Positions 1-57,557 of a DNA stretch of 57,557 nucleotides are shown piece after piece. Made by a program: the position numbers and the translations under genes. The notes under the pieces are model-generated. The model searched no databases. It had not been told where the DNA came from and was given only the letters and a program-made list of their open reading frames with translations. The DNA is from Candidatus Eiseniibacteriota bacterium (GTDB taxonomy: Bacteria; Eisenbacteria; RBG-16-71-46; SZUA-252): positions 1-57,557 of the forward strand of contig VBOX01000056.1 of NCBI GenBank assembly GCA_005893265.1, given 5' to 3'. Positions within the stretch are counted from its first letter, which is position 1; each line of letters starts with the position of its first letter.

Positions 1-1955
1 CAATCGCCGTGTCCCAGGAGGCTTTCGGCGCCGTTCATGTCCAGGATCACGCGCGAGTCGGTGCGGCTCGCCACCTGAAACGCGATCCGGGACGGGAAAT
101 TCGCCTTGATCATTCCGGTGATCACGTCCACCGAGGGACGCTGGGTCGCCAGAATCAGATGAATCCCGACCGCGCGCGCCATTTGCGCGAGGCGGCCGAT
201 CGGCTCCTCGATCTCCGTCGGCAGCAGGGCCATCAGGTCCGCCAGCTCGTCCACCACCACGACGATGTAAGGAAGCTTCGGCTCTTCCACCTGCAAGGGG
301 TCGAGGTTGAGGCGGTTATAGGCCTCGACGTTGCGCGCCCCATGCCGCGCGAGCATCTGGTACCGGCGCTCCATTTCCTTGACGCAAAAACGGAGCGCTT
401 GCGCCGCTTTCTTGGGATCCGTCACAACCGGCATCCTCAGATGCGGGATCCCGTTGAAGGGGGTGAGCTCGAGCATCTTCGGATCGATCAGGATGAATCG
501 AAGCTCCGCGGGGGTGCGCGTGTACAGCAGGCTCATGATGAGGGTGTTGATGCACACGCTCTTTCCCGACCCTGTCGCGCCTGCGATGAGCAGATGCGGC
601 ATCCGCTCGAGCGAGGTGGCGAAGGGGGCGCCGGCCACGTCCTTGCCGAGCGCCAGGGGGAGCGCGTCCGCCGTGTCCTGAAACGGCGCCGAGGAAATGA
701 TCTCGCGCAGAGACACGGTCGCTTTCACCCGGTTTGGGATCTCAATCCCGACCGCGGCCTTCCCTGGAATCGGAGCGACGATCCGGATCCTCTGCGCCTT
801 GAGCGCGAGCGCGAGATCATCCTGGCGGTTGATGATCTGGTTCACCTTCATCCCGGGCGCGGGCTCGTACTCGAAGAGGGTGATCACCGGGCCGGGGTGC
901 ACCTCGGATACCTTTCCCTCGACGTCGAAATCGGCCAGGGTCCGCTCGAGCACGCGGGACAGCTCGAGCAGCTCTTCCTCGTGGACCGTCTGCCGGGTGG
1001 TTTCGTACCGGTCGAGCAGCTCGATGGACGGTAGCTCCGCTTCCGGCACGGCGATGGGACCGAGCTTGAGTCCGGCTTCGATCCCCGCCCCGGCGCCGTG
1101 CCCTCCTCCGGCGCCCGAGCCCCTCAGCGATGGAGCGGCTAGCGGAGCGCCTTTCGGCGCCGGCGGTGGAAACGGAATGCTCAGAGGCTCCCCACGTCCC
1201 TCGGCGTCACGACGCGAGACAATACGCGGACCGGAGGGCGGGCGCGGTTTTTCCCGACCGGCCCCCCAGGCGCTCGCGATTTCCTCTTCCTCGATCACGG
1301 GAGGCTTTCTCCCTCGGGCGGTCGAGAAGGGGGACGCCGCGGGCTCCGATTCGTCCAGGTCCCTCGATTCGCCTCTGGCCTTCCCTTGCGCTTTTCCCCG
1401 CCGGAAGGGGGCGACGAGAGCCCCAAACGCCCCCTGAATCGCTTGGCGCACCGCCGGCGAGGAACCAATCTCGAAACCGATCACCCCGACGACGACAAGC
1501 CCCGTCCCCAACGCCAGCTCCCCACCAATCTTGCCCAGGATGCGAGCGGCCGTGAGCCCCACGAATTCCCCCAAGGCCCCCGAAATGGGACGGTTCCCCG
1601 ACATGACGAGGTGGAGAAAGCCGAGAAGGAAGAAGAGGCCGATCACGCCCAACGCGGTCCTGATGCCGGTCTCGAGGGCAGGCTTGAGGCGGAGGCGGTT
1701 CCACCCCCACGCAACGAGGGCGAGCGGGACCGCCCAGGCGCCCACGATCCCGAGCCAGGACACGAGGCTGCCGGAGAGGAGCGCCCCAAGCACGCCCCCC
1801 TGGTTTCGGACTGCGCCGGTGCCCAGAAGCTCACTCGTCTGATCCCGCGCGTCGCGCGTGACCAGCGCGAGCGCGAGAAACGCGCCGATCGAAAGGAGGC
1901 AGAGTCCCAGGATCTGGAACTTCCGCCGGACCGAGAGCCGGCCCAGGAGCCACAT
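1..1955 (-). CDS. ftsK: DNA translocase FtsK/SpoIIIE (3' end outside window)
   Basis: Not in the ORF track because it runs off the edge. Manual translation gives N-terminal TM segments (MWLLGRLSVRRKFQILGLCLLSIGAFLALALV), Walker A MPHLLIAGATGSGKSVC, and LAQMARAVGIHLILATQRPSVDVITGMIKANFPSRIAF in the same frame. Confidence 0.95.
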   Translation of the reverse strand, partial: MWLLGRLSVRRKFQILGLCLLSIGAFLALALVTRDARDQTSELLGTGAVRNQGGVLGALLSGSLVSWLGIVGAWAVPLALVAWGWNRLRLKPALETGIRTALGVIGLFFLLGFLHLVMSGNRPISGALGEFVGLTAARILGKIGGELALGTGLVVVGVIGFEIGSSPAVRQAIQGAFGALVAPFRRGKAQGKARGESRDLDESEPAASPFSTARGRKPPVIEEEEIASAWGAGREKPRPPSGPRIVSRRDAEGRGEPLSIPFPPPAPKGAPLAAPSLRGSGAGGGHGAGAGIEAGLKLGPIAVPEAELPSIELLDRYETTRQTVHEEELLELSRVLERTLADFDVEGKVSEVHPGPVITLFEYEPAPGMKVNQIINRQDDLALALKAQRIRIVAPIPGKAAVGIEIPNRVKATVSLREIISSAPFQDTADALPLALGKDVAGAPFATSLERMPHLLIAGATGSGKSVCINTLIMSLLYTRTPAELRFILIDPKMLELTPFNGIPHLRMPVVTDPKKAAQALRFCVKEMERRYQMLARHGARNVEAYNRLNLDPLQVEEPKLPYIVVVVDELADLMALLPTEIEEPIGRLAQMARAVGIHLILATQRPSVDVITGMIKANFPSRIAFQVASRTDSRVILDMNGAESLLGHGD

Positions 1956-1963
1956 AGCGCTGT

Positions 1964-4320
<2,357 letters not shown>

Positions 4321-4324
<4 letters not shown>

Positions 4325-5304
4325 GAAGATTTCACCTCGGATGAGTCGACCACGTTCAAGCGCTGGTGCGCGCCGCGCACCACCGCGTTCTCCCCTGCTA
4401 CCGAACCGTCCAGCACCGTATCTTCCACGATCGCGCCTTCGTTCACGATCGAGTTGCGCACCACCGCGCGGCGCACCTGCGCGCGGGGACCGATTGAAAC
4501 ATGCGGACCGATGACGGCCGCTGTGACATCCGCGGTGGGATCCACGGCTACGGGGGGCAGCACAACCACCCCCTGGCGGCTCACGGGCGTCGCGAGCTGC
4601 TCCAGCAAAACCCGGTTGGTTTCAAGAAGGGTTTCCGCTTTGCCGCAATCATACCAGCCCGCCACCGGAAAGGGGCGGAGTTCCTCCCCGCGCTGAAGAA
4701 GAAGCTGAAGCGCGTCGGTGAGCTGCACCTCCCCGCGTGTCAGACGCCCCTCGCGTACGAGAGTCTCCAGGCAATCAAAGAGGAGCGGCCCGTTGGCGAT
4801 GTAGTAAAGCCCCACGAGCGCCAACTTCGAAACCGGGCGCTCCGGCTTCTCGACGAGCTCGACGATCTTGTCCTCTCGGATCGTAGCGACCCCGAATCGG
4901 CGTGGATCGCTCACCTCGCACACCCCGACCCGAGAACCGTTCGAGACGAGATCCCCGAGCGCGGCCTGCACGATCGTGTCGCCCAATATGATGAGAAGCG
5001 GGGACTGCCCCGCCGCCTGCTTCGCCTGGGCCACCGCGTGCCCCAGCCCGAGGGGTGCGCTTTGCACCACACACTCGACGCGGAAATCCCTCCGGGAAGC
5101 CGCGTACTCGCGGATGCGGTCGCCCTGGGCGTCGGGACCAATCACGAGAACCACCAGCTCCGGCTTCGCCGGCCTCAGCTGGTCCAGAATGTGGGTCAGG
5201 ATAGGCTTCCCCGCCACCATCAGGAGCGCCTTCGGGGTGCGATCGGTGAGGGGCCTTAAGCGCGAGCCGGCCCCCGCAACCGGGACGATGGCGATCGGCT
5301 TCAC
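4321..5304 (-). CDS. sugar-phosphate nucleotidyltransferase (G1P thymidylyltransferase / M1P guanylyltransferase-like)
   Basis: [30 protein letters not shown], and a C-terminal hexapeptide-like beta-helix. Confidence 0.88.
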
Positions 5305-6395
5305 TTCCCGAGCGCTCGCTTGAGCGCGGTGACGCCGGGGAGCGCGCTCGGATCCACCCCGTTCAGGAGCGCGAGGTAGTAGCTCACGAAATCCCCACAG
5401 GTTACGCCCCAGAGAAGCCGCACCATCGGATCGTCCCCTTCGAGCATCACGGTCTCCACGTGAATCTTTCGCTTACGCAAATAGGCCGAGAGCCAGTCGA
5501 AGCGCCTCACGATCCTCGGATGGTCGCCGGGGTCGCGGAGCAGGACCGCGGCGAGCCGACCGACGACCCCGCCCGGGTTCACGAACCCATCCACTTCGTT
5601 GTGGTTCATCTCGGGTAGTACGGAAACCCATGCGAGATGCTTCGAGTTCTCGTTGAATTGCCCCTTCCAGCGCCATGCGACGGGCTCGGCCGTGCGTTTG
5701 TCTGCCACCAGCACAATCGGATGCCCCTTCAACTGTATCGCGAGTTGTTTGGCCGGGTTACGAGATTCTATCACGTCCGGGGAGAAGGCGATAGAGGCCT
5801 TATCCAACGCTTTGGCCGTCCGCTCGAGGCGCTCTTCCGCGTCCGGCAGTACCCCGAGGTGGTGGGCCACGTGCGCGAGCGCCGAGAAGGAATACCCCAG
5901 CGCCGCGCGCGGCGGGAACCCCGCCGGCAGAAGGGCGACCGGCACGCCATCCGCTTGGGCCCGCTGGGCGAGGGTGCCCCCCGACGCGAGCACGAGGGCG
6001 CGCGCGCCGAGCGCCTCGAGCGCGCGGTAGGCGGTCAGCGTTTCCTCCGTCTCCCCGGAGTAGGACGAAAACACCAGGAAGTCCTCCGGCGTAATCCAGG
6101 ACGGAGGCTCGTAGTGACGCACGACGTGGACGGGCACGGCGCCCTCACGATCGGCGAGCACGCGGAGGAGGTCGCCCGCGATCGCGGACCCTCCCATTCC
6201 GAGCACGATGAGCGCGCGCGGCCGATGGGGCTCGATGCGCTGCACGGCCTCGGCCGAGATGATCCCTCCGGACCGAAGCTGGGCCGGAAACCCTTCGATC
6301 TTGCCGGCCATCCCGTCCGCGTCGAGGCGCGCGTTCCGGGATTTCGAATCGAGCGGGCGCTCTCGGCGCATCCGGCTCGCGCGGGGGCGGATCAT
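5301..6395 (-). CDS. bifunctional phosphoglucose/phosphomannose isomerase (SIS fold)
   Basis: GMGGSAI, SYSGETEET, PPRAALGY, RWKGQFNENSK, PEMNHNE. Start placed at the ATGA overlap with the ptsI stop. Confidence 0.9.
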   Translation of the reverse strand: MIRPRASRMRRERPLDSKSRNARLDADGMAGKIEGFPAQLRSGGIISAEAVQRIEPHRPRALIVLGMGGSAIAGDLLRVLADREGAVPVHVVRHYEPPSWITPEDFLVFSSYSGETEETLTAYRALEALGARALVLASGGTLAQRAQADGVPVALLPAGFPPRAALGYSFSALAHVAHHLGVLPDAEERLERTAKALDKASIAFSPDVIESRNPAKQLAIQLKGHPIVLVADKRTAEPVAWRWKGQFNENSKHLAWVSVLPEMNHNEVDGFVNPGGVVGRLAAVLLRDPGDHPRIVRRFDWLSAYLRKRKIHVETVMLEGDDPMVRLLWGVTCGDFVSYYLALLNGVDPSALPGVTALKRALGK

Positions 6396-8140
6396 GCCGG
6401 TACGAAGATCCCCGGGTACTGTCGACTCATGAACTCGTTGACCACGGTGCGCACGTCGCTCGGGGTGTGGAGGCTCATGCAGCGATCCGCCAGCTCGCGC
6501 GCCTCGCCGTACGTGGAAGCTCGGATGATCGTCTTGATCTCCGGAACGAGATAGGGGCTCACGCTGAACTCCTCGAGACCCAGGCCCACCAGGACCACCG
6601 CATAGAGCGGCTCTCCGGCCATCTCGCCGCAAATCCCAACCGGAATGCCGGCGCGGTGACCCGCCTCCACGACCATCTTGATCGCATGGAGCACCGCGGG
6701 ATGGAGCGGCTCGTAGATCTCTGAAATCGCCTCATTGCCCCGATCCACGGCGAGCGTGTACTGAATCAGATCGTTCGTTCCGATGCTCACGAAATCCGCC
6801 TCTTGCGAGAGCCAATCGATACTGAAAACCGACGCAGGCGTTTCGACCATGACCCCAAGGGGAACGTTCTGGGCCATGGCCACGCCTTCCTTGCGAAGCT
6901 GGAGCTTCACGCGCTCGACGATTTCCCGCGCCCGCCTCAGGTCCTCGAGACCAATCACCATCGGGAACATGATCCTCAAATTCCCGTACGCGCTGGCGCG
7001 GAAGATCGCCCGGAGCTGGGTACGGAAAATCTCTTCTCGGCGGAGGCTGAACCTCAGCCCGCGCATGCCGAGGAACGGGTTCTTCTCGATCGGAGTGCCC
7101 AGATAGGAAGCAAACTTGTCCCCCCCCACGTCGAGCGTGCGGATGATGACCGGCTTCGGGCTCATCGCCTCGACGATCGAGCGGTACGCGTTGAATTGGG
7201 CTTCCTCGGTCGGCAGCTGCTTGCGCGCGAGATAAAAGAACTCCGTCCGGTAGAGCCCGATGCCGTCGGCCCCGTTCTCGAGGATTCCGGGCAGCTCCTC
7301 AGGAACTTCCAGATTCGCGCCCAGCCAGATGGGCCGGCCGTCGGCGGTCGCGCAGCGTTGATCCTTGAGCTCCGTCAGCTTCGCGGCCAGCTCACGATAG
7401 CGCTCACGCTTGCGCTCATGCTCGGCGAGCGTCTCGGGATCCGGATTGAATATCGCAACGCCCCGGGTGCCGTCCACGATGGCGATCGCCCCCTGCTGCG
7501 CCGATTCGGTCGCGGACTTGAGCCCGACAACCGCGGGAATCCCGCGAGCGCGCGCCATGATCGCGGTGTGCGACGTGCGTCCTCCGAGGTCGGTCGCAAA
7601 GCCGAGCGCCATGCTCCGCTGGAGGAGCGCCATCTCGCTCGGCGGGAGGTCGTTCGCGACGATGAGCGAGGGCTCGGTAAGATCGCTCAGCGAATGCGCG
7701 CGGATCCCGCCCAGGTGGGCGAGAACGCGACGGCGAACGTCACGGACATCGATCGCGCGGCCCCGATAATACTCGCCGTCCACCTCGTCCAGCCGCGCGG
7801 CCACCGCGGTAAGAATCCTCCGATACGCAAACGCCGCGGGCTTCCGTTCCCGCTCGATCACCGCGAGGGTCTGGGAGGTCGCCTCGGGATCCTCCAGAAT
7901 CTCGATCTGGGCGTCCAGGATTCGCGCCTGCTCTTCACCGGTCTCGAGCGCGATCTTCTCCCGCAGCTCACGGACCTCGACCGAGCTCTCGCGGATGGCC
8001 TTGCGAAAGCGCTCCTGCTCGGCGGCCGTATCCTGAACCCGGAGGTCGCCGTCCTGGACCTCGGTTTCCTCGGGATCCACGATGTGGACCGGGCCGATCC
8101 CGATCCCCGGCGATGCGGCGATGCCTTGAAGGGTCGTCAT
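6392..8140 (-). CDS. ptsI: PTS enzyme I, phosphoenolpyruvate-protein phosphotransferase
   Basis: GGRTSHTAIMAR (phospho-His), GIGLYRTEF, NPFLGMRGLR, SIGTNDLIQY, GICGEMAG. Confidence 0.97.
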   Translation of the reverse strand: MTTLQGIAASPGIGIGPVHIVDPEETEVQDGDLRVQDTAAEQERFRKAIRESSVEVRELREKIALETGEEQARILDAQIEILEDPEATSQTLAVIERERKPAAFAYRRILTAVAARLDEVDGEYYRGRAIDVRDVRRRVLAHLGGIRAHSLSDLTEPSLIVANDLPPSEMALLQRSMALGFATDLGGRTSHTAIMARARGIPAVVGLKSATESAQQGAIAIVDGTRGVAIFNPDPETLAEHERKRERYRELAAKLTELKDQRCATADGRPIWLGANLEVPEELPGILENGADGIGLYRTEFFYLARKQLPTEEAQFNAYRSIVEAMSPKPVIIRTLDVGGDKFASYLGTPIEKNPFLGMRGLRFSLRREEIFRTQLRAIFRASAYGNLRIMFPMVIGLEDLRRAREIVERVKLQLRKEGVAMAQNVPLGVMVETPASVFSIDWLSQEADFVSIGTNDLIQYTLAVDRGNEAISEIYEPLHPAVLHAIKMVVEAGHRAGIPVGICGEMAGEPLYAVVLVGLGLEEFSVSPYLVPEIKTIIRASTYGEARELADRCMSLHTPSDVRTVVNEFMSRQYPGIFVPA

Positions 8141-8403
8141 TCCTCACCGAACTTGTTGTTGACCACGCGAACCAGCGCTTCCAGGGCTTCCCGCTCGTCC
8201 TTCCCGTCGGCGCGGAGCGTGAGCTGCGCGCCCATCTCGGCGGCGAGCATCATCACCCCCAGGATGCTCTTGCCGTTCACCTCAAGCCCGTCGCGGATCA
8301 CGAAGATGTGCGAGGCGAATTTCGCGGCTTCTTTCACGAACACGGAGCACGCCCGCGCATGAAGCCCGAGGCGGTTTTGAATCGTGACCGTCTGCTCCAC
8401 CAT
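8137..8403 (-). CDS. ptsH: phosphocarrier protein HPr
   Basis: GLHAR (His15) and NGKSILG (Ser46); 88 aa. Confidence 0.96.
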   Translation of the reverse strand: MVEQTVTIQNRLGLHARACSVFVKEAAKFASHIFVIRDGLEVNGKSILGVMMLAAEMGAQLTLRADGKDEREALEALVRVVNNKFGEE

Positions 8404-8419
8404 CTCGTGCCTCGGTCCT

Positions 8420-9265
8420 CTAGACGCGGGTCGAAAGAGCCAGGGCCACGAGGGCCGCCGCGAGCGCGATCTCGACGCCCCGCCCGGGCCATCGCTTGAG
8501 CCCGAAAGCCGCTGCCAGAAAACCCAGGACGAAGGGCGCCAGAACGAATGCGATGTGCGCGAGCCCTTGGCTGGCCGGATCCGCGCTCCTGGCGAGCACC
8601 GAGAGCGTAAGAACTACCAGCACTCCGAATCCAAACGCGCTCGACCGCTCGAGAACGCGCGTGAGCGTCGCGAGCTTGAGCGAGTGGAGAAGCTTCCCCG
8701 GATCATCGGCGAGCGCATAGCCGCGCGGCACGCCCGCGATGCGGAATCTCAACGCGACGGCATTGTACGTCAAAAGCGCGAGGAGAGGGCAGACCAGGAC
8801 CCTGAGGTCCGGCCCCCACGGATTGGCGAGCGGCAGGATCCCCATTCCCAGGATGCCTACCAGCCCCGCAAGCGGTCTCAGCGTCACCCAGAACAGCGGA
8901 TCGCCGAACGCGGCCAGCGGGCTCGCGAGCGCGCGCTTCACGTCCTCGATCTGCGTCTCCTCGATGGTGATCCCCCGCGCCCGGCGCTCCTCGAGACGCG
9001 CCACGACCCCCAGGACGTAGCCGGCCAGGACCGGGTGTGTGCCGAAGAAACCCAGATGGCGGGTGAGGGCTTTGCCTTGCTCCTCCGCTCCCGAGTAGAG
9101 GCGGCGGATGACCGGAATGAGCGCGAACGCGAAGCCCAGGCCCTGCTGGCGCTGCGCCGAGAAGAGCGCCTGCAGATAGAGCGATCGGGAGGTGACCTTC
9201 GCCAGGTCGCGGCCACGGAGCGCGGGCCCGGACCCGGGGATCCCCGCGGGCTGCGTCCCGATCAC
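8420..9265 (-). CDS. manZ: PTS mannose/fructose/sorbose family IID component
   Basis: Q.LGFAFALIP, HLGFFGTHP, PLAAFGDPLFWVTLRP. Start placed at the GTGA overlap with the IIC stop; the upstream part of the 527-aa track ORF is a shadow. Confidence 0.88.
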   Translation of the reverse strand: MIGTQPAGIPGSGPALRGRDLAKVTSRSLYLQALFSAQRQQGLGFAFALIPVIRRLYSGAEEQGKALTRHLGFFGTHPVLAGYVLGVVARLEERRARGITIEETQIEDVKRALASPLAAFGDPLFWVTLRPLAGLVGILGMGILPLANPWGPDLRVLVCPLLALLTYNAVALRFRIAGVPRGYALADDPGKLLHSLKLATLTRVLERSSAFGFGVLVVLTLSVLARSADPASQGLAHIAFVLAPFVLGFLAAAFGLKRWPGRGVEIALAAALVALALSTRV

Positions 9266-10017
9266 GGCGTGGGACCCCCCATATGCAGGAGTACCAGGAT
9301 CACGGCGAGCGCACCCATCGCGGCCCAGCGCGGTCCGTGCCGCGGCGCGCGCACGTGGGTATGGAAGCCGGACGCGAACGCCGTTCCGAGCAGCACCGCA
9401 AAGACGAGCCCCGTCCTGGGACCGGTGATGATGCTCGCGATCTGGGGCAAGATGAGGGATGCTGCGGCGATGCCCGCCACCGTTCCCGCCGCGGACCAGG
9501 TCGCTCCGCGCAAGAAAATCCGGAACACCCCTCCCCAATAAAGCGCCTCGAAGGCGCGAAGTCTTCCTTCCCGAGCCAGCTCGTCCGCGCGCGCTGCGGC
9601 CACCTGGTTCCTCGCGCGGAGGGGCGTCTCCAACCATCCTCCGGCCATGGAGGCGATGAGACCCGCGATCGTACCGACCAGGACCCACAGCATCCCCCCG
9701 GTCGACACCGAGACCACCGGAGTGAGTCGCTCCATGCAAACGAGCGCGACCGAAGTACCGATGACCCCCGCCGTGGCGACATCGCGTGGTCGCTGCGCGG
9801 CGGGCAGGGAGGGATCGGTGAGGAGAAGCTGAAGAAGGACGCCGACGCCGAGCGGGATTCGAAGGGCCCAAAGCTCCCATTGCGGACCGGGGTTCAGCAG
9901 GGCTCCCGCGAGGCACGCGCCGACGAGCGGCTGGCCGAGCATAAGATTCCAGCCCGCCGAGCGGTCCGTGGCGAGAATCCCTCCGAGAAGGGCGATACGC
10001 CAAAGCTCAGAGACCAG
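9262..10017 (-). CDS. manY: PTS mannose family IIC component (divergent; probable CTG start)
   Basis: Hydrophobic, with QPLVG-like and LQLL motifs. In-frame upstream extension LVSELWRIALLGGILATDRSAGWNLMLGQPLV begins at CTG 10017, 5 nt after GGAGGT. Confidence 0.75.
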   Translation of the reverse strand: MVSELWRIALLGGILATDRSAGWNLMLGQPLVGACLAGALLNPGPQWELWALRIPLGVGVLLQLLLTDPSLPAAQRPRDVATAGVIGTSVALVCMERLTPVVSVSTGGMLWVLVGTIAGLIASMAGGWLETPLRARNQVAAARADELAREGRLRAFEALYWGGVFRIFLRGATWSAAGTVAGIAAASLILPQIASIITGPRTGLVFAVLLGTAFASGFHTHVRAPRHGPRWAAMGALAVILVLLHMGGPTP

Positions 10018-12139
10018 CGCCCACCTCCCCGACCCGGGCGGTGATTCGAATCGGCGCCGACCCAGCCTCAGGCCCGGATCGGAATCCGATCAGAAACGCC
10101 GTTCCCTGGTACACGCGCTCGGCGCCCGCCTCGGATAGCGAGACCGTTTCGACGGGGGACCACTCGACGCGCGCCGCCGGCTCGAACTCGAGCGTCAGCG
10201 CCACGTGGAGGTACTCCGAGTCCTCGAGCCTCATCGACGTGACCGAATCCGCCTCTCCGGTCGAACCCGGAGCGCATGCCACCCGCGTCTTTCCCTCGAG
10301 CAGCAGGCGGCGCCCAGGCGCGGCCGCGGTCAGAAGGCTCAGGTTCCATTCGCTCACCAGCCACGTTTCCGCGGGGAGCCCGACGAATCGAACCTCGAAC
10401 TCGTCTTCATCCCGACCGGGCACAATCTCTTTCTCGATCGTGCCGCGCGGATCGCCTGCGGACGCGAGTGCGATGAGCGGAGCCGCCTCCGTGTCGCGCC
10501 CGCGCGTGGGCGCGAACCTGAGCCGCGCCGGATCGCGGCCGATCGAATCGCGGATGCTGCCGGCCGCCGCGACGTCGCTCGCGGAGATCATCCACTCCTG
10601 CGACGCGTACCGCGGACGTTCGTCGTACTCCAGAAGCCGCTCCAGCCCGGCCTCCTTGACACCAATGGATCCGTGGATCGTCTCGGGCTTGTGGGCGGCC
10701 TCGCCGGGCGCGCTCCCTTCCCCTTGAGCGGCGGCGCGCCGCGCGGCTTCCTCGATGCGGCCATGATAGGCCTCGCGCCGCCGGGCGATGACGCACGCGA
10801 AATCAAACGGGCGCCGGCGCTCCGCAAGCTCCACGATCGCGCCCCAGCCGTCCAGGGTCACTCCCACCGAGACCCGGGACGACTTGAGCCTCCATTCCTC
10901 CCCGCCTCGTTCGACCGTCCAACCGACCGCCGGTCCCTGAAGCCCGTCGGCGAGCGCGTCGGCGCGGAGCATGTGCCCTCGTACCGCTTCCCGCAAGTGC
11001 GGGAGGTAGAATCCGCCGAAGACGCCGTGCCAATAGGAGCAGTTGCATTGGGCGCGATGCACTTCCCGCCGTGCGTCTTCATATTGGGTCCGCGCGAGGC
11101 AGGACCGGCCCGCGTGCTCGACCTTCGCGCTCAGCTCCGTCACGCGCCGGTGCATACGACGCGATTCCGGATACCGCGCGAAGAATTCACGCCAGGTTCC
11201 GGTCGCGATCCGCCTCGCGAGATCCGGCTTTCCATGGGCTTCGAGCCAATGCTGCTCCTGTTCGATCCGCACCTGCTCAGCGGCCGGAAGCGCCCAGAGC
11301 ATCATTTCCGGGTAGCTCGCAGCCGGCAACGCAATGCTCCGCGTCACCTGCCCCGCCTCCCAAACGTCGCCAAGCGGGATCGCCTCGATCGCCTGACGTT
11401 CTTCCAAGGACCTAAGCCAGGACTCGAGCCAGCCGTCGCGGTACACCCAGTCGTGCGTGTGCGGCCAGATGCCGAACTTTTCTCCGTCGTCGCCGAAGAC
11501 GCGAATTTCGCCGGACGCGCGGGCAGAGCCGCGCAGGAAACCGAGAAACTCGGGAACGGGCTGAAACGGGATCCGGTAGCGCAGCTCACGCTCGATCGGG
11601 AACACGCCGACGCGGCCCATCGTCGACTCGACCCAGTACGGCTCGCGGAGAGCCCCGGCGTCGGCTCCGGCGAGGAGGAAGTGGTGGTCGTCGACGAGCG
11701 TGTACTCGATGCCGGCGCGCGCGAGCACCTCGGGAAGATCCGGCTCCCATACCCGCTCCGCGAGCCAGGCTCCCCGCGCGGTCACCCCGAACCGCGCCTT
11801 CAAGTAACCGTTCATCCTCTCGATCTGCCCCTGCTGATCCCACGGAGGGATCACGGCGAGGATCGGCTCGTAAAAGGCCCCCGACAGGAGCTCCACCTGG
11901 CCGCGGCCGCAGAGCATCCCCAGGGCATCGAGAATCGACGGCTCGTGCTCCTCGAGCCACTCGAAGAGGGGCCCCGACCAATGCATGGACAGGCGTACGC
12001 CCGGATGGCGAGCGAGGGCGTCCAGGAACGGCCGATACGCCCGCTCGACCGCTTCGGCGAAGACCGAATCGAAATTCCCGACCGGTTGATGGTTGTGGAT
12101 CGCAATGGCCATCCGGACCGGCGTCCCCTCGATGGGCAT
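10007..12139 (-). CDS. GH57 alpha-amylase / 4-alpha-glucanotransferase
   Basis: HNHQPVGN, WLAERVWEP (nucleophile Glu), FGDDGEKFG (acid/base Asp), AQCNCSYWHGVFGG.YLPHLR, and a C-terminal ETVSLSEAG.ER.YQG domain. No signal peptide. Confidence 0.92.
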   Translation of the reverse strand: MPIEGTPVRMAIAIHNHQPVGNFDSVFAEAVERAYRPFLDALARHPGVRLSMHWSGPLFEWLEEHEPSILDALGMLCGRGQVELLSGAFYEPILAVIPPWDQQGQIERMNGYLKARFGVTARGAWLAERVWEPDLPEVLARAGIEYTLVDDHHFLLAGADAGALREPYWVESTMGRVGVFPIERELRYRIPFQPVPEFLGFLRGSARASGEIRVFGDDGEKFGIWPHTHDWVYRDGWLESWLRSLEERQAIEAIPLGDVWEAGQVTRSIALPAASYPEMMLWALPAAEQVRIEQEQHWLEAHGKPDLARRIATGTWREFFARYPESRRMHRRVTELSAKVEHAGRSCLARTQYEDARREVHRAQCNCSYWHGVFGGFYLPHLREAVRGHMLRADALADGLQGPAVGWTVERGGEEWRLKSSRVSVGVTLDGWGAIVELAERRRPFDFACVIARRREAYHGRIEEAARRAAAQGEGSAPGEAAHKPETIHGSIGVKEAGLERLLEYDERPRYASQEWMISASDVAAAGSIRDSIGRDPARLRFAPTRGRDTEAAPLIALASAGDPRGTIEKEIVPGRDEDEFEVRFVGLPAETWLVSEWNLSLLTAAAPGRRLLLEGKTRVACAPGSTGEADSVTSMRLEDSEYLHVALTLEFEPAARVEWSPVETVSLSEAGAERVYQGTAFLIGFRSGPEAGSAPIRITARVGEVGAGL

Positions 12140-12624
12140 CACGCCGCCCCGCCGAGCAGGGGGGCGAGGTTTCGCGCGGGGTTCGTCGGAAGATCCTGGG
12201 CCGTGAGGCGGACGCCGAGCCGCTCGAGAGCGAGGAGCGCCTCCCGCTCCGCGGAGCTCACGTGGATGTAGGGGAGCACCTCGACCTTCCCTTCCGCGTG
12301 GTGGAGTCCGCCCACGTTTACCTCGACGAGCGGAAACCCGCCCTGTTTGAGTCGAAGCGGCTCCTCGGGCCCCGGGAACAGGAGGAAGGATCGCTCCGCC
12401 TCGATGGTCGCGAGCGTCGAAGGGAGAAGCGCCTTGGAAACGGATAGCGCGGCGGCGCGCGCCCCCTCCGGTGCGGCAAAGAGATACAGATCCGCGCGGC
12501 GCGGATCCGCACGGAGCGGATCGGAGACGATACCGATCCACGTCGGACGTAGCGGTCCGCCCCAGCCGTGGACGACCTGGCCATGGATGAGCCGGTCGTC
12601 GATCCGCGCGAGGAGAAGCGGCAC
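12139..12624 (-). CDS. PTS mannose family IIB component
   Basis: RIDDRLIHGQV phospho-His motif; VNVGG. Confidence 0.93.
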   Translation of the reverse strand: MPLLLARIDDRLIHGQVVHGWGGPLRPTWIGIVSDPLRADPRRADLYLFAAPEGARAAALSVSKALLPSTLATIEAERSFLLFPGPEEPLRLKQGGFPLVEVNVGGLHHAEGKVEVLPYIHVSSAEREALLALERLGVRLTAQDLPTNPARNLAPLLGGAA

Positions 12625-12625
12625 G

Positions 12626-13030
12626 CTAGAGTACGGTGATGCCGGCTTTCCCCTTGGCTTCCAGGCGCGGCAGAAGCTCGTCCAAGGGAAGCGTGTCGCG
12701 ATAGTGGAAGAACTCGAGAAGCATGGGAAGGTTGACCCCGGTGACCTTTCTCACGAGCCGATCGCCGTGGTCGGCGCGGCGCGAGGCAATACCACAGCTG
12801 CCGGCGGCAAGGTCGGTGAAGACCACGACCGGGCGCTCCCCGGGAACGCCGCGGACGCGCTCTTCGATCGCGCGGCTCAGGCCGTCGCTCGAGAGACCGT
12901 CATTGCTCAAGACCTGGACATCGGACTGGGCGCCGAGAATCGCCTCGACCGTGCGGAGTAGCTCCGAGCCGAGCGCGGCGTGGGTCACGAGGAGCGCGAA
13001 GGGCCGTTGCGGCACCTGGGCCGGGTTCAT
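12626..13030 (-). CDS. PTS mannose family IIA component
   Basis: LVTH, VFTDL.AGS, VTGVNLPMLLE. Confidence 0.92.
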   Translation of the reverse strand: MNPAQVPQRPFALLVTHAALGSELLRTVEAILGAQSDVQVLSNDGLSSDGLSRAIEERVRGVPGERPVVVFTDLAAGSCGIASRRADHGDRLVRKVTGVNLPMLLEFFHYRDTLPLDELLPRLEAKGKAGITVL

Positions 13031-13036
13031 CGTCGA

Positions 13037-14020
13037 TCACTCGGTGTCATCCCGGACCAGCGGGCTGGCCAGGAGCTTGGCACGCATGCTCTCGATCAGG
13101 CGCTCGTTCAGCGCGCGGGCCGGGTGGTATCCGTAGACTTTGACAAGGTGATTGAGCGCAATCACCTCGGCGATAACCGTGATGTTCTTGCCGGGAAGAA
13201 TCGGCACGGTCACGAGAGGTATCTCCGTGTCCAGGTACTTGGCGTGCATGTCATCCAGACCAAGGCGCTCATAGTCCGCCTTGCTGTCCCACTCCGTCAG
13301 ATGCACTTCGACCTCGACGCGTTTCTGCCCGCGGATCGCGCGGATGCCGAAGATCGCCTGAACATCGATCACCCCAAGGCCCCGGATCTCCATCGTGTGC
13401 TTCAAAACCTCGTTGCAGGCGCCGATCAGGATATCGCCGTGACGCCGCGTGATCCGGACCACGTCGTCGGCGACGAGGCGGTGTCCACGCTCCACCAGGT
13501 CGAGCGCGGTCTCGCTCTTACCGATGCCGCTTCTCCCCGTGAACAGGAGGCCGACACCGTAGACGTCGACCAAGGATGCGTGCACCGTGACGGAGGGCGC
13601 GAAGACCCAGTCCAAGTACGCGGTGAGCTGGTGGATGAACGGCGTGGTGTCCTGCGGCGTGCGGAGCAGAGGTACCTGCTGTCGATTCGCGCGTTCGAGG
13701 AGGCCCTCCGGAAGCTGGAGACCTTTCGTCACGATGAGACCCGGCATCGCGAACTGAAACAGACGATCCAGCGCCTCCGCGCGTCCCTGCGGGCTCAGGG
13801 TTCCGAGGTAGGCGATCTCGGTCCTGCCCATGATCTGGATTCGCTCGAAGAGAAAATTCTCAGGGTAGCCCATGAGCGCCATGCCCGGGCGATTGATGTC
13901 GCTGATGGTGATCGGAACGCGGGCCTCGAGCCCCTGGGTGAGGACCTCGAGCGAGAGGGTCTCACGCTGCTGCTCGTACAGCTGCGCGATCGTGATTTGC
14001 GCGGTGCTAATCGAGTTCAA
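13037..14020 (-). CDS. hprK: HPr kinase/phosphorylase
   Basis: INRPG, GRSGIGKSETALDL, HRLVADD, MEIRGLGVID. Confidence 0.97.
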   Translation of the reverse strand: MNSISTAQITIAQLYEQQRETLSLEVLTQGLEARVPITISDINRPGMALMGYPENFLFERIQIMGRTEIAYLGTLSPQGRAEALDRLFQFAMPGLIVTKGLQLPEGLLERANRQQVPLLRTPQDTTPFIHQLTAYLDWVFAPSVTVHASLVDVYGVGLLFTGRSGIGKSETALDLVERGHRLVADDVVRITRRHGDILIGACNEVLKHTMEIRGLGVIDVQAIFGIRAIRGQKRVEVEVHLTEWDSKADYERLGLDDMHAKYLDTEIPLVTVPILPGKNITVIAEVIALNHLVKVYGYHPARALNERLIESMRAKLLASPLVRDDTE

Positions 14021-14543
14021 GCAATCCTACTTGTCCGTCCTCCAGGCGATAGGCGATCCGCATGCCTCCCCCATCCGGCTCCGAGAACGCGAGCACGGTC
14101 AGGCGGCTCTTGAGGAGCATCCGCACGGCCTGGTCCACCGTCAGGGTCCGCTGTTTGGGCCGCGATCGGACGATCTCGACCCCGCCCCGATCCCGTTGCG
14201 TCGCCTGAGGAGGCAGCTCGGGAATCCCCTGCTGCCGAAGGCTCGCTCCGCGCTTCTTTCTGTCCTTCAATCGTTCCTTCCGACGCTTCAGCGCCTGCTC
14301 CTGCTTTTCGAGCACGGCGTCTAGCGCCGCCCGAGGATCCGGATTCTGGGCTCGCCCGGTAAGGTCCACACCGTTCCCGAAAATGCGAAGCTCCGCCAGG
14401 TGGCGGTAGCCCTCCTCGGTCACGGTCAGCTGCGCGCTGATCAGGTGCGAGAAGTATCGCTGCAACTTCTCGATTCTCCGCTCCGCGTACGCGCGGTAGT
14501 CGGGAGTCACCTTCCAGTGCCGCCCCTTGATCGTGATCTGCAT
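14007..14543 (-). CDS. hpf: ribosome hibernation promoting factor (long form)
   Basis: MQITIKGRH...KLQRYF, located after rpoN, with a degenerate C-terminal S30AE_C-like domain (IAYR..DG..GL). Confidence 0.88.
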   Translation of the reverse strand: MQITIKGRHWKVTPDYRAYAERRIEKLQRYFSHLISAQLTVTEEGYRHLAELRIFGNGVDLTGRAQNPDPRAALDAVLEKQEQALKRRKERLKDRKKRGASLRQQGIPELPPQATQRDRGGVEIVRSRPKQRTLTVDQAVRMLLKSRLTVLAFSEPDGGGMRIAYRLEDGQVGLLELD

Positions 14544-14561
14544 CGTTACCCCCTGAATGGG

Positions 14562-16013
14562 TCATGTTCGATTTTCGATCCGTGATGCATAACGGCGGCG
14601 CGCCCGGGCCGGCAGAATGCGCAATGCCTCCCGGTACTTGGCCACGGTCCTCCGGGCGATCCTGAGACCCTGCTCGTGCAACAGCTCCGCAATGCGCTGG
14701 TCGCTGAGCGGCTCGCGCTTGTCCTCGCCCTGGATCAGCTGTGAGATCTTCCCCTTCGCCACCTTGGCCGAAACATCGTCCCCGTCCTCCGTCTGCAACC
14801 CGCTCGAGAAGAAGTACTTCAGCTCGAAGACGCCGCGTGGCGTCTGCACGTACTTGTTCGTCGTAACGCGGCTCACGGTCGATTCGTGCATGCCGATCTG
14901 GTTTGCGATCTGTTGCAGCGTGAGCGGCCTTAAGCCCTCGACGCCCCTCTCGAAGAACTCCCGCTGCTCCTCCACGATTCGGCGCATCACCTTGATCATC
15001 GTCTTCCGGCGCTGCTCGATCGTTTGGATGAGCCATTTGGCCGAGTTGAGCTTCTCGGTGATGTACTTGCGGGTCGTGTCCTCCACGGAATTCTTGTTCC
15101 GGAGCATTTGCTGATAGGCGTGGCTGATCCTGAGCCTCGGGACGTTCCGGTCGTTGAGCGCGACCACAAAGTCCTCGCCAACCCGCTCCACGATGAGGTC
15201 GGGCACGACGTAGCGCGTTTCCTCGGCGGCGATCTCCTGAGCGGGCCGGGGATCCAGGGTCCCGATCGTGTCGCTGGCCGCCTGGACGTCCTCGACCGTG
15301 CACTTGAGATTTCGCGCGATCTCGGAGAATCGCTTGGCGAGGAGGTTGTCGAATTGCTCCTGAATGATCCGACCCGCGAGGGTCGTCTCCATCTTCTTCT
15401 GGACGATCTGGATCCAGAGGCACTCCTGGAGATTTCGGGCGCCGATTCCGGCGGGCTCGAAGGTCTGAATCACCGCGAGGACTTCTTCCACGCGCTCCGG
15501 GCTGACCTGGAACGTCTCGCCCACTTCTTCGACCCTGGTCTGCAGGTATCCGTTTTCATCGATGGAGCCGACCAGGAATTCCCCGATCGCCATCGACTGC
15601 TCATCCAGATTGCTCAGGCGCAGCTGTTCCAGGAGATGATCGCCGAGGGTCTTCACGGTGACCGGGACGCGCTCGTAGAACTCGGCGTCCCCATCGTTCG
15701 TGCGCGGGGCCGAGACCGTCTCGAACTGATCGGGCCACATCTCCCCCCAGTCGATTTCCTGCTCCGCCTTTGCTTCGGTCACCGCCGGCTGCTCGACCTC
15801 CTCCTGGCCGACCTCTTTCTTGACCTCTTCGATTTCCTCGACCTCTTCCACCTCGTCGACCTCTTCGAGGAGGGGGTTGCGCTCCAATTCCATCTTGAGC
15901 GCCTGCTGGAGCTCGAGCGTCGGCATCTGGAGCAGCTTGAGCGCATGCTGCAGACGCTGCGTCATGATCAGCGTCGGCTTCTGCTGCATGCTCAGGCTGT
16001 GTTTCATTTCCAT
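14562..16013 (-). CDS. rpoN: RNA polymerase sigma-54 factor
   Basis: Gln/Leu-rich region I, HESTVSR HTH, and RpoN box ARRTVAKYRE. Confidence 0.98.
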   Translation of the reverse strand: MEMKHSLSMQQKPTLIMTQRLQHALKLLQMPTLELQQALKMELERNPLLEEVDEVEEVEEIEEVKKEVGQEEVEQPAVTEAKAEQEIDWGEMWPDQFETVSAPRTNDGDAEFYERVPVTVKTLGDHLLEQLRLSNLDEQSMAIGEFLVGSIDENGYLQTRVEEVGETFQVSPERVEEVLAVIQTFEPAGIGARNLQECLWIQIVQKKMETTLAGRIIQEQFDNLLAKRFSEIARNLKCTVEDVQAASDTIGTLDPRPAQEIAAEETRYVVPDLIVERVGEDFVVALNDRNVPRLRISHAYQQMLRNKNSVEDTTRKYITEKLNSAKWLIQTIEQRRKTMIKVMRRIVEEQREFFERGVEGLRPLTLQQIANQIGMHESTVSRVTTNKYVQTPRGVFELKYFFSSGLQTEDGDDVSAKVAKGKISQLIQGEDKREPLSDQRIAELLHEQGLRIARRTVAKYREALRILPARARRRYASRIENRT

Positions 16014-16025
16014 GGCTCTACGCCC

Positions 16026-16751
16026 TCAATCCAGCCGGAACCGCTCGCCAAGATAGATCTGCCGGGCGATCGGATCTTCCGCCAGCTCCTGGCTGGTACC
16101 TTCCAGGAGGATCTTGCCTTCGTACATGATGTAAGCCCGGTCGGTGGTGCTCAGCGTTTCCCGAACGTTGTGGTCGGTGATCAGAATCCCGAGGCCCCGT
16201 TGCCTCAGCCTCCCCACGATGTCCTGAATCTCGGCGACCGCGATTGGATCGATCCCTACGAAGGGCTCGTCCAGCAACAGGAACTTGGGATGGGTCACGA
16301 GCGCCCTCGTGATTTCGACCCGGCGCCGCTCGCCGCCCGAAAGGTTGTAGCCTCTTCGATCCGCCAGGTGCGCGATGTTCAGTTCCTCCAGGAGCTGCCC
16401 GAGCCGCTCCGCCCGTTCCCGTTTGCTCATGGGCAGGGTTTCCAGGATGGCCAGGATGTTCTCTCGGACGGTCAGCTTTCGAAAAATCGAAGGCTCTTGG
16501 GCCAAGTAACCAATTCCGATGCGGGCCCGCTCGTGCATCGGCATCCGGGTGATGTCCTTGCCATCAACGAGAATCTGCCCCCCATCCACCCTCAAGAGAC
16601 CCACGATGAGGTAGAACGTTGTCGTTTTCCCGGCTCCGTTCGGTCCCAAGAGCCCGACAACCTCACCTCGATTCACGTCAATCGAGACCTGGTTGACGAC
16701 TTTCCAGTGCCCGTAGAACCGCTCCAGATTCCGCCCCTCCAGGCCGGTCAT
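16026..16751 (-). CDS. lptB: LPS export ABC transporter ATP-binding protein
   Basis: [42 protein letters not shown]; lies upstream of rpoN. Confidence 0.97.
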
Positions 16752-17344
16752 CGCGAGATCGGTTCTCCGCTCTCTCCTTCGTCGCGAACCTCCGCCCGGA
16801 CCTCTCGCTTGAGGTGGAAATGGTCCAGGTTCGCGTCGCTTTCAAAACCATATCCCGTCACGACGTCCTGCTTTCGCGTCACCCGAACGAAGGCGTCCGA
16901 CACGATCTTCTGCGCATTGTTGATCCAGCGCAGCGAGTCGGTCTCCATCCTCACCCCGGTTTCCGTCACGAGTCGCACCTTACCCACGGCTTCCAAGTTG
17001 TTCGTGCGCTGGTCCACGAGCCCCTGATTGGCAACCAGTGTCGAATATCGCATCCCCTTCGAGTCGAAGAACTCGATCCGAATGCTGCGTGCATCCACGA
17101 GATTTCGATCGTTGTACATGGCCGCGTACGACGCCCAGAGGGTCCAGTTCTTCTTACCCTCCGAGGTTTCCGTGAGCGTGAAGTCGCGCGCCTCTTGGTC
17201 CGGGAACCGGAGGTCCGCTCCGCTTGGCTTCGGGGCGGTCCGCGACTGGCAGCCCGCGATCGCGGCCACAGCGAATACGGCCAGGATGTGCAGGACGATG
17301 CATCGTATCACGCCCTCCCGGAGCCCGGCAAACTGGGGCCGCAT
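16748..17344 (-). CDS. lptC: LPS export periplasmic protein LptC
   Basis: N-terminal hydrophobic/lipobox-like segment (IAGC), beta-jellyroll-like TDSLRW and VTGYGFESD; lies between kdsD and lptB. Confidence 0.82.
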
Positions 17345-17348
17345 CGCT

Positions 17349-21528
<4,180 letters not shown>

Positions 21529-21533
21529 GACCC

Positions 21534-21562
21534 ATGCTAGCAACCACCGCGCCGGAGGTCAA
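21534..21562 (-). promoter_or_regulatory. sigma70-type promoter of the kdsB...ftsK run
   Basis: TTGACC-17 nt-TAGCAT with an extended -10 TG. Confidence 0.6.
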
Positions 21563-21643
21563 GCGTTCGCATAAGTAGCGCACAGGTCTTGCGTTACGGG
21601 GCCGTGTGTCGGTCGGGCAGGGCCGGAGCCCTGATTGACCGGT

Positions 21644-22540
21644 TCATGGGGCGTGGGCTAGGTTCCCGCTCCAGGCGAACCCGACTTCCAGGGTATTCCC
21701 CGCGAGGGCGTTTCGGCCGTCCAGGACGTGCGAGACACCGCTCTCTAAGTGGAGGCCGGGAAAGATCGGAATTCCCAGCACGCCGTCCAGCGTCAGGAGG
21801 CGGGAGCTCGCGCGCTCAGGATCGAAAAGCGCTCCCCCGATCGGCATCCCCTTTTGCGCGGTCGACCGCACCCCACGAACCACGCTCCTCCATGAGAGCG
21901 AGAAGGGCAGCGTTCCGCCAACCTCGGCGGAGTAGACGTATTCGTTCGGGTAGCCCTTCGTTCGGCGCGTCCACCCCGCGTCGGCCGTCGTATACAGCCA
22001 GCCCCAGGAAGCGCCCACGAGGCCTCGGAGCGTGTGGGCAAGATCCCCGGCCCCCAGGGAGGGAGTGGACTCTCTGGAGTAGCCCGTCGGAATCTTGAGC
22101 TCCGAAGCCAGGCTGAGCGGCACCCTTCCGCGGAGCACGCGATAGCGGCCACCGAGGATGAGGTCGCCGAAGCCGGAATTCGTGCTCTTCACGACCGGCT
22201 CGTCCGTCACGACTCGTTTCCACGTGACCGATCCGTAGGTCGTGAATCGCTCGATCAGCCCGTATTCGACATAGACTCTCGCTTCTCGACCACGATATTC
22301 CGTGGCGCCGTCCGGGGCACCAAACGTGAACCGCGGCTCGAGACCCACGCGCTCTCCGACCGCGTCGAAGCGGGTTCCCGAGGTAATGCCGGCGTAGGTC
22401 AGACGCGCGTAGAGGCTCCCTGGGTCCTGCGTCCACGCGCCGGCATGGGCGCAGGTCGGCGCGGCGAGGGCCGCAAGGATAAGGGCAATCGGCGCCGCCG
22501 CGGGGCCGCAGGGAGAAATGGGTCGGGGTGCGCTCTTCAC
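21644..22540 (-). CDS. hypothetical secreted / outer-membrane beta-barrel protein
   Basis: Signal peptide ending AHA-GAWTQ, alternating beta-strand pattern (YVEYGL, GFGDLILGGRY), aromatic residues near the C-terminus. Confidence 0.7.
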   Translation of the reverse strand: MKSAPRPISPCGPAAAPIALILAALAAPTCAHAGAWTQDPGSLYARLTYAGITSGTRFDAVGERVGLEPRFTFGAPDGATEYRGREARVYVEYGLIERFTTYGSVTWKRVVTDEPVVKSTNSGFGDLILGGRYRVLRGRVPLSLASELKIPTGYSRESTPSLGAGDLAHTLRGLVGASWGWLYTTADAGWTRRTKGYPNEYVYSAEVGGTLPFSLSWRSVVRGVRSTAQKGMPIGGALFDPERASSRLLTLDGVLGIPIFPGLHLESGVSHVLDGRNALAGNTLEVGFAWSGNLAHAP

Positions 22541-22610
22541 AGGCTGCGAAACATACGAAAGCGGGGGAAGTTCCGGGGCGCGCGACGCGGACGCGAAGCG
22601 CGGGCGCGCG

Positions 22611-23549
22611 TCAGCGCGTGGCGGGCTCTAGCTCCAGATCCGCGATCCCTTTCCGCACCTCGTCGGCCGACTTCTTGAGGGCCGCGGATTCCTCGCTGGT
22701 CAGCTCGAGCTCGACGATCTTCTCGAGGCCACGCGAGCCCAGGATCGCCGGGACGCCGAGGAAGAGGTCGCGGAAGCCGTACTCACCGTTCAGATGCGCG
22801 GCCACCGGAAGGAGCCGCTTCTTGTCCTTCAGGATCGACTCCGCCATCTGCACGGCGGAGGCAGCCGGCGCGTAGAACGCGCTGCCGGTCTGCAGGAGCT
22901 TCACGATCTCGGCGCCGCCGTCGCGCGTGCGCTGGACGATCTGCTCCAGACGCTCCTTCACGATGAACTTCTCGATCGGGATGCCGCCTACGGTCGAGTA
23001 GCGAACGAGGGGAACCATGGTATCGCCGTGGCCGCCGAGCACCATGGCCTGGATGTCCTCGATCGAAACGCCGATTTCGGCCGCCAGGAAGGAACGGAAC
23101 CGCGTGGAGTCGAGCACGCCCGCCATGCCGACGACCCGCTCGCGCGGGAATCCGGTCACGCGATAAGTGAGGTAGGTCATCACGTCGAGCGGATTCGTGA
23201 TCATGATCACGAACGCCTTGGAAGCGTGCTCTCGGATCGCCTGGGCGACGCCGCGGATGATATCCGCGTTCGCCTTCAAGAGGTCGAGCCTCGACATTCC
23301 CGGTTTCCGTGGCAGCCCGGCGGTCACCAACACGAGATCGCTGCCCGCGATCGCGCGGAGGTCGCCGGTCCCTTCGATCATGGTGTCGTAGCCGCGAACG
23401 GGGCCCGCCTCGAGCAGATCGAGCGCCTTGCCCTTGGCGACGCCTTCCACGATATCGACCAGCGTGATATCGCCCAGCTCGGCCTCGGCGAGATACAACG
23501 CGGCGGACGCGCCGACGTTGCCTGCGCCGATGACCGCGATCTTAGGCAC
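22611..23549 (-). CDS. mdh: malate dehydrogenase (LDH-like)
   Basis: [42 protein letters not shown] start overlaps the rpmA end. Confidence 0.95.
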
Positions 23550-23835
23550 GGGCCGCCTCGGTCTCCTTCTGCGCCGAATGAGGCTTGGGGTCGATGGAGA
23601 CCTGCATCCCTCTCTTGCCGCGCCGTGCATACACGACGATGCCGTCCTTGAGCGCGAAGAGGGTGTCGTCCTTGCCCCGGCCGACGTGAAGACCCGGCGC
23701 GAACGAGGTGCCCCGCTGGCGCACCAGAATGTTCCCCGCGCGGACCCACTGTCCGCCGAACCGTTTCACGCCAAGCCGCTGCGAAGCTGAATCGCGGCCG
23801 TTTTTCGAGCTGGATACGCCTTTCTTATGCGCCAT
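23542..23835 (-). CDS. rpmA: 50S ribosomal protein L27
   Basis: [16 protein letters not shown]...RQRGT. Confidence 0.98.
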
Positions 23836-24367
23836 GCTTTCCTCGTTTTTCTCCTTCGGGCATGCTGATGTCCAGGATCTTAACCCGCGTCAGGGAATCC
23901 CGGTATCCAATCCTCCGGCGGTACTTCTTGCGACGCTTGTACGTGCCGACCCTGACCTTGTCCCCCTTCTCGTGGCCGACCACCTGAACCGTCACAAGGG
24001 CACCCTCGACCAGCGGCGTCCCCACGTGGACGTTGGCCCCCTCGGAAATCAGGAGGACGCGTTCGAACTTGAGCTCGGCCCCAGGCTCCTCGTCCAGGTG
24101 CGGAAGGATGTGCTCCTCCTGCGGCGCGACCCGGAGCTGAAGCCCCTGCGCCTGGATGACGGCGAAGCGTGGTTCCACCTTCCGCTCCGCCTTCGGCTCC
24201 CCTTTGGCCTCCGCTTTGGGCTTTGCCTTGGACTTGGCTTTGGCCGCGGCCTTGTCGGCTTTGGCTTCGGCCTTGGCATCGGATTTGGCCTTCGCTTTGG
24301 CCCTGGATTCAGCTTTGGATTCGGCTCTCGACTCTTTGGATTGAGCCTTGGGTTTCTCTTTGGCCAT
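23825..24367 (-). CDS. rplU: 50S ribosomal protein L21 with a Lys/Ala-rich N-terminal extension
   Basis: Core FAVIQ..G.Q.RV...KRRK.YRRR.G.R, located upstream of rpmA. Confidence 0.93.
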
Positions 24368-24406
24368 GACTTCCCTTTCCGCCCGGAATCTTCCGGGACT
24401 CCTCGA

Positions 24407-25972
24407 CTAGCGCTCGAACTGCTTGGTGATTTCTTCGAACGTTCGCCCGCGAAACAGGCGAATCTCGTCCCGCCTCAGCGAAGGATCGTCCCGGATCTCG
24501 ACGCGGAAGCGGTAGCTCCGCTCGAGATCTCCGAGGAGATCCGAATTCTGCTCCACCAAATGCACCGCGAGGTCCGGATGCACTCGCAATAGGATGAGCT
24601 TCTCCTTCGCGCGTAGCCCGACCCGCCGGAGCATCCGCTCGATCCTAAGCGTCGCGGACGCGAGCGAGAGCACCCTCCCGGTTCCGCCGCATTCCGGGCA
24701 GTCCTGATTGAAATACGTGACCAGGCTCGGGCGCTGCCGCTGCCGGGTCATCTCTACGAGCCCCAGGTCGCTCACCGCGAACGTCTTCGTGCGCGAGCGG
24801 TCCCGCTTCAACCGATTACGAAGGGTGTCCAATACGGCCTTCTTGTTCGCCTCGATTTCCATGTCGATGAAATCGAGGACGATGATTCCACCCAGGTCGC
24901 GAAGCCTCAGCTGGCGGGCGATCTCCTCGGCCGCCTCCAGATTGGTCTTCAAGATCGTGTCTTCCTGATTCTTCTTCCCGGTGAATCGTCCCGTGTTGAC
25001 GTCGATCGCCACCAGGGCCTCGGTCTGATCGATGGTGATGTAGCCCCCGCGCTTCAACCAGACCTTGCGCTCCATCGCCTTCTCGAGCTCCGCCTCGATG
25101 CCGAAATGGTCGAAAATCGGCTCCGCGCCGCGGTAGAGCTTGATGCGCGAGCTGAGCTCCGGGACGTAGTTCTTCAAGTAATCCAGGATCTCGCGATACT
25201 CCTCCTTCGAATCGATGACGAGCTGGGACACGTCCTCCGTAAAGATGTCCCGGATCAATCCGGTGGTCAGCTCCATCTCGCGATGAAGGATCGACGGGGC
25301 CCTGGCCCGCTGGGACTGCTTTTCGACTTTGGTCCAGAGCTGCTCCAAGTACTTGATGTCGCTCTGGAATTCCTTCTTTCCACGCTCCGCGCCCACGGTA
25401 CGGACGATGAGTCCCGATCCCTTGGGGCGAATCTCTTTGATCAGCGTCTTGAGCCGCGTCCGCTCCTGGCGATCCTCGATCTTCCGGGACACGCCGATGT
25501 GATCGTGACCCGGCATCAGGACCAGGTATCGTCCCGGAAGCGAGATCTGCGTCGTAACGCGCGGGCCCTTGGTCCCGATCGGCTCCTTCGTGATCTGAAC
25601 CAGGATCTCCTGGCCCTTCTGAAGCGCTTCCTCGATCCTCGGCACCGGCTCGTCGCGGCGCCATCGGCCGCGGCCCCCGCCCCCGCCGTTTTGCTTCTGC
25701 TCTTCCGATTCCTCGTCCTCGAACATGTCGTCGAGCTCAGAATCGGACGGGTGCAGATCGGACGCGTGAAGGAAAGCCGTCTTTTCGAGGCCCAGGTCGA
25801 CGAATGCGGCCTGCATGCCCGGAAGCACTGCGTTGACGCGGCCTTTGTATATGTCGCCCACGCGGCGCCGGGCCTCGGGGCGTTCTACCATCACCTCGAC
25901 GAGTTCCTTCTCTTCGAGGATCGCGATGCGTGTTTCGTGAAGACCGGCGTTAATTACGATTTCTCTGCGCAT
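24407..25972 (-). CDS. rng: Rne/Rng family ribonuclease (RNase G-like)
   Basis: S1 domain [41 protein letters not shown]. Confidence 0.93.
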
Positions 25973-28872
25973 TCACCTCCGTAAGCAGGATCCGCCGCGT
26001 CCCCGTCGGCCGGATGGACCGGCACCGGCCGCCAGAACGACGATTCCTCGAGTGCATCCAATGGATTCAGGACCGTGCCGCCGCGCTCTACCCAAAGCGC
26101 TTCGCGATGGACAAGCAGCAAGCGGGGGTCGAATTCGAATGATTGAAAGAGACTTTTCAGCAGTAGATCGGGCCGCAAGTAGCCGGGCGCGTGGAGCCGG
26201 CTCGTGATGCGGACGCAGAGCGGGGTCGGCCCCGCATCGAGCGCGATCTGGGTCACCGCCGGGCGGGCATTCACCGTCTTGCCCTTCTGCCCGTGCGACT
26301 GCTTCATCACCGTCCACTCGGCTGCTTCCCGGAACGCCGTGACACCCTGCTCCAACTCCTGCCGCACGCGATGGACGTTCTCCCCGCGGGAGAGGAGATC
26401 CATCAGATAATCCGTGAGCCGCACCTCGTAATCCGCCTGTGTGATCGCCGCCATGAGCGATTCGGTCTGACGGCTGAACGCCCTGCCTCCGGTGATCCGG
26501 AGGCCGTCTGGCAGTACATCGTTCATCGCCTCGATCGTAGGCCACGGGCACGGCTGCGCCAGCTCGAGGTCGAAATACTCGGAGCGGCTCGTCGCTCCCA
26601 GCGAGAGCGGCGGTCCGTACGCGATCTTCGCGTGACGATTGAACCCTTGGGAGAACGCCATAGGAATCTTCGCGACCCGGAGGGCACGATCGAAGATGCG
26701 CACCAGATCGAGATGCGAGGTGAATCGGGCCTGACCCAGCTTCTCGTACGCGACTCGGAATCGCTGCGCCTGGGGCCCCTTGATCGAGGTCGGCCACGCT
26801 TTCCGGCGACGTCCGTACGCGGGAGACTCCGCGGGCCCCTTTCCCGCGGATCCGTTTTCGTTTGTCGTCGGGGCGCCCTGCGCGGGAGCGGGAGGCTCAG
26901 ACTTGAGCGTTTCGATCGGCGCCTGGCGTAGCTCCTCGACCCGATGCTCGATCATCTGCGTGGTCACGTCGTCGGGAACACGGAAATCCAGCGTTTCGGG
27001 AAGCTGTCCCTGCCCCGGCGCGAGCTGAAGCGAGACGCGGCGCCCGTCCCGCGCCTTCGGCGTGAAGCACGGCGCTCCACATCGATAGCACGCGTGATCG
27101 CGGCAATCGGGCGTGAGCGCCGCCGCGTACGCCTTGGCCCTTTCTTGGAGAAGGAACTTCTTCACGACCGGCGTGCGAATGTGATCCCAAGGCAGCACTT
27201 CGTCCAGGTCCCGCGGCCTCAGGTAGAGGCTTGGATCGATTCCGACCTGCTCGAACGCCTTCATCCAGAGTCCGAAATTGAAACATTCCGACCAGCCGTC
27301 GAACCGCGCTCCCATCCTCCACGCCGCTTCGAGCGCGTCCGCGGTGCGCACGTCCCCGCGGGAGAAGACCCCTTCGAGAAACGCCGTGTCGGGATCCCGC
27401 CACTTGAGCCTCACGTTGTTCATGCCGCGGAAGCCTTGGCGCAGGCGCTCGACCTTGCGGTTGAGCGTCTCCATCGAATCCTGGATCTCCCACTGGAACG
27501 GGGTATGGGGTTTGGGCACGTGAGGAGAGATACCCACGTTGAAGTGCATCCGCTTGTTGCCCCCCTTCGCCCACTGCTGGCATTTCCCGATGATCTCCGC
27601 GATCCCGTCCACGTCGGCTTCGGTCTCGGTCGGGAGCCCGATCATGAAATAGAACTTGATCCCGCCCCATCCCTGGTCGCGCGCGAGCTTGACGGAGTAC
27701 TCGAGCTCCGCCTCGTCGATTCCCTTGTTGATCACATCGCGCATCCGCTGCGTACCGGCCTCCGGCGCGAACGTGATGCTGCCCCGGCGTCCCTGCTGGA
27801 TCTTGTCCGCAACCGAGGGGGCGAGGGTGCCCACCCGCGTCGAGGGCAGCGAAACGTTCACCCCCAGCTCGTTCGTGAACCGATCCAGCTCGTGGAGGAC
27901 GACCGGCAGCTGCTTGTAGTCGGTGGTGGAGAGCGAGAGAAGCGACACCTCGTCCCATCCCGCGTGCACGATCCCACACTGGACTTCCTTGACCACCTGA
28001 TCGGCGCGCTTCTCGCGAAGCGGACGATTCATGTATCCGGCCAGGCAGAAGCGGCACCCCCGCGTACAACCGCGCATCACCTCCACCCCGAGACGGTCGT
28101 GGGTGATCTCGGTCGGGGAGATGAGCGGCTTCTCCGGGTAGTACTCCGGATCAAGCGACGGGACGTACCGGTACCGAGGCTTCTGGGTCGGGGATTCGGG
28201 CTTCGGCTCGCGCGCCACGAACCCGAACGGGTTCACGACCTCCTCGAAGTGCGCCGGAACATAGACCCCGTCGAGAGCACCCAGCCGCCGGAGCACCTCC
28301 GCGCGCTTGAGGCCGCTCTCGCGCCGCTCGATCATGAGGTCGCACATCTCCTGGATGACTTCCTCGCCGTCCCCGATCACGAAGGCGTCGATGAAGGGGG
28401 AGAGGGGTTCCGGATTCACGGTGCAGAGACCGCCAGCCACCACGATGGGATCCTGATCGCGGCGGGCGGCGGAACGGAGCGGAATCTGCGCGAGGTCGAT
28501 CATCGTGAGCACGTTCGTGTACGAGAGCTCGTATTGGAGGGAGAACCCGATCAGGTCGAACTCCGCCGCCGGCGTACGCGACTCGAGGGAGTAGAGCGGA
28601 ATCCCCTCCGCCCGCATGAGCTGCTCCATGTCCCCCCACGGTGTGAAGCACAGCTCCGCCATGGCGTCCGAGCGCTTGTTCAGGATGTGATAGAGGATCT
28701 TGATTCCGAGATACGACATCCCGATCTCGTAGAGGTCGGGGAAGCAGAGAAGCGCGCGCACCTTGACGGTGGCCGGGTCCTTACGGGCAGCGTGGAGGAA
28801 GCTACCTGTGTACCGGCTCGGCTTGGTCACGATCGGCAGATAGGCCTCGTCCAAAATACGCAGTTTATTCAT
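25954..28872 (-). CDS. B12-binding radical SAM protein (TIGR03960-like) fused to a radical-SAM-linked C-terminal domain (TIGR03936-like)
   Basis: FPDLYEIGMS.LG, RGCTRGCRFC, TFAPEAG, PKPHTPFQW, and C-terminal SHLDL...FSQGFN. SD GGAGG before ATG 28872. Confidence 0.9.
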   Translation of the reverse strand: MNKLRILDEAYLPIVTKPSRYTGSFLHAARKDPATVKVRALLCFPDLYEIGMSYLGIKILYHILNKRSDAMAELCFTPWGDMEQLMRAEGIPLYSLESRTPAAEFDLIGFSLQYELSYTNVLTMIDLAQIPLRSAARRDQDPIVVAGGLCTVNPEPLSPFIDAFVIGDGEEVIQEMCDLMIERRESGLKRAEVLRRLGALDGVYVPAHFEEVVNPFGFVAREPKPESPTQKPRYRYVPSLDPEYYPEKPLISPTEITHDRLGVEVMRGCTRGCRFCLAGYMNRPLREKRADQVVKEVQCGIVHAGWDEVSLLSLSTTDYKQLPVVLHELDRFTNELGVNVSLPSTRVGTLAPSVADKIQQGRRGSITFAPEAGTQRMRDVINKGIDEAELEYSVKLARDQGWGGIKFYFMIGLPTETEADVDGIAEIIGKCQQWAKGGNKRMHFNVGISPHVPKPHTPFQWEIQDSMETLNRKVERLRQGFRGMNNVRLKWRDPDTAFLEGVFSRGDVRTADALEAAWRMGARFDGWSECFNFGLWMKAFEQVGIDPSLYLRPRDLDEVLPWDHIRTPVVKKFLLQERAKAYAAALTPDCRDHACYRCGAPCFTPKARDGRRVSLQLAPGQGQLPETLDFRVPDDVTTQMIEHRVEELRQAPIETLKSEPPAPAQGAPTTNENGSAGKGPAESPAYGRRRKAWPTSIKGPQAQRFRVAYEKLGQARFTSHLDLVRIFDRALRVAKIPMAFSQGFNRHAKIAYGPPLSLGATSRSEYFDLELAQPCPWPTIEAMNDVLPDGLRITGGRAFSRQTESLMAAITQADYEVRLTDYLMDLLSRGENVHRVRQELEQGVTAFREAAEWTVMKQSHGQKGKTVNARPAVTQIALDAGPTPLCVRITSRLHAPGYLRPDLLLKSLFQSFEFDPRLLLVHREALWVERGGTVLNPLDALEESSFWRPVPVHPADGDAADPAYGGECAEKS

Positions 28873-29006
28873 ACCGCCCTCCCAAGCGAAGCGCTCAGCG
28901 TAAGTCACTGTGAATTATTAAATTATGCTCAGCCAGCGGGATTAGGGTTCACGTCTTACCAAGTTTGAGAATCTATCACAAACCTCCGCGCCGCAGCAAC
29001 GTCGCA

Positions 29007-29774
29007 CTAATCCCCGGGCCCTGCTGCAGGGCTCCCGCCGTGGGAAGCGGCAAGGGAGAGGACCCAGGTGGCGCCGGCCCGCTCCAGCACCTCCGCGGCC
29101 GCCAGAAGCGTGCTTCCCGTTGTCGCGACGTCGTCCACAAGGACAACCGGCCGACCCCAGATCGCGGCCGGTTTCGGAACCCGGAACGCGCCCTCCACGT
29201 TCCTTCGGCGCAGATCAGGATCCAGTTTCGCTTGAGGCTTGTGATCGCGCGTGCGCAGGAGGGCGTCCACCACAGGGATTCCCCACCGATCCGACGCCTC
29301 CCTGGCCAGGAGCAAAGCCTGATCGAATCCGCGCCATGCGCGGCGGGCGGCATGAAGTGAGACGGGGACCAGAACGTATTCGCGGCCGATGCCCTCGCGG
29401 AGCCCCGGCGGTTCCGGAAGGAGCGACGCGACCCAGCGGGCCAGGGCGGACGCCCGCTCGTACTTGAACGCGTGGATGATTCGATCGAGCGGGGGCTCGA
29501 ATGCGGGCCCCGCGAGGAGGAGCCTCGCCGCCCCGTGCGCCGGACAACCCCGCTGCGACACGGTCGCCGCGCGATCGCCGTGCAGGCACCGAAGGCAAAG
29601 GGCGACGCCCGTCCTGCCGACGCGTCCGTCGCACGCTCCGCACACCTCACGATCGCGAGGAGGCGAGGTGCCGCAGCCGGGGCAGCGGCGATCGAGCAGC
29701 ATGTCGCAAAGGTCACCCCAGCCGGCGTGCACCAAGCGGCGAATCGGAACCACCCCGTCCCCTCCCCTTCCCAA
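29007..29774 (-). CDS. comF: ComF family protein (zinc ribbon plus PRTase)
   Basis: CxxC pairs, FKY, RGFDQA, LVDDVATTGST. Confidence 0.9.
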   Translation of the reverse strand: MGRGGDGVVPIRRLVHAGWGDLCDMLLDRRCPGCGTSPPRDREVCGACDGRVGRTGVALCLRCLHGDRAATVSQRGCPAHGAARLLLAGPAFEPPLDRIIHAFKYERASALARWVASLLPEPPGLREGIGREYVLVPVSLHAARRAWRGFDQALLLAREASDRWGIPVVDALLRTRDHKPQAKLDPDLRRRNVEGAFRVPKPAAIWGRPVVLVDDVATTGSTLLAAAEVLERAGATWVLSLAASHGGSPAAGPGD

Positions 29775-29777
29775 ACC

Positions 29778-30629
29778 TCATGCCGACCCGCGCAGGGCCT
29801 CCTTCATCACCGCGACCGAGGGCCTCTTACCCGTCCAGAACTCAAAGGATGCCGCTCCTTGATGGATCAGAAGGGCGCCGCCATCCTCGTACCGAAGCCC
29901 TCGCTCACGCGCCCGGGTCCGTGCGGCGGTCGCCCGAGCCCCGTAGTTCAAGTCGAGCACGACCGCCCCGGGACCGTGCTGATCCCACCACGAATCCTCC
30001 TCGGCGGAAACCGGCTCCACGGGGATCGCGCGGATCAATACGTTCCACGGGTCGCCGCCCCTTTCGATCGCGCGATCCCCCAACGCGGCCGCGGTGATTC
30101 GCGCTCGCCCATCCGGTTCCGTCGCGCTTCGTGCGACCGCCCGGGCGCGCTCGGCGTTCCGACTCACCACGTGGATCGCCTCCGGGCAAAGCGTCACCAG
30201 CTTCGGAACGATCGCACGGGTCGCGCCCCCCGCGCCTATCACGATCAGGCGGCGACCCCTCATCTCGATTCCCTCCTCCGCGATCCACGCGAGGAACCCG
30301 ATCCCGTCGGTGGCGTGCCCGCGCCATCCGTCCCTCTCCCGGCGAAGCGTGTTCACCGCCCTGGCTTGTTCCGCCTCCGCCGTGCGATCGTGCGTGAGCG
30401 CGAAGGCCGCTTCCTTGTGGGGTGTCGTCACGCTCAATCCGGACACACCCGCGGCGTGAAGACCGCGGAGGGCTTCCTCCAGGCGCGGGGCGGGCACCTC
30501 GAGGGCGATGTAGACCGCGTTCATGCCTGCCGCTTGAAATGCCGCGTTCTGGATCACGGGAGATTGGCTGTGCTGCACCGGATGACCCAGCACCGCGTAG
30601 ACCTGGGTCGCCCCGTCCACGCGATTCAC
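29778..30629 (-). CDS. aroE: shikimate dehydrogenase
   Basis: LGHPV.HS.SP, SVTTPHK, AVNT, TD..GF, GAGGA, L.HQG..SF..WTG. Confidence 0.93.
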   Translation of the reverse strand: MNRVDGATQVYAVLGHPVQHSQSPVIQNAAFQAAGMNAVYIALEVPAPRLEEALRGLHAAGVSGLSVTTPHKEAAFALTHDRTAEAEQARAVNTLRRERDGWRGHATDGIGFLAWIAEEGIEMRGRRLIVIGAGGATRAIVPKLVTLCPEAIHVVSRNAERARAVARSATEPDGRARITAAALGDRAIERGGDPWNVLIRAIPVEPVSAEEDSWWDQHGPGAVVLDLNYGARATAARTRARERGLRYEDGGALLIHQGAASFEFWTGKRPSVAVMKEALRGSA

Positions 30630-30640
30630 GCCGGGGTCCC

Positions 30641-31431
30641 TCAGGCGGTCGGGTCTTGACGCGCCGGGGATGGCTCCGTGTGCTCGAGACCCGGTTCCAC
30701 GCGGCTGGGCTCGCGCGGGACCGACGGGGCGCGGGCCAGATCCGCCGGCGCTCCCGCGTGTTTCAGCCGCTTCAACATGAAGAGAGCCGCGATCACAAGC
30801 ACGGCGCTGAAGACTCCATCGCGATGTAGCTCCAGAAGAGCCAGCCGTCGAAGTGGGGCTTCCGATCCAAGCGGAGGAGCAGCACGAAGAGCGCACCACC
30901 CGCGGCGGCGAGGTACAGCTGGGATGGTTGGAGCGGCTCATTCGGGAAGACGAAGTTGGAATACGACCCCGGGGGAAATTTGATCGCCCACGGGAGATGC
31001 GACGGGAGCCCGAAGCAGCAGCCGTTCAGGAAACAGCCGAGCCGTCCGATGCCGATTCCGAGCGCCATGCTCGGGGCGGCGGCGTCGCCGACCCGCCAGA
31101 CCGAAAGCCCCGTTCGCCGCACATAGACGATACCCCCCGCGATCGCGAGGAAGTATCCGCCGTAGAGCATGAGGCCGCCTTCCCAGATCCGGAAGATCCC
31201 GCCGAGATCTCGCGCGTAGTCGCTCCAGTGGGTGAGCACGTAGAGCCCCCGCCCTCCGACGATCGCGAGGACGAGCAGGATCAAGGAGAGGGTGCTCAGC
31301 TTGTCCTCGGGAAGACCGCGATCGGCGCCGCGTTTCAGCAAAAGCTGGATGCCGACGAGAAAAGCGATCGCGAGAAGAAGGCCGTAGCTGTGCAGCTCGA
31401 AGCCGTGAAACCGAAAGATGGTTGGATGCAC
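30641..31431 (-). CDS. lgt: prolipoprotein diacylglyceryl transferase, interrupted near 30812
   Basis: IWEGGL..GG, GRLGCFLNGCCFG, PSQLY. The last TM helix (FSAVLVIAALFMLKR) is in another frame, and the usual R...E/DF.R segment is missing. Confidence 0.88.
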
Positions 31432-31443
31432 GAAATCTCCGCG

Positions 31444-32673
31444 TCAGTAATCTCGCCAGCGCATCGCGACGTTCTGGATGAGGCCTACCTGTAAGAAGCT
31501 CGCCACGAGCGAGGATCCGCCGTAGCTCAGAAGCGGCAGGGGGAGGCCGGTCACGGGCGCGAGCCCGACCGTCATCCATATGTTGACGAGCACATGGTAC
31601 AGAAAAATCGAGGTCATTCCAATCGCGAGGAGGCCACCGAATTTGTTCCGGGCGTGATGCGCCACCCGGATGCCGCGAAGGATGAGAAGCAGGTAGAGGG
31701 ATGCCACGAGCGCGGCGCCGACGAAACCGGTCTCCTCGCCGACGACCGAATAGATGAAATCGGTATGCTGCTCCGGGAGGAAGGCGAGCCCTTTCTGGGT
31801 CCCGTGCAGGTACCCTTTCCCGAACACCTGCCCCGAGCCGATGGCGATCTTCGACTGGATGATCTGGTATCCCGCCCCGTAGGCGTCCGCGCCCGGATCC
31901 AGGAACGTGGTGATGCGCTGTTTTTGGTAGGGCTGCAGGTGATTCCAGATCTGCGGCGTCGCGATGCCCACGATCAAATTCACGCCCACCACGAGGAGCA
32001 ACGGCAGAAGACGAATGCGCGAGCGGTAGAGAATCACCGCGAGAACACCGAGAAAGACGAACCACGCGGGCGTGTAGAAGGAGAGCGCGACGTTGGCGAT
32101 CGGCGAGATCAGGAAAAAGAGATACAGAAGCGGCAACCCGGCCCAGTAGAGCATCGTCAGAAGCATCGCTACGAACGCCACCGAGGTCCCCAAATCGGGC
32201 TGCTTCAATACAAGGAGGAACGGGATCCCGGCGGTCACGATCGGCCGGACGAGGTTTCGGATCTGGGTCAGGTCCTTCTTGCGATCCCCGAGCTGGCTCG
32301 CGAGAAGAATCACCGTCGCGACCTTCGCGAGCTCGGAGGGCTGAATCTTCACCGGTCCCCAGCCGAGCCACCGTTGCGCCCCGAGCCCGACGTGCCCGAC
32401 GAACAGCGTCAGGACGAGGAGTCCGAGGGCCACGCCGTAAAGTAGATAGGCGGTTCTGCCCTCGTACACGCGGTACGGAACGGCCGCGATGAGACCGCCT
32501 GCCAGAAGGGCGAGGAGGAGATAGGCGATTTGCTTCAAATATAGCCCGTGCTCCGCGGACGCGGAGGCCATCGAGGTCGCGCTGAAGACGAATGCGACTC
32601 CGATGAGGGTGAGAATCAGAGTGGCCGCGAGCAGCGGCCGGTCGATGTCGGAAGAAAACCGCGCCTCGAACAT
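31444..32673 (-). CDS. rodA: rod shape-determining protein RodA
   Basis: GAQRW, QPSELAK, QPDLGT, FLPEQHTDFI, LP.LSYGGSS. Confidence 0.96.
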   Translation of the reverse strand: MFEARFSSDIDRPLLAATLILTLIGVAFVFSATSMASASAEHGLYLKQIAYLLLALLAGGLIAAVPYRVYEGRTAYLLYGVALGLLVLTLFVGHVGLGAQRWLGWGPVKIQPSELAKVATVILLASQLGDRKKDLTQIRNLVRPIVTAGIPFLLVLKQPDLGTSVAFVAMLLTMLYWAGLPLLYLFFLISPIANVALSFYTPAWFVFLGVLAVILYRSRIRLLPLLLVVGVNLIVGIATPQIWNHLQPYQKQRITTFLDPGADAYGAGYQIIQSKIAIGSGQVFGKGYLHGTQKGLAFLPEQHTDFIYSVVGEETGFVGAALVASLYLLLILRGIRVAHHARNKFGGLLAIGMTSIFLYHVLVNIWMTVGLAPVTGLPLPLLSYGGSSLVASFLQVGLIQNVAMRWRDY

Positions 32674-32674
32674 G

Positions 32675-34504
32675 TCACCTCCCCGTCATGACCGCGGCGC
32701 TCTCGGGCGGCGCGGGATGGAAGAAGGCTTCGAGCACCTTCCGTGCGATGGGCGCCGCCGCCGAGCTGCCGTGCCCCGCGTTCTCGACGAGCACCGCGAC
32801 CGCGATGCGCGGCGCCTCCGCCGGTGCGAAGCAGATGAAGAGGGCGTGGTCCTTGCCGTGAGGGTTCTGTGCGGTCCCCGTTTTTCCCGCAACCGCGATC
32901 GAGTCGAGCCGGGCCTGGCCGCCCGTTCCATTGGGATCGGAGACGACCGATGCCATGGCGGATCGGACGGCCTCCAGGTTGTACGGGGACACCGGCACGA
33001 CCTGGCGAAGCGAGTCGTACGCCTGGGCCGAAGCTCCCGAGGCGACGCTCCGGACCAGGTGCGGTTTCCACAGCACGCCGCCATTGCCGACGAATGCCGC
33101 GAGCTGAGCAAGCTTCACGGGCGTCAGCGACACCTCTCCTTGACCGATCGCGACGTTCAGGGTGAGGCCACGACTCCACCGCCCCGTGCCGAATCGCCGG
33201 TCGTACCAGCCCCGGTCCGGGAACAAACCCCGGCGCTCCTGGGGCAGATCGATTCCGGTCTTCTCGGAGAGCTGGAGCTTGGACATGAAATCGGCCAGAC
33301 GTTCCAGTCCAATCCGCAACCCGAGCTGATAGAAGTAGACGTCGCACGACCGAACGATCGCGTCGTGCATGGAGAGGCGCCCGTGCCCGTCATGGTTCCA
33401 GCAGCCGAACAGGCGGGTTCCAAACCGAAATTCTCCCGTGCACGACGAGGCGAACACGGTGCCGGGGACGATCGCGCCGCATTCCAGCCCCGCGAGGGAG
33501 GTGAAGGGCTTCAACGTGGATCCGGGTGGATACGCGGCCTGGATCGCGCGGTTGAACAGCGGATAGTTCCCTCCGCCGCTCAGCTCGCTCCACCGCTCCT
33601 GGGTGATTCCGGTCGAGAACTCGTTCGGATCGTAGTTGGGCTTCGACGCGAGCGCCAAGACCTCGCCGTTGCGTGGATCCAGCGCGACCACGGCGCCCCG
33701 CGCCCCCGGCGCGAACGCTTCCTCGGCGGCGCGCTGGACGTCGAGGTCGATCGTCAACTCGAGGTCCACGCCGCGTCGTGGCACGATGGGGTGCTTGTCA
33801 CCCAGGAGCTCGGCTTTCCTCCCCAGGGCGTTCACCTCGAGGAAACGTTTCCCGTCCTGTCCGCGAAGGATCTTCTCGTATCTCCGTTCGATTCCCATCC
33901 GACCGATGAGGTCGCCGCTCAGATAGTCGCCGTACTGAGGATCGAGGAGCTCCTTGTCGGAGATTTCTCCGACGTATCCGAGCAGGTGGGACGCCATGAG
34001 TCCGAGCGGATAACGGCGAAGCGGCTCCGATTCGACCTCGACGCCGGGAAGCTGGTCTCGATGCTCCGAGACGAATGCGACCGACTTGATGTCGACGTTT
34101 CTCTTGAGCCGAATCGGGAGGAAGGAGACCTTGCGCTCTCGCTGGATCTTCTCCTTGAGGAGGGTCGGGTCTACTCCGAGGATCGGCCCGAGGGTGGCCA
34201 GGGTAGAGTCGATGTGCGCGGGGTTCCGGGTATATGCCTTGTCGAACGGATCGAGCGTGACCGTAAAGGAAGGAACGCAGTCCGCGAGCAAGCGGCCCTT
34301 CCGGTCCCGGACCTCTCCTCGCGGGGCGGTCAGCACCTCCACGCGAATCCGGTTCCCCTCCGAAAGCTCACGGTACCGCTGTCCCTGGAGTACCTGTAAA
34401 AAGAAGAGCCGCATGAGGACGAGGGCGAAGATCCCCGCCACCGAAACGGTTAGGATCCGCTCGCGTCGTTGCCAGCCGCCGAGAGAGATCGGCTCCGCGC
34501 GCAT
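32675..34504 (-). CDS. mrdA: penicillin-binding protein 2
   Basis: STLK (SxxK), SCD, KTG; located in the mreBCD operon. Confidence 0.95.
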   Translation of the reverse strand: MRAEPISLGGWQRRERILTVSVAGIFALVLMRLFFLQVLQGQRYRELSEGNRIRVEVLTAPRGEVRDRKGRLLADCVPSFTVTLDPFDKAYTRNPAHIDSTLATLGPILGVDPTLLKEKIQRERKVSFLPIRLKRNVDIKSVAFVSEHRDQLPGVEVESEPLRRYPLGLMASHLLGYVGEISDKELLDPQYGDYLSGDLIGRMGIERRYEKILRGQDGKRFLEVNALGRKAELLGDKHPIVPRRGVDLELTIDLDVQRAAEEAFAPGARGAVVALDPRNGEVLALASKPNYDPNEFSTGITQERWSELSGGGNYPLFNRAIQAAYPPGSTLKPFTSLAGLECGAIVPGTVFASSCTGEFRFGTRLFGCWNHDGHGRLSMHDAIVRSCDVYFYQLGLRIGLERLADFMSKLQLSEKTGIDLPQERRGLFPDRGWYDRRFGTGRWSRGLTLNVAIGQGEVSLTPVKLAQLAAFVGNGGVLWKPHLVRSVASGASAQAYDSLRQVVPVSPYNLEAVRSAMASVVSDPNGTGGQARLDSIAVAGKTGTAQNPHGKDHALFICFAPAEAPRIAVAVLVENAGHGSSAAAPIARKVLEAFFHPAPPESAAVMTGR

Positions 34505-34507
34505 TCG

Positions 34508-35002
34508 CTACCCCTCGTCCCTGAGCAGGAGCGTGCGCGAGGTCGCCTCCACGGTGGCGAGCAGGAGGACCACGAGGACGGTCGTGTAGAGAGCGGACGG
34601 GAGCGCGACGAACACGAACTGCCGCGCGAGCCCTCCGACGTCGCCCGAGGTATAGAACCCGAAGTAGATCAAGTCGTGGACCAACATCGCGGTCAGGAAG
34701 AAGACGAACCGCACGCCCACATTGGAGCGATGGACGCGAAATCCGGCTTTCGCCACGATGAAACCTACGACCGTCTTGGCGAGGGCGTTGAGCCCGAGCG
34801 GTCCGGGGGCATCGATATCTTGCAGGAGGCCAACCGTGAACCCGCCGATCACCCCCGGAATGGGCCCGCGCATCCAGCCGAAATAGACGACGAACGCGAC
34901 CAAAAGGTCGGGCCGAACCCCGCCGATCTCGATCCGATGGACGACCGTCGCTTGGAGAATCAGGACGACGAGCAGCACGAGCGCGTCCCGGAGACCCTTC
35001 AC
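34508..35002 (-). CDS. mreD: rod shape-determining protein MreD
   Basis: Hydrophobic, with PDL and GLLQD; position in the operon. Confidence 0.9.
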   Translation of the reverse strand: MKGLRDALVLLVVLILQATVVHRIEIGGVRPDLLVAFVVYFGWMRGPIPGVIGGFTVGLLQDIDAPGPLGLNALAKTVVGFIVAKAGFRVHRSNVGVRFVFFLTAMLVHDLIYFGFYTSGDVGGLARQFVFVALPSALYTTVLVVLLLATVEATSRTLLLRDEG

Positions 35003-35967
35003 TGCCCGTCCCCCGATTCCGTGCTTTCGCTTGGAGCCGGCACCGGGGGCGGCGTGGCGACCACGGCCGGCCTTTTCGTGACCGGCGCCGGCGCGGCGAC
35101 CGCGGCTGGTGCCGAGGCCGGTGCCGCGGCGCTATCGGGCTCTGTGGATTCCAGGGGCAACATCCGCGGGCCGCGCCCCGCGCCCGCCCGCAAGTAGACG
35201 AGCACCTCCTCGAGACTGCGGAAGTTCACGGCGGGCTTCACCTGAACGTCCTTCATCAGCCCGTTCTCGGCGATCCCCACCCGGGTGACGGTTCCCACCC
35301 GCACGCCCTCCGGGAAGATGCCGCCCAGGCCCGATGTGAACACCCAGTCGCCGGGTTTGACGTCCTCCTGGGAGGAAACGTACAGGAGGCTCAAGACAGG
35401 GTTCTCTCCGAACTCCCATTGCAGCACGCCGTCGACACGGGATCGCCCCACGCGCACCGCGACCGCGCAATCGCGATGAAGGAGCGTGAGGACCCTCGCC
35501 TCGTGCGGCGCGACGCGCTCGATGCGTCCGACGAGGCCTTCGGGGGTGATCACGGCCCCGTTCGGAAGGATCCCTTCCCTAGAGCCTTCGTCGATCGTGA
35601 GGCTTCCGCCGAGCCGATCCAGGCTCCGCGACGTCACACGCGCCGCCGTGAGGTCGGAAGGATTCTCCTGCGAAAGGGCCAAGAGACGCCTTAAGCGCGC
35701 GTTTTCGAGGCGCTCGGAGCGGGTTGCATCCGCCTCGATCTGAACCTGGGCGAGGCGCTTCTTGAGCTTCTGGTTCTCCCAATACACCCCCACACCCGCG
35801 TCGACCCAGCCGACGACTGCTTCCACGGGGGCAAGAACGGTGTGCTGGAGGAACCACGCGGCGCGCGCCTGCTGGCCGCGATCGAGGAGCATCAGGGTCA
35901 CGGAAAGAACGCAGGCAATCGTGAGGGCCGCCCAATCGGCGCGCCGGGCGAATAGGAGCCGGAACAT
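34999..35967 (-). CDS. mreC: rod shape-determining protein MreC
   Basis: ENARLRRLL coiled coil, GLVGRI, TSGLGGIFP.G; Ala/Pro-rich tail. Confidence 0.94.
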   Translation of the reverse strand: MFRLLFARRADWAALTIACVLSVTLMLLDRGQQARAAWFLQHTVLAPVEAVVGWVDAGVGVYWENQKLKKRLAQVQIEADATRSERLENARLRRLLALSQENPSDLTAARVTSRSLDRLGGSLTIDEGSREGILPNGAVITPEGLVGRIERVAPHEARVLTLLHRDCAVAVRVGRSRVDGVLQWEFGENPVLSLLYVSSQEDVKPGDWVFTSGLGGIFPEGVRVGTVTRVGIAENGLMKDVQVKPAVNFRSLEEVLVYLRAGAGRGPRMLPLESTEPDSAAAPASAPAAVAAPAPVTKRPAVVATPPPVPAPSESTESGDGQ

Positions 35968-35986
35968 CGGGCCTTACGCCCGCCGC

Positions 35987-37024
35987 TCAGTCGCGGACGA
36001 CCGACATGAGCACCTTTTCGTAGAGGGTAGGATCGTCGAGGATCTTTCCGGTCCCGAGGACGACGCAGGTGAGCGGATCCTCGGCGACGGTAATGGGCAA
36101 ATTGGTAGCCTCCCGCAGCAACATGTCGATTCCACGGAGGAGGGATCCCCCGCCGGTCATCACGATGCCGCGGTCCACGATATCGGAGGCGAGTTCGGGC
36201 GGGGTCTTTTCCAGCGATTGCATGAGCGCGTCCACGATCTGCTGGAGCGGCTCGCTCAACGCTTCGCGGACTTCGACCGATGAAATCTTCATCGTCTTGG
36301 GAATGCCCGCGACGAGGTCGCGGCCCTTGATCTCCATCTCCTCTTCCTGCTCCAGACGGAACGCCGAGCCGATCTTGATCTTGATCGCCTCCGCGGTCTG
36401 TTCGCCGATGAGGAGGTTGTAGGCCTTCTTGACGTACTGGACGATCGCTTCGTCCATCTCATCCCCACCGACCCGGATCGACTGCTGATTCACGATCGAG
36501 TTCAACGCCATCACGGCGATCTCGGTGGTGCCGCCTCCGATGTCGATGATCATGTTCCCCGACGGCTTCCCCACGGGGAGGCCGACCCCGATCGCCGCGG
36601 CGATCGGCTCCGGCACCAGGAGGACCTCCCGCGCACCGGCGTGCTGGGCCGAATCCTGTACGGCACGTTTCTCGACTTCGGTGATCCCCGAGGGGACACA
36701 GATGATGATGCGCGGACGGACCCAGGTGCGGCGCCGGAGCGCCTTCTGAATGAACTCCCGGAGCAGATCCTCCGTCTTCTCAAAATCGGCGATCACGCCG
36801 TCCTTGAGCGGACGGACCGCGACGATCTCGTCGGGCGTACGGCCCAGCATACTCTTCGCTTCCTTGCCGACCGCGATGACCTTGCCGGTGGTCCGGTCCA
36901 CCGCAACGACGGAAGGTTCGTTCAGAACGATCCCCTTCCCCTTGAGATAGACCAGCGTATTGGCGGTTCCGAGGTCGATCGCGACGTCGTTGGAGAAGAC
37001 GCCCATCAGCTGGTCGAACGACAT
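35987..37024 (-). CDS. mreB: rod shape-determining protein MreB
   Basis: [29 protein letters not shown] before ATG 37024. Confidence 0.98.
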
Positions 37025-37170
37025 CCGTGCCTCCCGAATCTCGTGGGTCGACATGGCGGGCCTACTCCCTCCCTCCATCCTGGCGGACAGAGGCTCCAAT
37101 GGCATGAAGTGTGCGGACCGTAACAGACTCGCCGACGGAGACGCAAGGTCATTTCTCCTCGGAAGCCGAG

Positions 37171-37199
37171 TTGACAGGCCGGGATACGAGTGCTAGCGT
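37171..37199 (+). promoter_or_regulatory. sigma70-type promoter
   Basis: TTGACA-17 nt-TAGCGT with an extended -10 TG, upstream of the gene at 37251. Confidence 0.6.
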
Positions 37200-37250
37200 G
37201 CCTGAACAGAGATCCATCAGGCATCGCGCCACATGGGAGGGATATCGACC

Positions 37251-37787
37251 ATGATGCGAGCCATCTTGAGGATTCTCGTGCTTTCCGCAAGCAGCGCTCT
37301 GATCAGTCTCCCGGCACTCGCGGCGCCGCCGAGCATACCGGGACAGAGAGCGGAACCCCGTCCCGAAGGCGGCTCCACCCGGTCCGTCCAGGAATTCCAG
37401 GGGCTGGGCGTCGGCCGGCAGCTCGCCACCTTCGCCGGGACCGTCCTGGACATCAACGATCGTCCGATCGCCAACGTCCTAGTGGATCTGTTCATCGATG
37501 GAGCGCTAGCCGGCACGGCCCTCACCGAGGGCACCGGATTCTACGAGATCCAGGTGCCCTACGATTCACGGAGCGACACGACGGTGCTCCTATGGTACGT
37601 GCCGCAGGACCGCGCGCTCTTGCCGAAAGAGCTCGTGATCCGCGAAAGCAAGGCGAGCCAGGCAAACTCCCTCATCTCCCGGTGCGTGCCGCGGGCGACG
37701 CTCACGCCGGGGCACCAGTTCCGCGTCTACATCTTCGACTCCACCAATCGGAACAAGGACCTCGCCGAGCTGAACTGCCTGCCCTAG
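37251..37787 (+). CDS. secreted hypothetical protein with a carboxypeptidase-regulatory-like beta-sandwich
   Basis: Signal peptide ending ALA; G.VLD.N.RPIANV.V...T...G.Y.I pattern; SD GGAGG. Confidence 0.7.
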   Translation: MMRAILRILVLSASSALISLPALAAPPSIPGQRAEPRPEGGSTRSVQEFQGLGVGRQLATFAGTVLDINDRPIANVLVDLFIDGALAGTALTEGTGFYEIQVPYDSRSDTTVLLWYVPQDRALLPKELVIRESKASQANSLISRCVPRATLTPGHQFRVYIFDSTNRNKDLAELNCLP

Positions 37788-37826
37788 CGCGCGATCTCGG
37801 CAAAAGACGATGGAGCGGTGCCCGGG

Positions 37827-39062
37827 TTACGCCGCGCCTCGTTGGAGCGCTAGCGCCTCCTCGAGGGCCCGCAGGCGGTCCCGGGCAAGCCGCTCGACCT
37901 CGGGCGTCAGCGAGGAGTAGCTCAGGAGCTCCTGGCAGACGTACAGGGCACGACCCGGATTGTTGAGCGCCTTCCACTCGATGTCGGCGCACTTGAGAAG
38001 CGCCGTGACGGCGCCCGCCGCTTCCGGGTGGTGCCGCCCGTAGGCCTCGTAGGCGCGGCTCGCGTCGCTCGGCCGGCCCCGTTCTTCGTAGCCGCGTGCC
38101 ACGCGGAGCAGATCCCCGGGCGGGATCGTCACGTCTCCCAAGAGACGCTTCATCTCATCGAACGCGTCGCATGCCTCCTCGATCTCCCCGCGCTTGAGCC
38201 AGCCCGAGATCGCCTCTCGAAAACGCGCCAGCGATTCGGAGCTTTGGTGGGTGACCCGATGAACGCGCGCCGCGCGAATCAGCACCTCGGGGTCGCCCGG
38301 GCGCTTGGCCAGATAGGCCTCGTACTCTCCCAAAGCCGCAAACCATTCCCCTTTCTGCGCGTAACGATCGCCGAGAATGAGGCGCCGCTCGAGACGGCCC
38401 TCCCCGGCCAGCCCCATCAGAAGACCAAGCCCGACGCCGGAACCCAGGCCCGCCAGATGGGAGACGTACGCGGTCCCCTCGACCGGCTCCACCAGCTGAT
38501 AGATCGCCTGAAGCGCGAACCAGGCCGCGATCGCCACCACGGCGGGGAGCGCGAACTTGTTCGCCCTCGTGATGCCCTGGAAATAGAGCAGCGTGACCGA
38601 GGCAAAGCGCAGCCGCACGAAGTAGAGCCTCACCAAGAAGAGCCCCATGACCCCGGCAATCGCCCCGGAGGAGCCCAGGATCGGCGTCGACGCGAGATCG
38701 GGTGCCGCGGCCAACATCCAGCCGGCCTGGGCGAGATTCGCGAGCCCGGCGAATCCCAGGTAGGCGATGAGAAACCGCGTGGTGCCGAGGCGGGACTCGA
38801 TTGGCGGCGCGAGGATCCCCAAATAGAGCAGGTTGCTGAGCAGGTGAACCCAGCCCGCGTGTAGAAAGGAGGAGGTAATGGAGGTGATCATCGACGGTTC
38901 GCCGGGAAGGAGCGTCAATCGGTAGAATTCAGGCTCGAATCCCGGCGCAAGCCTGAAAAAGAGAAACGCGCCGACGTTGGCGCACGCCAAAGCGATCGTC
39001 CCCCAAGGCGTGCCCCGGACGCGGGCTTCGGTACCGACCGGGATGTAGAAGAAGTAGTACAT
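37827..39062 (-). CDS. rhomboid intramembrane serine protease with a C-terminal TPR-like region
   Basis: FLHAGW.HL.SN, GSSGAI (Ser), SHLAG (His), followed by helical repeats. Confidence 0.88.
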   Translation of the reverse strand: MYYFFYIPVGTEARVRGTPWGTIALACANVGAFLFFRLAPGFEPEFYRLTLLPGEPSMITSITSSFLHAGWVHLLSNLLYLGILAPPIESRLGTTRFLIAYLGFAGLANLAQAGWMLAAAPDLASTPILGSSGAIAGVMGLFLVRLYFVRLRFASVTLLYFQGITRANKFALPAVVAIAAWFALQAIYQLVEPVEGTAYVSHLAGLGSGVGLGLLMGLAGEGRLERRLILGDRYAQKGEWFAALGEYEAYLAKRPGDPEVLIRAARVHRVTHQSSESLARFREAISGWLKRGEIEEACDAFDEMKRLLGDVTIPPGDLLRVARGYEERGRPSDASRAYEAYGRHHPEAAGAVTALLKCADIEWKALNNPGRALYVCQELLSYSSLTPEVERLARDRLRALEEALALQRGAA

Positions 39063-39064
39063 GC

Positions 39065-39093
39065 TTGATTGATGTCTCCCTCTTCTCTACACT
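39065..39093 (+). promoter_or_regulatory. sigma70-type promoter for gdhA
   Basis: TTGATT-17 nt-TACACT. Confidence 0.5.
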
Positions 39094-39188
39094 ACCGCGG
39101 GCTCAAAAATGAAGCACATTCGTGACTTAGCGCCCTCCAACCAGGGAATCCAGAGACGGCGACGGTGACCCCTTTCGCAGGATCGGAC

Positions 39189-40451
39189 ATGGGCTCCGAG
39201 CTCCAAAAGGAGCTGGACCCCCTCGAAAACGCGAGGCTCCAATTCGAGGAAGCGGCGCAACGGCTCAAGCTCGATCCGAGCTTCGTGCAGATCATCAAGG
39301 AGCCGCGCCGCGCGACGATCGTCAAGCTCCCGGTCCAAATGGATGACGGGACCTTCCGCGTCTTCACCGGATACCGCGTGCAGCACTCCATCATCCGCGG
39401 CCCCGCCAAAGGCGGGATCCGCTACCACCCGGACGTCAACCTCGATGAGATCATGGCGCTGGCCGCCTGGATGACCTGGAAATGCGCGGTCGTCGGGATT
39501 CCGTTCGGGGGCGGCAAGGGGGGCATCGCGTGCGACCCCGCGAAGATGTCCCAGGGCGAGCTGGAGCGGCTCACCCGCCGCTACGTCGCGGACTTGATCG
39601 ACGTGATCGGGCCGGAGTCGGATGTGCCCGCACCCGACGTCAACACGAACGAGCAGACGATGGCCTGGATCATGGACACCTATTCCATGCACGCGCGTCA
39701 TACCGTCACCTCGGTGGTGACCGGCAAGCCGCTGGAGCTGGGTGGTTCCGCGGGTCGCCGCGAGGCGACCGGCCGGGGGGTCCTCTTCGTCATCCGCGAG
39801 GCCGCGAAGAAGATCGGCCTCAGCTTGAAGGGCGCCAAGGTCGTCGTGCAGGGGTTCGGGAACGTGGGCTCGGTCGCGGCGGACCTCCTCGTCAAGGACG
39901 GGGCGCTGATCGTAGGCGTGAGCGACGTCAAAGGAGGCGTCGGGAACCCGAAAGGGCTCGATTTGCCCGCTCTCATGGGCCATCTCTCCGAAAAGAAAAC
40001 GGTGGCCGGGTTTCCGGGCGGGACCCCGGTCGAGGGGAAGAAGATCCTGGAGCTCCCGTGCGATATCCTCATTCCGGCCGCCCTCGAGAATCAAATCACC
40101 CACGTGAATGCGTCGCGCCTCTCCGCCCGCATCATCGCCGAGGGCGCGAACGGCCCCACGACCCACCAGGCGGACAAGATCTTGAACAAGGCGGGCGTGA
40201 TGGTCATCCCGGATATCCTCGCGAACTCCGGAGGCGTCACGGTCTCCTACTTCGAGTGGGTCCAGGACCGCCAGGGCTATTTCTGGCGCGAGCACGAGGT
40301 GAACGAACGCCTGGAGCACATCATGGTCACCGCGTTCAACGACGTCGCGAGGATGGCCGAAGAGCACAAGGTCTCGCTCCGGGTCGCCGCCTTCATGCTG
40401 GCAATCAAGCGCGTCGTGGACGCGATCCAGCTCCGCGGGGTGTACGCCTAG
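39189..40451 (+). CDS. gdhA: glutamate dehydrogenase (Glu/Leu/Phe/Val family)
   Basis: [46 protein letters not shown]. Confidence 0.95.
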
Positions 40452-41375
40452 TCAGGACACCAGCCCCTCGTCGAACGTGAGGCGCCCGCGGCGCGGCTCG
40501 AGGGTAGCGTGCGCGCCCAGCGGCAATGGAAGGTTACGCCGTCCGTGCCCGGCGTGAAGCCCCGCGAGAACCGGAACGCCCAACTCCCCCAGACGATCGC
40601 GCAGGACCTCGCTCAATCTCAGCTCGCGGTGCTTCGGTTTTGGCACGCAGTTGATGAAGCTCCCGAGGGCCACCCCACGGGTACCGCGGAGCGCGCCCGC
40701 CAGAGAGAGATGCGTGAGCAAGGCGTCGATCTTGTACGGCGGCTCGTTGACCTCTTCCAAGAAGACAATCGCTCCGCGGAAGGAGGGAATGAACGGCGTC
40801 CCTGTAGCGTGGTTGACCAGGGCCAGATTGCCGCCCAGCACGTGCCCGGATGCCGAAGCGCGCCCGCCCGCCACCCGTCGCGGGACCGCCAACGATCGGA
40901 TTCCAAGCGCGGGGCTCGGGTTCGAAAGCCATGTGAGCCATCGGCTGATTTCCCCTCGCCGCCCGAAGCCCAGGCCGTGCAGGTTCGGCCCGTGGAGCGT
41001 GCGAACCCCCGCGTGAGCCTGAAAGCCGAGGTGCAGGAAGGTCGCGTCCGAGTACCCCGCGAAGATCTTCGGGTCGCGGCGCATCGCGTTCCAATCCACT
41101 TGGGTGGCGATTCGCATCGCCCCATAGCCGCCCCGGGCCATGAGCACGCACCGGACGTCCGGATCGCGGAGCATCCGGTTGAGATCCTCCGCGCGCGCGG
41201 CGTCCGTTCCCGCGAGATGGCCCCGCCGGTCGTAGAGATGCCGCCCGAGCTTGGGGCGATAGCCCGCCTGTTCCAGGACTTGGAGCCCCGCGACGACGTA
41301 CCGGTGCAGCACCGGCCCCGACGGAGCGACGATGCCGATCCGGTCCCCTGGGCGTAACCGGGGCGGCGCCTTCAT
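40452..41375 (-). CDS. ldcA: LD-carboxypeptidase (S66)
   Basis: RGGYG, GYSD (Ser), GGNL, LEEV.E, GHG (His). ATGA overlap with dacB. Confidence 0.93.
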   Translation of the reverse strand: MKAPPRLRPGDRIGIVAPSGPVLHRYVVAGLQVLEQAGYRPKLGRHLYDRRGHLAGTDAARAEDLNRMLRDPDVRCVLMARGGYGAMRIATQVDWNAMRRDPKIFAGYSDATFLHLGFQAHAGVRTLHGPNLHGLGFGRRGEISRWLTWLSNPSPALGIRSLAVPRRVAGGRASASGHVLGGNLALVNHATGTPFIPSFRGAIVFLEEVNEPPYKIDALLTHLSLAGALRGTRGVALGSFINCVPKPKHRELRLSEVLRDRLGELGVPVLAGLHAGHGRRNLPLPLGAHATLEPRRGRLTFDEGLVS

Positions 41376-42979
41376 CGTGGGATCATCCTTGGCGTCGCGC
41401 CTCCAGGCGCTGTCCCCGACTCCGCTCCTCTTCGATACCGGCTGAGAGCGCCGACGATGGCCTCTTCCGCGGCTCGGGCTGAAGCGACGCCCCCCCGGTT
41501 CCCGTTGCTCAGGATCGAGAACACGATCCGCTCTCCCTCGGCGGAGGTCACATATCCCGAGAGCGCGCTCACGTTGGTGAGCGTTCCCGATTTGGCCCGG
41601 AGCGACGCCTCCGGGCCCAGGTCCGGAAACCGGCGTTGGAGGGTCCCCACGCCACCAGGAACGGCGAGGGTTTCGCGAAAGACCTTGCTCAGCGTGGAGT
41701 CCTGTCCGAGATACGCGAGCCATCGAACGAACGCGCGCGGCGTCGCGAGATTGAGCGGCGATAACCCGGATCCGTCCACGAACGAGAGATCGAGAGTATC
41801 CACGCCCGCCTCCGCCAGCATCGATGAAAGCTTGCGCAGGCCCTGCGCGGCGGTTTTCCCGGCCGGGGCGGGATCGAGGAGACGCAGCAATGCCTCCGTC
41901 TCGACGTTCAGGCTGTACGCATCCACCATGGAAACGACTTCCGACGCCGGGGGGGACGAGAGGCTCGTCAACGTCACCGGATCCTTGGAGCCGGGCCGCC
42001 TGCCGTTCGCCGGCATGGTCGCGACTGTCCCCTTGACCTTGATCCCCGCCCGCCTCATCGCGCCTAAGAGTACGAGCCCGGCCGTGGAATCGGGCTCAGG
42101 CACGGCGACCTGGCGCTTGGCCACGCCGCCGCGCGGAACCCGCCCGCTGACGCGTAGAACTCGCGAGCCCGGGTCCCGTGAGATCGAGAGCACGGGTGCC
42201 GACGAGGAATCCACGAGCGACAGCCGGCCCTCCATCTTGAGCGGCGTCTCGGGGGGATCCAAGGAGAGCACGACGCCGGTTGGGGTCGCGGTCGCCAGGA
42301 GAGTCGCGGCGTTACCGTTCGCGAGCACCGAATTCAGCGGAGCCCCGTAGGACCACGGCAGGTCGTCGACCGCCCACCCCGGCCCGTACGGCTCGCGGGC
42401 GAAGAGGGTCCCATCCACCCAAACCGTGCCCTCGAATTTTCGCATCCCCGACTCGTAGAGCAGATAGGCGAGCGAATCGAGAAGGCCCCGGGAACCCGGT
42501 TTGAGCAGCTGGTACACGTCGGGGTATCCCGATCCACGCAGGATCAGATCCCCCTTGAGCGCGAGCTCGCGCCTCCCCTTGCTTCGGTCGAGCTTGCCTA
42601 CCGCCGCGATGTCCGCGAGCCCGCGCGCGTCCGGCCCGAATTGCTTGAGGAACGCTCCGGTCACGAAGAGCTTCATGTTGCTCGCCGGGATGAAACGGCC
42701 CTCCGGGTTCAGCCCGAGCAGGGTATCTCCCCGATCGAGAGATACCGCGAGGATGCCGACGTGGGAGCGCGCCGCCGCCTCCGTGCCGAAGCGAAGCGAA
42801 TCGGCGAGCGGTCCGGAGGGTACGTCGCACGCCGCGAAGACATGGCCGTCCCACCCAAGAATCGCCGAGAGGACCGGAACGAGGAGCAAGAGAGCCGCGG
42901 CGGCTCGCCTGCGCAGCGAACCGGGGCGGACCAGGAAGGGCCCGCCCCGGGAAAGGCTAGCAGCTCGCGGCCAGCTCAA
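41372..42979 (-). CDS. dacB: D-Ala-D-Ala carboxypeptidase/endopeptidase (PBP4, S13)
   Basis: PASNMK, SLN, DGSGLS..N, AKSGTL. The TTG start overlaps the porV TGA. Confidence 0.9.
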   Translation of the reverse strand: MSWPRAASLSRGGPFLVRPGSLRRRAAAALLLLVPVLSAILGWDGHVFAACDVPSGPLADSLRFGTEAAARSHVGILAVSLDRGDTLLGLNPEGRFIPASNMKLFVTGAFLKQFGPDARGLADIAAVGKLDRSKGRRELALKGDLILRGSGYPDVYQLLKPGSRGLLDSLAYLLYESGMRKFEGTVWVDGTLFAREPYGPGWAVDDLPWSYGAPLNSVLANGNAATLLATATPTGVVLSLDPPETPLKMEGRLSLVDSSSAPVLSISRDPGSRVLRVSGRVPRGGVAKRQVAVPEPDSTAGLVLLGAMRRAGIKVKGTVATMPANGRRPGSKDPVTLTSLSSPPASEVVSMVDAYSLNVETEALLRLLDPAPAGKTAAQGLRKLSSMLAEAGVDTLDLSFVDGSGLSPLNLATPRAFVRWLAYLGQDSTLSKVFRETLAVPGGVGTLQRRFPDLGPEASLRAKSGTLTNVSALSGYVTSAEGERIVFSILSNGNRGGVASARAAEEAIVGALSRYRRGAESGTAPGGATPRMIPR

Positions 42980-43925
42980 AACGCGATTTTGAGCGAGACC
43001 TGCTGATTGTCGTCGAAGAATTCGCCCATGTGGGTTCCCGCCCAATCGAAGCTCAGGGGACGGTCGCCCATTTTGAAATTGAGCCCGGCACCGTAGCTAT
43101 AGCTATAGAGGTAGTCCGGCTGCCGGTCCGCTTCATTGAGCGCAGCCTGACCCACGTAGCCCCCCCTCAGGGCGATGTGCTCGCCGAGCATGTTTCGTAG
43201 GAGACTCCGATCTGCATAAACGACGGCAGCTCGAAGTCCGTCGGCTCGAGTCGAACCACGTGAGGCTGAGCCGAGGGGTCATCGCCCGGAAGAATGAACC
43301 TCTGCTCGAAGTCAGGACCGCTGAAACGCATGTTGGGGCCGACATTCTTCATCGCAAATCCGAACCTGAGCCCGCGCCAGCCCGGGTCGTATTGGACTCC
43401 GAAATCCATGGCAAGACCGGTCGCGGAGGTCTGCGCGATCTTTTCATTGATGTAGCTCGCCGTAAATCCCAGCATGACCCTGTCGGTCATCCGGCGACCG
43501 TACGACAATCCGAATACGGAATACGTCGGATTGAGGATCTCCCCCGTTCCCTCCGGCGCGTCCTCCGTGGTGACGATGATGTCTCCAATGTTCAGCACCT
43601 TGAGCGAGAACGCCACATTCCCGGCGGACCCCAGCTTCGTGGAGACAACCCCATAGTTCACCTTGGTATCCGCGATGTAGCTGCTGTAGGCGACCATCGC
43701 CTCCGCGTTGTCGGTCGCGGCGAGCGATGCCGGGTTGTAGTAAAGATTGGCGATGCCATTGCCGAGCGCCGTCGACGCCCCGCTCATGGCGATCGCAGCG
43801 GCTCCCACCGGGATGCGCAGCTCCTGCGCTCCGGCTGTTCCGAGCCGGTCGAGCCCCCCAGCCTCCGCGCTTCCTGCGATGCCGAGCAGCGCGAGCGGGA
43901 GGACGATCACAAGAAAGGCCCTCAT
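42976..43925 (-). CDS. PorV/PorQ family outer-membrane protein, interrupted near 43193
   Basis: Signal peptide, GTAGAQEL.IPVGA..IAM.GA...YYNPA plug, beta-strands. The C-terminal IALRGGY...SLKIAF part is in another frame. Confidence 0.8.
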
Positions 43926-43987
43926 GTCCCTGACCCTCCGTCCATGGGAAGGAATTGTCGTAGGTTTCATAGCGATCGGGCCCCCCA

Positions 43988-46972
43988 TTAGAAGTTGTCC
44001 AACCGCTCTTTTTCTATGAATACGGCGAGTCGATCTGTTTTCGTGCCGACGCCCTCGACCTCAACGCGGTAGATGTAGACGCCGCTCCCGACGGGGAGAC
44101 GGTTGTCCGTGTGCAGATCCCACACGATTTCAGCACGCGACATGTCGTCGCCGGCCGAGGCGGACCTGCGTATGGTCCGGACGAGATCCCCTGACAGGTT
44201 GAAGATTCGGATGGTCACGTTACGGGACGCTGGAATGTTGGTGAACTTCATGACGCGGTCGAACTGGGTCAGCTCGTACTGGGAGTGCGCGTAGTACGGG
44301 TTCGGAACCGCGAGGATCTTCTTCATGTCGTTTTTCACGATGGTGCCCGGGGCCGAGCCGGAGGGAACCGCCCTGAACTCGAACGTGTCGCCCGTACAGA
44401 GGCTACCGCCCCGGACCCGGAAGCGGCCGCCGGGAAGCGGGTACGTGATCGCCCCGGTGCCCCCCGCGGCCTTGTAGAGCGTGAACCTCCCCAGCGTCTG
44501 GTCGTCGTTTGCAGGGTTGTAATCGGTCGACTTGATGCCGGGCGTCCCCCACGCTACCGAGGCGAACGGGATCCTCCGGATGTAGACCGCGTCGCCAAAG
44601 GTGAAGGTGCCACTGGCGTCGCGGTCGCGCACCATGATCGACATCTTCGCGTCGTCCGAGGGGTCCTCGTACGAGCACTGGCCCAGGTCGTAAACCTCCC
44701 ACGGCACGTTGAACGTGGCCTGTTTCGATGTATCGCCGCCGGCGTATGCCCAGGCCGGCTCCGAGGCCGTGGGAAGCAGCCGGAGCAGGTAATCGTGCTG
44801 GACCGCATCGGCGAAGTTGAAGTTGAGGATGTCGTACGGAACGATGTAGTTTTTCAAGAGGATCGTGCCCGAGGAGTCCACCTGCGCTCCACCCGCCATG
44901 TTGAGGGAGTCCGCAGCGCCCAAAAGACCTGTGCCCCCCTCGAGTTGGTCGATCATCGAGGGGTTTGTCGGGGCGGGATTGACGGTCGTGATGAAGCCTC
45001 TCACGACAGGCGAGTCGAACCCGCCCGTGCTGGGATTGCCGGGACCTGTGAACAGCGTGTCTCCGGATGCCACGCTGATGATCGCCCAGTTACCGCTCGG
45101 GAGGAGCACGACGTGGTACAGGGAATCGCTCACCGCGCCGACCTGACTCACCTGAAGGGTGGCGCCCACCACCTCGGTGCCGATCTGCCGGCCCGTGACC
45201 GTGTAGACCGCGTTACTCCCTCGCGGGGTTGCGGTCACCACGTTGAACCCGCTCTCGAGCACGTCGGTGAGGGTGCCGACCTGGTTGACCCCGACGAAAT
45301 AGGGCGCGACGTTCATGGTGTCCAGCGCAAACGACGTGACCGCGAAATAGTATGGCTTGTTATTGATCAGGCGGCCGCCGTGGAAGCCGTCCGAACTGAT
45401 GTCCAGCTGGAACCGCAGCCCCTCGTCCGTCCCTTTGATCACTTCCAAACGCTCGACCGCTCCCACCTGAGAATTGAAGAGGTCGCTGTAGAGGGCCGCG
45501 TACCCGTCCCCAGAGACATCATACGTGGCGAGGACCTTGGCCTCTCTGAACCCTCCGCTCGACGGAAGCTGCCAGACGCGGAAGCCCTCGAACACGTAGT
45601 CCTGCTTGAGAAACACATTCGCCGAGTGCGTGCCCACCGGCGTTTGGTCCCAGATCAGCCGGACCGATCGATCAAGATCCTGCACGTAGACGGTCGGGTT
45701 GGGGGGAGGCGCGGGAATGTCAAAATTAAGATCGAAAACAATCTGGGCTTGCTTGTCCTTTTCCTTGAGGTCCGTGATCGACGAGAGCCGATCGTTCCCC
45801 TGCCCGACGATGATCGCGATCGTCACCTCCTGCGAGTCCCCGGGCGCCATTGTGAAAGGCCCGGTGGACAGCTGGAGACGGCGGTCTGCCGGGCTCGAAT
45901 CGAGCCAACCGGTGCCGGCCACCGGGTCGCCGGGAACTTGGAAACGGGTGATCGCTTGGGCCGTGTCGTTGAACAGGTGCACCGGTGTTCCGTTTGCGTT
46001 GAGCCCCTGCATATAGTTGTACGTCTGATCGGCGCCGCGGGGATCCGTCCCGTTGATGTACTTGTTGAACGACGTCATCCCCAGGGTATCGAAAACGCCC
46101 GGCGTCCCCGAGGGCACGATCGGACCCCGGAAGAAATCGTAGCCCACCGCGGGCGGCGTGCCCCCGTACTGCTGATCGGCGTTGGTCGCGTTGTAGCAGA
46201 AGCCGAGGCTCCGCGTGGTGTCGCAGCCGACGAGGTCGTCCGTGAACCCGCCAAGGTCGGGGTCGCTCCAGGCGGAGACGTACATGCTGTCGAGCGTATT
46301 CCCGCCCTTGTTGAACAGCTTGTAGCGCACGAAGATGATGTTCCCGAGCGCTCCCGACCGGTTGAACGCGAACGTCGTCTGCTGGATCTCGACCCCGAGC
46401 GGCTCCGTTGAGCCGGCGAGGTTGCTGTGCACGTCGGGGTCCGCGTCGTTGTAGACGCTCCAGATCATCATGTCGCCCACGAGTGCCGGCGCCCCGGTCG
46501 AATCGACTGGAGCGCCTTGATCCACGGGCCAATTCAGGTAATCGGCGCTCGTCTTGTCACCTCGGACGATCTTGTAGTTCTTGAAGCGCGGGCTGTCCGT
46601 TTGGAACGTGCCGTTCAACATCGGACCCGGCACGTACTCCTGCGAGTACTCACCCACGGCGACGCGCACTTGGCCGTTCACCTTCGCGCCGATCCATGGA
46701 CCTGCCGCGAAGACCGCCGTCTTGGTCGATCCCTTCGGGTAGAAGAACCCCGCGGCCTGGCTCGTCAGCTCCTCAGCGAACGAGCCGTGGTTCGTGACGA
46801 TCATATCGATGTTGTTCGCATCGATATGGGTCTTGTTGTCCAGAATGGTGGCGGCTCGGCGGGGCACCGTGCGGCGGTTTGGCCCCGCCACCGGTTTCGC
46901 CGCGGCCGCCGCGTCCGAAGCGGCGACCAGCAAGATCAGGCACGCCGTTCCCAGCCAACACAGAAATCGCAT
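43988..46972 (-). CDS. large secreted protein with an FN3-like module and a T9SS-like/FlgD-Ig C-terminal domain
   Basis: Signal peptide. C-terminus AVPNPYY...FTNIP...TIRIFNLSGDLVRTI...WDL.T.N...GSGVYIY. SD GGAGG before ATG 46972. Confidence 0.8.
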   Translation of the reverse strand: MRFLCWLGTACLILLVAASDAAAAAKPVAGPNRRTVPRRAATILDNKTHIDANNIDMIVTNHGSFAEELTSQAAGFFYPKGSTKTAVFAAGPWIGAKVNGQVRVAVGEYSQEYVPGPMLNGTFQTDSPRFKNYKIVRGDKTSADYLNWPVDQGAPVDSTGAPALVGDMMIWSVYNDADPDVHSNLAGSTEPLGVEIQQTTFAFNRSGALGNIIFVRYKLFNKGGNTLDSMYVSAWSDPDLGGFTDDLVGCDTTRSLGFCYNATNADQQYGGTPPAVGYDFFRGPIVPSGTPGVFDTLGMTSFNKYINGTDPRGADQTYNYMQGLNANGTPVHLFNDTAQAITRFQVPGDPVAGTGWLDSSPADRRLQLSTGPFTMAPGDSQEVTIAIIVGQGNDRLSSITDLKEKDKQAQIVFDLNFDIPAPPPNPTVYVQDLDRSVRLIWDQTPVGTHSANVFLKQDYVFEGFRVWQLPSSGGFREAKVLATYDVSGDGYAALYSDLFNSQVGAVERLEVIKGTDEGLRFQLDISSDGFHGGRLINNKPYYFAVTSFALDTMNVAPYFVGVNQVGTLTDVLESGFNVVTATPRGSNAVYTVTGRQIGTEVVGATLQVSQVGAVSDSLYHVVLLPSGNWAIISVASGDTLFTGPGNPSTGGFDSPVVRGFITTVNPAPTNPSMIDQLEGGTGLLGAADSLNMAGGAQVDSSGTILLKNYIVPYDILNFNFADAVQHDYLLRLLPTASEPAWAYAGGDTSKQATFNVPWEVYDLGQCSYEDPSDDAKMSIMVRDRDASGTFTFGDAVYIRRIPFASVAWGTPGIKSTDYNPANDDQTLGRFTLYKAAGGTGAITYPLPGGRFRVRGGSLCTGDTFEFRAVPSGSAPGTIVKNDMKKILAVPNPYYAHSQYELTQFDRVMKFTNIPASRNVTIRIFNLSGDLVRTIRRSASAGDDMSRAEIVWDLHTDNRLPVGSGVYIYRVEVEGVGTKTDRLAVFIEKERLDNF

Positions 46973-47035
46973 CGTGTTCACCCTCCGTGGCTTCGTCAAA
47001 CTTGACCCCACTGCCGCGATGGAGCTCCGCATGGC

Positions 47036-49870
47036 TTAGAAACTGATCTTCGCGCCGAAGCGCACCAGCCGGCCGTTCTCGTGCAACGTTGGACTGAGTT
47101 CCGCCAGGGTGTAGCGCCGCTGGGCATTGGACGTGCTGTAGGTATTCTGCCCCTCCTCGGTGTTGAGGAAGTTGGTGGTCTCTGCGTTTCCCGTTCCCGT
47201 GTAGACGGTGCGGACATTGTCGCGATCGAAGACGTTGAGCACCCAAAGGTATACGTCGAGGGTCTGGGCACCGAGACTCAGCCCCTTGCTGGCCTTGACG
47301 TCGGCCGACACGGTCCAGGGCCCGTACCGAGAGTTGATCGGGCCGATCGGCTGCGCCGAAACGGCGGCGAGCGTCACCTCGTTGTAAATACGGGTCGGCG
47401 TGTATGGGAACCCGCTTCCCGCATTCACGAGCACGTTGATGCCGGCGTTCTCGAGTATCTTTTTCCCGCTCAGCGCTGGCCCCTCTCCCTTGCCGAGCCT
47501 GTAATCGAGGTTCCACGAAAACTTGTGCCGCTGGTCGAACGCGAGCGGAGTCGCGATCTTCGGCACCTCGTCCGCGGTCCACGCGATGTTCCGTTGCGTC
47601 TGCGAGACCGAGCCCGTGCCCGTCGCCCAGGACAAGCTGTAGGACGCCGTCATGGAGACATAGCCCACGCGCCTCAACGTGTAGGCGAGATCGAGCCCTT
47701 TGATCGTCGCGAAGTCGCGGTTGCGATAGGAGGAGAAGGCGTTCGGATTCGAGGGAATGCTCGTGATCTCGACCAGATCCTTCACGTCCTTGTAGTACGC
47801 GGCCGCCTCGATTCTCGAGCGCTCGGTGGGCGTGTGCGCGATTCCGACTTCATAGGCCGTGGTTTGCTCCGGCTTGAGATTCGGATTTCCGAACCCGACG
47901 AAGTACCCACCGGTTCTGATCTTGTGTTCCAGGAAGGCGTAGCTCACGTAGAGGTCTTGAAGGTTCGGCTGCTGGAAGAACTTTCCATAGTTCACATGGA
48001 CCAGCGTCCTGTCGCTCACCGGGAACCCGACGCCAAGGCGTGGGCTTAGCCTCCGATAGACTTTCGACTCCTGTAGATCCTGGGGGTCGAGCCTCGTCGG
48101 CAGGTTGGTCGAGTCGTTCACGTCCGACTGGAGCGGCGTGGTCTCGCTCCGCAACGATCGCGTGGACGGGGTGAGGTAATCGAACCTGAGCCCCCCGTTC
48201 ACGACGAGCCCAAGTTGCTCGTACTTCCCCTGTGCGTAGAGCGACGCCACCTTGGGATGCTTGGGTCCGTCCAGGCCCCCGTCGGTCTTCTCCCCGAAGG
48301 CATCGAACCCGTACCGATCCGCATCCAGGGTGTTCTTGGGAAGGATCACCCCGGCGCTGTCTTCGTAGAGCGCCGTCGGGTAGTAGTGGTCGTAATAGCG
48401 AAGCGTGTGACGTTGGTAATCGCCGCCCACTTTGACCTGGAACGCCTTCGAGATCTGGTTCGCATAGTCGGCTGCGGCGCCGTAGTAGGAAGAAGTCCTG
48501 TGGAGGAAGTCGTCCCACACGTGTGCGCCCTGCGGGTCCTTAGCCCCGTAGAAGAAGAGCGCTTCATTGGAATCGTATGTTGGATCGCCCTTTCCCTGCG
48601 GAAACGCGTACGCCTTGAGGTTGTCAAAATAAACGCCGTCGCCGCGGATCCGGTCGGTGAGGAAGTAGTTGGCCTTCACTTCGTAGTAGGAGCGGGTGCT
48701 CAAGCTGTGGTTCCACGTTCCGTACGCCGAATAGTTCTTGTCGCGGAAGCGAGGAGCGTGCTCGAGGTCGAACCGATACGGATTTTGAAACTGCTGCCAC
48801 TTGTCCTCGTTGTACGTGCCGCCAAGCTTCAGCGTTTTCAGCGGGCTGGGCTTCCACGAAAGCTTCCCGACCCCGGACCAGGTCTTGCTATCGTTCGAGG
48901 GCAGGACTCCGTTCGTAAACAGCCCGGGTTGCGAGGGATCCCCCACCTCGTCCGTGATGATGCTCGGCCTGCGATCCTGGACATCCTTCCGCTCGCCGGC
49001 CGCGTAGAAGGTCACCTGCTTCATGCTTGGAGCCAGGGGGCCGCCCACCGAGGCGCTGAAGTTCTTGTAGCCCCGGCTCTTCTCGAACCAGTCTCCGAGG
49101 ACACCCTCCGCGGATCCGAAGTACTTCTCGCCGCCTTCCTTCGTCACGATGTTGATCGCGCCCGAATTGATGCGCCCGTATTCGGCGTTGAATCCGCCGG
49201 TCTGGACCACGATCTCTTCGATCGCGTCGCCGTTGATCGCCGTCGTCGAGACGCCCGTGAGCGGATCCTGCTGCGAGAAGCCATCCACGTAGTAGGCGAC
49301 CTCATTGGGGCGGCCGCCGCGAATGATCAACGTGTTGTTGTTCTGCGCTTCGTTATCGATGTTCAACTTGAAGTTGACGACGCCCGATTGCTGCGCCACG
49401 GCATCCTGGTAGCCGCGCAGCGGCTGATACTTGATGTCGTCTCCGGAGAGAAACTTCGCGGAGCCTGTCAGGTCCTTCTGGATCAGGGGACGCTCCGCCT
49501 TGATGACCACTTCGGGCACGTTCGTCAGCACCGTGGATTCGATCGAGAAGTCGAGCCTGGTGTTGAAGTCGGGGATGATCTCCACGTCCTGCCGTACCTG
49601 CGAGACGAAGCCCAAGAGCGAGACTCGAACCGAATAGTGCCCGGCGGGAACATTCAAGATGCTGTAGTTCCCCTGGGCGTCGGTCACCGCCCCGCGCTTC
49701 AGATCCGGGATCGCGATGCTGGCGAGCGCTACCGGCTCTCCGGTTTTCGCGTCGTGGACGACCCCGGACAGCTGTCCCGTCGTTCCAGCCCGCGCGGTGC
49801 CAAACACAAAAACGGCGCTGGCCAAAAGGATGGCCGCGCCCAGTACAACCCTAAGACGAGGTCGAAGCAT
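47036..49870 (-). CDS. TonB-dependent receptor
   Basis: CarboxypepD_reg-like N-domain, plug IRGGRPNEVAYYVDG and GGFNAEYG, SPRLG, GNPNLKPEQT, C-terminal Phe. Confidence 0.93.
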   Translation of the reverse strand: MLRPRLRVVLGAAILLASAVFVFGTARAGTTGQLSGVVHDAKTGEPVALASIAIPDLKRGAVTDAQGNYSILNVPAGHYSVRVSLLGFVSQVRQDVEIIPDFNTRLDFSIESTVLTNVPEVVIKAERPLIQKDLTGSAKFLSGDDIKYQPLRGYQDAVAQQSGVVNFKLNIDNEAQNNNTLIIRGGRPNEVAYYVDGFSQQDPLTGVSTTAINGDAIEEIVVQTGGFNAEYGRINSGAINIVTKEGGEKYFGSAEGVLGDWFEKSRGYKNFSASVGGPLAPSMKQVTFYAAGERKDVQDRRPSIITDEVGDPSQPGLFTNGVLPSNDSKTWSGVGKLSWKPSPLKTLKLGGTYNEDKWQQFQNPYRFDLEHAPRFRDKNYSAYGTWNHSLSTRSYYEVKANYFLTDRIRGDGVYFDNLKAYAFPQGKGDPTYDSNEALFFYGAKDPQGAHVWDDFLHRTSSYYGAAADYANQISKAFQVKVGGDYQRHTLRYYDHYYPTALYEDSAGVILPKNTLDADRYGFDAFGEKTDGGLDGPKHPKVASLYAQGKYEQLGLVVNGGLRFDYLTPSTRSLRSETTPLQSDVNDSTNLPTRLDPQDLQESKVYRRLSPRLGVGFPVSDRTLVHVNYGKFFQQPNLQDLYVSYAFLEHKIRTGGYFVGFGNPNLKPEQTTAYEVGIAHTPTERSRIEAAAYYKDVKDLVEITSIPSNPNAFSSYRNRDFATIKGLDLAYTLRRVGYVSMTASYSLSWATGTGSVSQTQRNIAWTADEVPKIATPLAFDQRHKFSWNLDYRLGKGEGPALSGKKILENAGINVLVNAGSGFPYTPTRIYNEVTLAAVSAQPIGPINSRYGPWTVSADVKASKGLSLGAQTLDVYLWVLNVFDRDNVRTVYTGTGNAETTNFLNTEEGQNTYSTSNAQRRYTLAELSPTLHENGRLVRFGAKISF

Positions 49871-50119
49871 GATTCGCCCCCCTTTGATGATCCACCGTAT
49901 CGCCATTTCGAGGGTTCTCCATCCCTGGCAACGATCGAACCTTGACTTACCGATCCGACCTCTACTCCGCACATCCCGTGCCCAGCCCACAGGCACCCTC
50001 ATTTTGGCCACCGAAGGACTCAAAAAGTTACCGGCTCTGTCGCATTCACCCCCTGATCCGAAGCCCACTTACGAGCTGCGGCTCCGAATGCGTGAGCCGC
50101 AACACATTCCACTACCTTG

Positions 50120-50149
50120 AAATTACGTACCTGTCCGAAAATTTGTCAA
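50120..50149 (-). promoter_or_regulatory. sigma70-type promoter of the TBDR operon
   Basis: TTGACA-18 nt-TAATTT in an AT-rich patch. Confidence 0.6.
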
Positions 50150-50164
50150 CACTTTTTCCCATGC

Positions 50165-50202
50165 AAAAGACTAGGCCGCCCGGATTGAGTGCCCGGGCGG
50201 CC
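50165..50202 (-). terminator. intrinsic terminator after the outer-membrane barrel gene
   Basis: Perfect 10-bp stem GGCCGCCCGG/CCGGGCGGCC followed by TAGTCTTTT on the minus strand. Confidence 0.7.
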
Positions 50203-50259
50203 CTTGGACTGCTGCTACGTTTGGCTCCGCGGAGCCGTGCTGCTTGCCTTCTACGCCTC

Positions 50260-51597
50260 CTAGAAGTGGTACGTCGCGGAGGCGCGCGTGAATGGCGTGG
50301 ACCGGTCCCCGGAGAGAATGTACCCGCCGGTGAGCGGGAACTTCTCGTTGAGCGTCATGTCGACGTCCAGGTTGTTCCAGCGCATGCCGGTTCCAAGGCT
50401 GAGATTGAACGCCGAACTCCGCGTCTTGTCGATCGTCGTCACGTTGGGCGGCCCGAACGCGACGGTTTCGGTGCGGTCGCCAACGAGCGTGCGGTTCGCG
50501 CCCACGCGGACCTTGAGCCACTTCGTGGCGTCGGTCTCGATGGCGGCGAACACGACAGGGACCGCCGTGGTCTTTTCCGTCAATTCCTGCGTTTCGCCCG
50601 CGACGATGGCTGCGTCCGACCGCGTGAAATGGTGCTTCGCCTGCGCGACCGACACGCCCCAGAGAAGGAGGTTGTTGTCGTTCACGCGCATGTTGTCGGA
50701 AATCCCCACTCCGTACTGGCGGTAGGTCTCCTTGGCGGAGCGCGTGACGCCTGCCGCTCCACCGAAGTTGTCGACGGTCCAGCCGAGATCGTCGTTGACG
50801 TACCAGGCGGCCGGAACCCACACGTGCCGGTCACCCTGATTCACGAACGCGCGAGCGTTCACGACGTAGGAAGCGGAGCCGTCATCCTGCCAGCGCTCGT
50901 TCCCGGCCGCGGTCGAGCTGCGATCCAGGGAGTACTTGCGGTAGGTCACCGCACCCTCGAAGCGGTTGTCGTTGCTCATGTGTAGCGTGATAGCCGGCGT
51001 GACGCCGAACGTATTGAGCTCGATGCCACCGCCGACGATCTGGTTGGCGGTGACGACGCCGAACGGATAAGGATCGAATCCCGCGAGGTTGTCGATGCCC
51101 CGAGACTTCACCACGACGGCTCCCGGGGTCGTCGACGTTTCGGCGCTCGAGTTCGTGATGTCCACGCGGACCGCAAAATCGAAACTGCTGAACGCCTTCC
51201 CCCAGATCGCATCGAGCTGTTCGTTGTTGAGGCTGCTCGATGCCGTGAGGTTGTTGAGCGCGCTTTGCTTCATCTGAAACGCGATGGCTCCGAAGCGCGG
51301 GAAGTTCCGGATCACCGTGAAGCTTTGCTCGCCGAACGTGACGGAGCTGGGGGTGACCACATTGACGTCCGAAAGACCGGACGGGTTGTTGCCCAGTTCC
51401 GCCAGCACGAGATTGTTCTGCCGCACGACCGACGCGGGATAGTAATAGATGTTCACGTAATCGTCGGTGAACTGGCTGAGCGTGGGGACCGACAGCGACA
51501 TGCCCTCGACACGCGACAACGATGCCCGGCTCTCGCCCGCGGTCAGGGCGACGACTGCGGCCAGGCTCAAGACAGCCATCAGCTTGCGCTGAGACAT
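50260..51597 (-). CDS. outer-membrane beta-barrel protein (FadL/PorV-like plug; possible major OMP)
   Basis: Signal peptide, SRVEGM...DD..NIYYYPAS plug-like motif, amphipathic strands, terminal ASATYHF, SD AAGGAGG. Confidence 0.78.
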   Translation of the reverse strand: MSQRKLMAVLSLAAVVALTAGESRASLSRVEGMSLSVPTLSQFTDDYVNIYYYPASVVRQNNLVLAELGNNPSGLSDVNVVTPSSVTFGEQSFTVIRNFPRFGAIAFQMKQSALNNLTASSSLNNEQLDAIWGKAFSSFDFAVRVDITNSSAETSTTPGAVVVKSRGIDNLAGFDPYPFGVVTANQIVGGGIELNTFGVTPAITLHMSNDNRFEGAVTYRKYSLDRSSTAAGNERWQDDGSASYVVNARAFVNQGDRHVWVPAAWYVNDDLGWTVDNFGGAAGVTRSAKETYRQYGVGISDNMRVNDNNLLLWGVSVAQAKHHFTRSDAAIVAGETQELTEKTTAVPVVFAAIETDATKWLKVRVGANRTLVGDRTETVAFGPPNVTTIDKTRSSAFNLSLGTGMRWNNLDVDMTLNEKFPLTGGYILSGDRSTPFTRASATYHF

Positions 51598-51824
51598 CTG
51601 TTATAGCCTCCTTGGTTAGGTGACCCCGATGGACCTGGAGCCTCTTGCCCGAACTCGCTAGAAGAGACGGGAATCAAGTCCGGTGCACGGAGAGCGTTAA
51701 CGCGAAGCTTGAGTCGTCGCTGCCCCACCCCCTTTCGGTCTGGTCTTCAAATACGTGCCTGACCAACCAAATCCCCCTACCCGACCCCCATAAGGTCAAA
51801 GGGGGCACCAAAAATTTTCGGCGC

Positions 51825-51854
51825 ACCGTAGGCTTCCCGGCCCAGTCCTGTCAA
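51825..51854 (-). promoter_or_regulatory. sigma70-type promoter of the barrel gene
   Basis: TTGACA-18 nt-TACGGT, with a tandem repeat GCTCAAAAT/GCTCAAAT just upstream. Confidence 0.5.
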
Positions 51855-51930
51855 TCGAAATTTGAGCATTTTGAGCGCAAGTGACTGTAGTGTAGATATT
51901 TACGAGATCGAGTCCGGGCCCGCCGAATGA

Positions 51931-52395
51931 CTACGAATCGCGGCATTTGGAGCACAGTCCGCGAACCCTGACCGCGACTTCCTCGGCAGCGAACGCGGAT
52001 CGGCGCACGAGGTTGGCCAATGCCCTGGCCAGCGACTCATCCAAGACTTCCTGGATTGCGCCGCAACGGCGGCAAACGGGGTGATGATGCGGATCGCTGG
52101 GCTTGGCGAGCTCATAGTGCAGCGTCCCGTCGACCAGTTGTGTCCGACGCAGGATTCCCGCCGTCACAAGAAGGCTCAGGGTGCGGTAAATGCTCGCCCT
52201 TGAGAGACGTCTTCCTTGTCCACGGAGCCTGAGACGCAATGCTTCGGCATCGAAGTGCCGGGGCGCGTTCAGGATCGACTCTAGGATTTGCTGCCGAGGC
52301 GCGGTCGACCGGAGCTTTTGGGTCGCGAGAAACTGGACCCAGCGAAGTCTGGAATCCGCGAAGCTAGGGGCTGCTGGGGGAAGAGACAAGCTCAT
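51931..52395 (-). CDS. Fur family transcriptional regulator
   Basis: T.PR..IL, HFDAE, SRASIYRTL, HHH..C..CG, GLC..C. Confidence 0.9.
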   Translation of the reverse strand: MSLSLPPAAPSFADSRLRWVQFLATQKLRSTAPRQQILESILNAPRHFDAEALRLRLRGQGRRLSRASIYRTLSLLVTAGILRRTQLVDGTLHYELAKPSDPHHHPVCRRCGAIQEVLDESLARALANLVRRSAFAAEEVAVRVRGLCSKCRDS

Positions 52396-53725
52396 ATCGC
52401 CCAAATCCATCGCGATCCACGAACACAAACGTCCGTCGGTCCCGGTAGTAGTACCAGATCTCCTCGGGGGGGCGATCGAAGTTAAACGGATTGCGAACGA
52501 CTTCGTCGGGCGGCCCGTATACGACATAGATGCGGCCCATGTCGGTCTTCCATCCGGGGCTGCCCGTCGAGAAATGCTGGTTCGCGTACTGGACCCGCTG
52601 ATAGAACTCGTCCCGGGCCTCGTTCTCAGGCGTCTCCGGGGTCGGATCGCGTCGCTTCCAGAACGCTTCCCAGTAGGCTTTTCGCGCTTCCTCCCCTTGA
52701 AGTTTCCCGATCTCATCGATTTCCTGCTGTGTCGCGATATAGCGGAGGACATCCAATGATTGCGCGGAAGCGAATCCCATCGTCGCGCGCGATTGATCCA
52801 CATCAAAGCCTTTGTCCCGGCGGATCGTGGAGGTCTTGCCCTGTTTCGAGCCTGGCGTGGGTGGAACATTCATCGCCACGACGAACCGATAGGATCCAGG
52901 GCCCAGGCTGACCAGCCTCGGGCGGATGAGAAACGGTGTCCGGCCGGCCCGCCGCGTGAATGTTGTGTCGCCGATGATGACCTGCTCCCCGCTCTCGCTG
53001 ACCACCTTGTAGGAGAGGCGGAAGAGAGAGTCCGATCCCGCGTCGTTCCTCTGGTCGAAGATCTCCCCGGCGGCCGCGAATTGATCGATGTTGTCGCCGT
53101 AATGCCGGGACGGGTTGGGAACGAACTTGAGGGAGCCCCCCGCGCCGGACTCAGCGGTACCGAGGGAAAGGTCAGAGAACCACACAAGCCCAGGCGGCGA
53201 GGAGGGAACTTCGAAATCGATCGCGGTTCCAGACGTGCGCTCGGCGACAAGATCCGTGATCGCCACCTCGATCCGGTATTTGCCGGGCGGGAGCTGGAAA
53301 TCGAGATGGTCCGTGATGTCCTCTCCCCGCTTGCGCGTTTCGGAATAGGTCGATGCGCGAAGCTCTCGCGTGTACGTGTCTCCGGTGATCTGCCTTCCAC
53401 CCTTCTGCCTGAGGAAGATCACGCGCACCTCGTACGCGGCGCGGTATCCGGCCGGAGGGGTGCGTTCGAACAAGAGCTCGCTGCGGCTCAGGCGGTAGTC
53501 GAGCCGGACCGTCGGCTTACCCGACTCTCCCAGCTGCAGGGTGGCGTCGACCGAAAAGCGGGGACGGGTCGGACTCGTTCCGGGAGGTGCAGCGTCCGCC
53601 TGGGACGGCGGGCCCGGGTTTTGGTATTGAGCCGACGCCGTGCCGCTCCAAAGCCATGCCGCGCCGAGCAGGATGAGCCCACGGAGGGCTCGCGCCCTAA
53701 CGGAGGAGGATGAGTTGGCGGGCAT
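52364..53725 (-). CDS. GWxTD domain-containing protein
   Basis: Signal peptide; FWKRRDPTPET.ENE, RV.YAN, GWKTDMGRIY..YGPPD, E.WYY. Confidence 0.9.
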   Translation of the reverse strand: MPANSSSSVRARALRGLILLGAAWLWSGTASAQYQNPGPPSQADAAPPGTSPTRPRFSVDATLQLGESGKPTVRLDYRLSRSELLFERTPPAGYRAAYEVRVIFLRQKGGRQITGDTYTRELRASTYSETRKRGEDITDHLDFQLPPGKYRIEVAITDLVAERTSGTAIDFEVPSSPPGLVWFSDLSLGTAESGAGGSLKFVPNPSRHYGDNIDQFAAAGEIFDQRNDAGSDSLFRLSYKVVSESGEQVIIGDTTFTRRAGRTPFLIRPRLVSLGPGSYRFVVAMNVPPTPGSKQGKTSTIRRDKGFDVDQSRATMGFASAQSLDVLRYIATQQEIDEIGKLQGEEARKAYWEAFWKRRDPTPETPENEARDEFYQRVQYANQHFSTGSPGWKTDMGRIYVVYGPPDEVVRNPFNFDRPPEEIWYYYRDRRTFVFVDRDGFGRYELVSSPSSP

Positions 53726-56267
53726 CGTCGATACCAGGTCCATCCAGCTGGATGAAGTACACGCCGTCCACGGCCGGGCGCCCGCGTTCGTCACGTCCGT
53801 CCCACGTGAGCGAGCCGAATCCTCCACCGACGGCGGTGGAGCCCACGATCCGGCGCACCAGTCTCCCAGCCGGATCGAATACACGGAGCACGATTGATTT
53901 TCCTCCATAGGAGGAGAGCACGCGATATGGAACGGTGAGCGTCTGCCCGTTTCTCGGTCTATAGGGGTTTGGATAAACCCGACCCAGGGCCGAGTTGGAA
54001 GGCACGTAGATCGCGCCGTCGGCCACCTTTCGCGAAGAGCCGTCCGGAAAGAACGCCTCCAGCCGATACCGGTAGTGCGTGGCCGCCTGGACGGCGTCGT
54101 CGAGCGTGGAGGTGGCCGCCGGGCTCAACATGGAATCGTTCACGCGGGTGCCCCAGGAGCCGAAGGCGAGCCCTTGGGTCGCCGTCCCCAGATCGCGGTA
54201 TACGTTCCAGCCGACCATGCCCGTCGGCGGCGGAGCGGTCCAGGAAATCCGCACACGGGGACGCACGGCAGTCCGGTCGATCTCGAGGTTCAAGCCGGGG
54301 TCGGTGACGACCACGGCGCTCGCGCGAAAACGTTCGAGCCCAAAGCTCCCGGCAATGAGCAGGTCGTCTCCCACCCAGACCGCGTCGCGCGAGAAGCCAG
54401 GGATCGTGATCACCCCACGCGTGCGAGGCGCCGAGGGATTCCGCAGATCGATCGCGAGCGCGCCGCCGTCCCCGAGGAGTACCAGCGCTGTCTCTCCAAG
54501 CTGGGTCACCCCGAAGCAGGCCGGCGCGGGGACGGTCGCAAGCAGGACGGGCGAGGTCGGATCGAATACGTCGACCACCTGCACGTCCCCGCCGCCGGTT
54601 CCGACGATCAGCCGCGTGCCCGAGAGGTCGAGGTCTCGCGCCCCGATGAGCGACGCCGGTCCGAGCGTAGCGGGTGCGTCCGGATTCCCGAAGCGGATCG
54701 AAAGGACCCCCTGGAGCTCATCCGCGATGAAGGCAATGGTGTCCTTCACCGCGATCGCGCGCGGGTCAAAAATGAAGGGATAGTTCACGCTGCCGCGGGG
54801 AACGGGTGAAGCCGGGGTGGTCACGTCCACGAACGTGATGCCCGCCGAGCCGCCCCCTCGCCGAGCGACGACGACGAGCCCCGTGTCGATCACCGAAACG
54901 GCGACCGTGATCCCCGGGAGGGCGGGAGCGGTGACCGACGCGAGCGGCACCGGAGAGGCCGGGTCGGCGACGTCCACGACCGTGAGACCACCGGTGCCTG
55001 ACGCGAGATAAGCGACGTGCCGGACGCGGTCCAAGGAGATGTCGTACACCCGCGCATTGCCGGAGGGCGCCAGGACGCCGACCAGCGAGGTGTCGGCCGA
55101 CCCCGCGCGGTAGACGCGGAGCCCGCCCGTGTAGTCGGCCACGTACGCGAGACCCGCGTCCCATGCGACGCGCCGGACTCGGCCGGCTCCGGTGGTCGTG
55201 GTGCGCGGAGGCTGGGCCGGCTGCGCCACGTCGAAGATCTCGAGCAGGCTCTGCCCCACCTCGTCCGGCTCCGTGGCTTGCGTCTGGTCATCCTCCGAAA
55301 CCACCGCGAATCCGCCAACGATCGACACGTGAAACGGCTCGATCGCGGTCAGGCGGGGCGCCTGCGGCGTCAGGACTCCACCTTTGGCTCCGCCGCGCGT
55401 GAACTGGGCATAGAAGCGTGTTTGGCCGATCGCGACGACCGAGCCAGAATCGGCGTCGATGTCCCGGACGAATGTGCCCACGACCGCCGCCGTTCCCGGG
55501 ACTCGGGTTTCGGTATCGAAGGGAAGGACGCCGTTGTCCCCCACCGCGACGAACGCCATCGCGTCCGGCCACGCGAGGTCCCGCGCCTGGTACCCGTTCG
55601 CCGCGAACTCCCAGAGCGACTCGGGCGCGGCCCCGGTTCGCACGCGGTACAACGTGAGGAACATGCCGAGTGTCGGGGTGCTGCGCACGCTCAACACGAG
55701 AAATGAATCGCTGCGGGCTTGAACCCGCACGATTCCCCGCCCGTCCCGGTACGTGCGCGCGTCCAGGAGGGAAAGGGCCCCCGGCGACGTTTCCCGGAAA
55801 AGGTACAGAGTGGATTCGCTCGCGGCCGCGAGGGTCGCGCTCCCGCGGGCGAACGCGCCGTGCTCGAGCGTGCCCAGGTGATCGTGCCCCCCGATCGCGA
55901 CCAGGTTCGTGGAGTCGGTCGCGTCGACGGCCACGATGCCGCGGTCTCCCGCGAAGAGATACGCCGTGCGACCGGTCCAGGCGACCTCGTCCACCTGCCC
56001 TGCTGTGCGGAACGACCCGAACAGCGCGTCCCCCGCGGTGGCTCCGCGGAACTCGATTCCGGTCCGCGTGGGGACCACATAGGTCCCCCCCGCGGCGCCC
56101 ACTGATACGGGGACCGCCGGGCCGTATCGCGCGGATACGGAGGATGGCGTGAGGCGTGTCGCGATGATCTCGCTCGCGGCGCGCGCGCCGTGGAGCGGCG
56201 CGGCGAGGAGGCAACCGACGAGAATGACGAGGACGGGAATGGGCGACGGTCGCGGAGATGGGGTCAT
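53697..56267 (-). CDS. secreted LVIVD-repeat (beta-propeller-like) protein with a FlgD-Ig/T9SS-like CTD
   Basis: Repeated AYVA....GL.VVDV.DP..P units; C-terminal YPNP...VFD.AGRLVR...WDGRD..G....GVYF. Confidence 0.82.
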   Translation of the reverse strand: MTPSPRPSPIPVLVILVGCLLAAPLHGARAASEIIATRLTPSSVSARYGPAVPVSVGAAGGTYVVPTRTGIEFRGATAGDALFGSFRTAGQVDEVAWTGRTAYLFAGDRGIVAVDATDSTNLVAIGGHDHLGTLEHGAFARGSATLAAASESTLYLFRETSPGALSLLDARTYRDGRGIVRVQARSDSFLVLSVRSTPTLGMFLTLYRVRTGAAPESLWEFAANGYQARDLAWPDAMAFVAVGDNGVLPFDTETRVPGTAAVVGTFVRDIDADSGSVVAIGQTRFYAQFTRGGAKGGVLTPQAPRLTAIEPFHVSIVGGFAVVSEDDQTQATEPDEVGQSLLEIFDVAQPAQPPRTTTTGAGRVRRVAWDAGLAYVADYTGGLRVYRAGSADTSLVGVLAPSGNARVYDISLDRVRHVAYLASGTGGLTVVDVADPASPVPLASVTAPALPGITVAVSVIDTGLVVVARRGGGSAGITFVDVTTPASPVPRGSVNYPFIFDPRAIAVKDTIAFIADELQGVLSIRFGNPDAPATLGPASLIGARDLDLSGTRLIVGTGGGDVQVVDVFDPTSPVLLATVPAPACFGVTQLGETALVLLGDGGALAIDLRNPSAPRTRGVITIPGFSRDAVWVGDDLLIAGSFGLERFRASAVVVTDPGLNLEIDRTAVRPRVRISWTAPPPTGMVGWNVYRDLGTATQGLAFGSWGTRVNDSMLSPAATSTLDDAVQAATHYRYRLEAFFPDGSSRKVADGAIYVPSNSALGRVYPNPYRPRNGQTLTVPYRVLSSYGGKSIVLRVFDPAGRLVRRIVGSTAVGGGFGSLTWDGRDERGRPAVDGVYFIQLDGPGIDDARQLILLR

Positions 56268-56362
56268 CTGGCTCGACGCTACCACGCCCCGTCGAACCGC
56301 CTCAAGGGGCGTTGTTTCCGCTTGCCGGGTCAATTTGCGCCATGGTATAGACTCTCCACGAA

Positions 56363-56977
56363 ATGTTCCGCCTCCTGCCGACCCAGACTCGCTTCTTCGA
56401 CCTCTTCGAGGAACAGGCCAACAAGGTTCTCGAGGCGGCCCGAGCGCTCAAGGAAATGGTGGAGCATTACGAAAACGTCGATGAGAAAGCTCGTCACATC
56501 AAGCAGCTCGAGAGCGAAGGCGACAACCTCACCCACTCCATCATCGACAAGCTGAACCGGACGTTCATCACGCCTTTCGACCGGGAGGACATCCATGCCC
56601 TTGCCTCCGGGCTGGACGACGTGCTGGACAACATCGAAGGAGTTGCAAGCAGACTGGTGCTGTTCCGCGTGCGCTCGGTCACGCCCGAGGCGATCGAGCT
56701 TGTCTCCGTGATCGAACGGTCTTGCGAGGCCATCCAAACCGCGATGAGCCATTTGCGCGACCTGAAGAGCATTTCCGCCCATCTGATCAGGATCAACGAC
56801 CTCGAGAACGAGGCTGATTTCATCTCCAGGAACACGACCGCGCAGCTCTTTGAACAGGCGAGCGATTTCCGCGAACTGATCAAGTGGAAGGAGCTGTATG
56901 GACGCCTTGAAGCGACGACCGATGACTGCGAGGACGTGGCGAACATCCTGGAGGGGATTGCCGTCAAGAACAACTGA
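56363..56977 (+). CDS. DUF47 / PhoU-like phosphate transport regulator
   Basis: FFDLF, LE..GD, TFITPFDREDI, ENEAD; lies upstream of PiT. Confidence 0.92.
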   Translation: MFRLLPTQTRFFDLFEEQANKVLEAARALKEMVEHYENVDEKARHIKQLESEGDNLTHSIIDKLNRTFITPFDREDIHALASGLDDVLDNIEGVASRLVLFRVRSVTPEAIELVSVIERSCEAIQTAMSHLRDLKSISAHLIRINDLENEADFISRNTTAQLFEQASDFRELIKWKELYGRLEATTDDCEDVANILEGIAVKNN

Positions 56978-57016
56978 CGCGCCTCGTGCCGCACGACACC
57001 CCCTCGTGACGACTCC

Positions 57017-57557
57017 GTGACGACCTACGTTCTGGTCATCATCGTGCTCGCTCTCCTGTTCGATTTTCTGAACGGGTTCCACGACGCCGCCAACTCGATT
57101 GCCACCGTCGTCTCGACGCGCGTCCTGACCCCGGGGATCGCGGTTGTCTGGGCGGCGGCATTCAACTTCCTCGCCGTCTATATCCTGGGGCTCGCGGTCG
57201 CCGCCACGGTCGGTAAGGGCATCGTCACACCTGGAGCGGTCAACAACCACGTCATCATCGCCGCCTTGACGGGAGCCACGCTCTGGAATCTCCTGACATG
57301 GTGGCTCGGACTGCCGACCTCTTCGTCCCACGCGCTCGTGGGCGGGCTCGTGGGCGCCGCCCTCTGCCATGCCGGACCAGGCGCCATCGTGGCCAGCGGG
57401 GTCCAGAAGACGGTTCTGTTCATCTTCATCTCCCCGTTCGCGGGGCTTTTCCTGGGTTACGCGAACATGGTCGCGGTCTCCTGGATCTTCCGCAAAACGG
57501 CGCCGAGCCGCGTCGACCAACTGTTCCGCAGGCTTCAAATCGTTTCCGCGGCGCTCT
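57017..57557 (+). CDS. pit: inorganic phosphate transporter (PiT family), 3' end outside window
   Basis: Manual translation: FDFLNGFHDAANSIATVVSTR...GLPTSSSHALVGG. Confidence 0.93.
   Translation, partial: MTTYVLVIIVLALLFDFLNGFHDAANSIATVVSTRVLTPGIAVVWAAAFNFLAVYILGLAVAATVGKGIVTPGAVNNHVIIAALTGATLWNLLTWWLGLPTSSSHALVGGLVGAALCHAGPGAIVASGVQKTVLFIFISPFAGLFLGYANMVAVSWIFRKTAPSRVDQLFRRLQIVSAAL

Follow-up and report, generated by a model that had tools for sequence, protein, structure and literature searches.

Organization of the locus

The window analysed here is a 57,557-nt stretch of DNA from a soil-dwelling member of the candidate phylum Eisenbacteria. On its minus strand, a promoter is followed by genes for a TonB-dependent receptor, a predicted secreted protein of 994 aa whose C-terminal domain (CTD) is of the T9SS type, a PorV/PorQ-family outer-membrane barrel, dacB and ldcA, in that order; all of the operon features described below lie on this strand. 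An earlier note had described the placement, order and overlaps of these genes and the absence of SusD, and each of these points was confirmed. The 5' boundary of the operon is the strong intrinsic terminator hairpin of the upstream gene (50173..50203, minus strand; a stem of 12 pairs, of which 10 are G-C, with a T run behind it), which is kept at the equivalent position in orthologous loci. This upstream gene is a porin-like ORF of 445 aa (50260-51597).

The promoter at 50120..50149 (TTGACA, an 18-nt spacer and TAATTT) was missed by a generic sigma-70 scan, which returned 0 sites, and was assigned by conservation. A −10-like element (T26/A27/T31) recurs with constant spacing in 90% or more of the 34 upstream regions taken from orthologous loci; conservation of TTGAC is not independent in this comparison because each region was anchored on its own TTGAC. 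The motif TTGAC-N18-21-TANNNT has five copies in the window, where 0.73 would be expected, all of them between genes, and its single occurrence within 40452-50400 is the operon promoter. Conserved spacing and motif enrichment thus support the promoter that had been proposed here. No further copy of the motif lies inside the row of genes, including ahead of dacB. The promoter is followed by a 5' leader of ~200 nt (49910..50112), in which alignments of 17-20 orthologues reveal conserved blocks. The leader ends in an AAGGAG Shine-Dalgarno sequence before a conserved in-frame ATG/TTG, which is codon 54 of the receptor ORF. It has no Rfam match, a minimum-free-energy z-score of −0.8, and nine pairs by RNAalifold, one of them with a compensatory change.

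Downstream of the receptor, the genes are tightly packed. The CTD protein and PorV-like genes meet at TAATG, the PorV-like gene and dacB at TTGA, and dacB and ldcA at ATGA. The stop/start spacing of the first of these junctions is the same in orthologues, and the PorV-like gene is predicted to be translationally coupled to the CTD protein gene via TAATG.

A TonB-dependent receptor without SusD

The receptor ORF extends in full over 47036-50068. Translation likely starts at codon 54 (49909) or codon 67 (49870), the former being favoured by the Shine-Dalgarno/ATG pair conserved across orthologues. The product from codon 54 (47036..49909) consists, by Pfam, of an N-terminal carboxypeptidase-regulatory-like domain (PF13620, 65.1 bits), a plug (PF07715, 43.0 bits; cut-off 23.9) and a barrel (PF00593, 93.3 bits; cut-off 27), and passes both gathering scores that define TonB-dependent receptors. 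A TonB-box-like sequence, EVVIKA, can be read by eye in the translation between the first domain and the plug. The receptor has no sequence relative in the PDB at E<=1e-3. It was rejected as a SusC/RagA protein, with TIGR04056 scoring 54.3 bits against a cut-off of 368.25 and matching only residues 99-313. An adjoining SusD/RagB lipoprotein gene was likewise excluded, the gene next to the receptor being that of the CTD protein. The reported lack of a SusD lipoprotein holds for the locus and for the whole genome: PF07980 matched in neither, while a Bacteroides thetaiotaomicron positive control was matched.

The presence of a Fur-family gene two genes upstream of the operon (51931-52350), together with invariant acidic clusters in the CTD protein (DPDLGG..DD), might suggest that a Fur-family regulator controls the operon and that the module takes up a metal or metallophore. 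However, at the settings used, Fur is upstream in only 4 of 50 receptor-scored loci (L025, L031, L039 and L054) plus the window, where a further gene and the terminator lie between it and the operon. A role in metal uptake is therefore highly improbable.

Domains of the CTD protein

The CTD protein (43988-46972) comprises 994 aa from an ATG that follows GGAGG. It has a signal of the signal-peptidase-I type (read by eye), and as a whole it has no Pfam match. The N-terminal domain (residues ~42-420; 45713..46849) is modelled by AF2 with pLDDT mostly 85-94 as a galactose-mutarotase-like beta-supersandwich. VIA-align, for which background Z is typically 7-8, gave Z 20.0 to 9ju0 (rmsd 3.2, 251 aligned), 19.9 to 1ulv and 19.5 to 1lf6, in each case to the N-domain of the entry (244-251 residues, rmsd 3.2). 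The Foldseek search of this region suggested in the earlier note was run and agrees. Since the match covers the domain, the model can be placed among the beta-supersandwiches. The sequence family to which the domain belongs is unnamed, with 7033 cluster representatives at E<=1e-3.

Beta-supersandwich domains bind or process glycans in GH15, GH94, GH65 and GH116 enzymes. The N-domain also reaches Z 12-15 to polysaccharide lyase and GH174 entries, and Z 13 to the P1 domain of YidC, where a supersandwich serves in a non-glycan setting. The modelled fold thus points to glycans over peptides as the substrate, with the caveat that fold alone is no proof of ligand.

The N-domain is followed by an FN3-like domain with an insertion (residues ~425-586; 45215..45700), which has a model pLDDT of 86 and FN3 matches at Z 9.2-9.7. 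Next comes a variable all-beta region (residues ~590-875; 44348..45205) of no clear known fold, for which the top structural match, at Z 9.8 across 85 residues, is to a FlgK domain and Foldseek matches are of low probability only. This variable region accounts for the weak conservation of the alignment over residues 425-885, in which columns average 25% identity. Structure comparison recognized no catalytic domain in residues 425-875.

The protein ends in a putative type-A-like CTD (residues ~885-985; 44018..44320), which scores 22.2 bits with TIGR04183, slightly below the cut-off of 23; the CTD profile matches the PorU CTD in 6za2 with E 2.6e-5. Across 33 family members, CTDs are matched at E<=0.01 by TIGR04183 in 16, and by the C-terminal, CTD-covering ends of the PorU, PorZ and M6-like models in 26, 11 and 8, respectively. 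Pfam Por_Secre_tail matches none of the 33, and FlgD_ig matches 5. Beyond the last CTD strand lies a tail, IEKERLDNF (43991..44017), that is nearly invariant across the family alignment. Among 30 CTD-like C-termini in the genome, 28 end in K/R and one in E, and only this protein carries the tail. Such a unique, conserved tail suggests that this CTD protein receives special handling.

Conservation of the triad

A search with the CTD protein found 213 relatives, of which the best 80 loci were kept. A full-length orthologue, at 35-81% identity, is encoded in 47 of these 80, drawn from Eisenbacteria, Zixibacteria and Ignavibacteria. The receptor gene lies directly upstream in all 43 orthologous loci with at least 1 kb of flank, and a PorV-family gene lies directly downstream in 47/47. 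The gene-neighbourhood survey proposed for this locus thus indicates that receptor, CTD protein and PorV-like barrel form a conserved unit. The remaining relatives include shorter paralogues: none of the 20 whose upstream flank reaches 1 kb has a receptor there, and 0/26 are adjoined by a PorV-like gene, suggesting that the N-domain also works outside triads.

A second triad lies in the same genome, on contig C77 (C77:3601-10280). The plug of its receptor scores 23.2 bits, slightly below the cut-off of 23.9. This weak plug could indicate that the triad is not an importer at all, and instead forms a surface structure, acts as an adhesin or takes part in envelope biogenesis, the receptor-like barrel being an anchor. 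Both triads have uncharacterized GWxTD-domain genes nearby, and the PorV-family model also weakly matches BamG, as such a reading might predict. It is nevertheless quite improbable, given that plug and barrel of the window receptor both exceed their Pfam cut-offs and that a TonB-box-like sequence is present.

A putative dedicated PorV-like barrel

The PorV/PorQ-family barrel (42976..43988) scores 128.8 bits with NF033709 (cut-off 90), and an intact orthologue, L016, reaches 148 bits, matching positions 6-325 of 326. A PDB relative is Flavobacterium johnsoniae PorV (6h3i_F, E 2.1e-7). Assignment of the L016 barrel to a named subfamily was rejected in each case: as PorV it scores 49.7 vs 250 bits (NF033710), as PorQ 70.1 vs 220 (NF033711) and as PorV2 50.2 vs 325 (NF052325). 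In the assembly, the frame of the window gene breaks at 43193|43194, a feature that had gone unnoticed, because 91 bases (~32 codons, equivalent to one beta-hairpin) present in all intact orthologues are absent. Four soil runs bear on this break. A contig from run X2 reads through the break and contains exactly 91 additional letters there. Contigs from X1, X3 and X4 enter this additional sequence too, and none of the contigs has the deleted junction. Since these contigs carry the missing piece, the frameshift most likely reflects either an error of assembly or a rare variant. Orthologous PorV-like frames are unbroken and end in F in 44 of 47 cases, the three misses being framing errors of the script.

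Evidence for a barrel/CTD pair comes from a complex model of L016 barrel residues 44-368 with CTD residues 870-991. Three runs gave ipSAE values of 0.92, 0.91 and 0.90, with partner pLDDT of at least 77 and at least 97% of contacts shared between runs, whereas the best of three controls reached 0.00. For this tool, 116 of 157 solved complexes attain the mark used, as do 2 of 215 mismatched pairs. The PorV-like barrel is therefore predicted to bind the neighbouring CTD. The claim that a dedicated PorV holds the CTD gains from this result in part: the model passes, but it may do so because the predictor draws on solved structures of PorV with a CTD (8gl6 and others) that the pair resembles, and it does not distinguish this barrel from the canonical PorV on contig C56 as the partner of the CTD. 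Gene order offers a further indication. Six of the eight PorV-family genes in the genome lie directly downstream of a gene for a presumed CTD protein, these partners being PorU, an M6-like protein, a 1653-aa protein, a 2059-aa protein and the two triad proteins; the M6-like partner, on contig C18, is counted on the strength of its NCBIfam family name, with no CTD match recorded. Cognate pairing of barrels and CTDs thus appears to be general in this genome.

Peptidoglycan peptidases downstream of the triad

The dacB gene (41372..42979) encodes a PBP4 of peptidase family S13 with a signal peptide (PF02113, 223.2 bits) and passes the equivalog model TIGR00666 at 191.3 bits against a cut-off of 107.8. 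The ldcA-like gene (40452..41375), which adjoins the stop codon of a convergent gdh, encodes an S66 LD-carboxypeptidase that exceeds the cut-offs of both S66 Pfam domains (PF02016, 129.7 bits; PF17676, 118.5 bits), reaches 173.7 against 378 bits with the equivalog NF008424, and has no signal peptide (read by eye). By tblastn, both are sole copies in the genome.

The earlier note had linked the triad to peptidoglycan through these genes, raising the possibility that imported muropeptides or peptides are subsequently trimmed by DacB and LdcA. In support of this idea, both genes overlap their predecessors, and neither has its own promoter motif. Moreover, the adjacency extends beyond this genome, with dacB following the PorV-like gene in 20 of 40 loci and ldcA in 18 of 38, and an FCB bacterium is known to live on exogenous muropeptides (PMC11652737). 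While the overlaps stand, the coupling is confined largely to a near clade. All dacB-adjacent loci have a CTD-protein identity of at least about 51%, except L071, where identity is 39% and the dacB match is 30%. In the mid-distance Eisenbacteria L061, L069, L070 and L075, gdh directly follows the PorV-like gene instead, and the triad on C77 has neither dacB nor ldcA beside it. No S13/PBP4-family gene was found in four of five triad genomes that lack an adjacent dacB. The single-copy state of both genes fits a housekeeping role, the window holds mreBCD, PBP2 and rodA, so that the cell makes its own wall, and the fold of the N-domain is of a glycan type. Scavenging of muropeptides or peptides is thus very unlikely. 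A peptidoglycan link as the core function is not supported and at best appears weak; the pair is better described, from its distribution, as a lineage-specific add-on to the triad.

Model for the triad

The proposed export route, CTD retention, receptor contact and ligand build on gene order, conservation, folds and the complex model. The genome search suggested for T9SS components gave a mixed outcome. PorU (441 bits; cut-off 420) is encoded beside the best PorV-family match, and an N-terminal piece of SprA, truncated where its contig stops, reaches 145 bits against a cut-off of 200. By contrast, the models for GldK, GldL, GldM, GldM_1st, SprA_N and PorP had no match in this 93% complete genome, with most controls also silent. 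With PorK, PorL, PorM and PorP not found, the export route is uncertain.

The core of the locus may be a three-gene outer-membrane module of FCB phyla outside Bacteroidota in which a tethered capture protein replaces SusD, a reading to which we give roughly even chances. The 994-aa protein would cross the inner membrane by Sec and then the outer membrane by a T9SS-type route, for which PorU, PorV and the SprA-like piece are candidates. It would stay on the surface because its CTD is held by the barrel encoded downstream, as PorU is by PorV. The tethered N-domain would capture a substrate, most likely an oligo- or polysaccharide, and the protein would hand this to the TonB-dependent receptor, in the role that SusD/SGBP lipoproteins play for SusC. 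In this lineage dacB and ldcA would share the transcript as housekeeping cell-wall genes outside the module.

The same conservation data fit a looser arrangement, akin to a PUL, in which the CTD protein is ordinary T9SS cargo, the barrel is its private shuttle, and the receptor imports products without forming a complex. The supersandwich fold is catalytic in aldose epimerases, and the similarity of the N-domain to polysaccharide lyase and GH174 entries would suit an enzyme. Two papers describe PorV as a shuttle (PMC10202324, PMC10994853). However, no known catalytic domain was recognized in residues 425-875, the family CTDs favour the PorU model over the generic type-A model, and the unique tail suggests special handling. 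This looser arrangement is accordingly unlikely.

Relationship to known surface systems

The tethered-capture model has parallels in several known systems. In SusC/SusD (RagA/RagB) and utilisomes, also of the FCB lineage, a TonB-dependent transporter with a carboxypeptidase-regulatory-like domain is likewise encoded with a surface protein that, for the triad, is presumed to function in capture. They differ in that the triad receptor scores 54 against 368 bits and has no SusD; its partner is a non-lipoprotein of Sec/T9SS type with a CTD and an accompanying PorV-family gene. The three-part logic of receptor, capture protein and dedicated barrel is shared with the Slam/TbpB-TbpA clusters of Proteobacteria, but those involve unrelated families and lipoprotein cargoes that bind iron sources.

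Further parallels come from the T9SS of Porphyromonas. As described in a review (PMC10202324), the CTDs of PorU and PorZ are retained, bound to PorV and PorQ, such that a barrel holds a surface protein by an uncleaved CTD; the triad pair is predicted to bind similarly. The triad differs in that its barrel falls below all equivalogs, a supersandwich protein serves as its cargo, a receptor is always attached, and the organism lies outside Bacteroidota with no PorKLM match. For type-B cargo, the same review describes clustering of cargo genes with their cognate PorP/SprF genes, as in SprB-SprF, where the private barrel is regarded as the anchor of its cargo (PMC10202324). That barrel belongs to a different family, without a PorP match in this genome, and the triad CTD is type-A-like.

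More tentatively, the triad might represent a SusD-independent utilisome of FCB phyla outside Bacteroidota, with a private PorV paralogue permanently holding a T9SS-exported supersandwich protein that captures substrate for the TonB-dependent transporter, in organisms where each major surface protein has its own anchor and the T9SS is reduced to an SprA-like protein, PorU and PorV, with no detectable PorKLM. If this is true, barrel-held CTDs would be a general mechanism of surface display, possibly an ancestral one.

Gene order and conservation

At 40452-50149, the minus strand carries five consecutive genes in a head-to-tail row. They are on a contig (C36) of a genome bin of 2.48 Mb in 116 contigs that is 93% complete and that the names of homologues assign to Candidatus Eisenbacteria. 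The TonB-dependent receptor gene (ORF 47036-50068) matches carboxypeptidase-regulatory-like (65 bits), plug (43 bits) and barrel (93 bits) models; it scored far below the cut-off of the SusC/RagA model (54 bits versus 368), and a PDB sequence search with the receptor as query returned no match. It is followed by the gene for a 994-amino-acid secreted protein with a T9SS-type C-terminal domain (CTD; 43988-46972), whose ATG start is preceded by GGAGG, a PorV/PorQ-family gene (42976-43988; NF033709, 128.8 bits, cut-off 90), dacB (41372-42979; peptidase S13, TIGR00666, 191 bits), and an ldcA-like gene (40452-41375) with both S66 domains, which runs up to the stop codon of gdh, a convergent gene for glutamate dehydrogenase. 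The junctions are TAATG, TTGA and ATGA overlaps, in agreement with the order and overlaps described in an earlier note on this DNA.

Evidence that the receptor, secreted protein and barrel form a conserved unit, as that note had proposed, came from a survey of gene neighbourhoods. Of 8000 candidates scored for relatedness to the secreted protein, 2164 reached E<=1e-3, and wherever a name is given it is “hypothetical” or that of a “T9SS type A sorting domain” protein. One genome per species was scanned, giving 213 encoding places; the best 80 of these were fetched and their flanks scored by tblastn, using the window's proteins and their paralogues from a second triad on contig C77 as queries. 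Among these best 80 of 213 loci, 47 encode a full-length orthologue. The receptor gene lies directly upstream in all 43 orthologue loci with at least 1 kb of upstream flank, and a PorV-family gene directly downstream in all 47. The other 33 loci comprise seven that are cut by a contig end and have the receptor upstream, and 26 shorter paralogues that have mainly the N-terminal domain in common with the secreted protein; no receptor was found upstream of the 20 shorter paralogues with at least 1 kb of upstream flank. The second triad of the same genome (C77:3601-10280) is 25% identical, with PmbA/TldD genes and a GWxTD gene on its flanks. The whole genome has six plug-domain genes.

The 47 orthologue loci are labelled as Eisenbacteria (28), Zixibacteria (6), Ignavibacteria (2), unnamed (5) and other (6). 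These last six (L016, L017, L025, L029, L037 and L069) bear the labels Dormiibacterota, Binatia, Limnocylindrales, Omnitrophota, Bacteroidota or Saccharimonadaceae. Since these loci, at 46-78% identity, have the Eisenbacteria gene order, the labels were distrusted; they are probably wrong, and the loci were left out of the phylum count. In Eisenbacteria the synteny comprises an LVIVD/CTD protein, GWxTD, sometimes Fur, a porin-like gene, the triad and gdh; in the Zixibacteria and Ignavibacteria loci the triad alone is conserved. We consider it unlikely that the genes are simply a looser PUL-like operon.

The best-supported account, which we hold with about as much confidence as doubt, is that the secreted protein would be a surface partner of the receptor, tethered through its CTD to a private PorV-family barrel, and most likely capturing glycan. 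The conserved gene order, the predicted folds and the supportive barrel-CTD model are results; how the protein is exported, that its CTD is retained, that it touches the receptor and what it captures are inferred.

Promoter and leader

A generic sigma-70 scan of 40000-50400 returned no promoter-like site, and the lineage's own motif was used instead. Aligned upstream regions of the orthologues share a terminator hairpin and TTGACA, then TAnnnT at a fixed spacing. The T, A and T positions of TAnnnT are conserved in at least 90% of 34 upstream sequences, while the TTGAC box is no independent evidence because the regions were anchored on it. The window's own strong terminator hairpin, at 50173-50203, belongs to the gene upstream of the operon. 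TTGAC-N18-21-TANNNT occurs five times in the window against 0.73 expected, each time in intergenic sequence. Its single occurrence within the operon span, at 50120-50149, coincides with the promoter picked out in the earlier note, and the motif search of the operon found none ahead of dacB or ldcA.

Promoter and start are separated by a leader of about 200 nt (49910-50112, minus strand), in which blocks are conserved across 20 orthologues. At its 3' end are AAGGAG and, at codon 54 of the ORF, a conserved in-frame ATG/TTG that lies 36-39 nt upstream of an ATG at codon 67. This puts the likely start of the receptor at 49909 or 49870 rather than at 50068. Rfam returned no family at gathering score in the whole window, and at E<=10 only two chance-level matches in 49800-50220. 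The leader folded no better than shuffled sequences (MFE z-score -0.8), and RNAalifold found nine pairs with one compensatory change on a MAFFT alignment, which is not structure-aware. Together, these searches yielded no riboswitch that would name a ligand. The conserved blocks include a hairpin just past the start site, with compensatory changes apparent by eye. The leader may act as a regulatory RNA or may hold a group of operator sites.

The interrupted barrel gene

The PorV-like frame meets a stop at 43167, and another frame continues down to 42976. Intact orthologues have about 32 extra codons between “..GVSY” and “MLGEHIALRGGY”, indicating that the window is without 91 bases at 43193|43194. 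The frame is unbroken and ends in Phe in 44 of the 47 orthologues, the other three having been mis-framed by the script. The break site was compared with contigs of four soil metagenome runs (X1-X4) from four studies. An X2 contig spans the site with exactly 91 extra letters, and contigs of X1, X3 and X4 begin at 43194, with 57-76 loose letters that follow one common consensus. The deleted junction of the window occurs in no contig of the four runs, one of which may be the sample of origin. On this contig evidence, an artefact of assembly or a rare variant is the likeliest explanation of the break. Several assemblies also end contigs at 43193|43194, and the site may be hard to assemble.

The N-terminal domain of the secreted protein

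Pfam finds no domain in the 994-residue protein, and none of its models covers the N-terminal domain. An AF2 model built from 33 sequences had a mean pLDDT of 77.4 and a pTM of 0.56, with the N-terminal domain mostly at 85-94. In this model, residues 42-420 are predicted to be a galactose-mutarotase-like beta-supersandwich. When these residues were compared with 48,161 chains using VIA-align, the top matches were dextran dextrinase (9ju0; Z 20.0, rmsd 3.2, 251 aligned), glucodextranase (1ulv; Z 19.9, rmsd 3.2, 248 aligned) and glucoamylase (1lf6; Z 19.5, rmsd 3.2, 244 aligned), followed by the N-domains of GH94, GH116 and GH65; aldose epimerases and the YidC P1 domain scored Z near 13. Foldseek, which the earlier note had suggested for the N-terminal region, agrees with these matches, and the ESM Atlas clusters recovered with this domain are named “hypothetical protein” only. 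Of 1.84 billion searched, 7033 cluster representatives match the domain alone at E<=1e-3, and 2038 do so at E<=1e-30; it nearly always comes straight after the signal peptide. Of 121 genomes sampled from the phylum, 109 have the domain, counting one unpublished genome (G015).

In a separate model of residues 425-885 (pLDDT 86), a domain resembling FN3 (Z 9.2-9.7) is joined by an all-beta region that is variable. Structure searches with 590-875 gave no convincing fold match, and no known catalytic domain was seen in the 425-885 model. That the triad is a surface module with no part in import seems improbable to us.

The CTD and its barrel

At 22.2 bits, the C-terminal end of the secreted protein comes just under the cut-off (23) of the T9SS type-A sorting model, and the closest solved relative of the family profile is the PorU CTD (6za2, E 2.6e-5). 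Among 33 family members, matches at E<=0.01 were found to the CTD end of the PorU model (26), TIGR04183 (16), PorZ (11) and an M6-like T9SS protein (8). Beyond the CTD is a tail, IEKERLDNF (43991-44017, minus strand), that is nearly invariant in orthologues and absent from the C77 paralogue. It is unique to the secreted protein among the 30 CTD-like C-termini of the genome, 28 of which end in Lys or Arg and one in Glu.

The intact barrel of one orthologous locus (L016) scores 148 bits on the PorV/PorQ family model and falls far under the equivalog cut-offs of PorV, PorQ and PorV2; its solved relative is Flavobacterium johnsoniae PorV (E 2.1e-7). Support for binding between barrel and CTD came from predicted complexes of residues 44-368 of this barrel with CTD residues 870-991, using a 33-row alignment per chain. 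The ipSAE values were 0.92, 0.91 and 0.90, versus 0.00 for the best of three controls, with a partner pLDDT of at least 77 and at least 97% of contacts in common between runs. Of 157 solved complexes, 116 attain the mark set for the complex tool, as do 2 of 215 mismatched pairs. The prediction is consistent with the earlier proposal that a dedicated barrel holds the CTD. The pass may reflect likeness to known complexes, since PorV-substrate structures have already been solved, and the model does not tell this barrel from the canonical PorV.

The genome has eight PorV-family genes, six of them directly downstream of a gene taken to encode a CTD-bearing protein (contigs C56, C18, C28, C98, C77 and C36; fetched loci L108, L103, L106, L107 and L012). 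The upstream genes encode PorU (C56; 441 bits, cut-off 420), an M6-like/FG-GAP protein (C18) that has no CTD match and whose CTD was assumed from its NCBIfam family name, a 1653-residue protein (C28), a 2059-residue Ig-like protein (C98) and the secreted proteins of the two triads. This arrangement suggests one private barrel per major surface protein. In the review PMC10202324, PorU-PorV and PorZ-PorQ are cases of retained CTDs, and type-B cargo genes cluster with PorP/SprF genes; both patterns are mirrored by the gene pairs seen here. The C28 barrel is fused to TPR repeats.

The earlier note had also proposed a genome search for sprA and porKLMN. From the T9SS core, the genome yielded PorU, a PorV and, where a contig ends, an N-terminal piece of SprA (145 bits, cut-off 200), alongside about 30 CTD-like ends. 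GldK, GldL, GldM, SprA_N and PorP gave no match in this 93% complete genome, with Bacteroidota-trained models that were silent on most controls. The genome may have a reduced or very divergent T9SS outside Bacteroidota.

The peptidoglycan genes

The earlier note had coupled the triad to dacB and ldcA and raised the idea of muropeptide scavenging. Further downstream of the orthologue, dacB is present in 20 of the 40 loci with enough flank and ldcA in 18 of 38, so the adjacency is not unique to the window's genome. All but one of these loci are near relatives of the window, with secreted proteins at least about 51% identical; the exception (L071) has a dacB match of 30%. Co-transcription of dacB and ldcA with the triad is likely in this near clade. 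At four loci (L061, L069, L070 and L075), gdh directly follows the PorV-like gene, the surroundings of the C77 triad contain neither dacB nor ldcA, and a PBP4-family gene was found in one of five triad genomes that have no adjacent dacB, where it is located elsewhere. The triad, by this comparison, clearly works without dacB and ldcA. Both genes are single-copy in the window's genome, with cell-elongation machinery (mreBCD, PBP2 and rodA) in the vicinity, and we read them as housekeeping genes that came to be attached at the operon's end. Growth on exogenous muropeptides is described for one FCB bacterium (PMC11652737), so that scavenging of cell-wall fragments by the triad is not an absurd idea. 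It is poorly supported here and highly unlikely, the triad being present without dacB and ldcA in other lineages and on C77.

Flanking genes

Upstream, a 445-residue ORF with a C-terminal Phe (50260-51597, minus strand) has no Pfam match and weakly resembles a PopA porin (62 bits, cut-off 150). Its position just upstream of the receptor is conserved in Eisenbacteria. The ORF has a promoter motif (51825-51854) and a terminator of its own. A Fur-family regulator gene (51931-52350, minus strand) is flanked by this porin-like gene and a GWxTD gene. Fur was considered as the regulator of the operon and rejected, its gene being at this place in just four orthologous loci and the window; metal uptake is the reading of the triad to which we give the least credence. 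GWxTD-domain genes lie beside both triads (52364-53908, minus strand, in the window; L012:10294-11790 at the C77 locus), and among the 33 orthologous loci that have enough flank, 18 have one upstream; a full-text literature search for GWxTD turned up no paper. The 878-residue protein encoded at 53697-56333 (minus strand) has LVIVD repeats and a CTD of the FlgD_ig type. Its gene is syntenic among relatives in Eisenbacteria, and the protein is likely another T9SS cargo. Elsewhere in the window, a single 830-residue open frame (18374-20866, minus strand) combines CTP synthase domains with a DAHP_synth_1 (KdsA-like) domain. The frame could reflect a genuine fusion, read-through of two genes or an ORF that was called too long.

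Implications

Bacteroidota take up polymers through SusC/SusD pairs, and to our knowledge their sister phyla are without SusD. Each part of the triad is known in kind; what is new is the combination of a receptor with a CTD protein tethered, as proposed, to a PorV paralogue, with no SusD and outside Bacteroidota. Full-text literature searches on PorV-family proteins, GWxTD and T9SS in Eisenbacteria turned up no description of it, and broader ones nothing relevant. The finding bears on the T9SS field and on nutrient uptake in the FCB group. If the triad does the work of SusC/SusD in these phyla, a large unannotated domain family would gain a name, and the idea of a cognate barrel for an uncleaved CTD would extend from parts of the T9SS itself (PorU and PorZ) to a nutrient-uptake partner. 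Eisenbacteria, of which no cultured member is known, Zixibacteria and Ignavibacteria are common in soil and sediment, and if the triad is a counterpart of SusC/SusD, it would offer a testable answer to how these bacteria feed through TonB-dependent receptors.
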